Source: Mobula hypostoma
Taxonomy: Eukaryota
Assembly (NCBI RefSeq): GCF_963921235.1
Contig: NC_086107.1
Coordinates: 100,442,001 to 100,506,000, forward strand
Direction of reading: 5' to 3'
Length of the DNA stretch: 64,000 bases
The notes below the pieces were generated by a model that worked only from the letters and a program-made list of their open reading frames with translations, had not been told where the DNA came from and made no database searches. Below, piece by piece: positions 1 to 64,000 of the stretch. The position numbers were made by a program, and so were the translations under genes. Position 1 is the first letter of the stretch, and the number at the start of each line of letters is the position of its first letter.

Positions 1-244
1 AAATGACAGCGGACTGAAAAGTATGTTTGACAGAACATCTCTGCCGGCATTCTGGATCACAGTCAAGGCTAAATATCCTGAGATAGCCACGAAAGCACTG
101 AAAACATTGCTTCCATTTCCAACATCATATCGCTGTGAAGTGGAGTTTTCTGCAATGAATGCTACGAAAACTAAATTGCGGAATAGACTGGACATAAGGA
201 ACCCCCTTCGAGTATCGCTGTCTCCCATCACCCCTCAATAGGAC

Positions 245-434
245 AGTAAACAACACAAACAACAGGAATTCTGCAGATGCTGGAAATTCAAGCAACACAC
301 ATCAAAGTTGCTGGTGAACGCAGCAGGCTAGGCAGCATCTCTAGGAAGAGGTACAGTCGACGTTTCAGGCCGAGACCCTTCGTCAGGACTAACTGAAGGA
401 AGAGTAAGGACTGTACCTCTTCCTAGAGATGCTG
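245..434 (-). mobile_element. Penelope-like terminal repeat fragment with partial inverted copy, inserted in the hAT element
   Basis: Same sequence family as 4200-4300 and 7722-7958. Flanked by a 12-bp duplication CCTCAATAGGAC (233-244 and 435-446). Confidence 0.75.
355..390 (-). ncRNA. Minimal type I hammerhead ribozyme motif (Penelope-associated)
   Basis: Minus strand AGTC-CTGACGA-AGG-gtctcgg-CCT-GAA-ACGT-C-GACT: stem I AGTC/GACT, intact CUGANGA and GAAA core, stem II AGG/CCT, palindromic ACGU stem III, GUC cleavage triplet. Confidence 0.75.
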
Positions 435-606
435 CCTCAATAGGACTGCGTTGTTGCAGGAAAACAAGCCCGGGGGCTCCCACTGATTCAGTGATATTGG
501 TGTGCTGCAATGATTTTATATGTTCATACGAGGAAAATATGCGCTGTGTTTAATATCCAAACGTCACCTAAAATGTTATGATGCTATTGACTTATAAGTG
601 CCTTAT

Positions 607-903
607 CAGTGGTCCCCACCCTCCGGGCCGCAAAGAATACAGCGTGGCCAGAACACACTCAGCACATCTTTAAGAAAAAAGCCGAAATAAACAAGCTAAT
701 TAATTAGGTGCCGCCCAGCACGTAAATGTCGGCCCAGATCAGAGGCGATTGCCAATTGGGTCGTCTCTGATCTGGGCCGACATTTACGTGCCGGGGGGCA
801 CCTAATCAATTAGCTTGTTTATTTCGGCTTTTTTCTTAAAGATGTGCCGGGTGCGTTCTGGCTACCGCTACATGCTTCGCGGCCTGGAGGTTTGGGACCA
901 CTG
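607..903. mobile_element. Fold-back MITE with hAT-type ends (CAGTGGTCCC...GGGACCACTG)
   Basis: Almost the whole 297 bp is an inverted repeat centred near 755. No clean TSD is visible. Confidence 0.75.
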
Positions 904-1155
904 TTATAATTGACTTATCACTACATTAATGCGAGGAAAATATGCGCTGTGTGTTTAATATTAAATTCGTTAGATAAACCCCTTTAGAAACGAAATTGAG
1001 TGTATTAGCCACTTACAAGTAACTTACAGTTGACTTATCCCCGATATTCGGGTGGCGTTTAATACACCCCCCCGCCCCGCCCCGGGTTGGCCAGTCCACA
1101 AGAATATTGTCAATATTAAACCGGTGCGCGGTGCAAAAAAGGTTGGGGACCCCTG

Positions 1156-1452
1156 ATTTAAACTAGCTGGCTAACTGCCAAGGAGCTACGCTATTGATGT
1201 CCTACGTGATGAGGCCAAACTCCCTGTAGACTTGCTTAAAGTTGCAATAGAATAAACATGATAATATAACATAAGTAGATATTTTAATATCACATTTGCT
1301 GCATATACCCAACTTGGTTTACAGATTAGACAAGATCACTAAACAAAGTATTACATACACCCTTGGAGGTCGACGGAGGGTGGGGGATATGGGGTTGCGG
1401 GGGGCGGGGGTGCTACCTCCCTGAAATGAGTTTTTGCAGGGTGGGATGTCTG
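1156..1452. mobile_element. Right part of a non-autonomous DNA transposon of the same family as 31487-32085
   Basis: Shares TTTAAACTAGCTGGCTA...CTATTG and GGTGCTACCTCCCTGAAATGAGTTTTTGCAGGGTGGGATGTCTG with 31951-32085. Confidence 0.65.
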
Positions 1453-1776
1453 GCTTCCACTTCAGAGGAATGGTATTTTGGCAGCAAGTCTTCCATGAAG
1501 ATCACTTCAGACAAGTGGTTTCTATGAGTTCAGAGCTGACAGCAGTGTTGAACTTCTTCTGATTTAGAAGGGAAGTCAGTTTGATGTATCCCTCATCTAC
1601 TGCACTCAGGTTCTGGGCCAACCATTGCATTTCTGGTCCTCAACCTTGCCTGTTTCTTTGTGCTTCTTCAGAAGACCTTGGACAGTTACTCTCTTCATTA
1701 TATTAAAGGGTAGGAATTTATGAATGTGACTTGATAATGCATTACAGCAATATAATTTATGAAGTACTCAACTCAC

Positions 1777-1830
1777 CGAGCCCTGTTCCTGTCCCAGAGC
1801 AGCATTCACAACACCTTTCAGAATATATTC
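1777..1830 (-). CDS. ift56: IFT56 exon 11
   Basis: ttcaccattag|GAATAT...GGCTCG|gtgagt; [18 protein letters not shown]. Confidence 0.95.
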
Positions 1831-4800
1831 CTAATGGTGAAGAGGAAAAGCAACTTTATTATACAGACTATGAATTCATATCTTTTGTTAATGTTCAAAT
1901 CTGTCCAGTGGGGAAAGGAGAAGTTTTCCAACACAGGGCTCACTCATCATTGAAACAAATGATGGGCATGTGGAAACAAAATGATTGGTTCAGAAACTGT
2001 TTTGTATTTAACATAAACTTAATTGTTTACTGTTATAATTTTGAAATAATGGGAGCTTTAAAACATTCTAGAAATTGGGATCTACTATTTTTATTTTCTT
2101 TGAATAATAGATATATGGTACAGAAGGCTACAATAGATTTTTTCCTGGGAACTTAATCCATGCTAGTTAAAATAAACCAAGTGCTTCCGATTTATGACTT
2201 TAGCAACTGTGATTGGAAGCTCAGAGCCTCCAGTGTGAAACAGAAATTTCTCTTGGTACCATCAGATCAAAATTGTTCACGACATTTTTGATAATTTAAC
2301 AAAATAGAAATGGTAGCCAGCCTTGTCGGGCACGTAATCTCAATATTCATATTTATCACCCGATGAGTGAATTGAATTGAATTGACTTTCTTACATCCTT
2401 CACATACATGAGGAGTAAAAATCTTTACATTATGTCTCTATCTAAATATGCAATCACATTAATTTATCATAATTTATAATGTAATATAGAGTACTCTCAA
2501 ATCAGCGAGAGTTCATCAGTCTGATGGCCTGGTGGAAGAAGCTGTCCCAGAGCCCTGTTGGTCCTGGCTTTAATGCTGTGGTACCACTTCCCGGATGGTA
2601 GCAGCTAGAATAGATTGTGGTTATGATGGCTTGGGTCCCCAATGATCCTACGGGCCCATTTTACACACCTGTCCTTGTAAATGTCCTGAATCGTGGGAAG
2701 TTCACAACTACAGATGCGCTGGGCTGTCCGCACCACTCTATGCAGAGTCCTGCGAGTGAGGGAAGTACAGTTCCCGTACCAGGCAGTGATGCAGCCTGTC
2801 AGGATGCTCTCAGTTGTGCCCCTGTAGAAAGTCCTTAGGATTTGGAGGCCCATACCAAACATCCTCAACTGTCTAGGGGTGAAAGAGGTGCTGTTGTGCC
2901 TTTTTCACCACATAGCTGGTGTGTACAGACCACATGAGGTCCTCGGTGATGTGGATGCCGAGGAACTTGAAGCTGTTTACCCTCTCAACTGCAGATCCAT
3001 TGATGCCAATAGGGGTTAGCCCGTCTCCATTCCTCCTGTGATCTACAATCAGCTCCTTTGTTTTTGTGACATTGGGGGAAGAGGTTGTTTTCTTGACACC
3101 ACTGTGTCAGAGATATGACTTCTTTCCTGTAGGCCACTTCGTTATTGTTTGAGATAAGGCCAATCAAGTTAGTGTCATTGGCAAATTTAATTAGCAGATT
3201 GGAGCTGTGGATGAGGATACAGTCATGGGTATACAGGGAGTAAAGGAGAAGACTCAGTAAGAGCCCTAAGAGGCTCCTGTATTAAGAGTCAGAGAGGTGA
3301 GGGATCCCACTCTTACAACCTGCTGGCAATCTGACAGGAAGTCCAGGATTCAGCTGCACAAGCCAGGGTCAAGGCCGAGGTCTCTTCAGCTTCTTGTTAA
3401 GCCTGGAGGGAACTATGGTGTTGAATACTGAACTGTCGTCCAAGAACAGCATTCTCACATAAGCATCCTTCTCCAGATGTGTAAGTACGGTACATAGAGT
3501 AGTGGTTATTGCGTCATCTGTCGATTGGTTGTGTAGATTTTTCATTCATTTATTAGTAATAATTCAGTTTGATTTCCAATTTGAACCATTTCATTATCCA
3601 CACAGGCAAAGAGACCTGGAACAGTTATACATTTAGGAAAGATTTGATCAAGTTTTTTTTAAAAAGGATGAAGGAAAAAAAAATTGTGCTCCATTGATCC
3701 ATTAAATAGCTAAAGAAAACCAGATCTCAGTCATATATTAGGAATGAGTTCTTTTCTCAGATCTAAGTAGACCCCCAGAACACGCTGGCTTCTATATAGT
3801 TTGTGTCCGGTGCTCATGATGCAGCCTCCCTACAAGGGCAAGGCCAGTCATAAATTGGGGGAACCGCTTCATCAAGTGCCTCCGCGGTACTTCCTGCTGG
3901 CCAATCATTTTAATTTCGATTCTCATTCCCATTCCAACATGTTGGTCCATGGCCTCCTCTTGTGCCACTAAGAGGCCATTCTCAGGGTGGAGGAGCAATA
4001 CCTTATATTCCATCTGTGCAGCTTCCAGCCTGATGGCATGGATATCGATTTCCTCTTCTGGTAAACAAAAATTTTCCCTCCCACTCCTCCCCTCTTCCTC
4101 TATTCCTACTCTGGCCCGTTACCTCTTCTCACCTGCCTTATCACCTCCCCACTTCCTCCTCCCTCTACCTATTTATTCTGGCGTCTTCCCTCTTCCTCTC
4201 CAGTCCTGATGAAGGGTCTCGGCCTGAAATGTCGACTGTTTATTCATTTCCATTGATGCAGCCTGACCTGCTGAGTTCCTCCTGCATTTTGCTTGTGTTC
4301 CTGAAGCAAATACTGATTTTCTCAAGTTGTTTAAGCAAATGATGGGGAGACCATCTCATATATCAGGAAACTATAAGGCAGGAGCAATCTCCATCATTGT
4401 AAAATGTTTGAAATGTTAAAGACAAATGGAAAATGCTAGGAGTACTGAGTAGGTCAGACAGAATCTGTGAGAACAGAAACAGGGTCAATATTTCAGTTCA
4501 ACAATCTTGTATCAGAAATTAATGCTTTCCAATTTTTACGATCCACAGTATTTTGTTTTCACTCTTAATTCGTGGCTTCTTCTCTTTCAAGACAAGAAAT
4601 TAATTTGTGTCTTACTTTGATTAGCTTCACTGCTTTCAATTTTATGTCTTGGTTTCAATCAGATAACTATCAAAAACTTGTTTTTCTGCCACATCACTCC
4701 CTTCAGCAGTCCTTGGCTACAATTTATTAAACTAAAATTTAAATCCACTGTTTACATCTCAGATCCACGTGATTACAGATTTTTCCAACAAGGTCATCCT

Positions 4801-7800
4801 TCATTCTTGTAAACTTCAAGGAACACACATCCAAATTGCACAGCCTCTCTTAACTGGACAACTCTTTCATCCCAGAATTGGATTGGTGAATCTGCCCTGG
4901 ACTGCCTCCAACTCTAATATATGAATTTTTAGGTAAGGACCAAAACTGTCTACACTCCACAGCATTCCTAGTATTAAAAGTAAAAAATAATCATCCCATT
5001 CTTAAATCCCCGATCGCTTTGCACTAAAGGTTAAAAATACCATTTGCCTTTTCACTACTTGTTGGAGCTTCCTGCTAACGTTTTGTGATCCATACACTAG
5101 AACACCTAGATCCCTTTGAACACCACTCATAAAGTTACATCTGTCATCCACGAGCCTTCATCGAGTAAACAGAGGGAGCTAAGTATGCTCTTTTTATTAT
5201 CTGTACCATATATAGGGGCATATACTTAACAAATCTTTAGTGCAGAGACAGGCTGTGTAACTGCCAAGTACATTTGTAAAGAGATCAATGTTAAAATACA
5301 CACGCTATTGTTATTATCTGAAGTGAATTGCCTGAAAGGTGGCATGGAAGAAGACCTGACACTGCCTTTTGTCTTTTCCAGGCAGTGCATGTTACTGCTT
5401 TGTGCAGTACTTTTTGCCGCAGTTTTAACAGGTTGTGTAGCGCATCCTGTGGGTAGAACTCTGCAACTACAGGACACAATCGATGCAGGGAATGAATGTT
5501 TGAGTGAGTGGATTGAATACCAGAGTACTTTATTATGGATGGTGTCGAACCATTTCATTATCCTAGCGCTACACAACCTAGAGAATGGGACCGTATTCCT
5601 GACTTCTGTCTCCACCCCCCCCCCACCCCCCCAGTTGGTGATGAAAAGGTATTAGGCCTCTGTGCTGGTTATGCCATTCCTCAGAGACTATCTGGCTTGA
5701 GTTATTTATGTAGCAGTCCAGCTATATTTCTAGTTGTTTGTTGAGTCCAGAAAATTGATGGTGTAGTCACCGTAATAGTAATGCCAATAGGGAGTTTGCT
5801 GGAATTGATCACTGCCTCCCACTTGAGTATTTAATGCTATGAATAGAGGTGGAAATAAGAACACAAGTGACTGGAATTGGAGATGGCCATTGGGCAACTT
5901 GTCCCTTGGTCTCAATTCAATAAAATCATGGCTAATGTGTTACCTTGGCACTACTTTTCTGTACTAAACCCATAATCCCTTAATTATCCAAACAGCTATC
6001 ACACTCTCACTTTAATGTATTCAGTGACTAAGCCTCCACAGCTCTTTTGGGTAGAGGGTTCTGAAGATGCACTGTCCTCTGGGTGATGAGATTTCTTCTC
6101 ATTTTAGGTTTAACAGCCAGGCATTTTTTTAAATGAATATGGTAGCTGTGTGGAACGAGCTTCCAGCAAAAGTGGTTGAGGCAGGTTCGATGTTGTCGTT
6201 TAAAGTTAAATAAAGTGCAGGTCGGTGGGACTAAGTGACAGTAAGAGTTCGGCACGGACTAGAAGGGCCGAGATGGCCTGTTTCCGTGCTGTAAGTGTTA
6301 TATGGTTATATGATCCTGGTTCTAGGCACCCTGCCCCAAACAAACAGCCTTTCTTTATCTACCATAGGAAGCCCCTGCAAGAATTTCATGTTCCAGTGAG
6401 ATCACTTCTCAATTCTTCTAAACTCTAGAGAGCACATCCAGTTTATTTAATACTTTATTAGGCAATTTCTTTATCCCACAATCAACCTAGTGAACTATTG
6501 CTGCACTACTTCTAGTGCAAATATGTAGAGAAACCTGTACACAGTGTCAGGTCTGACTGATCTCACTAGGGCCCTTTACATTTCTAGCAAAATGCATTTA
6601 CTTTTATTCCGTTTTCCTGTTGTTGACGGCTAGTGCACAAAATAAAGGAGAAAGCCCATCTAAAAACACAGCTGAAGTATATTTTGTTTGCTCTCAGTGA
6701 GCATTTGATCTAAAGAAATATTAAAATCTATGGTAGTTTTGGTTACAGAATCATGAAAGTGAAGTCAGGCTTGGAAATTAAGTTTAATTAGATTCAAAGG
6801 TCGTTGGCCACAGTCCTTTTTCAAACAGTTGTTTCATAAACCTGTACGTATTTAAAATGAGAGTACTAGCTCAAACATTTAATTAGTTCATTTTACTACT
6901 CACTGACAATTAGTATATGCCATACTAATATTTCCATTGTGACTTGCTGGATCGGACTAAAGAATTGCACAGCTTGCTTACCTGAGGCGTTGTGGGCTCC
7001 AGATCCTTTATCAGATTATAAGCCTCTTGCACATCATCTGTGATAAATTATCCGAGTGTTAGTAAAGTGTTGCTATCAGATATATAGACTAAACATAAAG
7101 TGGAATGGAAGTAGGGAACACTTAACAACCACATTAAATGGGAGAATCAATGCTGCTAATCTCTTAACTGGGACTTAAATGCCGAAATAAAGGCAATGCT
7201 AAAGAAAGCCTGTTTTTGGTCTTGTTTAAGAAAGCAGATATGAACCAGGGACAATACCGTTTTTAAAAAAATCATAAGACAGCATTATCAAAATAAAACA
7301 CATAAGAAATCAATACTTGCTTTCCGAAATGATTTAAAAGCACGGTGCTGAAGTTCGATGATTTTCAGATTTTTTACAACTTTTAAACCATTTCACATAG
7401 AGATTCGAGTTATACAGCAAGGAGGACAAGTCCTTTGGAGAAACTCATCCATGCTGGCCAAGATGCCTGTCCATACCAGCTTCATTTTCCTGTGTTATCC
7501 CTGTAAGAACCCAACTTTTCTGTGCATATATGTCTAAATGTCGTTTAAACATTATAATTGTAGCTGCTTCTACAGCTTCCTCAAGCTGCTCATCCCAATT
7601 ACCCACCACTCTCTGTGTGGTTAAGTTTCCCATCACGTCTCTTTTAAATCTTTCCCTCTCACCTTAATTCTATGTCCTCTAATTTTTCCTACCCTGAGGA
7701 AAAAAAATCTGTGACCATCCAACACACATAAAAGTTGCTGGTGAACACAGCAGGCCAGGCAGCATCTCTAGGAAGAGGTACAGTCAATGTTTCGGGCTGA

Positions 7801-10800
7801 GACCCTTTGTCAGGACTTCGTCATTAGTCCTGACGAAGGGTCTCGGCCCGAAACATTGACTGTACCTCTTCCTAGAGATGCTGCCTGGCCTGCTGTGTTC
7901 ACCAGCAACTTTTATGTGTGTGGCTTGAAATTCCAGCATCTGCAGATTTCCTCGTGTCTGTGACCATCCACCTTAGCTCTGCCTCTCACAATTTCATATC
8001 TCTCTGTCAAGTGTATTATTTTTCTGTTCACACTTATTGGTTTAATTGATAATTGTTTATTTGGTAAAATTAGCAAACCAATTACATAAAACAAAAGAGG
8101 GAGCTGTCTACTTGAAAAATTAAGACAAACAAAGACAATTTATACATGGTGCAGAAATAAGACTTCACAATTGTTTAAAATATATATGCCAAGAAATTTT
8201 CCTTGCCCAATTTTTGGCATCAAAACAAAATTTACAGTTCCCTTAATCCTAATGATAAACTGCACAGAGAGCAAAAACTTCCAATGTTGTTAGATTTCTC
8301 TGTGTAACATTGCACTGAGAACTGAGATTGTTAATTACAGCATATTTCCTATTGATATGTTACCAATATTAGACGTTATCAACTCCTCGGTCAGTTGGTA
8401 CGATGTCTGCTGCCAGCCCCTGAACAGAAATACGACAAGTGGCAACCTTCTGGCTTCAGGTAAAATGGAGACTGCAATGATGGAGGGAAGGGGTGAATGG
8501 TTCCCATGTGCTCAGAAGGATTAGGACACGTTGATAAACAGTGCCTGCAAGAGGGATGTTCTTTGCAAAATATGCCACAGACCCTACAGGGCTGCAGCCA
8601 ACAGTCCTGGGAGAACTTTATGTGTTATAATACAAGTACAGGTTGAGTATCCCTTATCCAAAATGCTTGGGGTTGGAAATGATCTGGATTTCGGATTTTG
8701 GAATATATAATACGATAGCTTGGGATCACCATCATTTCCATCTCTGAATTTTTGTGCTACTGCTAAGTAGTCTTTGTCTTACACTTGTTCATCACACATA
8801 GGTACTGATGCAGCCATTCAGTCTGTTAGATTTTCATTAGCAACAATCTTGGCAAACTCATCAATGAATTTCTCTGCTGCTTCATGATCAGCACACACTA
8901 TACAATCACAAATCTTTAAAAATTTAATGTTGTGCCTTTTCTTAAATTTCTGCAACCAGCATGCAGAATATTCACAACTGCCTTCAATTTTGGTTTGTTG
9001 TGATAGATCTTTTTTCATTTCATGATCATCAGCACACCATGAAGTGGTTTATTTTCACTCTGATGCTGATGAATCCACTCTTTCAATACACATTCAAGAT
9101 CTTCATTTTTCACTTTTTGAAGTCTTTCTATATTTTTCTTTAACTTCTGTTCATTACATACGTGATGTCACTTCTCAAATCTGTCTGTGATACACAGACA
9201 CCTGGGAAGCTTCCCAATGCCTTGTGGAATCTTCCATTTGTAAAGTACTATCAGCACTCAAAATTCTTTGGATTTTGGAGGTTTTCGGATTTTAGAGTTT
9301 CGGATAAGGGGTACTCAACCTGTACCATATATTAGTACTGATATTAAAGCTTGCATTTTGGGGAAGCTTTCAGTGCTGACTTATTCCTGTGCCTATTCCT
9401 GTGGGGTGAAGCACAAATGAATTTAGTCTTGTCGAGTATTGGATGACCTCCAGAAAAAAAGCAATGAGCAGCAAACTGGAAGATGTGGCAGAAGCCTGGA
9501 ATGATCCTCAGACAAGAAAGTTGGGAGCAATAGTGACCTTGACTTTCTTAGGCAAGGCCACTGAGGCAAGTATACGTCCCGCCGCACATCACCTACCTTG
9601 TCGCAGATAGTAAATGACAAGATTGAGTCTGGCTTCAGGAATGACGTCAATAAGCGGTGGGAGGACCTGCAAGGCACCTTCTCCACCCCGAAACACCACC
9701 TGAAGAGAGGAGGGGTAAGGGAAAAACAAGATATCAATCTTTTTAATAAGAAGATAACTGCTGCGTCAGAAATAAGTCATATTGTTGATCTTTAGTCTTT
9801 TGTTATTTGATTTAGGGTATCTTGAAATAATTGACCACAAAATAATTTTGTTTCTCTCATTTTCAAGTTCAAAATGTGGTGAGCTTTGGATACTGATAGA
9901 TGCAACACCCCAGACCTGGTGCTACGAATGAAGTGAGAATATTCAAAGCACAGCTACTTCCTGAATGTACAAATTTCTTTTCTTATCACTACCTCTTTTC
10001 ACTTACAAGGTGTATGGTTAAAAGGAAGTACATTCCAATGATTAAAATATATAGAAGTTACCATAAACTTAAAACAAGTCAGATTTCTACATTTTCCCTG
10101 TTCCGATAAAAAAAATCTTTCTTCTGAAATGTACTTCTCCCTGCAGATGCTACCTGATTTGTTCAGTATTTTAAAAACTTCTACCAAAATTCCAATGAAG
10201 TATGCAAGTTTAAGATAAGGAGAAGATGTAAGAGTAGTTTCTAGACTGACAACCTAAAGGTCAGTAAGCTTTGAACAATCTTGAAAATCTTCCAGGCCTA
10301 AGCTGGAACACATTTAAATCTTTGAAATCCCAAATTTCCCTTTCTATAGATATATTTAATTATTCTCAGTGATAGTGGTACTGTTTGATAGCATACTATG
10401 AGCAGCAATAAATGTTTTACATCCACTATTTCAAAGGGTAAATGTATTCATCCTTTAAATTTTGAGATAAAAACAGAATGCCACAGACAGCATTTATGGT
10501 TTGAATAACACAGGTATTTCTAATATTTTTTGTTTATTTAACTTCAGATTTTCTTCAGCAATATTTTGCTTTTAGTATAAATTTGCAAGTTATCATTACT
10601 GATTCTAACAATTGAAAAAAAATCAATTTCTTCAATGATCAAAATACAAAAACGTCACAATATACAACCCCTGAGATTAATTTTCTTGTGGGCATACTCA
10701 GTAAATCCACGAACCATAATAGAAATGAAAGATCACACCCAACAGGGCAGATAAACAACAAATATGCAAATACAAAAGAGCAAGCAAATAAATAAAGAAA

Positions 10801-13800
10801 GAAAGAAAGAAAGAAAGAAGTAAGCAAGCAATAAGTATTGAGAATGTGAGTTGAAGGGTCCTTGAAAGTGAGTCTATAAGTTGTGGGAACAGTTTAGTGA
10901 TAGGGCAAATGAAGTTGAGTAAAGTTATCCCCACTGGTTCAAGAGCCCTCAACCATCAGGTTATTGATTTATTGAAGAGTTATTGATTTACATTATTAAG
11001 TGCACAGTACCCAGTGAGCATGGTACAAATAAAGTTTCTATTTCTGTACTGCAATATTCTTAGCAGCACTGAAACAGAAATCCCAAGTTTACATTCTATG
11101 AAACTGAATTCAACAAATTTGGTACTCTGGGCCTGCAGAACAATATGGCTCTGAAAACAGTGAAACAAGTCTTCACATGGTCCTTCCAGTTTCATGGAAG
11201 TCATTTACACTCTATCGTTGATTTTAAATGCTCTTAGATCAATAAATATTGTGTTAGTCCTAATCTCCAGAACAAATATTTAAAAATCTTTGTAAGTCTG
11301 TCAGGCTTGCATTTAATACATACCAGGTTGTGCTTTATGAGTTCTTTTGCAAAATCAAATACAGGAGAAGCAATGTCCATTAAGTTTTTCAGCTCTGCCT
11401 GGTGAGAGAAATGCAGGCAAATAATAACTTTTGTTTTTATTGGGTAAGAAATTCTCAGACACATAACTGTTAGCAAAATGAAAAGCAATTATATAGTTAT
11501 GCCTGGAGATGGGACAAGCTGTTTACTGGACTGCATTCCATCCCATTCTAAGTATGACTCAACCACCACCCCTGCAGTGATTCCTAGCCCACAATGCAAT
11601 ACGTTTAAAATTTTCTCAAATCCCAATTTTAATCATGCAAGTATCCATACCACATCCTCTCCTCCAAGTCTGACTCTTCATATAAAAAAAATGGGAAGAT
11701 GGCCCCCAAAATTTGAGTCCTAGATGTTCTTTGGAAGTTCCCACTAGCTGAGAGCCTTGAATGGATTAATTTTTAACAGGTTCAAGTGGAAAGTGATATC
11801 AGGCAAGGATACAAAGAACCTTTAGTATTTGATCAGATGTGGTTAGAATGTGACTTCTATCCACCACATTTATAGCTTCAACATGCGTAATTTAAAATCC
11901 CAGTTTACACTGTTCCAAAAGATTACACGAGTTGAACCTGCTGAGAAAATTCAGCAGTATTACTTTCAAAAAGCCTTATTATACACGCAACAAGCCTTAT
12001 TATACACGCAACATATTTCTTTACAGAAATGCTTTAGACATGATAAACCTCTGTCCAATTATGAAAATAAGACTTGCATTTATATAGTGACCTTCCAAGC
12101 TTTAAGAAGAACCAAATACCTCATAATTAATAATTAAAAATAGATGTGTATTCACTGTGTGCTGACGCAAGGAACAGCAAATGATTTGCAAACAGCAAGG
12201 TTTCACAAACCCACTGTCATCTGGGGTAAGAGTGATACGTTAAGCTTTTGTTGCCATTTAATCCTAATCATAGATCTTAAATATTAACTTCGAGAAATCA
12301 TTTTTCCACAAGAAAGATAGGCCCCTCTGGCAACTTTTAAAACCAACAGAAGGTAACTAAAAAAAGCAATAATAGGAGAAAAGATTAAATACACAGAGTG
12401 GGAGAGTCAAGGAACAGAGGACACAGCCTCAGATTAAAAGGATGTCCCTTTAGAACAGAGATGAGGAGGAATTTCTTTAGCTAGATAGTAGTGAGTCTGT
12501 GGAATTCTTGGCCACAACAGCTGTGTAGCCAAATCATTGGGTATTTTTTAAAGCAGAGGTTGACGTGTCCATGATTAGTAAGGGCATCAAAACTTACAGA
12601 GAGAAGGCCAGAGAATGGGGTTGAAAGGGAAAATAAATCAGCCATAATAGAATGGCCTACTTCTACTCCTATGTCCTATGGTCTATACATTTACATTAAA
12701 CAGTTTAATTTATACTTTCCTGTACCTCTGTTCGGCTCGGCCTTTAAGAATTCTGATAGACTGCCTTCCACTGCTCCCAGTAGAAGCTCAGATCATGTGG
12801 ATCACTCTCTACTTGTAGTACTTTGAACATGTCTTTAAGCATACCTTTCACTGGTTTGAATATTAATCCCATATACTGTCCTTGCAGTTTATCTTCTGGA
12901 ATAACATTTTAAACATTATCTAATAAATTTCAGCATTCCTTTCAGAAGTGAAAAGGTCATGTATGCCCACTCTTTAAGCTGCATCAAATTGAATCCACGT
13001 TCAAAACGGATGAAATTTTCACCCTCATTTTAGCCCAGAATTTGTCAAAAATGTATTTAAGAAAAACCATACATCAAAAGAGAGTTAGAGCTCTTGTCAC
13101 ATAAAAAGTCATTTGGATCTGAAATATATTACTACTATTGGTCAAGCATTCTCAAAAGAAAAATTAAGAGGAGAGAACAGGCATATAGGATTATAATGAA
13201 AACTCTGATAAATTAGTGAAACATTAACTGACAGAGATCAATATATAGCCTTCTTGTGGTTCTATGGTCTTTTAAAAAACCAAGATAGATAACTAGGTAG
13301 GATAGTTTTGGGGAAAGCTTTGTATAGGAATCAGCACATCTATTATAGAAATGAAGAATTCTTCATTGTTAGCTTCTGTCCTCAGCTCAGAACGTTACCT
13401 CAGCTGCCTTCCCATTATAGAGCCGGAAGTGGTTGCAGGCTTTCAGGTTCAGTGCAATGGTGCTGTCAGGATAATGTTGCAAATAAACTGCCAGGACTTC
13501 CTGGGAAACATCATAGTAATCCAGTTTATAGTAGCACAGTGCCACATACACATTCAAGGCCATGAATTCCCTAGTAAAACACAAAAAGTAAAATTAACAA
13601 CTCTAAGAATCTACATTGTAGTTGAAAGTGACAGCTGCAAAACATTGGAGCCAATTACTATTGTTACGCTAGGACAGATGGTAGAGTGTGGAGGGAGAGG
13701 AAGCACAGATTAAAGAATCTCAGTCCTAACTTTTCTGGGGTTCATAGCTTCATCAATGAGAAATATGTCCCAATTTACTCAATCGTTAAAACTACACTTT

Positions 13801-16800
13801 TTTCTGTCATTTCTTTGGGATGTTTACTTCATGGTTACGTCAAATAGCTTTGATACAGGCATTAGATCTTTAACAAGAATTTTGGTCCTATTTTAGCTCT
13901 ATTTCTGTTTTAGCTGCATTCACTACACTGATCAGGCACCTTTTTCTGTGTTTAAAACTTTATTATTCTCGTTTTAAACCCTTATTCCATCACAAAAGCC
14001 ATTTTCAGCCAATTTTATTCATTACACATGGATTATGAACAAGAACAGCTGAGATACAGTTGTTAGTGTTAGGTATTGTTCCTAGTAACGGTTCAGTATG
14101 GAAGGATTTGGAACTCTACTAGCCATAAGGACCTGATGCTAAAAGTTATTAAGAGCCAAGGATAGGAGTGTCAATAGTTCAGTACTGGCTGTTCAAGCAT
14201 TTAGTTTTAGAATCATTGTGTAATAACATTTGGTGTAAGAATGTTAACTGTTATTCCCTCGAGAATAGGGTTGAAGAAAACTATATGGATTGAAGCCATA
14301 AGTCACAAGATGCCCAAACTCTGGGGGCCTGGTGTCACTCAAGAGAATAGCTAATGTGCAAAGTGCTGAGAGCATGTGGGTTGGAAGAATGTCAATTGCT
14401 TCAAATCTGCAAAATAATGTCAAGAGTATTCTGAAAATTGGAGAGTCTGGTGAGAGATTCTTCCCTTCATGCTTATATCAATTGAATAAAGACACTTTAT
14501 GTTGATATCTCTGGACATGGAGTGGTGTTTGGCCCACAACACAGTAAAGTCTGAGAGTGCTGATATCCTCAGATGATTCAAAACATATTTAGATCACTGA
14601 TCAATATGCCATACCATAGAGACTGCATGCCAAGTGATGGAAAATGGGATTAGTGTAAACAAGTACATAGCCCTCTGAATGTAATTCACCAAAGAAACAG
14701 CTTGTACATTGTAAAGCTGATTTTTTTTTTATTTATTTAGCAAACTGATAGAAGGTGTCAGCAAAAGTACTGTTAGTGGAACTAACTGCCCAACAACGTG
14801 GTCAGTGATGTTAAGTTTGGATTCTGCCTGGAACACACAACTTCAGGTCTCAGTGTAGCCTCAGTCCAATCAAGGACCATTCCAAGAGACCGGCTGAATC
14901 TGTGGAATTTGTTGGCCACAGAGGGCTTTGGAGACCAAGTCACTGGGTATTTAAAGGACAGATTGATGGGTTCTTAATTGGTAAGGAGGTTAATGTGTAA
15001 CCACTAATCTCCTTACTAATTAAGAACCTATCAATCTTTGCTTTAAATGTAACAGCAGAAAGTAGGAGAACGGAGTTAAAACAAAATCAGCCGTGATTGA
15101 ATAGCAGAGCAGACCTGAAAGGCCAAATAGCCTAAATCCGCTCCTTTAGCTTCTGGTCTGAAGAGCAAGGTGAAAGTAATGAACTTGACATTAGGAGTGA
15201 CATTTGATCCAGTGCTTAGTTTCATATTAATTTTGTTGATAATAGATTAGCTTAGATTATGAGGACACACAGTCCTCTTTTATTGTCATTTAGTAATGCA
15301 TGCATTAAGAAATGACACAATGTTTTTCCAGAGTGATATCACAGAAACACATTACAAACCGACTTAAAAACTAACAAAAACTACATAATTATAACATATA
15401 GTTACAACAGTGCAAAGCAAAACCGTAATTTGATAAGAACAGACCATAGCACGGTAAAATTCTCAAAGTCTCTCGGAAGTCCCATCATCTCACACAGACG
15501 GTGAACCTCCAGCGCCGCCAACTTGCCAATGCAGCATCCCGGAAGCATCCGACCACAGTCTGACTCCGAGTCCGTCCGAAAACTCCGAGCCTCCGACCAG
15601 CTCTCCAACACCGAGCACCATCTCTGCCGAGCGCTTCAGCCCCGGCCCCGGCAACAGGCAATAGGCAAAGCCGAGGATTTGGGGCCTTCCCCTCTGGAGA
15701 TTCCGATCACATAGTAGCAACGGCAGCAAAGCGGCATTTCAGAAGTTACTCCAGGTGTTCCTCCGTGCTTCTCACGGCTGTCTCTATCAAATCCGGATTG
15801 TTCATGGCCCCCTACTTAACACATACGATATTCATTCGGGACGGCCGCGCGCACTGTGTCGTGCCGCCATCTTCTCCTCCCTCCTTGCTCCTTATACACC
15901 TTATTCATCAATGCTCTGCGAAAGGGTGACTGTCAAATAGGCTGAAGCCTTCAAAGGCAAGATCTGGACAACACTGAGGTATGATAACTAATAAATAATG
16001 TAAGGTACCAGGTATTGATTACAAAACCTCCACCTTGATGTTCCATGGAATCAACAAATACCCCATCATCAACATTTTGAAAGTTACTGCTGACCAGAAA
16101 TTTAACTGCAGCAGATCAGTACTTAGGTACCTTATGGCACCTCCTGATATGACAAAGCCGTTTCATGATCTACTAGACCCAAGTATGATGGAACGTTCTT
16201 CACCTCCCTGGAGGACTACACCTCCGGAAACATTCCAGAAACTTCCAGACAAAGCAGCACACTTGACAATCAATCAATAAAATGGCATCATGAATAAAGT
16301 GTGTACCATTTACCAAACGCACTGTGGAAACTCACCACAGTTTCTTTGATAGCATCCCCCAAATCTGCAATTACTGGAATGAAAAAGGGCAGTGGGCACA
16401 AGAAATATCATAGCCGCAACACAAAATATATTGCACTTGGTCATTATTGCTTGATTAAAGTACGAGAACTTCAGCAACGCCGAGGGAGAACCTTCTCCAC
16501 AATGATGTCAGCAATTCTTCTCTACCATAATAATTCAATGATTCAATAAGTTCTTTAGTCTTTCAGTTTATTTTCATGTACATTCAGATTCTAGAGCTCT
16601 CATTCTTTATCTCCCTTTGCTTGTCTAACTATCAGGAAAGGAGTAGGTCATTCAGTTCCTCAAGCCAGTTTTACCATTCACTTAAATCATTACTCCTCCT
16701 GATAAAACATAAATACAGTGAGGTGTACTGATCTGGGGGAACCACTAACTGAGTACAAGTCTCCTACATAAGAAGTATGCTGCAGGAATGCATAAATGGC

Positions 16801-19800
16801 ACATTAGGAATGAGGGACGTTTAGTTTCCAGATAGTGAGTCTGTGCTCCTAGAGATGCAAGTGCTCAAGGCAGTGCGGAGCCCAAGTCCCCAGTAGCTGG
16901 ATAACTATGGGAAGTACTGGGCTAGCTCCTCAAAGGTGGCCATTTGTGGACAGAGAGACCTCAGAGCTGTAATGATTGTGTTCTTTTTAAAAAAATACTG
17001 TAAGTATAAATTTCTTAGGAGATTTGTTTGAAAATTATTTAAAAGATAAATAAAAATAAGGCACTAAAGTCAACAGTTGATGACACACGGCACCACAGGA
17101 AGATAGATAGATAGCTAGATATACTTTATTAATCCCGACGGAAATTTGGTTTCGTTACAGCTGCACCAACCAAGAATAGAGTGTAAATATAGCAATACAA
17201 AAAACCCCAACAATCAAACAACAAAATGCAAAACTATGCCAGATGGAAAATAAATCCAGGACCAGTCTATTGGCTCAGGGTGTCTGAAGGAAACTGCTGT
17301 AGGAAAGAAATTCTAGGATTTCAAATGCTTTTTTTTTAAAAAAAAAGGACCAAATAACTTCAGATGTAGATGGTACAGCTCATTGTGTTGGACAGGAAAT
17401 TCCGAAAAAGCCTCTTTTTTCCCCATCTTGATAGCAACATTGACAAGTAATAATAACTTCTGACCTTCAAACAGATCCTAAACATGATTTCTAGTGATCA
17501 ACGTTCACCACAAAAATGGTATCTGATTTTGTGGGAGTAAATCACACTATTCGCAGTACCAACTGAGCTATTTCATGTGAATTCAGTTTGATCCTGTTAC
17601 TTGTGGATCCAGAAGTCATTTTTCTACCATGAAAGAACACTATATTTACTTAAAACAGTTCCAGATGGTGAGATTAGATTAGTATTAATACACCATGCCC
17701 AGAATTCTGAAAATGAGTCCCATGGTCAATTAATCCCTTTTACATGCCAATGGAGCTGCATATCGTTTCCGTCTAAGACAAGGTATTGATCCAGATTATT
17801 CTCCCGTGCTTTCCCTAACTACCCCAGGGGACATATTTTCACACAACCACTAACATGGCAGTATGGGAGTTACCGGTTATCAAGCAGGATGCGCTTGTAG
17901 ATATCAATGGCCTCCTGGTAATGAGAGCGCATGTAGTGGATTGAAGCCAAACTGAGCTGATCCTCAGTGATGTCCTGCAGATTCTGGTGGTAGTTCATCA
18001 ACCTCTTCTCATCACTGAACTGGAAGAAAGCACATGGGTGTAGAAATTGTCTTATTTGATTTTAATGGTGTTAAAACAGTAATGTGCGATACTCTCATTC
18101 TTTGTGAAAGGGCCATAAGATCATAACTTTTAATTGTGAAGTTCACAGTACAGTGTTGATGCATTTTACTGTCCCAGTCAAGTGAGGCATTATGGTACTG
18201 ACCATAAAACAGTCAGTTATTCAGTGGCAATCTTGCAGACAGCTCTTAAAGGAGGAGTTCCCAAACTGGGGTCCACAGACCCTTCAGTTAATAGCAGGGG
18301 TCCATGGCATAAAAAAGGTGGGGAACCTCTGTCTTAAGGGGACAATGTAACAGCGCTGCTCCAGCTACAGGAGAAGCTTGCTATTAATGAATGGATGATG
18401 CAATAATAGGGGAGGGGTGGGGAGTGTTCTCAGGGTCACAAGGACTTGGACAAGGACAAGATGATGACCAATAGTGTCACAGAAGCACATTCTTTGTTGA
18501 AACATCTCAGGGCAATGTCTGAGTTAGTCATGTGCTCCTGCCAGGTTGCCGGGGGGGAGGGGGTGTTCTGTATTAATATTAATGCTACACGAGATGTCTA
18601 CTCTTTGGTGAAGCTTGCAGCAGAGACAGACCCCTATGCCTACTCTGCCAGAACGTGGAAGCTTAAGTATCTGGAGTATTGTGTTCAGTTTTGGTCACCA
18701 AATTACAGGAAGGAAATTAATAAGATTGAAAGAGTGCAGAAAAGGTTTACAAGGATGTCGCCGGGATTTGAGAAACTCAGTTACAGAGAAAGGATGAATA
18801 GGTCAGGACTTTATTCCCTGGAGCGTAGAAGAATGAGGGGAGATTTGATAGAGGTATATAAAATTATGATGGGTATAGATAGAGTGAATGCAAGCAGGCT
18901 TTTTTCACTGAGGCAAGGGGAGAGAAAAACCAGAGGACATGGGTTAAGGGTGAGGGGGAGAAAGTTTAAAGGGAACATTGGGGGGGGGGCTTCTTCACAC
19001 AGAGAGTGGTAGGAGTATGGAATGAGCTGCCAGACGAGGTGGTAAATGCGGGTTCTTTTTTAACATTTAAGAATAAATTGGACAGATACATGGATGGGAG
19101 GTGTATGGAGGGATATGGTCCGTGTGCAGGTCAGTGGGACTAGGCAGAAAATAGTTCGGCACAGCCAAGAAGGGCCAAAAGGCCTGTTTCTGTGCTGTAG
19201 TTTTTCTATGGTTTCTATATGAGACCCTCTCTCCTCAAGTTATGGATCTATGATAACATTGTTAACAGAAAAAGAACAGGTAGAGATCAGCATATAAGGC
19301 AAAAGTGCTGGGAAAACAGTGACTGTGACCTCCATGAACAATGCTGGCAAATATGTGACCCTGCATTTGAGATTGTAGATCTCAATTTTCAGCAAAAAGT
19401 AATCAAAGCAGTTTTAAAGTTGACCCTTTAAAAAACATAATTTTAAGACAAGTGGCGATGGTGAAACCTGGTTGTTCCATGAATAAGAGTGACAAATATT
19501 ATTTCCAAGTGTCTGAGTCTATTGTCACGTGCACTGGTATATGTAGGCTAGGTACAATGAAGAGCTTACCTGCAGCAGCATCACAGGCACATGGTATTAA
19601 ATACACAATGATCATGTTTGAAAGCAATTAGGTTGGAGATCACACTGGAAATTAATTTTAGGCATTGCTCTGCAGTTAATATCATTTGAGGAAGTTTCAC
19701 ATCAAAAGCAAAGGAACTATATAAAATAAAATTTCTGTCAAAATATTGGAAATCAAATTTCCTGAAAAGAGCCAAGGGATTTAGAAATGGATTAGAAATT

Positions 19801-22800
19801 AGAAATATTGTTTGACTTCATATTAAGGCAGTTTTCAAAAAATATAACAATTTTATTTGGAACTGTGTGTATGAATTTTTAGATTAAGGAGTTCAATTAG
19901 TCAGTAAAAGAAATGGAGATAAACAGAGAAAATGAAGTAACGGGAAAAGAATGAATCAGGGTAAAAGAATATAAAAGGCACAACAGAAAGGGGGGAAGGG
20001 GGAGTGAAGAGTGAGGAGTGAGCAGAGCATCTGAAATAAAAAAATCAAACAATTTGAAGAAAATGGAAAGACAGAGAAAGTAGGCTAACTGATACCTATC
20101 AAATAATCAGGAATTAGCATACTTTAATCAATCTAAGTTTACCTTATGAGCCAGGTGAAATAACAGGCGATTCTGCAATCGACTCTTTGGAGCTGAAAGA
20201 GAGAATGAATTGGCTTGAGCATTTTGGAGTTGCAGTTTCCTCTTTTCTACCTCCTACAGCACGGAAATGCCCACCTGGGCGCATTGTCCACATTAAAGAA
20301 AGACAATACAACACAATTTTCTAAATAGCCTAGAGAAGAATCAAAGTCCAATTGTGACAAACAATGCTATTTGGTCCAATATCATCATTATCTGCCGTAT
20401 CGTATTGGCGTGGGCAATCATGGTCTTATCCATGACTGTGAGTGTTCTTGGCAATTTTTTCTGCAGAAGAGTTTTGCCATTGCCTTCTTCTGGGCAGTGT
20501 CTTTGCAAGATGGGTGACCCGAGCCATTATAAATACTCTTCAGCGATTGTCTGCCTGGCATCAATGTTCACAAAACCAGGACTGTGATATGCACCAGCGG
20601 CTCATACGACCATCGACCACCCGCTCCCATGGCTTCACCTGATCCTGATTCCAGTGGGGGGGGCAGGGGAGGGGGCTCAGCAGATGCTACACCTCGCCCA
20701 AGGGTGACCTTCAGGCTAGTGGAAAGAAGGTGGGCCTTACACCTCCTTTGGTAGAGACATATCTCCACCCAATACTATTCCATTTCTCTGAAAGTTATCT
20801 GATTAGTCTCACTCCTTTGTTCCTCACTCACAGACCTGTAATTTCTTCCCCATTTGACAACAAAATCCCTCAAAGTTATTACTGAATCTCCTTTCAGGCA
20901 CTGTATATCAGATCATAACAACCAATTCAGTTCTCCTTAATCCCTTAAATTTTTCTTCTAACTACCTTAAATGTATGCTTTCTAGATCCCCATTCATCTA
21001 CCAGTCAAAATAGTTTCTTGGTTCACTTTATCAAAATCCCTCATGATTATTAGCATCTCTGTTAAATGTTCTTTTAATCTTGTCTAATATGTATGTGTAC
21101 TACCAGATTGCACAAATGGCACAAATTACCAGTTGGCTGGCTTTAATACTCTCAATTGAATGGTGAAGATTTCCCTTGCTCTTATCCAAAATTGGTGCTG
21201 TGGAATCTATTATTTTCATTCAGTACTGTGCAGAATAATCAGTCTCGGTTGGGTCCAGTGTCCAATTGAAAAACAGAAAACTATTCCAGTGTGCCAAACT
21301 ACTACAGTTAAAGCATTCCAAACACAGACACAAACCGAGAAGAGTGTATTTATTTATCTATTTAGAGGTACAACATGGAACAGGCCCTTCCAACCCAACG
21401 AGCCGCACAGCCCAGCAACCAACTTATTGAACATGAGCCTAATCACAGGACAATTTACAATGATCAATTATCCTACTAATTGGGGCTCTTTGGACTGTGG
21501 GAAGAAACTGGAGCACCTAAAGTAAACTCACGCACTCAGAGGGAAAACGTACAAACTCCTTACAGACGATGCCAGATTGAATTCCAAACTCCGAACCACC
21601 CTGTTCCGTAATGGCGTCATGCTAACCACTACCCTACTGTGGCATAACATAATGTAATAACATAAGAATGTAACGTAACAACTAGTGAGACAGAGAGAAT
21701 AAAAATAATGGATGCAACAAAAAAACTGTGAGATATCAAACTGAATAAGAAATTTTTAAAAAATAGCAGGCCATAGAAAACAACAATGGAACATAGAAAA
21801 TAATTTTGAGGCCAGTTCCAACAGAAGGACTTGCCTGCATTATGGTAAAAATTAAAGGTTCAGTCTTAAGCTACTGTAGACTGACTCACCTTTCATTGCA
21901 GCTTCCTCTGCTTCCTTGTACATCCCCAGGAAAAAGAAAGTACATGCCAGATTCACCCAAACATCTGGGTTAACGTCTTCATTCTTTGTGAGGGCTTCAT
22001 ACTCCTTAAGCAAGCAAGTAAGGGGAAATCATAGGTCAATTATAGCCAAGACAGAATGCTCACATGGGATAATATCTCAACTCACGTGTACATTTAATCA
22101 CATTAGTTTAAATTCACTTCAATGATGGCTTTGTTTCAATTATCACATGAATCAGATCTTTCATGTCAGCACTTGAGTAGAACCCATCTGGCTCCTCATG
22201 GTTACTCTTCCATTCAATCAGATCATGAGTGATATCTTTTTACCTCAGTGACACTTCACGACAATAACAATCTCCATATCATATGATTCTCCTAATATCT
22301 AAAAATCTAGCTATTTCTATATGGAATACACTCAGCAACTGAGCCTCCAAAGGTCTTTTGAGTTAAAGAGAATTCAAAGTTTCACTAAGGGTGAAGAAGT
22401 TTCTTCTCACGTTTGTCGAGAATTTCTTTTTAGTCTGTGGCTCTAGATACCCTAGCCAGGTAAACATCAACTCTGCATCAATCCTATCAAGCCCAGTAAG
22501 AATTTCCAATGGTTGAATTAGTTCATTTCTCATTGGTATAGTACACAAACAAAACAAAGTTTTCTTCCTAAATATTCATCCATTTCACCATCTGAATACA
22601 TGACTGTTTTCCCATTGGTAGTTACAAGCCACCAGGAATCAAATAGAGAAGGGTAACAGTTTTATTTCTGTTTGAGAATAGCTTGCATCCAGAAACTGAG
22701 AATTTCTACAGTAGTAAAGTAGAGACTGGGATGATCTTGCAGTAGTCAGGCAGTAAACTTCCACTGTAAACTGAATCCTCTTGTCTTCAGACTCAACAGC

Positions 22801-25800
22801 AAGAACACCAACATTCTGCTCTGCAGTAAAGATACCGTGACTAAATTCCATTCAATCACAATGCAACACAATTGGATTGGAAACACAAAACATGGCTTGA
22901 GTCGCAAGTTCTAAAGTATGCAGTTGAAATGGATGCCTTTTTTTAAAAAAAGTACATGGACAGAGGGAGATGAATGGTAGGTGCACTCCCATGTATGTGT
23001 AAATTGGAGGGTCAAGAGTTCTATAGTGAATCTGCTCACTCTTGGATAGCACTAAACAGGCTACCAGGATAGAATTTCCAGCAGAAAGAGCAGAAATGCA
23101 TGATACATTTTAGTAAAAAGATAAAGTCTCCTATTCAAGAATATGCACAAGTAGAAAAACCTAGTTTAAAATGTGTAATGACCTTTGAAGTTGGCATGTG
23201 TGGTTAGAGTGTGGTTAATAAAGCATATATGATTGCGCTCTTCATAAATATATGGATATAGTGAGCAAAGGCCAATCGATCATGCTAAGTCTTTATGAGA
23301 CATTGGTTGAGAGAGAATTGGAGTACTGTATCCATTTCCGCCATTAACTTTGGGAAGAATGTTACGATATTTCAGAAGGTGCAGAAAGAAAAGTTTTACT
23401 TGAACATCACACACACTAAGTGCTGGAGGAACTCAGCAAGTCAGATAGTATCTATGGATGGGAATAAATAGTTGATATTTCAGAAGGGTCTCAGCCAAAA
23501 TGTTGATTATATTTCCCTCCGTAGATGCTGCCTGACTTGCTGAGTTTCTCCCGAATTTTTAGTGAGTTCCTCAAGACTTCCAGCATTTGCAGAATCTCTT
23601 GTGTTAAAGATTTACTGGAACTGTTTGTGGGAAGAGGGATTTTAATCACCGGATTAGATAACGATAGAAGCTTAAACTTAACCTGCTTATCTCTAACCAT
23701 TTCCAATTCTAATGTAACATCATCAGCTTGAAATATTAACTTATTTTTTCTCATTTCAGAAATTGCCTGACCTATTGAGCATTTACAGTGCTATCTACAT
23801 CTAATTTTAGACACAGCACACACTTGATAGATCTGAGGTAGAACTACTTGCTTCTCTCTACCTACAGGAAGAATGGTTGGAAAATTGAAAGCAAAATAAA
23901 TAACCAAGCAAAAAAATAGACAGATTGGTCCAGAAACACTTCAAGGTTTAACATCCTGTGCATAAAGAGATTCTTGTCTGCACATTTCTGTTATAACCGG
24001 TGCTCATTTGAGCTACTGTAGACTTCCTGTCAGCTTGAACCTGTCTGGCCATTCTCTTCTGACCTCTCTCATTAGCAAGGTGTTTTTGCCTTCAGATCTG
24101 CTGCTCACTGGATGTTTCTTTTGTGTTTTGATTTCCTCTAGAAACTGCAGTGCATGAAAATGCCAAGAAATTACAGTTTCTGAGATATTCAAAACACTCC
24201 ATCTGGCACCAACAATCATTCCAGTCAGTCACTCAGATCAGATTTCTCCCCCATTCTGATATTTGGTCTGAACAACAACTAAACCTCTTGACCATGTCTG
24301 CATGCTCTGATGCACTTAGTTACTGTCATCCAATTGACTGATTAGATATTTGCATCAACGAAGCGTGCAGCTGTACCTAATAAAGTGGCCATTAAGTGTA
24401 TGGTCCAAGATTAAGCATTTGAGGGGTCTCAGCCCAAAATGTCAACTGTTTATTAATTTCCATAGAGGCTGCCTGACCTGCTGAGTTCCTCCAGCATTTT
24501 TTGTGTATTGCTAAGTACTTGTGCTTTTTATCATCTCAAAGGAAGATTAATTTACGTCCAGAGCTAATTAACTAAGGCAAATCTTGAGAAATATTATTAG
24601 TCCTAGTATGGAACACAGCATGGAAACAAGGCCTTTGGTCCAACTTATCCATGCCAACTAAGGAGTCTTCCTGAGAGAGTCCCATTTGCCTGCATTTGGC
24701 CTATTTCCCTCTAAACACGGGGTTCCCAACCTTTTTTTATGTCATGGACCAATACCATTAAGCAATCCCAGGATGGAGACATTTTCTATTCATCCAGGTA
24801 TCTCTCCAAATGTCTGTTAAACACTGTAATTGTACACTCCACCCCCTCCAGCACATAGTTTAGTGTTAGTGTCAACAGGTGATGATCAATGTAGACTGGG
24901 TGGGCTGCAGGGCCTGTTTTCCCTACTCTACAACCCCACAATACTAATATTTGAAGGTGTCAGGGCAAGTTGTAATGTCACATATTATTTTACAGATGCA
25001 ATGAGCTGAGAATAAATAACATTATTGTACGTGTTTCCATGGAAATCCAGCACAAGTGGAGCAAAAAACAAGTTGCTGAAGGAATAGCGGGCCAGACAGC
25101 ACCTGTGGAGGGAAATGGACAGTTAACACCTCTGGCCAAGACCTTGAAAGGCCAACCATTCTTCTCATAACTTCATTTTAGGAACTAGGAATTCTACAAT
25201 CTCAGAATCAGGCTGTTTGGTAAACTGTATATAAGGCTAAATACTAGAATGAGACCAGCAGTCAACAAATACCACAAGGGAAAGTTAAAAGCTTTGAAAA
25301 GAAAGCTCTGGCAGTGGGGGCTCAAGTTCTTCTGAATGCGCAGAACTTGACAGTCACAGAATGGGGGTAGAAGTGACAGAAAGAAGGCTTTAGAGCAACC
25401 ACTTTACAATACATGGGGTTGCACTGAAAATATTTTTTAGAATTTATGTTCTTTCCGAGGCTTCTCCTTACCTCCATAGCCCTTCTATAATCTCCAAGGT
25501 GGAATGCACAGTAACCCACCCACATGTCAATGTCGTCCTCCTTCTCGCCCACGTGTCGTTTGAACTAGGATAGACAAAAAACAGTTTCTCAGAGACCAAC
25601 TCAGCAGATTAATTTACCAGAAAATAAATAGAGTAGGACACATCTTTTGTATGTCTGTACATCAAGGTGAAGTTAAAAAAACACACTGGGACTGAAAGGG
25701 AAAGAGCAAATTCACAATCACTGGGAAAGTAGTACTGGGCAAATTATAAGGTTGATAAACTTATGATCCTGATGGACTTCATCCTAAGCCATTAAAGGAA

Positions 25801-28800
25801 CTGGGTGGTAAGACAGAAGACACATTGATTTTAATTTTCTAAATTTCCTTAAGTTTGGGGAAGGTTTCATTAATTTAGAAAGTAGCAAAAGAATTTTGTT
25901 TTAATCAGAAAGGGAAGGAGGTGAAAAGTAAGCAGCTGAAACACAGTTTATATAACATATGTCACAGGGCAAATGATAGAAGCTGTTATTAAAATTGCGA
26001 TAGTCTCAGAGAAATTCAATATAATCAAACAAAGATGATATGGTTTTATTGTGTTTCACCAGTTTATTGTCCTTTGACATTGAAGTGTGCTGTGGATGAA
26101 GGGAAAATACTGGATGGTGTGGCATCAAAGGTTACTGAAGAAAATAAAAGCTCAAGACGTAAGGGGTAACTTGCAGAAAGGGGAGTGGCATGAGCTGCTT
26201 TGCTCTTAGAGTTGACGCAGACTTGGTGGATCAGATGATGCACCTTAAATGATGCAAACCTTCTGTAATTCTGTGAAGCAAATCTACACGAGGTTATTAT
26301 GGACAAAGTGTAGTCCAATCCAGTTTCAGCGACGTCTGGCTGATGAAACAAGGAAACAACTAAATACTTTGTTAATCACTCTTTTTTGGTAAATGATCAT
26401 CGCAAGCAATAGCCTGTAACTTCCCTTTGGATTTGCTGGTAATTCGAAGTGGCAGGGCAGAGGTGAGGTGAGGCAGTGGGCCCATTGCCAAGAGCGAGGA
26501 AGACCCAAGGCTCGATCGATTTAAGTGCCGGGCTGAATTAGAAAGGTCAGGTACAGGCTGGATCGAGGCAGCGGGGTCCAGGACCCAGAACATATCAAAG
26601 CGACTGAACCTGATGTTTGGATGATGATTTAGTTGCCGGGTCAGATTGAAAAGGTCAGGGTGTTGGGGCCCAGTTCAAGTCACTGCTGCACTCTGCACTG
26701 AACTATGGGTCTGTGGACAGATTCTCTTAGTGGACTTCAATTCAGAATGACATTTTCTTGCATTTATCGTTTGCATATTTTTTTTTCTCTCTCTGCACAA
26801 TATGTGTTTGCTGGTCTTTCTTTAATGGATTCTTTTAGGTTTTGTTTCATGGCTTCCCGTTAGGAGACGAATCTCAAGGCTGTATAATGTATACATAATT
26901 AAATAATAAATGTACTTTGATATAATCCGTCAAGACTGTTCTGCCGTCCAGTAAGATTATGATTGATATATTTCTTAACTTTTATGTATCAGCTATGAGC
27001 AGGTTGGTGTCAGTGTTGCTCTGCGCCATGAAGATCCACACCATTAATTTGAGCAAAAAGGTCTTGGCTGATATTCTAGTGTATTGTTAAGGGAGTTGGG
27101 CAGTACAATGAGGCATTCGAAGGAACCTCATCTTCTCCCTCATGTAAATGTTGAAACAAAAAAAATCTTTGCAGTATTTTGAAGCAGCATCAGAATTATC
27201 TCCTGTTCCTCAGCCAACATTCACCCCTCAATCAAATTTACAAGAAGCAAATTATCCATTTGTCATTAAGTTGCTGTGTGTAGGGACTCTGCACAAGATA
27301 GCTGTTGCATTTCCTATATGGCACATCGCCTCTGTTACAAGTGATGTTCTGCATCATAATTATCTAAAAGTACACATAAGTGTGGTTACTTTTATAAACT
27401 ATTTCCATTCCTTACTGACAATCAGTGTGTTATGTACAACAAGTGTCTACAACAATAAAGGTCCATAATAAGACTCTGGAGAACGTGGAATTCTTCCCAT
27501 AGGACTTCCTCTCAATGCAGATGTCATGTATGAAACTCAGACTTGCCTTCCGTATGCCAGCACAGCAATTAAGGAAACACATGTTAAAAGTGGAGGTGCT
27601 CAAACCAAACACAGGACGAGAATGTTTCCTGCTCCATTGTATTATTCTGTCAAGTACAACCGACAGCAGGGACTTCAAAGTACTGGAGGGTTACCACTAT
27701 TTCTAGCGTCAGCATTTTGTCCCAGGCCAACACCCTCAATATTAAATCTGTAGTTATACCCAGTCTGCTCCAAGATGTAGATCACGTTGCTTGCATGCCC
27801 AATCTCGAAACAGAAATTGTCCTAGCATATAATTACCAGTTCATCAGAGGAAATATCTCACAACTTATTCCCCTGGCACAAGATTTCTCAAAATGTAGCA
27901 ATTCAGGGTGGCATTGAGAACCTTTGTTGGGCATGAACAGAGGGGTAGCATGGTAGTGTAGTGGTTAGCACAACCCTTTACAGTACAGGAGACCTGGGTT
28001 CAATTCCCGCTGCTGCCTGGAAGGACTTTGTACCTTCTCCCCATTACCGCGTGGGTTTCCTTCGAGTGCTCCAGTTTCCTTCCACAGTCCAAAGACATAC
28101 CAGTTGGTAGGACATTGTAAATTGTCCTGTGATTAGGCTTGGATAAAATTGGAAGATGGCTAAGCAGTATGGCTCGAAGTGCCTGCTCTACAATGTATCT
28201 CAATCAATTAATAAACGAACAAGTTCTAGGGTAGATAGTAGGAAACTACTATCTCTCAAGCTACCCAACTACCTAATTGTCAAGTACCTCCTGCTTCATC
28301 TGTGGTAAAAGTCTGTAGGTCCCACATTGGCCACACCAATCACCCGTGAACCTACAGAGTGGAATGGATGCCAATCATCCCTCATCCCAGAGCACTGCTA
28401 AAAACACAACGGATGTGCAAGAATCACCATTCGAGGGAATAAACAATTCACTATAGTGGAGGCAACATTATAAATATAACAAGATTTCCCAATTTCTTGT
28501 GGAAATTTTGTGAGCCTTTGTTAATTTTTATGTGAAGGAGAGGGTTGGGGGTTCGGGTTTGCGAGTTTTGTTTCTTTTTCTTTCTTGTGTGGTAGGATTG
28601 ATGTCTGTATTTTGTGGCTATCTGGAGAAGACAAATATCAGAATTATATTGTACGTGCATACTTTGAAAATAAAATGAACCCCTGAACTGCTGTAAAATT
28701 CCAATAATCCAGCATATTTAAGATTTTGTGGCAGATTTTCCAAACTATTGGATATTATTTCTTTTAGATATTACACAGCAATGGAACAAGTTTTCCAGTG

Positions 28801-31800
28801 AATTCAGGAAGTTTAAAAGGGAGCTTGGAAATGTGGTCCTGGTTAATTTGATGACAGCATAGGGAACTGGAAAATGGAGCACTGGTACATTTAAATGAAG
28901 CCCATTCAAGTAACAGGGTATTAATGTGTTTAAAGGGTGCATGGGTGATTGAAGGTTGTCAAAATATTATTTATACCATTGTCTGGTATGAACTAAATAG
29001 TCTTACAGATGACCTTGTTTCTAAACTACTGCTGTGGTTTTAGATTCAGGATGCTGCTTGATCTACTGAATTTGCGCTAGCGTGCAAGAACAACTTAGGA
29101 CAATCCTGCCTTCTCCCCATAGACCTGCAATTTTTTTTTTTTTGCTTTCAAGTACTTTACAGATCATGTTGGAACACTGATTGAATCTACCTGCACAACT
29201 CTCCTCAGCAGCGCATTTCAGATGTTAACCATTCACTGTACGAAAAGATTTATCCTTATGAATACTGTACTTTGATTACAGTTGCAAATCTAAACCATGG
29301 AGTGTCACACTACCATCCACATTTTATCTGAAAAGATGGACCAGAGTACCTGTATTCCAAAAGATGCAAAGCGAGGTGCTGTAAATGAGCAGAAAGAGTA
29401 AGGGGTTCCAATAGTGAAAAAACTAAAAGCTGAAGCATACAAACAAACATAACTTATCACTCTGATGGTACAGCAGCTTTTATCACAAGAAAGATTGAAA
29501 TAGGTAATTTAAGTTAATTAGCAGCTGTGCAGAACTCTGAATAGATTCAATTAAAAGCACTATTTTCTGTTCCAGCCACTAAAAGATACGAGGGGTGATT
29601 GATAAGTTTGTGGCCTAAGGTAGACGGAGTCAATTTTAGAAAACCTAGCACATTTACTTTTCAACATAGTCCCCTCCTACATGTACACACTTAGCCCAGC
29701 GGTCGTGGAGCATACGGATCCCTTCTTTGTAGAAGTGGTCCACAGCGGGGGTGATTGATAAGTTCATGGCCTAAGGTAGAAGCAGATGAGTTATTAACTT
29801 CAAACTTTCTGCATTTTCACTCAAAGAGTTGAACTACACATGCATGTAACGAGAGCGTCTTTGACCTCCAGGTGGTCTACAGCAGGGGTGATCGATAAGT
29901 TCGTGGCATAAGGTAGAAGGAGATGAGTTACACAGCTCTCGTTACATGCACGTGCAGTTCAACTCTTTGAGTGAAAGTGCAGAAAGTTTGAAGCGAACTT
30001 ATCAATCACCCCCGCTGTGGACCACTTTTGGAGGTCCAAAACACCGACTTCTACAAAGAAGGGATCCGTATGCTCCATGACCACTGGACTAAGTGTGTAA
30101 GTGTAGGAAAAATAAATGTGCTAGGTTTTCTAAAATTGATTCCTTCTACCTTAGGCCACGAACTTATCAATTGCCCCTCGTACTAATTCATGCCAATCAA
30201 GACACTGATCTCATTTGGCCCATATCCCACTTAAACTTTCCTTATCCATGTACCTGTCCAAACTAAATGAGTCTTGGTGTGGATGCCCTTCAGGTTATCA
30301 GAATGACCTATGAGGATTAAATGGTGAGTACAGACTGTATTGGCTTATATCCTCATGAATACAGAAGGTAAAGGAGTGATTATATTAAGGTATTGATAAT
30401 GTTCAAAGGTTTCAATTGAGAGGATGAAGAGAACTTCCTCTGATAGGAAATATAATCTTACAGAGAGAAGTAGGCCACTAAATGGAATTATTTTAAGTCC
30501 AATTGAAGAGGGCAGACTATGTCTCATTTTAATGCCTCATCCAAAGATTACAGCTCCAACAGAACAGGATGTCATTAATTCACTGAGGTGTACTTTTAGA
30601 CCATCTGAAATCTTGTGAGGAGGGCTTAACCCTCGAAATTTCAGACTTATTGATGACACCACAATTACTGAACCAAGACTTACACAGGTTAAGAAAGTAA
30701 AGAATCACACTTTTTTTGGCTTTTTACCCTTGAGCCTCAGCGATCATTGAAGTAGAAAACAACTGGATTGAAGCAGAAAACATCTTGATTTTACCTCCAG
30801 TAAAGTCAGGGCCCCAGAATAGTCTCTGATAGCAAGATATTCCTCAAGCTTTGGAATTTTTTTCCCTTTTTTCTTCTTTTTATCAACCTGCAACGTTTCT
30901 CCGCTGACAGCAGGTTTTGCTCGTGAGAGCATCTGGGAAAAAAAATAGGTAATCAATTTAGAGTATTCTTACACTCAATGTTAGCACACTAATATTCACT
31001 TGTAATCATTCCAGATCAATGCTATAATAGCAACCATCACATCAAAGACCCCACCACCCAGGTCATGCTCTCTTCTCCATGGCGCAGAGGCTATGAAGAC
31101 TGCCCCAGCTGCTGTGCTCTGTACCAGCCAATATGATGAACTGATAAGTGAGGCTTTGGGCCTACTCTGGGATTCAGATATAAGGACTCATTTCTGGTTT
31201 GAAACGCTGTTGTTCAATTGTTTGCATGACTTATATATTTTTTGTCTTTCTTTTACGAATCGGTGTCGGCCTTTTATTTTTTATTTTTATTCTCTTTTTC
31301 TTTAAATTAGATTTTTTGGGTTTCTTGCTTTCTGGCTATCTGTAAGCAAACACACCTCAATGTTGTATGATTTATACATTCTTTGATAATAAATGTACTT
31401 GAATCTCGAATCTTGCTGCTGCCATCAAGAAAGGACAGGAGCCTCAGGACTCCACCATGTTCAGGAACAGTTATTTCCCTCAACCACAGGCATCCCACCT
31501 CTCCTGGAAGTTCTGGGAGTCTCCCGCATATTAATAGTGGCTCCCTGATGCCCGCAAGTTATATACAATATCCCAGAAATCAATTTTTTTGAGAGAGAGA
31601 GAGAGAGCAAGAGAACACGCTAGAGAGAGCGAGTGCAAGAGTGACCACGAGAGAGAGACAGAGCGCGTGAGAGAGAGCGAGAGCGCGCTAGAGAGAGCAA
31701 GCGTGAAAGTGACCACGAGAGAGAGAGCGCGCCATGGGAGTGTGTTCCAAAAAAGAAAAATATAAAACGTACATCACCCCAGACTACACTAAAGTGTACC

Positions 31801-34800
31801 CCTGCCTAATAGGGGTCAAAATAATGACAGTGTTGCTCGCTGCACTGTTTGCAACAATGACTTTTCTATTGCCCATGGTGGGTTAAGACTGTAAAAGACA
31901 TGTTGAGGTGAGTTTAACAGGTGTCATTCATTCATTAGCATAGCTAATGTTATTTAAACTAGCTGGCTAGCTGCTAAGGAGCTACTCTATTGCAGACATC
32001 CCACCTCTCCCGGAAGTTCCGGGAGTCTCCCGCAAATTGATGGTGCTACCTCCCTGAAATGAGTTTTTGCAGGGTGGGATGTCTGCAACCATCAGGCTCT
32101 TGAACCAGAGGGGATAACTCACTCGCCCCATCACTGAACTGTTCCCACAACCTATGGTCTTCCAAGGACTCTTCATCTCATGTTCCCAATATTTACTACT
32201 TATTTATTTATACTTCTTTTTTTCTGTATTTGAACAGTTGGATGTCTTTTGCACACTGGTTATTTGTCCATCCTGCTGGATGCAGTCTTTCACTGATTAT
32301 GTTATGGTTCTCAGATTTACTGAGTATGCCCGCAAGAAAACAAATTTCAGTGTTACATATGGTGATATATATGAACTTTGATAATAAATTTACTTTTAAC
32401 TTTGAAATCCTAGCTACCAATGTTCATAGTTATACAGATAACATTCATAATTATACAGCTGAACTCTTTTAAGCAGACCAAGATGCTAATCTTATTCTGC
32501 CCGTATCAATCTAAACTTGCTGCATGTACCTGTTCAAATGCCTTTTAAACATACTTGCCTCCAATGGCGTGCGCACACACATGCGAGCACACACAACATC
32601 TTCTGTTTGACCCTGAAATCCCCTTTAAGTCTTTCCTTTTTCAATTTAAACTAATGCCCTCCAGTTTTAGATTCCCGTACTCCCGGAAAAAGGCTTTATC
32701 TTTATCAGCTTTATCTCTGCCCCTTGCGATTTTATAATGTGAATACTCAACCTCTATTACTCAAGGGAAAACATGTCCAACACACAAGAGGTTCTGCAGA
32801 TGCTGGAAATCTGCAGCAATACACACAAATGTGCTGGAGGAGCACAGCAGGTCAGGCAGCATCTATGGACGGGAATAAACAATTGATGCTTCGGGCCAAG
32901 ACTCTTCATCAGGACATTATATCCAATCCCTCCTTGCAGCTCAAGCCCTCCAGTCCAAGCAGCATTCTTGTGATTTTTTTCAGCACTCACTTCACCCACT
33001 TTCGCCTAATCACATCCTTTCTGTAGCAGAGTGACCAGAATTGCACACAATACCAAGTATGGCCTAACCAAGGACTTGTGCATCTATAACATCACATTGT
33101 AACTCATATAATCAATGCACAGTAACGTAGAACAAACATGTGTATATCATTACTATCACGGACTTTATCAGTAAGTGTGTTGAGAACCGTGTACTAAAGA
33201 GGCCAATTCGAGAGTTCCCAAACCAGAAACCATGGATAAAATGGGAGTTCCAGTCTCCTCTGAAGTTTAGGTCTACAGCATTCAAATCAGGTGACCTTGA
33301 CCTTTACAACAAATCAAGACATGCCTTGCGTAAAGCTATCAGAGATACTGTGGTGAGGCTAACATACTATAAGGGGTTACAAAGCGAAGTCAGGCACATC
33401 CCTTCCCAATGAGCTTAACACATTAGAACATAGAAAACCTACAGCACAATACAGGCCCTTCAGCCCACAAAGCTGTGCTAAACATGCCCTTACCTTAGAA
33501 ATTACCTAGGGTTACCCATAGCCTTCTATTTTTCTAAGCTCCATGTACCTATCCAGGAGTCTCTTAAAAGTTCCTATCGTATTCGCCTCCACCACCGTTG
33601 CTGGCATCCTTTTCCATGCACTCACTCCTCTGTGTAAAAAAACTTACCCCTGACATCTCCCCTGTACCTGCTTCCAAGCACCTTAAAACTATGTCCTCTC
33701 ATGTTAGCCATTTCAACCCTGAGAAAAAGCCTCTGACTATCCACACGATCGATGCCTGTCATCATCCTATACACCTCTATCAGGTCACCTCTCATCCTCC
33801 GTCGCTCCAAGGAGAAAAGGCCAAGTTCACTCAACCTATTCTCATAAGGCATGCTCCCCAATCCAGGCAACATCCTTGTAAATCTCCTCTGCACCCTTTC
33901 TATGGCTTCCACATCCCTCCTGTAGTGAGGCGACCAAAACTGAGCACAGTACTCCAAGTGGGGTCAGACCAGGGTCCTATATAGCTGCAACATTACCTCT
34001 CGACTCCTAAACTCAATCCCATGATTGATGAAGGCCAATGCACCGTATGCCATTCTATGTACATTTTGAACAGAAGGGAATGGGTACTTCGCCACTAATC
34101 CCCACAGTCTCCAGTGCACTTGAATCTGCAGTCATTGTGCCGCAGGCGAGTGTGTGGAAAGTATCAGCCTGGACAGTGTCCTTGGCTAGATCATCTTGCA
34201 GGTGTATTAGCAGACGTTTTTCACCTCTCCCTGCTTTAGGCTGAGGTTCCCTCCTGCTACAAGAAGACCACTATCATTCTGGTACTGAAGGAAAACAAGA
34301 TAATATGCATTGCTACCACCAGTGGCTCTGACATCTACCATCATGAAGTGCTTTGAGAGGCTGGTCATGGCACACATCAGCTCCAGACATCCAGACAACC
34401 CTCACCCACTGTAATTTGCCTACCGCCGAAACAAGTCTAGGGCAGGCACCATCTCCCTGTGCTTCACTCATCTCAGAAGCACCTGGACAGTAAAGAGAAC
34501 TATAACAGACTATTGCTTAGTGACTACTACTCTGCCTTCAATATTATTCTTCCAAGCAAACTCATCACCAAACTCAGGACCCTGGGATACCTTTTCAATA
34601 CCTTCCTCTGCAATGGGATCCTTGACTTCCTGACCAACAGACTGCAATCAGAAAGCATAGGCAGCAACACCTGCGCAATGATTATTCCAAATACTGGTGC
34701 TCCGCAAGGTTGCGTACTCAGCCCCCACTCTATTCCCTGTACACTCATAACAGTGTGGACAGATTCTGCTCTAAATCCATCTACAACTTTGCAGATGATA

Positions 34801-36880
34801 CTCCTGCAACATAGTCAAGTATGACTATGACTATTCTGGGCCCCATCTTAAATAACTAGGAGCTGGAGTACAGGAAGGAGATAGAGAGCTTATTAACAGT
34901 GCGTCATGACAATAACCATTCCTTCAAAGTCAGCAAATCATAACAGCTGGGCACTGACTTCAGAAAGAGGGACAGTGCACATGCTGTCTACATCAATGGT
35001 ATAGATGCTGAGAGCTTCAGGTTCCGAGACCAATAATCTGTCCTGGTCCATCCATGTTGATGTCACAGCCAAGAAAACTCAGCAGCTCCTTCTTCAAGAG
35101 GCTAAAGAAATGTGGCACGTCCCCGTCAATCCTTACAGATTGTTATCGACACACCATAGAAAGCATTCTATCTGGATGCACCACGTGCGGCAACCGCTCT
35201 GCACGTGACCACAAGAAACCGCAGGGAGCTGTGGACACAATTCAGCATATCACAGTTACCAGCCTCCCCCCCCCCCACCCCATGGATGCTGCCTACACTT
35301 CTCACTGCCTTAGTAAAAGCAGAATCAGAATCAGGTTTATTATCACCGGCATTAGATGTGAAATTTGTTAACTTCGCAGCAGCAGTTCATTGCAATACGT
35401 AATATAGAAGAGAAAACAAATAGAAATAATAGATAAGTCAATTACAGTGTACATATATTGAATAAATTAAAAAACATGCAAAAATCAGAAATAATGAATA
35501 TAAAAAAAGTGAGGTAATGTCCAAGGGTTCAAAGTCCATTTAGGAATCTGATAGCAGAGGGGAAGAAGCTGTTCCTGAATCGCTGAGTGTGTGCCTTCAG
35601 GCTTCTGTACCTGGGTGCTGGAGGACCTTAATAATGGATGCTGCCTTTCTGAGACACCACTCCCTGAAGATGTCCTGGGTACTTTGTAGGCTAGTACCCA
35701 AGATGGAGCTGACTAAATTTACAACCCTCTGCAGCTTCTTTCAGTCCTGTGCAGTAGCCTCTCCATACCAGACAGTGATGCAGCCTGTCAGAATGCTCTC
35801 CACGGTCCATCTATAGAAGTTTTTGAGTGTATTTATTGACATGCCAAATCTTTTCAAACTCCTAATGAAGTATAGCAGCTGTCTTGCTTTCTTTATGTTG
35901 GGACCAGGTTAGATCCTCAGAGATCTTGACACCCAGGAGCTTGAAACCAGCATAATCAAAGACCCCACCCGCCCTAGACATTCTCTCTTCTCCCCTCTGA
36001 ATTGATCAGCAGTGATAAATACGGAGTGAACCTGACATCCTAACCATATTGGGTACTAGTGAAACCTCACACATTTTATGCACACTTTTGGTGTCCTTCC
36101 ATAGAAATAAATGCTTTTCCAAACAAAAACTGCTCCAAAAGTGGTGCCTTTCGAGGATATATTGACAGATTAGATCTGTATTTTCCTAGTTTATTAAAGA
36201 TTTCATTGAAACTTCTATAATTTTATAGCGACCCATAGTCAGAATGCAAGGATAATATTGCACATGAATTTTTTTAAATTGCAGACACTGAAAATCTGAA
36301 TTAAAAACAGGAAATTCTGGAAAAACACAGCAAGTTGGGCAGTATCTGTCGAGAGAGTAACACTTCACCTATTACGTCAAAAATAAAAGGTCAAAGACCC
36401 ACCTGAGCTACTAACTGTTGCTATCCCAATGGTAGTTTAAAATTGAAATAAATCTTAATTTGGTAGCCTTTTGATAGCAAAAGGATTGTCAATCTTACCT
36501 GCCTGGGCTTTCCAGAGATAACCATCTAGATCCATAACTTTAAAATCGATTTTCAAGTTCCTTGGATATCCCACACTCCTTTTTATCCATCTTGGTCCCC
36601 TTCCTTGACTCTCTGACGACCAGACACACCTACACTTTCACTTCATTAAATCCCTCAGTTTTCCTCCCTCAGATCCTACTCTCTGACACCCCGATCCCAC
36701 CAGGACTCCAGGGAAACCCCTCACTCTATGTTCTCAGCACACCATGCTCAGTTGCCGCTTTGGCACGATGTCTTTGCGAAAAAATGAATGGAATTCGGCT
36801 GCTGGCGGTCCTTCTCCCGCAATGGGACTAACCGGCAGCTCTGCGAGGTTCCCTGCGTTCGGGTAGGCCCAACTCACCAT
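1777..36880 (-). CDS. ift56: IFT56/TTC26 (intraflagellar transport protein 56, TPR protein), spliced CDS, exons 1-11; 3' part lies outside the window
   Basis: Eleven exons (3+138+93+115+50+146+172+75+103+56+54 = 1005 nt) with GT-AG sites and compatible phases. They translate [12 protein letters not shown]...KIPKLEE...FKRHVGE...[12 protein letters not shown]...[28 protein letters not shown]...[18 protein letters not shown], which I recognise as the N-terminal 335 aa of TTC26/IFT56. Confidence 0.96.
2370..3535 (-). mobile_element. Rex1/Babar-type LINE 3' fragment, degenerate
   Basis: Peptides [28 protein letters not shown] and [26 protein letters not shown] short tandem tail (CAATT)n lies at 2370-2385. 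Confidence 0.75.
3790..4300 (+). mobile_element. Penelope-like element 3' end: GIY-YIG endonuclease remnant plus terminal repeat with hammerhead motif (4202-4237)
   Basis: Decayed CVRCS*CS...G.RF and [27 protein letters not shown], then a pyrimidine tract, then AGTCCTGATGAAGGGTCTCGGCCTGAAATGTCGACT. Confidence 0.8.
6145..6311 (+). mobile_element. Short CR1 3' end
   Basis: Near-identical to parts of 43950-44160, with an internal deletion, and ends in a TTATATGGTTATA tail. Confidence 0.7.
6982..7037 (-). CDS. ift56: IFT56 exon 10
   Basis: atcacag|ATGAT...CCTCAG|gtaagc; (D)[18 protein letters not shown]. Confidence 0.95.
7722..7958. mobile_element. Inverted pair of Penelope terminal repeats (about 95-bp arms)
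   Basis: 7722-7817 is the reverse complement of about 7826-7921. Each arm has a decayed hammerhead motif. Confidence 0.8.
8639..9322 (-). mobile_element. Tigger/pogo-family DNA transposon, internally deleted
   Basis: TIRs CAGGTTGAGTATCCCTTATCC / GGATAAGGGGTACTCAACCTG with TA on both sides. Contains a CENP-B-HTH-like peptide [21 protein letters not shown]...ADHEAAEKF. Confidence 0.85.
9597..9699 (-). CDS. ift56: IFT56 exon 9
   Basis: ctcttcag|GTGGTG...CGACAAG|gtaggt; [34 protein letters not shown]+1 nt. Confidence 0.96.
11324..11398 (-). CDS. ift56: IFT56 exon 8
   Basis: ctcaccag|GCAGAG...AACCTG|gtatgt; [25 protein letters not shown]. Confidence 0.95.
12410..12685 (+). mobile_element. CR1 3' end fragment
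   Basis: AGGACACAGCCTCAGATTAAAAGGATGTCCCTTTAGAACAGAGATGAGGAGGAATTTCTTTAGC, similar to 45940-46247. Confidence 0.65.
13399..13570 (-). CDS. ift56: IFT56 exon 7
   Basis: ttttactag|GGAATTC...GCTGAG|gtaacg; (R)[57 protein letters not shown]. Confidence 0.97.
15243..15882 (-). mobile_element. Unclassified non-coding retroposon of about 640 bp (copy A)
   Basis: Homologous to 44983-45597 and to 49104-54270. The 5' end is GGAGGAGAAGATGGCGG; the 3' end is AATAAA, a GAGGAC/GTCCTC hairpin and an ATCTA-type tail. Confidence 0.75.
17874..18019 (-). CDS. ift56: IFT56 exon 6
   Basis: ttcttccag|TTCAGT...AACCG|gtaact; [48 protein letters not shown]+2 nt. Confidence 0.96.
18252..18331. mobile_element. hAT MITE of about 80 bp
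   Basis: Degenerate CAGGGGTTCCCAA-type TIRs; same family as 41683, 48099 and 62852. Confidence 0.65.
18667..19217 (+). mobile_element. CR1 LINE 3' fragment
   Basis: [30 protein letters not shown]...[19 protein letters not shown], with a TTTCTATGGTTTCTA tail. Close to 38947-39302. Confidence 0.9.
20143..20192 (-). CDS. ift56: IFT56 exon 5
   Basis: tctttcag|CTCCA...CATAAG|gtaaac; (A)[16 protein letters not shown]. Confidence 0.95.
21350..21645 (-). mobile_element. tRNA-derived SINE with V-domain-like core
   Basis: Reverse strand has A/B-box-like head and GGTGCTCCAGTTTCTTCCCACAGTCCAAAGA. Confidence 0.65.
21890..22004 (-). CDS. ift56: IFT56 exon 4
   Basis: gcttaag|GAGTAT...ATGAAAG|gtgagt; [38 protein letters not shown]+1 nt. 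Confidence 0.95.
23410..23605. mobile_element. Degenerate inverted Penelope terminal repeats
   Basis: GCTGGAGGAACTCAGCAAGTCAG ... CTGACTTGCTGAGTTTCTCC, with a decayed AGGGTCTCAGCC motif. Confidence 0.6.
23975..24400 (-). mobile_element. Tc1-like transposon 5' remnant
   Basis: [15 protein letters not shown] resembles a Tc1 paired-like N-terminus. Terminal TACACTTAATGGCCACTTTATTAGGTAC on the minus strand. Confidence 0.6.
25472..25564 (-). CDS. ift56: IFT56 exon 3
   Basis: tcctag|TTCAAA...ATGGAG|gtaagg; [31 protein letters not shown]. Confidence 0.96.
27942..28215 (+). mobile_element. tRNA-derived SINE (V-domain type)
   Basis: A box TAGTGTAGTGG, B box GGTTCAATTCC, core GGGTTTCC...GTGCTCCAGTTTCCTTCCACAGTCCAAAGAC, A-rich tail. 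Relatives at about 42040-42260, 44215-44390 and 61500-61830. Confidence 0.8.
29589..30180. mobile_element. Mariner-derived non-autonomous fold-back element
   Basis: TA|CGAGGGGTGATTGATAAGTT ... AACTTATCAATTGCCCCTCG|TA. Both arms carry a mariner C-terminal peptide [17 protein letters not shown]. Confidence 0.85.
30795..30932 (-). CDS. ift56: IFT56 exon 2
   Basis: tttttttcccag|ATGCTC...CTGGAG|gtaaaa; [46 protein letters not shown]. Confidence 0.96.
31487..32085. mobile_element. Non-autonomous DNA transposon with internal (GA)-rich tract and a second internal copy of its left end at about 31993
   Basis: TIR CAGRCATCCCACC / GGTGGGATGTCTG; CAACCA is duplicated on both flanks. Confidence 0.7.
32780..32915 (-). 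mobile_element. Penelope terminal repeat with decayed hammerhead motif
   Basis: Minus strand GTCCTGATGAAGAGTCTTGGCCCGAAGCATCAAT...GATGCTGCCTGACCTGCTG. Confidence 0.65.
33130..36000 (+). mobile_element. Degenerate Rex1-type LINE carrying two nested insertions
   Basis: [33 protein letters not shown] and [12 protein letters not shown] motifs. Interrupted by a CR1 (33426-34050) and a minus-strand LINE end (about 35320-35945). Confidence 0.75.
33426..34050 (-). mobile_element. CR1 LINE 3' fragment
   Basis: [31 protein letters not shown]...[15 protein letters not shown]; tail AGAACATAGAA on the plus strand. Confidence 0.88.
36878..36880 (-). CDS. ift56: IFT56 coding exon 1 (start ATG only)
   Basis: Minus strand GCTCCGAAAAAATG|GTGAGT: A at -3, perfect donor, within a CpG-rich region. 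It supplies the first M of MMLSR. Confidence 0.85.
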
Positions 36881-36937
36881 TTTTTCGGAGCTATCGCCTG
36901 GGATCCCAGCAAAGAGAAGCTCAACGGCCTGGTCACA

Positions 36938-37750
36938 CCGTCATAGCAACGAAACCCCGCCCCTCAACCAGCCGTCCTGGCAACGAAACCCCGCCCCTCA
37001 ACCAGCCGTCCTGGCAACGAAACCCCGCCCCTCAACCAGCCGTCCTGGCAACGAAACCCCGCCCCTTCAATCCCTGCGCGAGCAACGAAACCCCGCCCTT
37101 CATTCTCTGCGCTAGCAACGAAACCCCGCCCCTTCAATCCCTGCGCTAGCAACGAAACCCCGCCCCTTCAATACCTGCGCTAGCAACGAAACCCCGCCCC
37201 TTCATTCTCTGCGCTAGCAACGAAACCCCGCCCCTTCAATCCCTGCGCTAGCAACGAAACCCCGCCCCTTCATTCTTTGCGCTAGCAACGAAACCCCGCC
37301 CCTTCAATCCCTGCGCTAGCAACGAAACCCCGCCCCTTCAATACCTGCACTAGCAACGAAACCCCGCCCCTTCATTCTCTGCGCTAGCAACGAAACCCCG
37401 CCCCTTCAATCCCTGCGCTAGCAACGAAACCCCGCCCCTTCATTCTCTGCGCTGGCAACGAAACCCCGCCCCTTCAATCCCTGCGCTAGCAACGAAACCC
37501 CGCCCCTTCATTCTCTGCGCTAGCAACGAAACCCCGCCCTTCATTCTCGGCATAGCAACGAAACCCCGCCCCTTCATTCTCTGCGCTAGCAACGAAACCC
37601 CGCCCTTCATTCTCGGCATAGCAACGAAACCCCGCCCCTTCATTCCTTGCCAGCAACGAAACCCCGCCTCCCTTTCCTCCGACCTCCGACCTCCGACTTC
37701 CGTCTGGCAACGAAACCCCGCCTCCCCGTTCTCCCTCCTGGCAACGAAGC
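36938..37750. promoter_or_regulatory. IFT56 promoter minisatellite: about 22 tandem 34-bp units plus 2 degenerate units, each with a GC box and an X-box-like half-site
   Basis: The core GCAACGAAACCCCGCC recurs from 36946 to 37653, mostly at 34-bp spacing, with degenerate copies at 37707 and 37741. On the minus strand each unit reads GGGGCGGGG-TTTC-GTTGCYA. The array begins about 60 bp upstream of the ATG and retains its CpGs. Confidence 0.8.
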
Positions 37751-38590
37751 ATCGCTTCTCCAGCCTTTGCGCTAAGGAAATCCCTAATTCCACATCAGCT
37801 ATTGCGAGAAAGTTCCACCAGTTCCACTTAACATCTTAACTTATTTTTCTCCACAGACGCACAACAGTATTTACAGCATTTTCCTTTCTTTTGTAAACAT
37901 TCAGTTTTTTTTTTTGCTTTTCGATAGTGCAGTTTTAAATATCTTAACCAAAAAAGCTACTTAATATATATCCTGTGTTGATGCGTCTGCCTAGTATGTG
38001 CTGAAGCCTGAGGAGAGGGGCCTTCACCCGTAACAAAGCAGCGCATAATCAAAGAACTGCAGATGTTGGAAATATGATAGGAAAAGACTCGGCAGGTTAG
38101 TTACAGGAAAGAGAAACAAAGTTAATGTTCCAGATTGAAAACCTTTGTCATAAGAATGTCTGCTTACACAATGTACAGTAGTTATAATATATATTTATTG
38201 AAAAGAGGTAATGCCAGCTCCCCCACAACTTTCTTGGGGGTAAGACCAAAAGAATAAGTATGGGCAAGTATTGGATTTTCAGAAAACCTTAGGCAAGGCA
38301 CCACACATAAGGTTGAAACTAAAGCATGAAGAATTTGCAGTAATAAACTGATCTCCCTCCACCACTTACTCAAGGCAGAGCATTCCACATTCTGGCTGCA
38401 ACATTTTTCTTCAGATCCCCTCCGAAGCTCTTCTGCTTTCCCTAAACTTCTCCTCTCAACTTTGAGAAAAGTTTCCTGCTATCTACCATATCAGTACCTC
38501 TCGTCATTTTATAAAGCTCCTTCACGTCATCACTAGGCCTCTTCTATTCCAAGGAAAATGTGACCACAAAGCATCTTCTCTCTCATCATA

Positions 38591-40540
38591 CAGTGGAGCT
38601 AGAACGTTTGTGAACCCGACAGAATTTTGTCTCTTTCTGTCTAAATACCACCTAAAATATGATCAAATCTTCACACAAGTCCTAAATCTAGATAAAGAGA
38701 ACCTAATTAAATAAATAACATGAAACATTGTACTTGTTTGTTTATTTATTGAGGAAAATTATCTAATATTACACATATTTGTTGGAAACAGTATGTGAAC
38801 CTCTGCTTTTAGTCACTGGTATGACCCCTTTGTACAGCAATAACTTCAATCAAACATTTCCAGTAACCGTTGATCAGTCCTGCACATCAGCTTGGAGGAA
38901 TTTTAGGCCATTCCTCCTTACAAAACTGTTTCAACTCATGGATGTTTTATAAAATTATGATGGGTACCCAGAGAGTGAATGCAAGCAGGCTTTTTCCACT
39001 GAGGCTAGGGGAGAAAAAAACCAGAGGACATGGGTTAAGCGTGAAGGGGGAAAAGTTTAAAGGGAACATTGGGTGTCTTCTTCACACGGAGAGTGGTGGG
39101 AGTGTGGAATGAGCTGCCAGATGAAGTGGTAAATGCGGGCTCACTTTTAACATTTAAGAAAAACTTGGACAGGTACATGGATGAGAGGTGTATGGAGGGA
39201 TATGGTCCAGGTACATGTCAGTGGAACTAGGCAGAAAAATGGTTCGGCACAGCCAAGAAGGGCCAAAAGGCCTGTTTCTGTGCTGTAATGTTCTATGGTT
39301 CTATGTTGGTGAGCTTCCTTGCATGAACTGCCTGCTTTAAGTCCCTTCCACAGCATTTCTATAGGATTAAGGTCAAGACTTTGACTTGGTCATTCCAAAA
39401 CACAAATTTTCTTCTTTTTAAACCATTCTGTTATTGATTTACTCTTGGCTTTCAGATCATTGTCTTGATGCATTATCCAACTTCTCTTCAGCTTCAGGTG
39501 ATGGACTGCTACCCTGACATTCTCCTGTAAAATGTCTTGATACAATTTTGAATTCATTGTCCCTTCAACGATTACAAGCTGTCCAGGCCCTGAGGCAGCA
39601 AAGCAGCCCCGAACCATGATGCTCCTTCCACCATGTTCTACTATACTCCTTCCACCAACTTCCACTGTTGGGATGAGGTTTCAGTGTTGGTGTTCAGTGC
39701 CCTTTTTCCTCCAAACATAGCAATGTGCATTTCTGTCAACAATTTCAACTTTGGTCTCATCTGTCCACAGAACATTGTCCCAGAAGTGTTGTAGAACATC
39801 CAGGTGGTATTTTGCAAACTTGAGACATGCAGCAATGTTTTTATTTTTGGAGAGCAGTGGTTTCTTCTGTGGTGTCATTCCAAAAACACCATTCTTGTTC
39901 AGTGTTTTTCTTATAGTAAGTTCCAATGTGCTAGAGATTTCTGCAAGTCTTTTGCTATTACCCTTGGGTTCTTTTTCACCTCCTTCACTATTTCACACTG
40001 TGCTCTTGGTGTGACCTTTGCCTACTCCTAGGGAGAGTAGCAACAGTACTGAATTTCGTCCATCTGTAGACAATTTCTCTTACAGTGGACTGATGAACAC
40101 TCAGTTCTTTAGAAATACTTTTGTAGCCTTTTCCATCTTCATGCATCTCTACAATTCTTCTTCTAAGGTCCTCTGAAAGTTGTTTTGATCGAGGTGTAGT
40201 GCACATAAACAGATCATTCTTGAGAAGAGCAAGTAACCTGACTTTGTGTGTCTTTTTTGTAGGGCAGGGCACCTCTACAACCCACACCTCCAATCTCATC
40301 ATATTGATTGGAACACCTGACTGCAGATGTTCACATACTTCTTCCAAACAAATACATGTAATATTAGATCATTTTTCTCAATAAGTAAATGAAAAAGTAC
40401 AATGTTTTTGTGTTACTTGTTTAATTGGGTTCTCTCGATCTAGTTTTACATCTTACGTGAAGATCTGATCACATTTTAGGTCATATTTATGAAGAAATAG
40501 AGAAAATTCTAGAGGGTCCACAAACTTCCCAGTACCACTG
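38591..40540 (-). mobile_element. Full-length degenerate Tc1 element with long (about 215 bp) inverted repeats; transposase pseudogene
   Basis: TA|CAGTGG ... CCACTG|TA. Peptides PRSKQLSEDLRRRIV...GYKSISKEL, FWDNVLWTDETKVE, HGGRSIMVRGCF, QDND and WPSQSLDLNPIE are spread over several frames. Confidence 0.9.
38947..39302 (+). mobile_element. CR1 3' end inserted in the Tc1 transposase
   Basis: Homologous to 18858-19217; ATGTT is duplicated at the junctions. Confidence 0.85.
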
Positions 40541-40744
40541 TAACTGAAATACTCCAACCCAGGCAACACCCTGGTGAATAACCTCTGCATGGCTTCCAGG
40601 ACAAGCACATTATAGGACTGTACTATTCCACCTGTTGCTTAACCAATATTTTTAAAAGTTGTACCATAACTTGTCTGTTCTTATATTCTGCGTCCTAGCT
40701 ATTTTGTAATCTGTATGCCTTCAAACCATCTTATCTACCTGTTC

Positions 40745-40935
40745 ACAAACAAGAGTAAGTCTGCAGATGCTGGAAATCTGAGCAACACACACAAAATGCT
40801 GGAGGAACGCAGCAGGCCAGGCAGCATCCATGGAAAAAAGTACAGTTAACGTTTCGGCCCAAAGCGTCAACTGTACTTTTTTCCCCATAGATGCTGCCTG
40901 GCCTGCTGACTTCCTCCAGAATTTTGTGTGTGTTT
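40745..40935. mobile_element. Inverted Penelope terminal repeats
   Basis: ACACAAAATGCTGGAGGAACGCAGCAGGCCAGGCAGCATC ... GATGCTGCCTGGCCTGCTGACTTCCTCCAGAATTTTGTGT. Confidence 0.7.
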
Positions 40936-41682
40936 ATCTACCTGTTCTACCACTTTCTGGGATCATTGAATTTGTACATCAAGGTCCCTCTGTTTTTCTA
41001 AGGTCCTAGCATTCTCAGTGTAAGTATCTGCCCTTTTAGTCCTCCCAAACTGCATCTGACACTCATCAGATCAGGATTAGATATTTATTTATGTGTGTTT
41101 ATGTATACTGGCCAAAGACTGTGATTGTGGATATCTTATGAGGAAGGCAAGGTATATGATATTCTCAACAGTTCTGACTGGACAAGGTTGCCAATACTTC
41201 ATCTTGTCCATGGCCCTGACATGCTGAGCCTTGCCACCACTGGGATATGTCCTTGAGTTGTTCAATGCCTGTTAGCTGGTTGGTGGTGTACCATTGTTCA
41301 GGACCGGCTGTAGCAGCGTTGTGAGTCTTGTTCTACAAGGATGTTTGTGAGATTGCCTACTGCTGTCTATCACTTGCTTCTTGCTCTTCAGTGTGCAGGT
41401 AGTCCAGCCTTACCAGGTTAGCACCTCAGTTTTAGAAGTTACACATGTTGCTCTCAGCATGCATATTTGCATTCTTCATTAAACCAGGGTTCATCCTCTA
41501 ACTTGTTTGAATGGCTGACTGAGGTTTTATGATCTGATATGCCAGACCATGAGTTACAAATTGTGGTGAGATGTACACTTTTTTGTGACTACAGATGGTC
41601 CACCACAACTTATTGATACTTAGCTTTGAGCTGCCATATTTGATCTGATACTAACCTATCCACCTTCCAACATGATGTAGAT

Positions 41683-41761
41683 CAGGGTTCCCAACCTTTC
41701 TTTATGCCATGGAGCCTTACCATACCCAAGGAGTCGGTGGACCCCATTATGGGAACCCCTG
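41683..41761. mobile_element. hAT MITE of about 80 bp
   Basis: CAGGGTTCCCAA...TGGGAACCCCTG. Confidence 0.7.
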
Positions 41762-43732
41762 CTCCAGATGAAGCTGGTCTTCACAAGGATATGAGATGGT
41801 CAGTTCTATCAGTGATGTCCTGTACAGATGCATTAGCAATTTGGTAGCTGTGTCTTCCAACAACTGGATATCTGAGAGTGAGTGATGCCACCAGTCCACT
41901 CTTATTGAAGTTTCTCCATACTTGCTACTTTCAATGCTTTTTTCAAGTGTTGTTCAGTGTAAAGGAGGAAGATTTATCAACTGAGGGAGGAGGCATTGTT
42001 TGATTTGAGAGTTCATGGTGTTTTGTAGTGAACAATTCAATAGTTCAATTCTCCCCGCTACCTATAAGGAGTTTATATGTTGTCCCAGTGATCATGTGGG
42101 TTTCCTCCGGGTGCTCCAGTTTCCTCCCACAGTCCAAAGATGCATTGGCTGATAGGTTAATTGGTCATTGTAAATTATCTTGTGAGTAGGCTGGAGTTAA
42201 ATTGAGGGATTGTAGGGCGGAAGGGGATATTTCGCACTGTATCTCAATAAATAAATAAATTAAGTGACTATCAGGGTAGATAAAGAGAAAGGAGAAATGG
42301 AAATTGGTAATCATTTATAAGACTATAAGATATAGGAGCAGAATTCGGCCATTTGAACCATCGAATCTGCTCTGCCATTCCACCATAGCTGATTTATTAT
42401 TTCTCTTAATCCTATTCTCCTGCCTTCTCTCTCTAACCTTTGATACCCTTACTAATCAACAACATATCAATCTCCACTTTAAATTCTGTAATCTCCACTT
42501 TAAGACTTTGCCCCTACAGCTGTCTGTGGCAACGAATTCCACAGATTCACCTCCCTCTGGCTAAAGAAATTCCTCCTCATCTCTGTTCTAAAAGGACTTC
42601 CTTCTATTCTGAGGCTATGCCCTCCAGTCCTATATTCCACAACAATAGGAAACATTTTCACTATGTCCACTCTATCTAGGCCTTTCAGTATTCAATACTG
42701 TAAACTGAATGTTGCAATGAGATTCCACCCCCCCCCCCCAATTCTTATACTCCGGCAAGTACGGGCCCAAGAGCCATCAAATGCTCCTCTTCTGTTAACC
42801 CTTTCATTTCATTCCCAGGATCATTCTCATGAACCTCCTCTGGACCCTCTACAATGCCAACACATCCTTTCTTAGAAAATGGGCTTGCAAGTACCACCAA
42901 CTACTCATCCTGCTCCCCAAGCCGCAGCCTCACCAACCAAGAGTAAGAGCAGGTAAATCGCACACCATCCTGAACATTTTGCTGCTCCTTCATTGTCACC
43001 GAATTGAAATCACGGAACTATATTCAACAGATCACAGGAGCACCATCACTAGAAATATCGCAGTGATTCAAGAAGTCACTTGACCACTATCTTCAATGAT
43101 ATTTAATTTCAGCAATGAGTTTTTGCCAGTGCATCATTGGATAGCTAGCTGTGTGTGTTTGGGATGTTATAGCCACTGCAGGAACATGGCTAAGGGAGGG
43201 ACAGGACTCGTAGTTTAATGTTCTGGGCACAGGTGCTTCAGGTGGGTGCAGAAAAGAGAGGATGGGGAGCTGCGTTTCTGATTAAGGGGAAATTTCACGG
43301 TAGTAGTTGGAGGTGAAATTGCTGAAAGATGATACAGTGAGGCTTTATGGGTGGAATTGGGAAATAAAAAGGAGATAATCACTTTGTTGGCTTTCTACTA
43401 TTGGGTCTCAAACAGTAAATACAAATTAGAGGACAAATATGGAAGCAGATTGTGGTGAGACATGACAATAATACGGTTGTCATAGAAGGAGATTTTAACT
43501 TGCCTAACCTGCCATATTGTTACGGACTTAAATAGGGTGAAATTTGTTAAGTGAACTTCCTTGGACAATATATAAAGGGCCCTACTAGTGAGAGGGCAAA
43601 GCCTAACCTAGTCTTGGGTAATAGGGCATTGGGGGAGCACGTTGGGACCAGTTTCCATAGTTCTAGTAATTGTAAACTGGTTACGGAAAGAGGAAGAGTT
43701 GGTCCACAGGTTCAAGTTCTAAATTAGACAAG

Positions 43733-44160
43733 GTTGAACAAGTTAGGTCTTTATTCTTTGGAGCGTAGAAGGTTGAGGGGGGACTTGATAGAAGAGATGT
43801 TTAAAATTATGAGGGGGATTGATAGAGTTGACGTGGAAAGGCTTTTTCCATTGAGAGTGGGGGAGATTCAAACAGGAGGACATGTGTTAAGAGTTAAGGG
43901 GCAAAATTTTAGGGGTAACACGAGGGGGAACTTCTTTTCTCAGAGAGTGGTAGCTGTGTGGAACGAGCTTCCAGCGGAAGTGGTTGAGGCAGGTTCGATG
44001 TTGTTGTTTAAAGTTAAATTGGATAGATATATGGACAGGAAAGGAATGGAGGGTTATGGGTTGAGTGCAGGTCGGTGGGACTAGGTGAGAGTAAGAACTC
44101 GGCATGGACTAGAAGGGCCGAGATGGCCTGTTTCCGTGCTGTAATTGTTATATGGTTATA
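43733..44160 (+). mobile_element. CR1 3' fragment
   Basis: [17 protein letters not shown]...[14 protein letters not shown]; tail TTATATGGTTATA. Confidence 0.88.
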
Positions 44161-44982
44161 AGGTGAATTCTGACAGTGTGAGACAGGAGTTAGCTGATTT
44201 TCAAAAGATATGTTTGGGGGAACACGGTACCGCGGTGATTAGAGTAACACTACTGCCATGCCAGCAACCCAGATTCAGTTCTGCTGCTGTCTCTGTGGAG
44301 CTTGTACTTTCCCCCTGTGACTGCAGAGATTTCCTCCGGGGGTTCCGCTTCCCTCCACATTCCAAAGACAAAAGGGCCTGTTGCCATGCTGTCCCTCTAA
44401 GTAACAAAAAAATATTGTCAATAAAGGGAGCTAGCTAACCTGTTTCTGTATAGTTGCATCCATTTGACATCGTAGTAAGTTGCCCAGATATTTAATATTT
44501 ACAAAACGCAGGACCAATCCAAACCCGTGATTACTGCCCCATCGCTATACTTTCAGTTGTCAAAATGATAAAAATGCTTTTAAACTGCACTTATTCACAC
44601 TCACTGGTGCTTAACTTGGAGTTCTGCAGGATTATTTGGCTCCACATCTCATTATATCCCTGACTCCAAAGGTAACATTTAACTGACCATATTTAAAATT
44701 AAGATAACATTTGACTGAGCCTAATGATTAGCACTCCCTGGTAAAATTGGTATTGAGAATCAATGATTTGGCTAGAGTTATTCATAGCACTAAGGTTGCA
44801 GATGTAGGAGATCAATCATCTTATTCTCAGGATATCACAGCCAGAAATCTTTGGGAATGTCTTAGATCAAACCATTATCCAGCATAACTTCAAGAACGCT
44901 GATGGGCAATGTTCAATTCCATTCCTACACTACAGGGAGTGAGAAGATATCTTCGGTGGTGATGTCTGTTATTGGTCAAGTA

Positions 44983-45597
44983 GGGGGCCGTGCACAATTC
45001 TGATTTGATGGAGACAGATGTGAGAGCATGGAGAAACATCTGGAAAACTTCTGAAATGCCTGCTTCGCTGCCGCTGCTACTGTGTGGTAATCGGAATCTC
45101 CGGAGCTGAAGGCCTCGATATCCTCGGCTTTGCATGTTTCAGCGGCCGGGGAGATGTTGAAGGCGCTCGGCAGAGGATGGCGCTCGGGAGGCTGTATTGG
45201 AGGAGGCTGGTCAGAAGCTCGAAGTTTTCGGATGGACGGACTCAGTGTCGGTTGTGGTCGGCTGCTTCCAAGGTATTGGCAAGTTGACAGTGCCTGGAGG
45301 TTTATGGCAGGGAGTTTCTCCCTTTTGCCGCCTGCTATCAGGGACTCAGGAGTCGATCGACTTGGGGACTTTGAGACTTTTGTTTTTACTGTGCCCATGG
45401 TCTGTTCTTCATCAAATTATGGTATTGCTTTGCACTGCTGTAACTATATGTTTTAATTATGTGGTTCTGTCAGTGTTTGTCTTTGGTTTGTCCTGTTTTC
45501 TGTGATATCACTCCAGAGAAACATTGTATCATTTCTTAATGCATGTATGCATTTCTAAATGACAATAAAGGAGGACTGAGTGTTCTCATAATCTAAA
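44983..45597 (+). mobile_element. Unclassified retroposon, copy B (5'-truncated)
   Basis: Homologous to copies A and C, with the same AATAAA-hairpin-ATCTA end. Confidence 0.75.
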
Positions 45598-45699
45598 AAT
45601 GAAGTAGCTCCTACCTGAATGCAGCAATTCCATGCATGGCCTGGAAAGTGTCAGGTAACATCCATGCGCATGTAAGTGTCAGATGATGACCATCTCCAA

Positions 45700-46247
45700 C
45701 AGTTTTGGGCTCCTCATCTAAGAAAAGATGTGCTAGCATTGTAGAGGGCTCAGAGGAAGTTTACAAGGATGATTCTGGGAATGAAAGGGTTATCACAGGA
45801 GGAACGTTTGATAGCTCTGGGTCTGTACTTGCTGGAATTTAGAAGGATTTGCGGGGGGGGGGGATCTCATTGAAACCTTTCTAATGTTGAAAGGCCTAGA
45901 CAGAGTAGATGTGGAAAGAATGTTTCCCATGGTGGGCGAGTTTCGGACAAGAGGGCACAAACTTAGGATAGAGGGGTGTCTATTTAAAACAGAGCTGCGG
46001 CGAAATTTCTTTAGCCAGAGGGTGATGAATTTGTGGAATTTGTTACCACAGGCAGTTGTCGGGGCCAGGTCATTGGGTGTATATAAGGCAGAGCTTCATA
46101 GGTTCTTGATTGGGCACGGCATCAAAGGTTATGGGGAGAAGGCCGAGGAGTGGGGCTGAGGAGGGGAGAAAAGGATCTGCCCTGATTGAATGACAGAGCA
46201 GAGTCAATGGGCCAAATGGCCTAGTTAGCTCCTATGTCTTATGGTCT
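45700..46247 (+). mobile_element. CR1 3' fragment
   Basis: MLKGLDRVDVERMFPMVGEFRTRGHKLRI...FFSQRVMNLWNLLP. Confidence 0.85.
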
Positions 46248-48098
46248 AAATCAAAACACTGCAGATGTTGAAAACCTGAAATGAAAACAGAAAATGATAC
46301 AAACAAAAAAAATCTATGGAAAGAGAAACAGGGTTATTAATTCAGCTTGAAGACTGTTTTTCTGAGCTGCGAAAAAGAGATATGAAGGATGTTGGGAGGG
46401 ATGGAGAGGGCAAAGGAAATATTTCTGATAGGGTGAGACCAGGAGTGCCATGGGAATAAATTGCAGAGGCTATCTGGTCAATGGATTATTGAGGGTAGTT
46501 ATGAAGAAATGAAACTGAAGCCACGAGATGAGGATAGTTCAAGAGCGACAGTGAAATGAAAAATGCAGGGAAATAGGGCTTTAGCAATTTTATTCTCCAT
46601 TCCACTGCTACAGTAGCTCATCTATCTGTCACCTTGTGGATTGTTATAACAAAGCCCAAAGTGAACTTCAGAAACTGCGCCTTGTCTGAGCACATTGCAG
46701 TTTTTTGGACTTAATACTGAATTCTGCAAATTCCAGTTCCTTCCTTTGTGTGTATCAGAGCAAGATATTTATACCGAAATCTTTAACATATGGTATTGCC
46801 TCAGTTGTCTCTCCATTATCATTGCTCGACCAGATTAGCACTAAGGTAATGATTGTCTGATTCAATTTGAAACTGATTTATTCTGTGTTTTGTTTATTAT
46901 TCAGTTAATCAATTTACTTACACAGTTAACAAATTTCACCTCACATGCCGGTGATAATAAACCTGATTCTGATTATATTCTGCATTTACCTTCCACCATT
47001 TAATGGTCTAAACCCTTTTGTCCTTTATTGTCATTTCAAATGCATCCTGTTTCTCTCTCAATCGTAATTAAATTTTAGGGTTTTAGTAGTATGGTTGCTA
47101 TGAAAGTGGATGTGTAAGCCTAAACTAATGATCTAAATAAATGAGTTCAAATTGAAATTAAATAAATATGGAGTAAGTCAGTAATAGTACCTGTAAAACT
47201 ATTTAACTCTCATAACATTAAAATCATTCTGGAAATTAATCTGTAATGGTAGCTATGAAACTAATAAACGTCATGAAAAATGTACTTAATTGATGCACTT
47301 TAGGGAAGGAAATCAGTCATCTGTACCAGATCTGACTGATGCATGACTGCAGACCCATTATCAATGTGGTTGGGTCTAATTGACCTTCTGAAATGGCCTG
47401 GCAAGCCACTCAGTCATGTTAGCATATGGAAGATGGTAACTCACTGCTCTCTTCTCAAGGGTAATCAGGAATATAAAGTAAATGTTGGCCTTTCCTGCAA
47501 TACCCATGCTTAATGAATGAAAAAGTTGCAACACTTTTTTCCAACAGCAGTTCTGATATCCTTGATTAAAGCATCCCAAACCCTCCTCCTTCCCCTGCCA
47601 TTCTAGAACCTGTAATGTTGAGCAACCAAATCTACTTTATTGCAGTCACATTACTGCCTCTCATACTACATCTGTTTCCTGTCTGTAAATTATTATCTTC
47701 ATTTCCCTTGTTCTGCTTCATGAACTTTAACGTTACTTGTTTATTTGTGCACGTTTACCTTTTAGTGGCCATTTTACACTTGTGCTCTATGGAGTATTGC
47801 AAGTGGCTGGCTCCTTGCCTTCATCCAATCTTTTCACTCTCAATTTCTTTCATTTTCAAATTGTTGTTATCTTTACTAGATTTCTCTTGTATGAGCAGCT
47901 TAAAAGTCTAAAAATGATTTACAACATGTGGTTATTGCTAACAGGGCCGTTGTTTATGACCAATCTCAAGAAGTTTGGAATTATCACGGTCTGGTGAAAG
48001 GAATTCCATGGTATTCCAGGATTTGAACCTAGAGATTTTGAAGCGCTCAGTGTATTTTCAAGAGAGGCTGGTATGTGACTTGGACAGAATCTCTAGAT

Positions 48099-48179
48099 CA
48101 GGGTTTCCCAAACTTTTTCATGCCATGGACCCCTACCATTAACTGAGGGGTTCGTGGAACTGCAGGTTGGAAATCCCTG
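48099..48179. mobile_element. 81-bp hAT MITE
   Basis: CAGGGTTTCCCAA...TTGGAAATCCCTG, flanked by CTCTAGAT / ATCTAGAT (8-bp TSD with one mismatch). Confidence 0.8.
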
Positions 48180-49464
48180 ATCTAGATTATGATGATGACC
48201 CATGCATAGAACATAGAACAATACAGTACAGGAACAGGCCCTTCAGCCCGCAATGTTGTGCTGAACCAGCTAAAAATGCAAATCTGAAACACCCAAACAC
48301 TGATCCCACCTACCTATACATTGCCCATATCCCTCCATCTTCCTCACATTCACGTGCCTATCTAAAAGTCTCTTTAAAGCCTCTAATGTATTTGCCACGT
48401 GCCTATCTAAAAGTCTCTTTAAAGCCTCTAATGTATTTGCCTCTACCACCACACCAGGCAGCACATTCCAGGCATCCACCACCCTCAGAGTTAAAAACTT
48501 ACCCCTCACATCCCCTTTGAACCTACCCCCTCTCACCTTCAATGCATCCCCTAGGTATCAGACATTTCAACCCAGGGAAACGGATACTCCCTGTCTACTC
48601 TATCTATGCCTCTCATAATTTTATAAAGCTCTTTCAGATCTCCCCTCAGCCCCACTGCTCCAGAGAAAACAACCCAAGTTTGTCCAGCCACTCATGATTG
48701 CACCTGCCCTCTAAACCAGGCAGCATCCTGGCAAACCTCTTCTGCACCTTCTCCAGAGCCTCAACATCCTTCTTTTAGTGGGGTGACCAGAACTGTACAC
48801 AATACTCCAGATGTGGCCACACCAGAGTTTTATAAAGTGCAGCATAATCTCTTGACTTTCGAACTCAGTGCCTTGACTAATAAAAACAAGCATTCCATAA
48901 GCTTTCTTAGCCACCCTATAGACCTGTGTAGCAACTTTCAAGGAACTGTGAACTTGGATCCCAAGATCTCTTTGCTCAGCAACACTGTTAAGGATCTTGC
49001 CCTTAATAGTGTACTGTCTCCTTACGTTTGCTTTACCAAGGTGCACCAACTCATATTTATCTGGGTTAAATTCCACCTGCCATTTCTTTGCTCATATCTG
49101 CAAGGGGAGAGAAGGAGAAGATGGCGGGATACAGCACGTGCGGCTGCTCCAAAATGATATCGCATTTGTATGTAGGTACCGTGCACAATCCTGATTTGAT
49201 GGAGACAGATGTGAGAAGCACGGAGGAACATCTGGAGAAACTTCTGAAATGCCCGCTTCGCTGCCGCTGCTACTGTGCAATTAAGAATCTCCGGAGGGGA
49301 AGGCCCCAAATCCTTGGCTTTGCCTATTGCCTGTTGCTGGGGCCGGGGTCGAAGCCCTTGGCAGAGATGGTGCTCGGTGCTCAGTGTCGGAGGGCTGGTC
49401 GGACGCTCGAAGTTTTCGGACAGACTCAAGAGTCGGCTGTGGTCGGGTGCTTCCAGGATGCTGC

Positions 49465-49694
49465 TGAAGCACCTTCAATTACTCCAAAAGACTGAGGTTT
49501 GGTAAAAATACTGAAAGGCTTTTATTCGCTGTACAATACGACCTCCACAGTGAGTGTCTGCCCCCGGACTGAGGGGGAGGGGCAAGACGCACACCTTTAT
49601 ACAGGACTCTGTGGGAGGAGCCACAGGGGCAGTCAGCAGAGGGGTGTGTCCAGACAGGTAACCGAGTTACAACATATATACATGATTTACCACA
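49465..49694 (-). repeat. Gypsy 3' LTR
   Basis: Direct repeat of 53714-53943 with one A/G difference (49685 vs 53934). Preceded in sense by PPT AAAAAAAAGGAGGGGTGAA. Confidence 0.95.
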
Positions 49695-49764
49695 TTCACC
49701 CCTCCTTTTTTTTAAAAAGAGTCCTGCGGGGTAAAGTGACTGACAATATTTACAAGAAGTATAT

Positions 49765-52700
49765 TTACAGGTTAAGTCTATCAGGCGGTCGAGTCCGTCG
49801 CTGTGATCGACGTAGCACCGGCGGTGATTGCACCGGCGATGGCGGTTGTGCTGGCTCCGGCCTGACTTCAGGTGCCAGCACGTTAGGCGTCGGTAATCCC
49901 TCGTGCGTGTACGTCACGCCCGGTATGGGAGTGTGGTGTGGTGTCTGTATAGGGTTTGGGGTGCACAGTGTCTCGTAGGTACATAAATTGGTGGGTATGG
50001 GGTCAATAGTCACCACGGAGTGTTCAGGGTAGGGGCCCGGAGCTCCTGCGGGCGCCAGGTCGCGGATGGAGACCGTGTCCTCCCGCCCATCAGGTAAAAC
50101 CACGTAGGCATACTGGGGGTTCGCATGAAGTAAGTGAACCCTTTCGACTATCGGCGAGTATTTATTGCTCCTCGCATGTTTCCGGAGCAGCACTGGCCCC
50201 GGGAACGTCAGCCAAAATGGTAGGGTGGTTCCAGTGGTTGATCTTCTGGGAAAAGAAAAGAGCCGCTCATGAGGGGTGGCATTGGTGGCTGTGCATAACA
50301 GGGAGCGGATGGAGTGGAGTGCCTCGGGAAGGACCTCCTGCCAGTGGGAGACCGGCAGTCCCTTTGACCTGAGGGCTAAGAGTGTGGCTTTCCACACTGT
50401 GCCATTCTCCTTCTCTACCTGTCCATTCCCCCGGGGATTATAGCTCGTGGTCCTACTGGTTGCAATTCCCCTAGCCAGTAGATATTGGCGCAGCTCGTCA
50501 CTCATAAACGAGGACCCTCTGTCACTGTGGATATAGCACGGGTATCCGAACAGAGTGAAGAGCTTGCACAGGGCTTTTATAACTGACGTGGTAGTGGTGT
50601 CGGGGCAGGGGATGGCGAAGGGGAACCGCAAGTACTCGTCGATAACGTTAAGAAAGTACACATTGCGGTCGGTGGAGGGAAGGGGGCCCTTAAAGTCAAC
50701 ACTCAGTCGCTCAAAGGGTCGGGTGGCCTTGATGAGTGGTGCCTTTTCGGGTCGGTAGAAGTGCGGTTTGCACTCTGCGCAGACTTGGCAGTCCCTGGTC
50801 ATCATCCTGATCTCCTCAAGGGAGTAAGGCAGGTTCCGGGCTTTCACGAAGTGGAAAAGCCGGGTGACTCCCGGGTGGCAAAGGTCTACATGTAGGTCAT
50901 ATAGCCGGTCGATCTGCGCGCTGGCGCATGTTCCCCGGGATAGGGCATCGGAGGGCTCGTTGAGCTTCCCAGGCCTGTACATGATGTCATAGTTGTAGGT
51001 GGAGAGTTCGATTCTCCACCTCAGAATTTTATCATTTTTGATTTTGCTCCACTGCTGATTATTAAACATGAATGCGACTGAACGCTGGTCAGTTAGCAGG
51101 GTGAACCTTTTGCTGGCAAGATAGTGCCTCCAGTGCCTTATAGCTTCCACTATGGCCCGGGCCTCTTTCTCTACCGCAGAGTGCCGAATTTCAGGGCCTT
51201 GAAGGGTACGGGAGAAGAACGCCACTGGTCTTCCTGCCTGGTTGAGGGTAGCAGCCAGCGCAAAGTCGGAGGCGTCACTCTCTACTTGGAAGGGAATGGC
51301 CTCATCCACCGCATGCATTGCTGCTTTGGCAATGTCCCCTTTTATGCGGTTGAAGGCCGCGTGGGCCTCGGCAGAGAGGGGGAATGTGGTGGACTTGACC
51401 AGGGGGCGGGCCTTGTCTGCATAGTTAGAGATCCATTGGGCGTAATATGAAAAGAAGCCCAGGCACCCTTTGAGGGCTCTGAGGGTATTGGGAAGAGGGA
51501 GTTCCAACAAGGGGCGCATACGGTCGGGGTCAGGGCCAATGACTCCATTCTCCACGACACACCCAAGGATAGCAAGTCGGGTGGTCCCAAATACACACTT
51601 GTCCTTGTTATAGGTGAGGTTGAAAGATTTGGCCGCTTGGAGAAATTTTTGGAGGTTGTTGTCGTGATCCTGCTGGTCGTGACCGCAGATCGTGATGTTA
51701 TCCAGATATGGGAACGTGGCCTTCAGTTGGCACTGGTCCACCATCCGGTCCATTGCCCTCTGGAAGACAGATACACCATTCGTGACACCAAAGGGGACGC
51801 GCAGGAATTGATAAAGCCTGCCGTCCACCTCGAAGGCAGTGTAAGGGCGGTCCTCCCGGCGGATGGGGAGCTGATGGTAAGCGGATTTTAGGTCTATGGT
51901 CGAGTACACCTTGTACTGTGCTATCTGATTGACCATATCCGCGATGCGGGGTAGAGGGTACGCGTCAAGCTGCGTGAACCTATTTAGGGTCTGGCTATAG
52001 TCCACGACCATCCTATTCTTCTCCCCGTTCCGAACAACCACCACCTGCACCCTCCAAGGACTTGTGCTTGCCTCAATGACCCCCTCCCTGAGCAGCCACT
52101 ACACCTCCGACTTAATGAAAGCTCTGTCCCCCGCGCTGTACCTCCTGCTTTTAGTTGCCACGGGTTTACAGTCGGGGGTCAGGTTGGCGAACAGCGGTGG
52201 GGGAGGGATCCTGAGGGTGGAGAGGCCGCAAGTGGTGTCGGTAGTGCGGCAGTTGGCATGATGTTGGGTGGGATGCGCGGGTCAGTGTGTGTGTGTGTGG
52301 TCAGTAGCGGGGTACGTGACATATCTCTACAAAACAGGGGATTTATGACAGTAATTGGCGGGAGGGGCCCATCATACTTCATTGTCACGCTTTTCAGGTG
52401 GCTCTGGAAGTCCGACCCCAACAGCACAGGGGCACACAGTTGAGGCAAGACCAGTAACGTAAAGTCCCGATATTCTGTGCCCTGCACCACTAGTGTCGCT
52501 ACACAACCCCCCCGGATGTCTGTTGTATGCGACCTGGAGGCCATGGTGACCCTCCGACTTACCGGCCGTATCATGAATCCACAATGCTGCACCATGGCCG
52601 GGTGGATAAAACTCTTCGTGCTGCCTGTGTCAAACAGGCAGCTTGTCCTGTGCCCCTCCACCAGGATGTCCATCATTGACCTTGCGAGCTGGTGGGGAGC

Positions 52701-53687
52701 GCTTTGGTCGAGGGTCACGGAAGCCAGGGTGGGGTCGCTGTCTTGGTCCGGCGTGGTGGGGTGCCCCGTGAGCACCCGTTGGTCGTAGGCGGTGGGAGGT
52801 GGCGCCGACCAAGATGGCCGCCCCCATGTCTCGCACGTGGTGGTGGTGTGCAGGAAAGATGGCGGCCCCCATGTCTCGCACGTGGTGGCAGTGTGCAGGG
52901 AAGATGGCGGCCCCCATGTCTCGCACGTGGCGCTGCTCGATCCCGCTCGCGGTTTGGACTTACAGACCTTGGCGAAGTGGCCCTTCTTTCCGCAGCTGGA
53001 GCAGGTAGCTTGTCGGGCCAGGCAGCGTTTCCGGGGGTGCTTCTCCAGTCCGCAGAAGTAGCACTTCGCGGACTCACGACTGGCTGCAGCCGAGGTCGAT
53101 TCGCCGGCAGGTTGCGGGGTCTGCGGCACCCACGAGGCCATCGGAGGATCGCGTGCCTAGAGAGCCTCGGAGTTATGCAGAGCGGCCTCCAACGTATCAG
53201 CCAGCTCCATCACCGAATTTAGGGTAAGAGTGGCTTTTTCCAGCAGCTGCTGGCGTACGTACACTGACCTGGTTCCCGTGACGAAGGCGTCTCTCACTAG
53301 GAGTTCGGCATGCTGCGCCACCGTCAGCTCCTGGCAATTGCAGGCCCGCACAAGTGTCTGTAGGGCCCGGAGAAACTCAGCACTCGATTCTCCGGACCGT
53401 TGTTGCCGTGTCGCTAAGCGATGCCGAGCATAGACGCTGTTTATCGGCCGCAGGTATTGACTTTTGAGTGCGTTCATCGCGCCGTTGTAGTTCGGCTGGT
53501 CTCTCATCAGCGAATAAACCCGTGGACTGACCCTGGAGAGTAGAACCCTGCGCTTCGCTACGGGGTCGGTCGCTTTAATCTCCTCTAGATACACTTCGAA
53601 GCAGGCCAGCCAGAGTTCGAAAGCGTTTCCAGCGTCAGGCATTTGCGGATGGAGGACTAATTTTTCTGGTCTCAGGACCCGTTCCAT
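49765..53687 (-). pseudogene. Gypsy gag-pol polyprotein with two in-frame TAG stops and one frameshift
   Basis: Gag from ATG 53687, TAG at 53159-53157, then the same frame continues to Zn knuckles CYFCGLEKHPRKRC and CSSCGKKGHFAKVC and protease LFDTGS. A -1 frame change occurs near 52300-52250, then TAG at 52101-52099. RT (IDLKSAYHQ, VPFGVTNG, YLDN), RNase H (ESDAS, EKEA, TDQ) and integrase (H-H-CQVC, VDFKGP, HSDRG, VEKEN) follow. Confidence 0.93.
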
Positions 53688-53713
53688 GTATTAAAATGTA
53701 CAGCGAATAAAAT

Positions 53714-53943
53714 TGAAGCACCTTCAATTACTCCAAAAGACTGAGGTTTGGTAAAAATACTGAAAGGCTTTTATTCGCTGTACAATACGACCTCCACAGT
53801 GAGTGTCTGCCCCCGGACTGAGGGGGAGGGGCAAGACGCACACCTTTATACAGGACTCTGTGGGAGGAGCCACAGGGGCAGTCAGCAGAGGGGTGTGTCC
53901 AGACAGGTAACCGAGTTACAACATATATACATGGTTTACCACA
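53714..53943 (-). repeat. Gypsy 5' LTR
   Basis: Sense TGTGG...CTTCA. TATAAA at 53850-53845, Inr-like TCAGTC at 53821-53816, AATAAA at about 53775-53770. Confidence 0.95.
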
Positions 53944-55414
53944 GCTGCATCGGTAAGTTTGCGGCGCTGGAAGCTCATGGCAGGGAGAGTTTTTCTTCCT
54001 TCTACCGTCTGCGTAAGATGATGGGACTTTCGAGAGACTTTGAGACTTTTTTTTACTGTGCCCATGGTCTGTTCTTTATCAAATTACGGTATTGCTTTGC
54101 ACAGTTGTAACTATATGTTATAATTATGTGGTTTTTGTCAGTTTTTTTAGTCTTGGTTTGTCTTGTGTTTCTGTGATATCATACTGGAGGAACATTGTAT
54201 CATTTCTTAATGCATGCATTACTAAATGACAATAAAAGAGGACTGCGTGTCCTCATAATCTAAAACAAAAACTGATCTATATCGCACTGTATTCTTTGCT
54301 GGTCTTCTACGCTATCCACAGCTCCACCAATCTTGGCAACACCCACAAACTTACTAATCCACCCATCTACAATTTCATCCAGGGTCATTTATATACATCA
54401 CAAATAGCAGAGGTCCAAGCACAGATCCCTGCACAACACCACTAATTACAGACCTCCAGCTTGAACAAGTCCCTTCAGCTACTACCCCCTGTCTTCTATG
54501 CGCAAGCCAGTTCTGAATCCAATTCGTCGCGGACCCCATGCATCTTCATCTTCTGTTAAGCCAAAGTGCTCCCGCTCAATCACTAGCACACTCCGTCAAT
54601 GGCCACTCCTTTTTGTTGATGGTTGTGAGTCTGTGAAATTTTGTCTGAATGGTCTCAGCAAACAACTGCAGTGTATTTTGTAAATGTAATCTTTGACAGA
54701 GAAAGTGATTGTACTAGATGGGTTGCTAAACAAGCTGGCAGCTTTGTCTTGAATATTATTGGAGCTGGGCACATCTGAACAAGTGGACAATATTCCATCA
54801 TACTTGTATATTTTAGATAGTGAAACAACTTTGGGACACTTAACACTCTGACCTACTTTTGTAATCACAGTATTTATGTGGCTAGTCCATTTGTATTTCT
54901 GGGCATCGGTGAACCTCAAGATGTTGAATGTGGGGGACTCAGCAATGAAAATGCTATTGATCATCAATAGTAGATAGTTGGACACCCTCACATTGGAGAT
55001 TGTCATTCCCGGCACATGAGGCACCAAGAATTCTTGCCTTTCATTAGGTCATGGTTGAATCTTGTTGCACTGGACTCCTTAGTTTTTTGAGGAGTTGTAA
55101 ATAAAATTGACCATTGTACAGTCATCAGAAAACATACTAATTTCTAACCTCACCTTAAGTGAAAGGAATGGAAATATTTCTTCTCTCATCAAGCTTTCAG
55201 TCATGCAGTCACCTTTCTGATTTGTGTCATAAGTTAAGCTTGCTATCCAGAAAGCTGCTTATGAGGGTTTGGAAAATCAACGCAATAAAGTAATTTATGC
55301 ATATCGGTGTAACCAGGAAACAGACACTCAGTGGACTTTGATGGTTCTAATCAGGTTTGTTTATTGGTGATTTTAGTGCTAAGTTACTCTGGCATGTACA
55401 GTACTATGCAGAAT

Positions 55415-55418
<4 letters not shown>

Positions 55419-55458
<40 letters not shown>
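55419..55458. repeat. (AC)n microsatellite, about 20 units
   Basis: Uninterrupted ACAC run. Confidence 0.95.
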
Positions 55459-55462
<4 letters not shown>

Positions 55463-58368
55463 GCCTAAGACTACTGTAGTATTTTTATGTATTGCACTGT
55501 ACTACTGCCCCAAAAAAAAACAATTTTCATGACATGTGAGTGACGATAAATCTGATTCTGATATGGGTTTTTATTGTAGACTGAGAATGGGAAGGGGGTA
55601 GGGAGATGGGAGTCATGGTTGGGAGAAAGGGAAGGGAGAGGGGAGGGAGTGGGAAGCACCAGGGAGACTTTCTGTAATGATCAATAAAGTAGTTGTTTGG
55701 AATCAAATGACCTTGCCTGGTGTCTCATGGTTGGGTGTACCTGCAACTGCGCCACCTCCTGCCCCTGGCACTCCTTCTCTGCCACCTGTCCCACACCCCT
55801 TCGCACTGCACCATCCTCACCATTCTCAAAATCCTTTGCTCACGCCACATTTACAAACTCACTTTACGTTCCACAGTGACAAATACAGTACAGGTGTCTC
55901 TTGCCTAACCGACACAGTAGGAAATTGTGTTGGTTGATGTCAGGAAATTCTTCTAATTTTTGATTGGAAATTTCATGTTACATTAACTTTTTAAACCAGA
56001 TTATAAGCTGTTCAAATTGGCTCAAAAATATTACAAAACATGATTTGTCTACAGTGATATTTTGATTTTTTTTGACTTGAGAAATGATGGTTTGTATTCA
56101 CAATGCAACCACATTTTTCTAACCCAATTTCCCCTTCACCCTTACTGTGATATCTCCTTATAACCTAAAATACAACCTCAAATACTTGGACATCTTTAGC
56201 TTTGAAGGTCAAAGTAAAGTCTGAACCATGTGGCCTCAGGACTGTATCAGGCCATTGCTGCTAATCCCTGCTATATCTCACAGTCTGCTGTTTGTTGTTA
56301 CAATAGGGAAGACCACAAGTTTCATATGCTTTTCACTCAGTTCACAGGAGCAAGCAGAGCAGTCATGGATGGGTATTTGACTACAGGCTTCTATGAAGAG
56401 CCTCCTCACCACTCTCCATAGAGTTCAGTTCATGCAATAACTTTGGTACTTGGATCCCATTCTGCATCATATTTTTCTTAATCATCACCATTGCACAAAA
56501 TAATGGCTAAAGTATGCCAAAATGCAACAGTTGTATATAAAATCGAATTTCCTTGATATTCTGCTTTCCAATGTTAAAGAAACTGACAAGCCAACTATAT
56601 TCTAATTCCTTATTCTAGTGGCCACATGTGTTCCTGAACAAAGTTTCATATGATGTTTGGTTTGACGGAGTGTCACAGGAGGTATAATCACACCATCACT
56701 CCACACCAGTGCATGAACACCAGAGATTAGCAATTTGTATTAGCAGTTGTAGTAGTTTTTTTTTTAACCACTGTCTGGCCCAAAGGTGGTGTCTTCAGTT
56801 GGTCACCTATTTCACCATTATCACGGAGAGAGTTTACAAAATTAGGAAAGATCCCACCCCCCCCCCCACCGCTTTTGATTTGAGTGAGAGTCTGTCAGTC
56901 CTCGAGTCGGGGGTCTTGGAGAAGCGACAGGGAAGATTGCAACATTGGAACAGTGAGTCGCTGGTCTCTACTCCTGTTGTTGCAGGAACGACCTCTCTCT
57001 CTCCTGTCATTCTTTGGGGTTTCTTGTATCATGGATGTCTGTGAAGAGTAAGAATTTCAGGTTGTATATTGAATAAATTCTCCGATATTAAATTGAACCA
57101 TTCAAACTATTTGATTTGAAATCAAACGAAATCAGCTCTACACAATATCTTTATGAACTATGCTGCTGTGATAAGTGTTGAACTTCCTCAGCAATAAATA
57201 TTTCAAAGATCATTACTTCTTCTGAAGTTGAAACTTTGAGCATGCTCGGCATTACCAGCCACGCCAACTCTGAGGTTCAATTGCTCTGTTGTTAAATCGA
57301 TAATACACTTAGTCACCATTAACTTGCTACTCTGTTTCTATAAACTTTCAGCAAATCAGCTATCACTCTGTTTACCTTGAAATCTTTGCCATCCCGATGT
57401 TAAGTAGTAAAAAGATCTGCCAAAGTCGGGCTCATGATTGTTATCTGGCGCTCAACTGGGTATCACTTTCCAGTTCTGATTAAAGCAAAGTGACCTAAAA
57501 CATTAACTCAGTTTTGTTTTCAACAATGTTATCCAATTGAGTATTTTGAGCATTTTTTGCTTATGCTTCAAATTTTCAACATTTGCAACAGTTTTTCTCT
57601 AAATATATCAGAACACACTGTGATGCCAACTCCAGTTTGGCCAGTTAACTTGTAGGGCAATCCAACCAGTCCCATTCTCCTGTTGTTTTCCGAAAGCTTA
57701 AATTGTTCTTAAACTTCCAAATATTTAGCCAGCTCCAATCAATTCCCCACACGTCTGTTTTCATGTTTTGCCTTCTTGACTTCCCAATTATCTAAAATCT
57801 CATAAACCCTATCTCTTTCTCATCATGCATTCAAACTTGTTGGTTCCCTGAAATTTTGTCATACATCATATTCTTAGATGAGTTCCCTGGACTGTGAGTT
57901 GTTAAGCTTAAGTCACCATGCTTCTAGTTACCAAGTACGCATTTCTGTGCAAGCCATTGTTCTGTAGCTTCTCTTCCACGTTTTATTTAACCAGCCCACT
58001 GGGTTTATTACTTTATCTCTCTCATTATTTACAATGAAATAAACTCTAGAAATGAAATGTTATGCCTGTTAAGATTTACGTATTAATCTAAGTGACAGTG
58101 TATTTGCCATCTGCTCTTTAATGGTTTTTAATTATGAACAAATATACTTTTTCTCTGTCAATATTCTTTATTATTTTTCTCAGCTTCTCCTATACTTTTA
58201 TTTTATGGGTCTAGTCCCACCAATAATGCTCGCTTCAAAGTTTAGGCCATTGACCTTCCTACAAATGTCAGTGTTGCCCCTTTTTAAGTTTTCTGCGGTT
58301 TCCTTTGCTTGTCTTTGTAGTGTTCATATTAACTGAACTGAATTGGATTGGATTAACTTTATTTCTTG

Positions 58369-60421
58369 CATAGAAACATAGAAAATAGGTGCAGGAGTAG
58401 GCCATTCGGCCCTTCGAGCCTGCACCACCATTCAGTATGATAATGGCTGATCATCCAACTCAGAACCCTGTACCTGCCTTCTCTCCATACCCCCTGATCC
58501 CTTTAGCCACAAGAGCCATATCTAACTCTCTCTTAAATATAGCCAATGAACTGGCCTTAACTGTTTCCTGTGGCAGAGAATTCCACAGATTCACCACTCT
58601 CTGTGTGAAAAAGTTTTTCCTCATCTCGGTCCTAAAAGGCTTCCCCTTTATCCTCAAACTGTGACCCCTCGTTCTGGACTTCCCCAACATCAGGAACAAT
58701 CTTCCTGCATCTAGTCTGTCCAATCCCTTTAGAATTTTATACATTTCAATCAGATCCCCCCTCAATCTTCTAAATTCCAGGGAGTATAAGCCTAGTCGAT
58801 CCAGTCTTTGATCGTATGAAAATCCTGCCATCCCAGGAATCAATCTGGTGAACCTTCTTTGTACTCCCTCTATGGCAAGAATGTCTTTCCTCAGATTAGG
58901 GGACCAAAACTACACACAATACTCCAGGTGTGGTCTCACCAAGGCCTTGTACAACTGCAGTAGTACCTCCCTGCTCCTGTACTTGAGTCCTCTTGCTATG
59001 AATGCCAGCATACCATTCGCCTTTTTCACCGCTTGCTGTACCTGCATGCCCACTTTCAATGACTGGTGTATAATGACACCTAGGTCTTGTTGCACCTCCC
59101 CTTTTCCTAATTGGTCACCATTCAGATAATAATCTGTTTTCCTGTTCTTGCCATCAAAGTGGATAACCTTACATTTATCCACATTAAATTGCATCTGCCA
59201 TGAATTTTCCCCCTCACCTAACCTATCCAAGTCACCCTGCATCCTCTTGGCATCCTCCTCACAGCTAACACTGCCGCCCAGCTTCGTGTCATCTGCAAAC
59301 TTGGAGATACTGCATTTAATTCCCTCGCCTAAGTTATTAATATATATTGTAAACAACTGGGGTCCCAGCACTGAGCCTTGGGGTACCCCACTAGTCACTG
59401 CCTGCCATTCTGAAAAGGTCCCGTTTATTCCCACTCTTTGCTTCCTGTCTGCCGACCAATTCTCTATCCACATCAATACCATACCCCCAATACCATGTGC
59501 TTTAAGTTTGCACATTAATCTCCTGTGTGGGACCTTGTCAAAAGCCTTTTGAAAATCCATATATACCACATCCACTGGTTCTCCCCATCCACCCTACTAG
59601 TTACATCCTCAAAAAATTCTATGAGATTCGTCAGACATGATTTTCCTTTCAGAAATCCATGCTGACTTTGTCCGATGATTTCACCGCTTTCCAAATGTGC
59701 TGTTATCACATCTTTGATAACTGACTCTAGCATTTTCCCCACCACTGATGTCAGGCTTACCGGTCTATAATTCCCCGGTTTCTCTCTCCCTCCTTTTTTA
59801 AAAAGCGGGGTTACATTAGCCACCCTCCAATCCTCAGGAACTAATCCAGAATCTAAAGAGTTTTGAACAATTATCACTAATGCATCCACTATTTCTTGGG
59901 CTACTTCCTTAAGCACTCTGGGATGCAGACCATCTGGCCCTGGGGATTTATCTGCCTTTAGTCCCTTCAATTTACCAACATCACTTCCCTACTAACATGT
60001 ATTTCCCTCAGTTCCTCCATCTCACTAGACCCTCAGTCCCCTACTATTTCCGGAAGATTATTTATGTCCTCCTTAGTGAAGACAGAACCAAAGTAGTTAT
60101 TCAATTGGTCTGCCATGTCCTTGTTCCCCATAATCAATTCACCTGTTTCTGACTGTAAGGGACCTACATTTGTCTTAACCAATCTTTTTCTTTTCACATA
60201 TCTATAAAAGCTTTTACAGTCAGTTTTTATGTTCCCTGCCAGCTTTCTCTCATAATCTTTTTTCCCTTTCCTAATTAAGCCCTTTGTTCTCCTCTGCTGG
60301 ACTCTGAATTTCTCTCAGTCCTCAGGTGTGCCGCTTTTTCTGGCTAATTTGTATGTTTCTTCTTTAGAATTGATACTATCCGTAATTTCCCTTGTCAGCC
60401 ACGGGTGCACTACCTTTCCTG
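58369..60421 (-). mobile_element. CR1 LINE, about 2-kb 3' part with RT domain, frameshifted
   Basis: KSPGPDGLHPRVLKE, NYRPVSLTSVVGK, DFQKAFDKVPH, SGVPQGSVLGP, SKFADDTK, RPHLEYCV. It interrupts a Rex1-type 3' end (58331-58368 and 60422-60620) homologous to 2370-2590. Confidence 0.93.
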
Positions 60422-62851
60422 GTACATCCTTCACATACACAAGGTGTAAAAATCTTTATGTTACGTCTCCACCTAAATGTGCCATGTGCAATCATAGTAA
60501 TTTTATAATAATTAGAACAGTCAATGTAATATAGAGTACACTCAAATCAGCGTGAGTTCATCAGTTTGATGGCCTGGTGGAAGAAGCCGTCCCAGAGCCT
60601 GTTGGTCTTGCGGTACCTTGCAGAAATGCTTCTAACATTGGAGAGGGTACTCCTACCTTTAGGCCTTATTTTATTGAGACAACATTAATAGGGGACTTAC
60701 AGTATGTGGTGCACACTAAAACACAGTGTCTTGGTCAGCTGGAGAACATATAGGAGTTTTGTGGAAAAAATGTGTGGGTTGGTAGGTTACTTGGTTGCCG
60801 GAAATCATCTCAAGTGAGATCAGAGCATTCTATAAGCTCTGATCTCAGAGGCTTTGCAAGAAAGCAGATTTCTTGCTTTTGATGTCAGTGGTGACCTTCA
60901 CTAGCACCTGGTGGGTCATTGCTTCAATCAGCCCATTGTCAATGATTCTTTCATAAATTATCTCGTCAAATAAATTCACTTAAATATTTTAGAGTCATAG
61001 AGTCACAGGACACTACAGCACAGAAACAGGCCCTTTGATGAGTAGAAAAATGAGGGGGGAGAGGGCTGATGTGAGGAGAATAAAATGGGTCTGTGTGAAA
61101 ATAAATGCTCGATGGTTGGCAGAGATTTGCTGAGCCAAAGAACAGTTTTCTGTGCTGTATGAACTAAGAACCCATTAACACTACCTCACTACTTTTTTAT
61201 TTCTGTTTTGTACTATTTATTTTAATATATATACCCACTGTAATTCACAGTTTTTTCCTCTGTTACTGTGTATTGTATTGTACTGCTGTCGCAGAGTTAA
61301 CAAATTTCACGATATATGCTGGTGATATTAAACCTGATTCTGATTCTGATACTGAGATAAGTAACTGGGACTTGCTGGCCTGGTTTTAAAGAAAGTGGCT
61401 GCAGAGAAAGTGGATCCCATTGTTTAAAAATTTTCTTAACCCATTAAGTTCCAGGAATATATTGGAAGATTGGAAAACAAGCAATGTTCTTCCCTTGGAT
61501 GGTGTGGTGGTGTGGTGGTGTGGCGGCTAGCATAACACTTGACTGTGCCAGCAGTTGGGGTTCAATTAACAGTGCTGTCTGTATGGAGTTCGTGCTTTCT
61601 TCACGTGACTCTGCAGATTTCCTCCAGATGCTCTGCTTTCCTCCCACGTTCCAAAGTTGTACAGATTAGTAAGGGTATGTAAGTTGTGGGCATTCTAAGC
61701 TGACACTAGAGGCATGGTGACTCTTGCAGGCTGCCCCAGTACATATTTGGGCTCTGTTTGCATTGACACAAATGACAGATTTCACTGGACGTTTCATTGT
61801 GCATGTGACAAATAAAGCTAATCTTTATCTTTGTTCAATGAAGGAAGACAGAAAGCAGGGAACATCAGGCCATTTAACTTGTTGTCTGTTTTCAGCAAGA
61901 TAATAGAGTAAATAAAGAGGAAATAAAATGTCATTCAACTTATTCAATGTTGATTTATGAAAAGTGAATCATTTTTGACAAATTTACACAAAGTGTTTGA
62001 GGATGTCATAGGGAGAGTGAATTGAGAAGGACCGGTAGATGTTGTGTATTTAGATTTGCAAAAGTCACATGAAAAGCCAGTGCATAAATTAAGAGCCCAA
62101 GGTACTGGAAAAAATGTGTTAGCTTGGATTGAAAACTGTCTATCACATAGCAAACAAATTTGGAACAAGATTCAAAGTTTCAAAGTACAATTATTATTAA
62201 AGCATGTATGCAGTATACAACCCTGAGATTCATTTTCCCACAGACAGTCACGAGCCAAAGAAAACCATGAAACCCCCAACAGGCAAAAAAAAGAACAAAT
62301 CGTGCAAACGGCAAAAGTGAGCAAAAAACCCCACAGAATATAAAACACCAAACTACAAAGTAATCGAAACAGTCCAGAAATGTTCAGTTCAGCTTAATCC
62401 AGCATTAACTGCAGGCTACATAGCCAGTCGCTCCAATCAAAATTGCACAAAATAACAACAAAGAAAAAGGAGCAACAGAAACCGGAAACACATCATAACA
62501 TGACCCATGGAGTCTAATCACCATCTGCGTTGATTAATTGAGTCTTTGAGGGATGCAACAAGTAAAGTAACCCAGAGATCAGTTCTTAACCCTCAATTGT
62601 CTATTATTTTTATTAAAGACTGGGAGGAGGAAAAAGATGCAAGGTTTTGAATTTTACTATGATGCTGAAATACTATAGGTTATGATGAGGACCTTGTGAT
62701 ACTGCAGCAGATAGATTGAGTAATTGGACAAACATTTAACAAGTGGAATTTAATGTCAGGAAGTATGAGTTATGCACTTTGGTAAGAGGATTCAAAAGGC
62801 AACTATTATCTAAATGGGGAGGAACAGTAAATAAGTGAAGTTCATTTCGAT

Positions 62852-62931
62852 CAGGGGTTCCCAACCTTTTTTATGCAATGGATAAATACCATTAAGCAAG
62901 GGGTCCATAGACTCCAGGCTGGGAACCCCTG
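62852..62931. mobile_element. 80-bp hAT MITE within an old CR1 remnant
   Basis: CAGGGGTTCCCAACC...GGGAACCCCTG followed by ATCTAGAT. Confidence 0.75.
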
Positions 62932-63420
62932 ATCTAGATTTTCTAATGCATGAAGCACAAAAATAGCAGCAGTTGACAAATTGTTAAGAGCACAGCTGGC
63001 ACACTGGCCTCTTATGCAAAGAGGCTAAAGTTTAAGAATAGGGAGGTTTTTGTTACATTTTTACTGGTCTTGTTGAGGTCTCACTTGGAAAACAGTGCTC
63101 AATTTTTGTCCCCTTACCTAAAACAAAAGTTTTACCCATATTGGAGAACATCGAAAGGAGAATCCCCAATCTAATTGCTGGGATGAGGGGGCTGTCCTTT
63201 CAAGAGGGGTGAGGCAATTTGGCTCTGTTTTCATTGGAATTTAGAAGTGTTTGTATCACCTTCCTTTGAGTTTGCTCTATTTTGCACCATTCTGTTTTTT
63301 AAAAATTCTCCTCACTGTATTTATGGTTGCATTTATTATTACCATGTACACTGTTAACACTGGAAGTTTCACAGGAGCAAGGAATTTCATTGTACCCAGT
63401 GTATATGACAATAAACTAAC

Positions 63421-64000
63421 CTGCCATAGTTGGATGCATCAGCAAGGGAGATGAGGCTGAGTACAGGGCTACGGTAGGAAACTTTGTCACATGGTGTGAG
63501 CAGAATTATCTGCAGCTTAATGTGAAAAAGACTAAGGAGCTGGTGGTAGACCTGAGGACAGCTAAGGTACCGGCGACCTCTGTTTCCATCCAGGGGGTCA
63601 GTGTGGACATGGTGGAGGACTACAAATACCTGGGGATACGAATTGACAATAAACTGGACTGGTCAAAGAACACTGAGGCTGTCTACAAGACGGGTCAGAG
63701 CTGTCTCTATTTCCTGAGGAGACTGAGGTCCTTTAACATCTGCCGGACGATGCTGAGGATATTCTACGAGTCTGTGGTGGCCAGTGCTATCATGTTTGCT
63801 GTTGTGTGCTGGGGCAGCAGGCTGAGGGTAGCAGACATGAACAGAATCAACAAACTCATTTGTAAGGCCCGTGGTGTTGTGGGGATGGAACTGGACTCTC
63901 TCACGGTGGTGTCTGAAAAGAGGATGCTGTCCAAGTTGCATGCCATCTTGGACAATGTCTCCCATCCATTACATTATGTACTGGGTGGGCACAGGAGTAC
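63421..64000 (+). mobile_element. Rex1-type LINE, 5'-truncated, open frame running off the window edge
   Basis: From 63423: AIVGCISKGDEAEYRATVGNFVTWCEQNYLQLNVKKTKELVVDLR...YKYLGIRIDNKLDW...LYFLRRLRSF...FYESVVASAI, with no stop seen. Confidence 0.85.

Follow-up and report, generated by a model that had tools for sequence, protein, structure and literature searches.

A GC-rich minisatellite at the first exon of IFT56 in the ray Mobula hypostoma and its probable role as the CpG-island promoter of the gene

Introduction

Directly upstream of the intraflagellar transport gene IFT56, the genome of the ray Mobula hypostoma carries a GC-rich tandem repeat, and the question raised by this locus is whether the repeat merely lies next to the promoter or has been built from it. 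The original prediction, made from the letters of the sequence, was that a ciliary-gene promoter module consisting of an X-box half-site and a GC box had been amplified in place and might act as a copy-number dial on IFT56 expression. Here we describe the repeat within the window, by which we mean the whole 64,000-nucleotide stretch of DNA that was analysed, together with the gene that it precedes, its occurrence in the rest of the genome and the pattern of variation among its units. Our preferred reading, to which we give a probability of roughly 0.55, is that a GC-rich minisatellite confined to this locus constitutes the CpG-island promoter of IFT56 and was built by reiterating the proximal GC-box/RFX-monomer element.

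Twenty-three units share an invariant 16-nt core

When the minus strand is cut at every exact occurrence of the anchor GTTTCGTTGC, 23 units result, which lie head to tail at window positions 36944-37724 and measure 32-34 bp with the exception of one 54-bp unit. In length, 17 units have 34 bp, one has 33 bp, three have 32 bp and one has 54 bp, while the proximal unit runs into unique sequence; the 54-bp unit holds an internal (GGAGGTC)3 run. With units longer than 10 bp in head-to-tail order the repeat has the structure of a minisatellite or VNTR. Tandem Repeats Finder reported a single array at 36944-37668 with a period of 34 (21.6 copies, 85% matches) and, for the same array, higher-order periods of 68 (10.8 copies, 92%) and 102 (7.2 copies, 89%). 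The predicted number of about 22 copies of a 34-bp unit was close to the 23 core-bearing units that we count.

The segments of the array are as follows.

36944..37724, minus strand: minisatellite of 23 units, each with the core GGCGGGGTTTCGTTGC, in which the RFX monomer site GTTGCY comes after a GC box
36937..36963, minus strand: proximal unit (unit 23), with its core at 36963-36944
36937-36950: relaxed X-box in the proximal unit, ACCGTCATAGCAAC in the plus-strand reading and GTTGCTATGACGGT on the minus strand
36964..37065, minus strand: three identical 'type C' units with spacer CAGGACGGCTGGTTGA, each with a degenerate X-box form, as GCCGTCCTGGCAAC
37066..37506, minus strand: thirteen units with two alternating spacer types, GCGCAGGGATTGAA and GCGCAGAGAATGAA, and minor variants
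37507..37638, minus strand: four units, of 32 bp (spacer TATGCCGAGAATGA) alternating with 34 bp
37639..37790, minus strand: distal decaying end, with two units that have GAGGCGGGG cores and then one or two decayed units without a GC box (GCGATGCTTCGTTGCC)

At the end nearest the gene, the proximal copy reads GTTGCTATGACGG (36950-36938, minus strand). At the opposite end, one of the GAGGCGGGG-core units includes both a (GGAGGTC)3 run and, at about 37702, an ETS-like CGGAAGT, and a decayed copy, GCTTCGTTGCC / GCGATGCTTCGTTGCC, which has lost its GC box, occupies approximately 37725-37790. The higher-order periods of 68 and 102 bp are due to the 13-unit block at 37066..37506, in which two spacer types alternate.

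The 20-mer GGGGCGGGGTTTCGTTGCYA of the minus strand, which had been put forward as the invariant core, was found 23 times in the 64-kb window when up to two mismatches were allowed, each time within 36944-37724; three of these matches have one mismatch and two have two. In 100 shuffles of the window that preserved its dinucleotides, the 20-mer was never matched. Strict invariance applies to a somewhat shorter stretch than the one proposed, since the 16-nt core GGCGGGGTTTCGTTGC (minus strand) is the same in all 23 units and the full 20-mer is exact in 18 of them, its variable letters being the first two G's and the last two letters.

We compared the locus with a DNA contig (X5) from a second organism, B, which is about 1-2% diverged here. 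This contig is collinear with the window from 35972 to 36997, across the two proximal units, with 10 differing letters and one gap, and it ends five letters past 36997, within the repeat. Because X5 is collinear over the two proximal units, at least the start of the array is common to a close relative. These data also bear on whether the array, or its copy number, might be an artefact of assembly. The unit count is taken from the assembly and the contig comparison ended at 36997, which leaves some room for such an artefact, but the variant units are ordered into three distinct blocks with no collapsed or stuttered pattern, the array is only 0.8 kb long in an assembly of 3.48 Gb in 200 contigs, and the independent contig of the other organism covers the flank and two proximal units before ending inside the repeat. 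We consider an artefact to be very improbable.

By manual count, the sequence flanking the proximal core and the type-C spacer are alike at 8 of 16 positions, GACGG among them. This likeness is too weak to serve as proof that the array was seeded from the proximal copy.

The array is found at one place in the genome

The genome searched was the 3.48-Gb assembly of 200 contigs. A genome-wide pattern search with the 20-mer, allowing at most one mismatch, returned 21 matches, all 21 of which lie inside the array, and the reversed control returned none. When a 204-bp piece of the array was used as a DNA query against the genome, six of six matches were again in the array. The shorter 15-mer sub-core GGGGTTTCGTTGCYA matched 21 times in the array and five times elsewhere, against three matches for the reversed control, which is chance level. 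The DNA search skips simple repeats, and the pattern searches carry most weight on uniqueness. Dispersal of the unit at unrelated loci had been named beforehand as a finding that would speak against a promoter-derived array, and the genome matches give no sign of it: a dispersed satellite or transposable-element unit is ruled out, the array being found nowhere else in the 3.48-Gb genome.

The array abuts the first exon of IFT56

The exons of IFT56 in the window lie on the minus strand. One of them matched PDB chain 8bd7_E ('Intraflagellar transport protein 56') with E=2.2e-23, the exon at 30932-30795 (MLSRAKPAV...TLLE) matched the N-terminus of 8bd7_E with E=0.011, and exon 2 is 100% identical to the annotated IFT56 of Mobula hypostoma and M. 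birostris. Proteins from the annotated genomes of Pristis, Amblyraja, Rhinoraja, Narcine, Scyliorhinus, Stegostoma and Callorhinchus were returned by the same search. When the M. hypostoma IFT56 protein was searched against the genome, 13 of 13 exon matches fell at one minus-strand locus that includes the window; IFT56 is single-copy. The 5' part of the gene is arranged as follows.

36878..36929, minus strand: most likely IFT56 exon 1, minimum extent; 5' UTR that ends in the start codon ATG (36880-36878)
36872..36877, minus strand: splice donor GTGAGT of intron 1, as read in the sequence
30933..36877, minus strand: intron 1, 5,945 bp, mostly interspersed repeats
30795..30932, minus strand: IFT56 exon 2 (MLSRAKPAV...TLLE), with the acceptor ttttttcccag just before it
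25471..25564, minus strand: IFT56 exon 3, which the RNA contigs of three of three RNA-type runs splice to exon 2

The first large coding exon is about 6 kb from the array, and the position of exon 1 was deduced from two lines of evidence. First, exon 2 starts with ATG CTC straight after a polypyrimidine-AG acceptor, and among nine IFT56 proteins six begin MMLSR, with ray proteins (both Mobula entries included) and shark proteins in this group, and three begin MLSR. Because exon 2 opens with ATG CTC after the AG, the extra methionine of the MMLSR proteins has to be encoded by an exon further upstream with ATG at its end. The sequence AAAATG/GTGAGT (the slash marks the exon boundary) is present at 36880-36872 on the minus strand, 57 bp downstream of the proximal unit, and exon 1 most likely ends here with ATG/GTGAGT (ATG at 36880-36878) and is spliced over the 5.9-kb intron to exon 2. 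An alternative donor for exon 1, CCG/GTTAGT near 36830, is weaker and less probable.

Second, we compared three sequencing runs with positions 25300-36997, X15 and X16 from organism A and X18 from organism B, whose label of RNA was at the outset a guess. We take all three as RNA because their contigs join exon 3 to exon 2 in spliced form: they connect 25471-25564 to 30795-30932/3 and carry 8 (X15), 52 (X16) and 30 (X18) further 5' letters. Mean depth in the bin 36610-36997 was 2.95 for X16 and 1.24 for X18, values that equal 22x52/388 and 16x30/388. Since the depth equals contig depth times leftover letters divided by bin width, we infer that the extra 5' letters, and with them exon 1, lie within this bin, at a position that is deduced rather than read directly. 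If GTGAGT is the donor, the X16 contig would extend to 36929, which is 15 nt below the proximal core. Given this deduced position, no more than about 20 bp separate the proximal site from the most 5' letter of the RNA contigs, which lies downstream of it, and at 57 bp from the ATG the site has the closeness to TSS and ATG expected in a promoter that is an RFX target. Both positional claims of the original prediction, that the array is directly upstream of IFT56 and that the proximal copy is some 60 bp from the ATG, agree well with a minus-strand IFT56 whose first exon abuts the array. The extra 5' letters of all three RNA contigs are too short to reach the two proximal units and hold no evidence on the TSS.

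No divergent partner gene was seen upstream in the window, where 38-64 kb contains only transposon ORFs. A coding reading of the array was ruled out, its 34-bp period being no multiple of 3 and its open frames repeat artefacts.

The array accounts for nearly the whole CpG island

The CpG island at the 5' end of IFT56 is delimited as follows.

36600..37750, no strand: CpG island, with observed/expected CpG of 1.28 in the array and 0.65 on the exon-1 side

The array has 73 CpGs in 813 bp at a GC content of 0.611. By comparison, the observed/expected ratio is 0.65-0.67 in the sequence that directly flanks the array, 0.20-0.32 at greater distance and 0.38 in the window as a whole. A CpG island is usually taken to be longer than 200 bp with a GC content above 0.5 and an observed/expected ratio above 0.6, and the array, adjacent to exon 1, exceeds each of these thresholds. 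It makes up nearly the whole of the island. CpGs had been described as preserved throughout the repeat, which is borne out by the high ratio and by the state of the core, in which both CpGs are intact in 23 of 23 units. Judged from this CpG retention, the array would be unmethylated in the germline. The plus strand of the array has a GC skew of about -0.5, and strong G/C strand asymmetry is typical of unstable GC-rich minisatellites.

Each unit carries an RFX half-site and most carry a GC box

The sequence GGGGCGGGG, with its core GGGCGG, we take to be the Sp/KLF GC box by string match to the consensus. The predicted GC box is matched perfectly: 18 units contain GGGGCGGGG in exact form and 21 of 23 have the GGGCGG core. 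Four nucleotides after the GC box lies an RFX monomer site: the consensus GTTRCY is found in every one of the 23 units, as GTTGCT or GTTGCC, and RGYAAC/GTTRCY occurs 24 times in the array. RFX is able to bind one GTTRCY copy as a monomer, according to an excerpt of bioRxiv 10.1101/2022.11.11.515474.

We scanned for X-box consensus forms as given in excerpts of PMC2375033 and of the same preprint. The strict X-box (RTNRCC N1-3 RGYAAC; GTNRCC N0-3 RGYAAC) is found in none of the 23 units and nowhere in the 64-kb window, and the restricted form (GYTRYY N1-3 RRHRAC) is likewise in none of the units. The degenerate form RYYNYY N1-3 RRNRAC is present in four units, the four nearest the TSS, once as ACCGTCATAGCAAC and three times as GCCGTCCTGGCAAC; this form has 91 matches in the 64-kb window, and its RYYRYY variant 38, a frequency expected of chance matches that makes it weak evidence. 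By itself the degenerate consensus is not predictive, as stated in the excerpted text of PMC2375033. What stands of the predicted X-box half-site module is consequently the half-site GTTRCY, and the full strict or restricted X-box does not. The failed X-box test lowers the case for an 'X-box array' but not for the view that RFX may use half-sites, to judge by the sequence of the units.

A role for RFX at this gene has precedent in other animals. In the excerpted text of PMC2375033 the fly IFT56 orthologue CG4525 shows a 223.6-fold drop in dRfx mutants, and the worm orthologue dyf-13 is under DAF-19 control (PMC2375033; PMC1794439, likewise in excerpt). Our search of the literature, which covered RFX ChIP papers apart from their supplements, where Ttc26 might be listed, found no vertebrate paper that ties TTC26/IFT56 to RFX; a paper that it did turn up concerns Drosophila. 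Near the 5' end of IFT56 the window contains no better X-box. If RFX controls the gene here as it does in other animals, the units are the sole candidates. At RFX targets such as HEATR2, relaxed X-boxes in which one of the halves is degenerate have been described, as have several X-boxes close to the TSS (PMC4168999, excerpt).

Alternatively, the core GGCGGGGTTTCGTTGC might be read by a factor other than RFX, for example a zinc-finger protein that recognises one long site, or the array might be a boundary or methylation-protecting element, in either of which cases the resemblance to an RFX site would be a coincidence. The invariant block is one contiguous stretch of 16-17 nt and takes in the TTTC that links the GC box to GTTGC. 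The invariance of this linker favours such a reading, as two independent short sites would not need it. In addition, the units contain only half an X-box, and MYB, NFI and YY2 motifs partly overlap the X-box in RFX ChIP peaks (excerpt of PMC7498320). Against it stand the presence in all 23 units of GTTRCY, which is exactly the RFX monomer site, the status of the fly and worm IFT56 orthologues as RFX targets, and the failure of simple scans to match any known alternative motif. We therefore regard this alternative as unlikely and retain the reading in which the core consists of a GC box and an RFX monomer site.

In simple motif scans of 36860-37860 there was no TATA, CCAAT, NRF1, YY1 or FOX motif; the scans showed one ETS-like site (37702) and one MYB-like site (36922). 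No canonical G-quadruplex (loops of up to 12 nt) was found on either strand of the array, the forms that do occur having a loop that may be as long as 21 nt, and no Rfam family was matched at E <=1 in 36000-38500. Folded as single-stranded DNA, six units did not exceed shuffled sequences in stability (z = +1.16).

Variation among the units avoids the core

The 21 units that were aligned (2-22) comprise 12 distinct sequences and require at least 22 minimal changes. Of the 22 changes, the first 18 columns hold only two (binomial P=2e-5, with changes treated as independent and the unit genealogy ignored) and the 20 columns predefined by the proposed 20-mer hold five (P=6e-4, the unit genealogy again being ignored). 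Variation affects 16 of 34 columns, and none of 200,000 permutations produced 16 contiguous columns without a change. Between the two unit types that diverge most, 10 of 34 positions differ, and every one of these lies within the 16-nt spacer (P=6e-5). As the genealogy of the units is ignored, these tests overstate the independence of the changes.

That variation avoids the core suggests constraint, and the clearest evidence for it is the frozen core beside a freely varying spacer. Two observations restrict the extent of this constraint. Adjacent units are often the same (12 types among 21 units), which means that recent amplification accounts for some of the invariance of the core, and constraint does not extend over the whole array, since distal units have no GC box. 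The blocks of identical or alternating units indicate that there were probably several separate, recent local amplifications, and the distal edge of the array is older or unconstrained.

The same pattern must be weighed against the possibility that the array is a neutral by-product, having arisen through slippage or unequal exchange in a CpG-island promoter that was already unmethylated, with only the proximal copy or some other sequence at work and the other units as passengers. Blocks of identical units together with the higher-order periods are what recent mechanical amplification would leave, the distal units are decaying, the array has no full X-box and its GC skew is of the kind seen in unstable GC-rich minisatellites. 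VNTRs in general are, moreover, over-represented in CpG islands and in the 1 kb that precedes genes (excerpt of PMC8096271). On the other hand, a contiguous 16-nt core has been spared even between types that differ at 10 of 16 spacer positions, none of the 23 units has lost either core CpG, and at least the proximal units are common to a second organism. We judge a purely neutral origin to be possible though somewhat unlikely, and we continue to favour a minisatellite whose units were reiterated from, and form, the IFT56 promoter.

Discussion

Starting from an array that is unique in the genome, abuts exon 1 and varies around a spared core, we propose the following course of events. A proximal promoter element, with a GC box and an RFX monomer site 4 nt on, would have been duplicated in tandem, this being the most likely origin. 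Growth would then have taken place via several local rounds of unequal exchange or slippage, of which the three identical proximal units, the central period of two to three units, the distal alternating block and the decayed edge may be the traces. The multiplied, predicted Sp/KLF sites would maintain a CpG-rich, open state over about 0.8 kb upstream of the TSS, and the array would at the same time offer many weak candidate RFX half-sites. A relaxed X-box with two halves, which could provide a cilia-linked RFX input, is confined to the four units nearest the TSS. On this model Sp/KLF and RFX factors would be the ones bound, units beyond the proximal one may contribute to promoter function, and expression may depend on copy number.

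The last of these points had been raised originally as a copy-number 'dial' on IFT56 expression, an idea that we find doubtful. Much the same caution applies to its most far-reaching form, which we think rather unlikely: that the mobulid IFT56 promoter was rebuilt by a roughly 23-fold amplification of its own RFX/Sp module, that the resulting homotypic array is selectively maintained as the whole CpG island, and that its copy number tunes IFT56 dosage, and with it cilia assembly, within or between species.

Promoter VNTRs that contain factor sites are known from the reduced folate carrier (61-bp Sp1/AP2), EGFR (TCC/Sp1), XRCC5 (Sp1), TPMT and MNS16A/GATA1 (excerpts of PMC3899988, PMC8096271 and PMC5438627). 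Like the IFT56 array, these consist of tandem units in a promoter or CpG island with a GC box or other factor site per unit, and because each unit holds a site, copy number sets the number of sites in both. For the promoter VNTRs, copy-number polymorphism and an effect on expression are documented, whereas the IFT56 array is likened to them on the grounds of its sequence. It differs from them further in its larger number of units (23), in making up nearly a whole CpG island, in pairing the GC box with an RFX monomer site and in belonging to a ciliary gene. Among the matches listed in a search of the literature on RFX or X-box together with VNTR or minisatellite, there was no paper on a minisatellite of RFX sites. 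Promoter VNTRs with factor sites are an established class, and such an array at the ciliary gene IFT56 is unsurprising to a specialist until function is shown.

Canonical X-box control of IFT genes by DAF-19, dRFX and RFX1-3 resembles the situation in the ray in that a member of the IFT56 family has an RFX-type sequence no more than about 70 bp from the ATG, by the TSS region (PMC2375033, PMC1794439, both in excerpt). In contrast to the single palindromic X-box of canonical RFX targets, ray IFT56 has a monomer half-site in each of its 23 units and a relaxed form in four, so that the element is reiterated. A closer parallel is HEATR2, where one half-site is well matched and the other degenerate, more than one site is found near the TSS and a fine-tuning role has been proposed (PMC4168999, excerpt). 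According to the same excerpt, HEATR2 also has a well-matched palindromic site and RFX3 ChIP support, whereas ray IFT56 has no palindromic site and the use of its half-sites by RFX is a prediction.

If the units are functional, the core regulatory module of a ciliary gene has been multiplied naturally, and the array would offer an allelic series for studying how the number of weak RFX/Sp sites sets promoter output and how a CpG island is maintained. If they are not, the array is one more promoter-proximal minisatellite, which would serve mainly as a polymorphic marker and as a caution for the annotation of elasmobranch promoters.

The classical hypervariable minisatellites of vertebrates are GC-rich, with units of tens of bp, G/C strand asymmetry, higher-order variants and decay at one end; they are mostly subtelomeric or intergenic and are not known to have a promoter role. 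The ray array shares their unit length, asymmetry, variant structure and one-end decay, and differs from them by abutting exon 1 of a conserved single-copy gene.

Translation start and residues of IFT56

The coding share of IFT56 exon 1 appears to be the start codon alone (window 36878-36880, minus strand). A second ATG opens exon 2 (window 30930-30932) and, with one ATG at the end of exon 1 and another at the start of exon 2, the IFT56 protein is therefore able to begin with either MM or M. Both starts are annotated for IFT56 of Scyliorhinus torazame, giving proteins of 554 and 553 aa, respectively. Residues encoded by the exons at 25471-25564 and 21855-22028 of the window (MWVGYC and KEAEEAAMK) agree with the Mobula hypostoma entry, whereas the M. 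birostris IFT56 entry differs from them, reading MWMGYC and KGAEEAAMK.

Repeated sequence within and upstream of IFT56

At the distal end of the 34-bp-unit minisatellite array that lies directly upstream of IFT56, the sequence at window 37671-37724 may be what survives of an earlier promoter element that the array pushed aside. Farther upstream lies transposon-like sequence with the following features:

39390-40368, minus strand, Tc1/mariner-type transposase frames, split into three pieces
48351-48441, 45-bp unit duplicated perfectly in tandem (x2.0, 100% matches), within transposon-like sequence
49765-53690, minus strand, LTR retrotransposon with a long open pol-like frame and gag-like frames
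52811-52930, 45-bp x2.7 tandem repeat within the gag-like frame of the LTR retrotransposon, encoding a repeated HVRDMGAAIFPAH peptide

The pol-like frame of this retrotransposon spans 777 aa and comprises reverse transcriptase, RNase H and integrase.

Across introns 1 and 2 of IFT56 (window 27640-36219) we observed bins with summed contig depth ranging from thousands to a million. These deep bins, which were seen in sequencing runs of two organism labels, including RNA-type runs (those whose contigs join exon 3 to exon 2), are high-copy interspersed repeats. Small parts of this stretch are common to several further organism labels.

Follow-up and report, generated by a model that had tools for sequence, protein, structure and literature searches.

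A Ty3/gypsy retrotransposon in Mobula hypostoma probably primes reverse transcription with a segment of its own LTR

The window, by which we mean the whole stretch of 64,000 nt from Mobula hypostoma that was analysed (NC_086107.1, positions 100,442,001 to 100,506,000), carries on its minus strand a Ty3/gypsy (Metaviridae) element. The assignment follows from LTRs of the TG...CA type, a target site duplication (TSD), a polypurine tract and the domain order PR-RT-RNaseH-IN. The open reading frames match the Pfam families gag-asp_proteas, RVT_1, RT_RNaseH and rve, and Ty3 Gag-Pol is the best solved relative of the Pol protein (E 6e-53). The following features were located:

53943-49465, minus strand: Ty3/gypsy element of 4479 bp, from the direct repeat and reading
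53944..53948 (5′ side) and 49460-49464, minus strand: TSD GCAGC, read in the window, with the empty site in contigs of other runs
53714..53943, minus strand: 5′ LTR of 230 nt, TG...CA, direct repeat with 49465-49694
53844..53850, minus strand: TATAAAG motif, a motif match
53821-53815, minus strand: initiator (Inr) match TCAGTCC with its A at 53819, a perfect motif match 31 nt downstream of the TATA motif
53769..53784 (5′ LTR) and 49520-49535 (3′ LTR), minus strand: proposed self-primer segment TGTACAGCGAATAAAA, an exact match, at the homologous place in 21 families
53720..53768, minus strand: possible pair of GCCUUU (53768-53763) with GAAGGU (53725-53720), present in the predicted fold
53697..53712, minus strand: proposed primer binding site (PBS) TTTTATTCGCTGTACA, perfect complement of the LTR segment, 1 nt (A, 53713) past the LTR
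53157..53687, minus strand: gag N-terminal ORF of 176 aa, ended by an in-frame stop, fitting the gag N-terminal profile of the relatives
52179..53141, minus strand: ORF with two CCHC zinc knuckles and an aspartic protease, in the frame of gag
49765..52011, minus strand: RT-RNaseH-integrase ORF of 748 aa, in a frame other than that of gag, RT motif C being YLDN
53157-53159, about 52180-52340 and 52099-52101, minus strand: defects of this copy, from comparison with single-ORF relatives
49695..49713, minus strand: polypurine tract AAAAAAAAGGAGGGGTGAA, abutting the 3′ LTR on its upstream side
49465..49694, minus strand: 3′ LTR of 230 nt, differing from the 5′ LTR at LTR position 10 only

Both LTRs were read in the window and differ at 1 of 230 positions. 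Compared with relatives that bear a single ORF, the copy shows a stop after gag, a frame change before RT and a stop upstream of the RT ORF. A copy with such defects tells, taken alone, nothing about function. As the defects are present despite LTRs that differ at 1 of 230 positions, the source RNA was probably defective already, and the copy was probably either copied from such an RNA or mobilised as one. The empty site is documented by joints in contigs of other runs, which skip 4484 nt and restore an uninterrupted repeat. The element lies in a very high-copy repeat (flanks 49300-49460 and 53969-54100), and the summed contig depth amounts to 8,000-46,000 in these flanks compared with 50-500 within the element.

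In the 3.48-Gb host genome a first look with one query gave at least 1861 candidate copies. The 30 best copies of the window family are 96-98% identical, and some family copies contain open frames of up to 1342 aa. All 30 copies possess the LTR/PBS arrangement described below and the LTRs in the window are almost identical, from which we conclude that the family is young, very abundant and has recently been active with this same arrangement, as judged from the copies. When sister families were sought in the host genome with the window Pol and shark protein queries, both matched the same family only, at 93-100% and 70-74% identity, respectively. A search of viral contigs for relatives of the window element yielded none.

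Read on the minus strand, the 5′ LTR ends with ...GGTGCTTCA at 53714 and is followed by a single A (53713) and then by TTTTATTCGCTGTACA (53712-53697), so that the sequence after the LTR, A TTTTATTCGCTGTACA, is not a tRNA-type PBS beginning with TGG. These 16 nt form a perfect complement to the LTR segment, which terminates in AATAAAA and contains an AATAAA hexamer at 53775-53770. A preliminary description of this DNA had already pointed to a 16-nt complement of the element's own LTR, also present in the 3′ LTR, and exact matching confirms it; reading the sequence bears out that one A follows ...GCTTCA and that the gag ATG (53687) stands 10 nt past the end of the PBS. The TATA (53850) and the Inr near 53819 that it had named were found as well, at a distance of 31 nt. 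The 16-mer has three exact matches in the window, the chance expectation being 0.02, and none of 100 shuffled sequences reached three. A predicted RNA fold of 53825-53680 has a minimum free energy of -46 kcal/mol (z -4.64), a stability attained by none of 200 shuffles, and the 16-bp duplex appears in both the minimum-energy and the centroid structure. Both arms are kept in 30 of 30 family copies examined, scattered single changes aside; these copies diverge by just 2-4% and thus offer no power for covariation within the window family. A published criterion for predicted self-priming, given in a passage of PMC6317226, is a complement of at least 10 bp between the 5′ LTR and a site 0-5 bp past the LTR. 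The window element has 16 nt at offset 1.

For comparison across families, relatives were collected with the Pol protein. Close named relatives occur in rays and sharks, with 95%, 77-85% and 79% identity to the window Pol, and a sea anemone and ~4-kb contigs from environmental assemblies contributed hundreds more at 55-65% identity. An alignment of 22 Pol proteins (A1) was used to fetch 80 metagenome loci and 8 loci on contigs labelled as bacterial metagenome-assembled genomes (MAGs). Relatives in which both LTRs are present are 3.8-4.4 kb long, with LTRs of ~150-220 nt. In the eight MAG-labelled loci (L111-L118), whose contigs bear labels such as Hyphomicrobiales, Rubritalea, Ekhidna and Metamycoplasmataceae, the gypsy elements are of animal type and either complete or partial; most likely they are host DNA that was binned into MAGs.

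The relatives were analysed in two passes. The first, anchored on LTR pairs, covered 31 loci, and 18 of them showed a complement of 10-19 nt between the bases after the LTR and a segment of the LTR. In 17 of these 18 loci the complement begins 0-2 nt past the LTR end, in the remaining one 4 nt past it. Most of the 13 misses turned out to be false LTR pairs, namely 127-nt assembly overlaps, unrelated repeats and circularly permuted contigs, whose end repeats fall in coding sequence. The second pass was anchored on the start of gag by means of a gag N-terminus profile and comprised 37 loci, i.e. the window and 36 relatives; relatives with a recognisable gag start have 44-67% Pol identity. Here the 53 nt preceding the ATG were compared with the upstream 350 nt or the 3′ LTR, and the longest exact complement was recorded. 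A perfect complement of at least 12 nt was found in 30 of the 37 loci. Compared with the longest match in 100 shuffles, the observed match was longer in 27 loci, equal in 3 and shorter in 7; in AT-rich loci the shuffles reach 12-14 nt. Below 12 nt we found L083 and L084 (11 bp with one G.U), L089 (11 nt), L094 (8+4 bp with an interruption), L058 (a decayed copy whose site carries a deletion) and L044, whose contig cuts the LTR. In L045 a 14-nt pair was spotted by eye outside the automated range. In L041 a match of 12 nt exists with the 3′ LTR alone, and it is no longer than those in its AT-rich shuffles. The last bases of the primer segment (...ATAGCTCATTAA) are precisely where the L041 contig (4046 nt) stops, and it starts with the bases that would follow; this break may be an assembly accident.

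Covariation was assessed in an alignment (A2) with one representative for each of 21 distinct families, in which a row consists of the 17 nt up to the LTR arm's 3′ terminus, the loop and 17 nt from the start of the PBS. Near-duplicates were left out (L031, L033, L053, L056, L064, L065, L089, L091, L092, L099 and L115), as were L041 and five loci that failed the automated test without being near-duplicates (L044, L058, L083, L084 and L094). Standard pairs occupy 90.8% of the 357 cells, compared with 64.2% after shuffling and 31-47% when the partner is slid by 1-3 columns. Changes on both sides are seen in 16 of the 17 pairs of the helix, the covariation score is 0.671 compared with 0.171, and on none of the five measures does one of 500 shuffles come up to the alignment. 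All 21 families have Watson-Crick pairs at the inner 12 positions, and pairing is almost purely Watson-Crick throughout, with G.U in a single family. The percentage of paired cells and the absence of G.U are partly built in, because the anchors of A2 were picked by exact complementarity; this choice does not account for the fact that such different sequences occur at one fixed place. That diversity is illustrated by the LTR arms of the window (TGTACAGCGAATAAAA), L032 (TGATTCTAAGCTGTTAAAA), L038 (ATTTCTAGTCGAATAAA), L042 (GTTTACGCGTAATAAA), L104 (TCTTTTGCTGAATAAA), L118 (TAGTTTTGTTGGGTAAA) and L100 (ATTAAGTTTTGAAGA). A single compensated difference separates L088 (CAAGTTTATTAAA) from L090 (CAAGTTGATTAAA), and likewise L035 from L037. 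On this comparative evidence we regard the pairing as real and functional, neither a product of chance nor private to the copy in the window. The test that the preliminary description had proposed, whether the PBS and the LTR segment covary in relatives while staying complementary, thus gave a positive answer. Its claim that the element has no tRNA primer site is borne out by the missing TGG together with the covariation in about 21 divergent families, and the same covariation strongly supports its suggestion that a segment of the element's own LTR pairs at the PBS position in the manner of a minus-strand primer.

The comparison also reveals the anatomy of the conserved unit. The primer segment measures 10-19 nt across the 21 families (16 nt in the window), and its last bases are UAAA or UAAAA in 19 of them; the endings are AATAAA in nine families, ATTAAA in four, GTTAAA in four, TTTAAA in one and GGTAAA in one, while L061 and L100 have a segment without such an ending. 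RCC follows the segment directly in 18 of 21 families. Then comes a loop of 24-68 nt that closes with the LTR terminus (...ACA or ...TCA), followed by 0-2 spacer bases, the PBS, which starts with TTTA or TTTTA in 19 of 21 families, and, 0-50 nt further on, the gag ATG. Right after the segment, 15 of the 21 families carry a motif pair RCCU...AGGU that can form a small stem next to the candidate cut site. Both halves of this pair are conserved in sequence, without covariation, and the stem is no better than those of shuffled loops in any family.

Taken together, we consider it likely that this Ty3/gypsy element primes itself and that the 16 nt past the 5′ LTR serve as its primer binding site. 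On this view the LTR segment UGUACAGCGAAUAAAA of the genomic RNA would fold back onto the site one base past U5, or alternatively pair with it in trans from a co-packaged RNA. A cut would then be made where the duplex has its 3′ end, at the conserved junction ...UAAA|RCC, by analogy with Tf1 perhaps by the element's own RNase H, and the new 3′-OH would be extended through U5. In the window this predicts a primer RNA whose 3′ end, ...GAAUAAAA, is joined to DNA that starts opposite 53713. The 10-30 nt that separate the cut from the poly(A) site are present again in the 3′ copy, and it is there that the strong-stop DNA would be transferred. Since the primer would be copied back during plus-strand synthesis, the PBS would be rewritten from the LTR segment in every cycle and the two arms would drift together while remaining perfectly complementary; the near-absence of wobble pairs fits such recopying. 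The end of the LTR repeat is set by the point at which minus-strand DNA synthesis starts. In family after family the complement lies 0-2 nt past the LTR boundary, just as the 3′ end of a primer would leave it. Most likely self-priming is a property of the whole compact animal clade without a chromodomain and is not limited to the window copy.

Other explanations of the complementarity have to be weighed against self-priming. A chance inverted repeat would be easiest to obtain in the AT-rich relatives, where shuffles attain the lengths given above, but the three matches in the window against 0.02 expected, the 27 of 37 loci that exceed their shuffles and the covariation in A2 (0/500) speak against it, and the comparative data refute this explanation, to which we give practically no credence. 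A host tRNA, a tRNA fragment or another host RNA might be the primer, the match to the LTR being secondary. Priming by half-tRNAs does occur in other elements according to a passage of PMC6317226, but here the site varies among about 21 families in very different hosts and always matches the LTR of the same element; such variation in step with the LTR is beyond what a conserved host RNA could account for. TGG is also missing from the site, and in a weak test limited to 9 distinct tRNA-Lys(TTT) sequences (35 aragorn calls in the fetched loci) the longest complement to the PBS region was 4 nt. We therefore hold a host primer to be very improbable. Somewhat less remote, if still improbable, is that the duplex serves as a regulatory RNA structure only, acting in poly(A) occlusion, gag translation or packaging and dimerisation, and that some other primer is used. 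The strongly predicted stem, the distance of only 0-50 nt between the PBS arm and the gag ATG and the AATAAA or ATTAAA ending of the segment in 13 of 21 families would all suit such a role. However, the canonical signal is missing from the segment in the other 8 families, the 3′ arm starts 0-2 nt past the LTR boundary in 17 of 18 loci, where the 3′ end of a minus-strand primer sets it, and the window offers no alternative PBS (TGG...). Pairing that is so nearly pure Watson-Crick is expected for a PBS copied from its primer and less so for a mere stem. As a separate observation, near-identical tRNA-Lys(TTT) genes stand densely arrayed on contig C90 of G000, at about 4.02-4.33 Mb (L125-L148).

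A further alternative concerns the position of the primer within the transcript and leaves self-priming itself in place. In the window the TATAAAG and the perfect Inr stand at the canonical spacing of 31 nt and predict +1 at 53819; on the basis of these motifs, transcription may well start at about 53819, 35 nt upstream of the segment, which would then lie at +36 to +51 as the preliminary description had put forward, and the primer would carry a 5′ tail of 35 nt, a proposal that we favour only tentatively. Contigs of 4 runs across 49300-54100 are short pieces that showed no starts or ends of molecules. The alternative is the ordinary geometry of Tf1, in which transcription starts at 53784 or within 1-2 bases of it and the segment is the 5′ end of the RNA; the upstream TATA and Inr would then be coincidental or serve another start. 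It has precedents, as the first 11 nt of Tf1 pair with its PBS and Tj1 is treated alike (passages in PMC4600332). It also agrees with the observation that a TATA and Inr pair at the right spacing is found in only 1 of 21 families, the window's own: the other 20 lack it and show Inr-like matches at scattered distances from the segment, so that no conserved upstream start is visible. Against it stand the window motifs, the lack of an Inr match at 53784 and the 5′ limit of the complement, which varies from 10 to 19 nt among close relatives, unlike a fixed RNA end. We regard a start at the segment as conceivable but doubtful, and other arrangements or the absence of self-priming as less likely still. 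Self-priming from the LTR segment would work with either start, since whatever lies upstream of the cut is provided again by the 3′ LTR copy after strand transfer, and this makes an internal primer feasible. Priming by a trimmed 3′ copy of R is no more than a possibility.

The location of the segment raises the question of the poly(A) signal. A search for poly(A)-tailed contigs among the 88 related loci found none. The segment itself closes with AATAAA or ATTAAA in 13 families and lacks a canonical hexamer in the other 8, and L037 and L034 have a separate AATAAA or ATTAAA in the loop. As the PBS partner exists in the 5′ copy only, the duplex could hide the signal at the 5′ end alone, which appears plausible from the arrangement, though not as a universal feature of the families. 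In HIV-1 the 5′ poly(A) signal is hidden by RNA structure. Like HIV-1, the window element has a poly(A) signal in R that would have to go unused at the 5′ end but serve at the 3′ end, and here the PBS partner stands beside the 5′ copy only; unlike in HIV-1, the hiding structure would be the predicted duplex of primer and PBS itself. The most far-reaching version of the proposal is a widespread clade, from marine invertebrates to rays and sharks, that lacks a chromodomain, has an RT with YLDN and is primed internally by the R/poly(A)-signal segment with a capped RNA of ~50 nt, unlike Tf1 with its first 11 bases. As a whole we rate this version as speculative and rather unlikely. If it were true, one duplex would have three tasks, namely to make the primer, to define the U5 boundary and to keep the poly(A) signal of the 5′ copy silent.

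How does this arrangement compare with known systems? Passages of PMC4600332 set out that self-priming is established for the Schizosaccharomyces pombe elements Tf1 and Tf2 and that Tj1 of S. japonicus was put to a designed test for it; in Tf1, according to a passage of PMC7175516, the PBS pairs with the first 11 bases, and the cleavage by RNase H falls between bases 11 and 12. In common with Tf1, Tf2 and Tj1, the window element has no tRNA PBS and carries in the 5′ LTR region a segment complementary to a site just past the LTR. Release of the primer by a cut at the end of the duplex is proposed here by analogy with Tf1, and a further stem beside the duplex, RCCU...AGGU, is possible. A U5-IR-like stem in Tf1 is said to have been reported by Lin and Levin in 1998. 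Several traits differ from Tf1: the duplex is longer, with 10-19 bp (16 in the window) compared with 11, most families have a poly(A) signal at the end of the primer segment, YLDN stands in RT motif C, and the promoter motifs of the window, taken as motifs only, would place the segment 35 nt inside the transcript instead of at its first base.

Beyond yeast, passages of PMC6317226 predict self-priming for the Tf1/sushi group 'from yeast and vertebrates', for the Tcn1 clade in mosses and for TAR copia elements in plants, and PMC3601003 speaks of 'several chromoviruses'; chromoviruses make up the published Ty3/gypsy cases. The complementarity between LTR and PBS found here is of the same kind as in the Tf1/sushi, Tcn1 and TAR copia elements, and vertebrates are among the hosts. 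A Tf1/sushi group of vertebrates was reportedly described by Butler et al. in 2001. No chromodomain was detected by Pfam in the window Pol, nor is there one among the precomputed Pfam domains of the 120 homologues listed, and by this mark the clade falls outside the Tf1/sushi group, for which self-priming is known. The mean LTR length in sushi is 572 nt (Table 1 of PMC3601003), whereas the elements studied here combine LTRs of 150-230 nt and a total length of about 4.0-4.5 kb with the lack of a chromodomain, unlike sushi chromoviruses. More similar by description are the Mag A and Mag C/SURL elements, for which sections of PMC3601003 give mean LTR lengths of 174-213 nt and the motifs TGTT... 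and ...ACAACA, and for Mag A 'a clear AATAAA signal but no conserved TATA-box'. These sections do not mention complementarity between the AATAAA region and the PBS of Mag elements. The likeness in LTR length, terminal motifs and an AATAAA mostly without TATA is one of description, and the name Mag-type is best taken as a lead for placing the clade.

Self-priming is, to our knowledge, regarded as peculiar to Tf1/sushi chromoviruses and a few plant lineages. In the literature that we searched, a scope that did not extend to Butler et al. 2001, the primary Tf1 papers or Repbase, there was no account of self-priming in a non-chromoviral animal gypsy clade. Judged from the sequence comparisons, the arrangement is most likely Tf1-type self-priming outside the chromoviruses and without a chromodomain, i.e. 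a new version of a known mechanism, and it points to a very abundant self-priming animal clade outside that group. The about 21 independent versions of primer and PBS amount to a natural mutational series. Such a series could be used to ask what the cut site needs, the conserved junction UAAA|RCC being a candidate, whether a self-primer must consist of the first bases of the RNA and whether priming and control of the poly(A) signal are coupled. A self-priming clade also bears on the proposal, made in the discussion of PMC3601003, that LTR elements used hairpin priming before tRNA priming. In annotation, the clade will be misjudged by LTR finders that require a tRNA PBS.

A last observation concerns the reverse transcriptase. 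At residues 102-105 of the Pol ORF (49765-52011, minus strand) motif C reads YLDN and not YXDD. YLDN is shared by 21 of the 22 aligned proteins in A1, the remaining one having YLDD, and aligns with the YLDD of Ty3. A literature search for 'YLDN' combined with reverse transcriptase and retrotransposon found no paper. As the window family has clearly been active, its RT must work with Asn in place of the second catalytic Asp.
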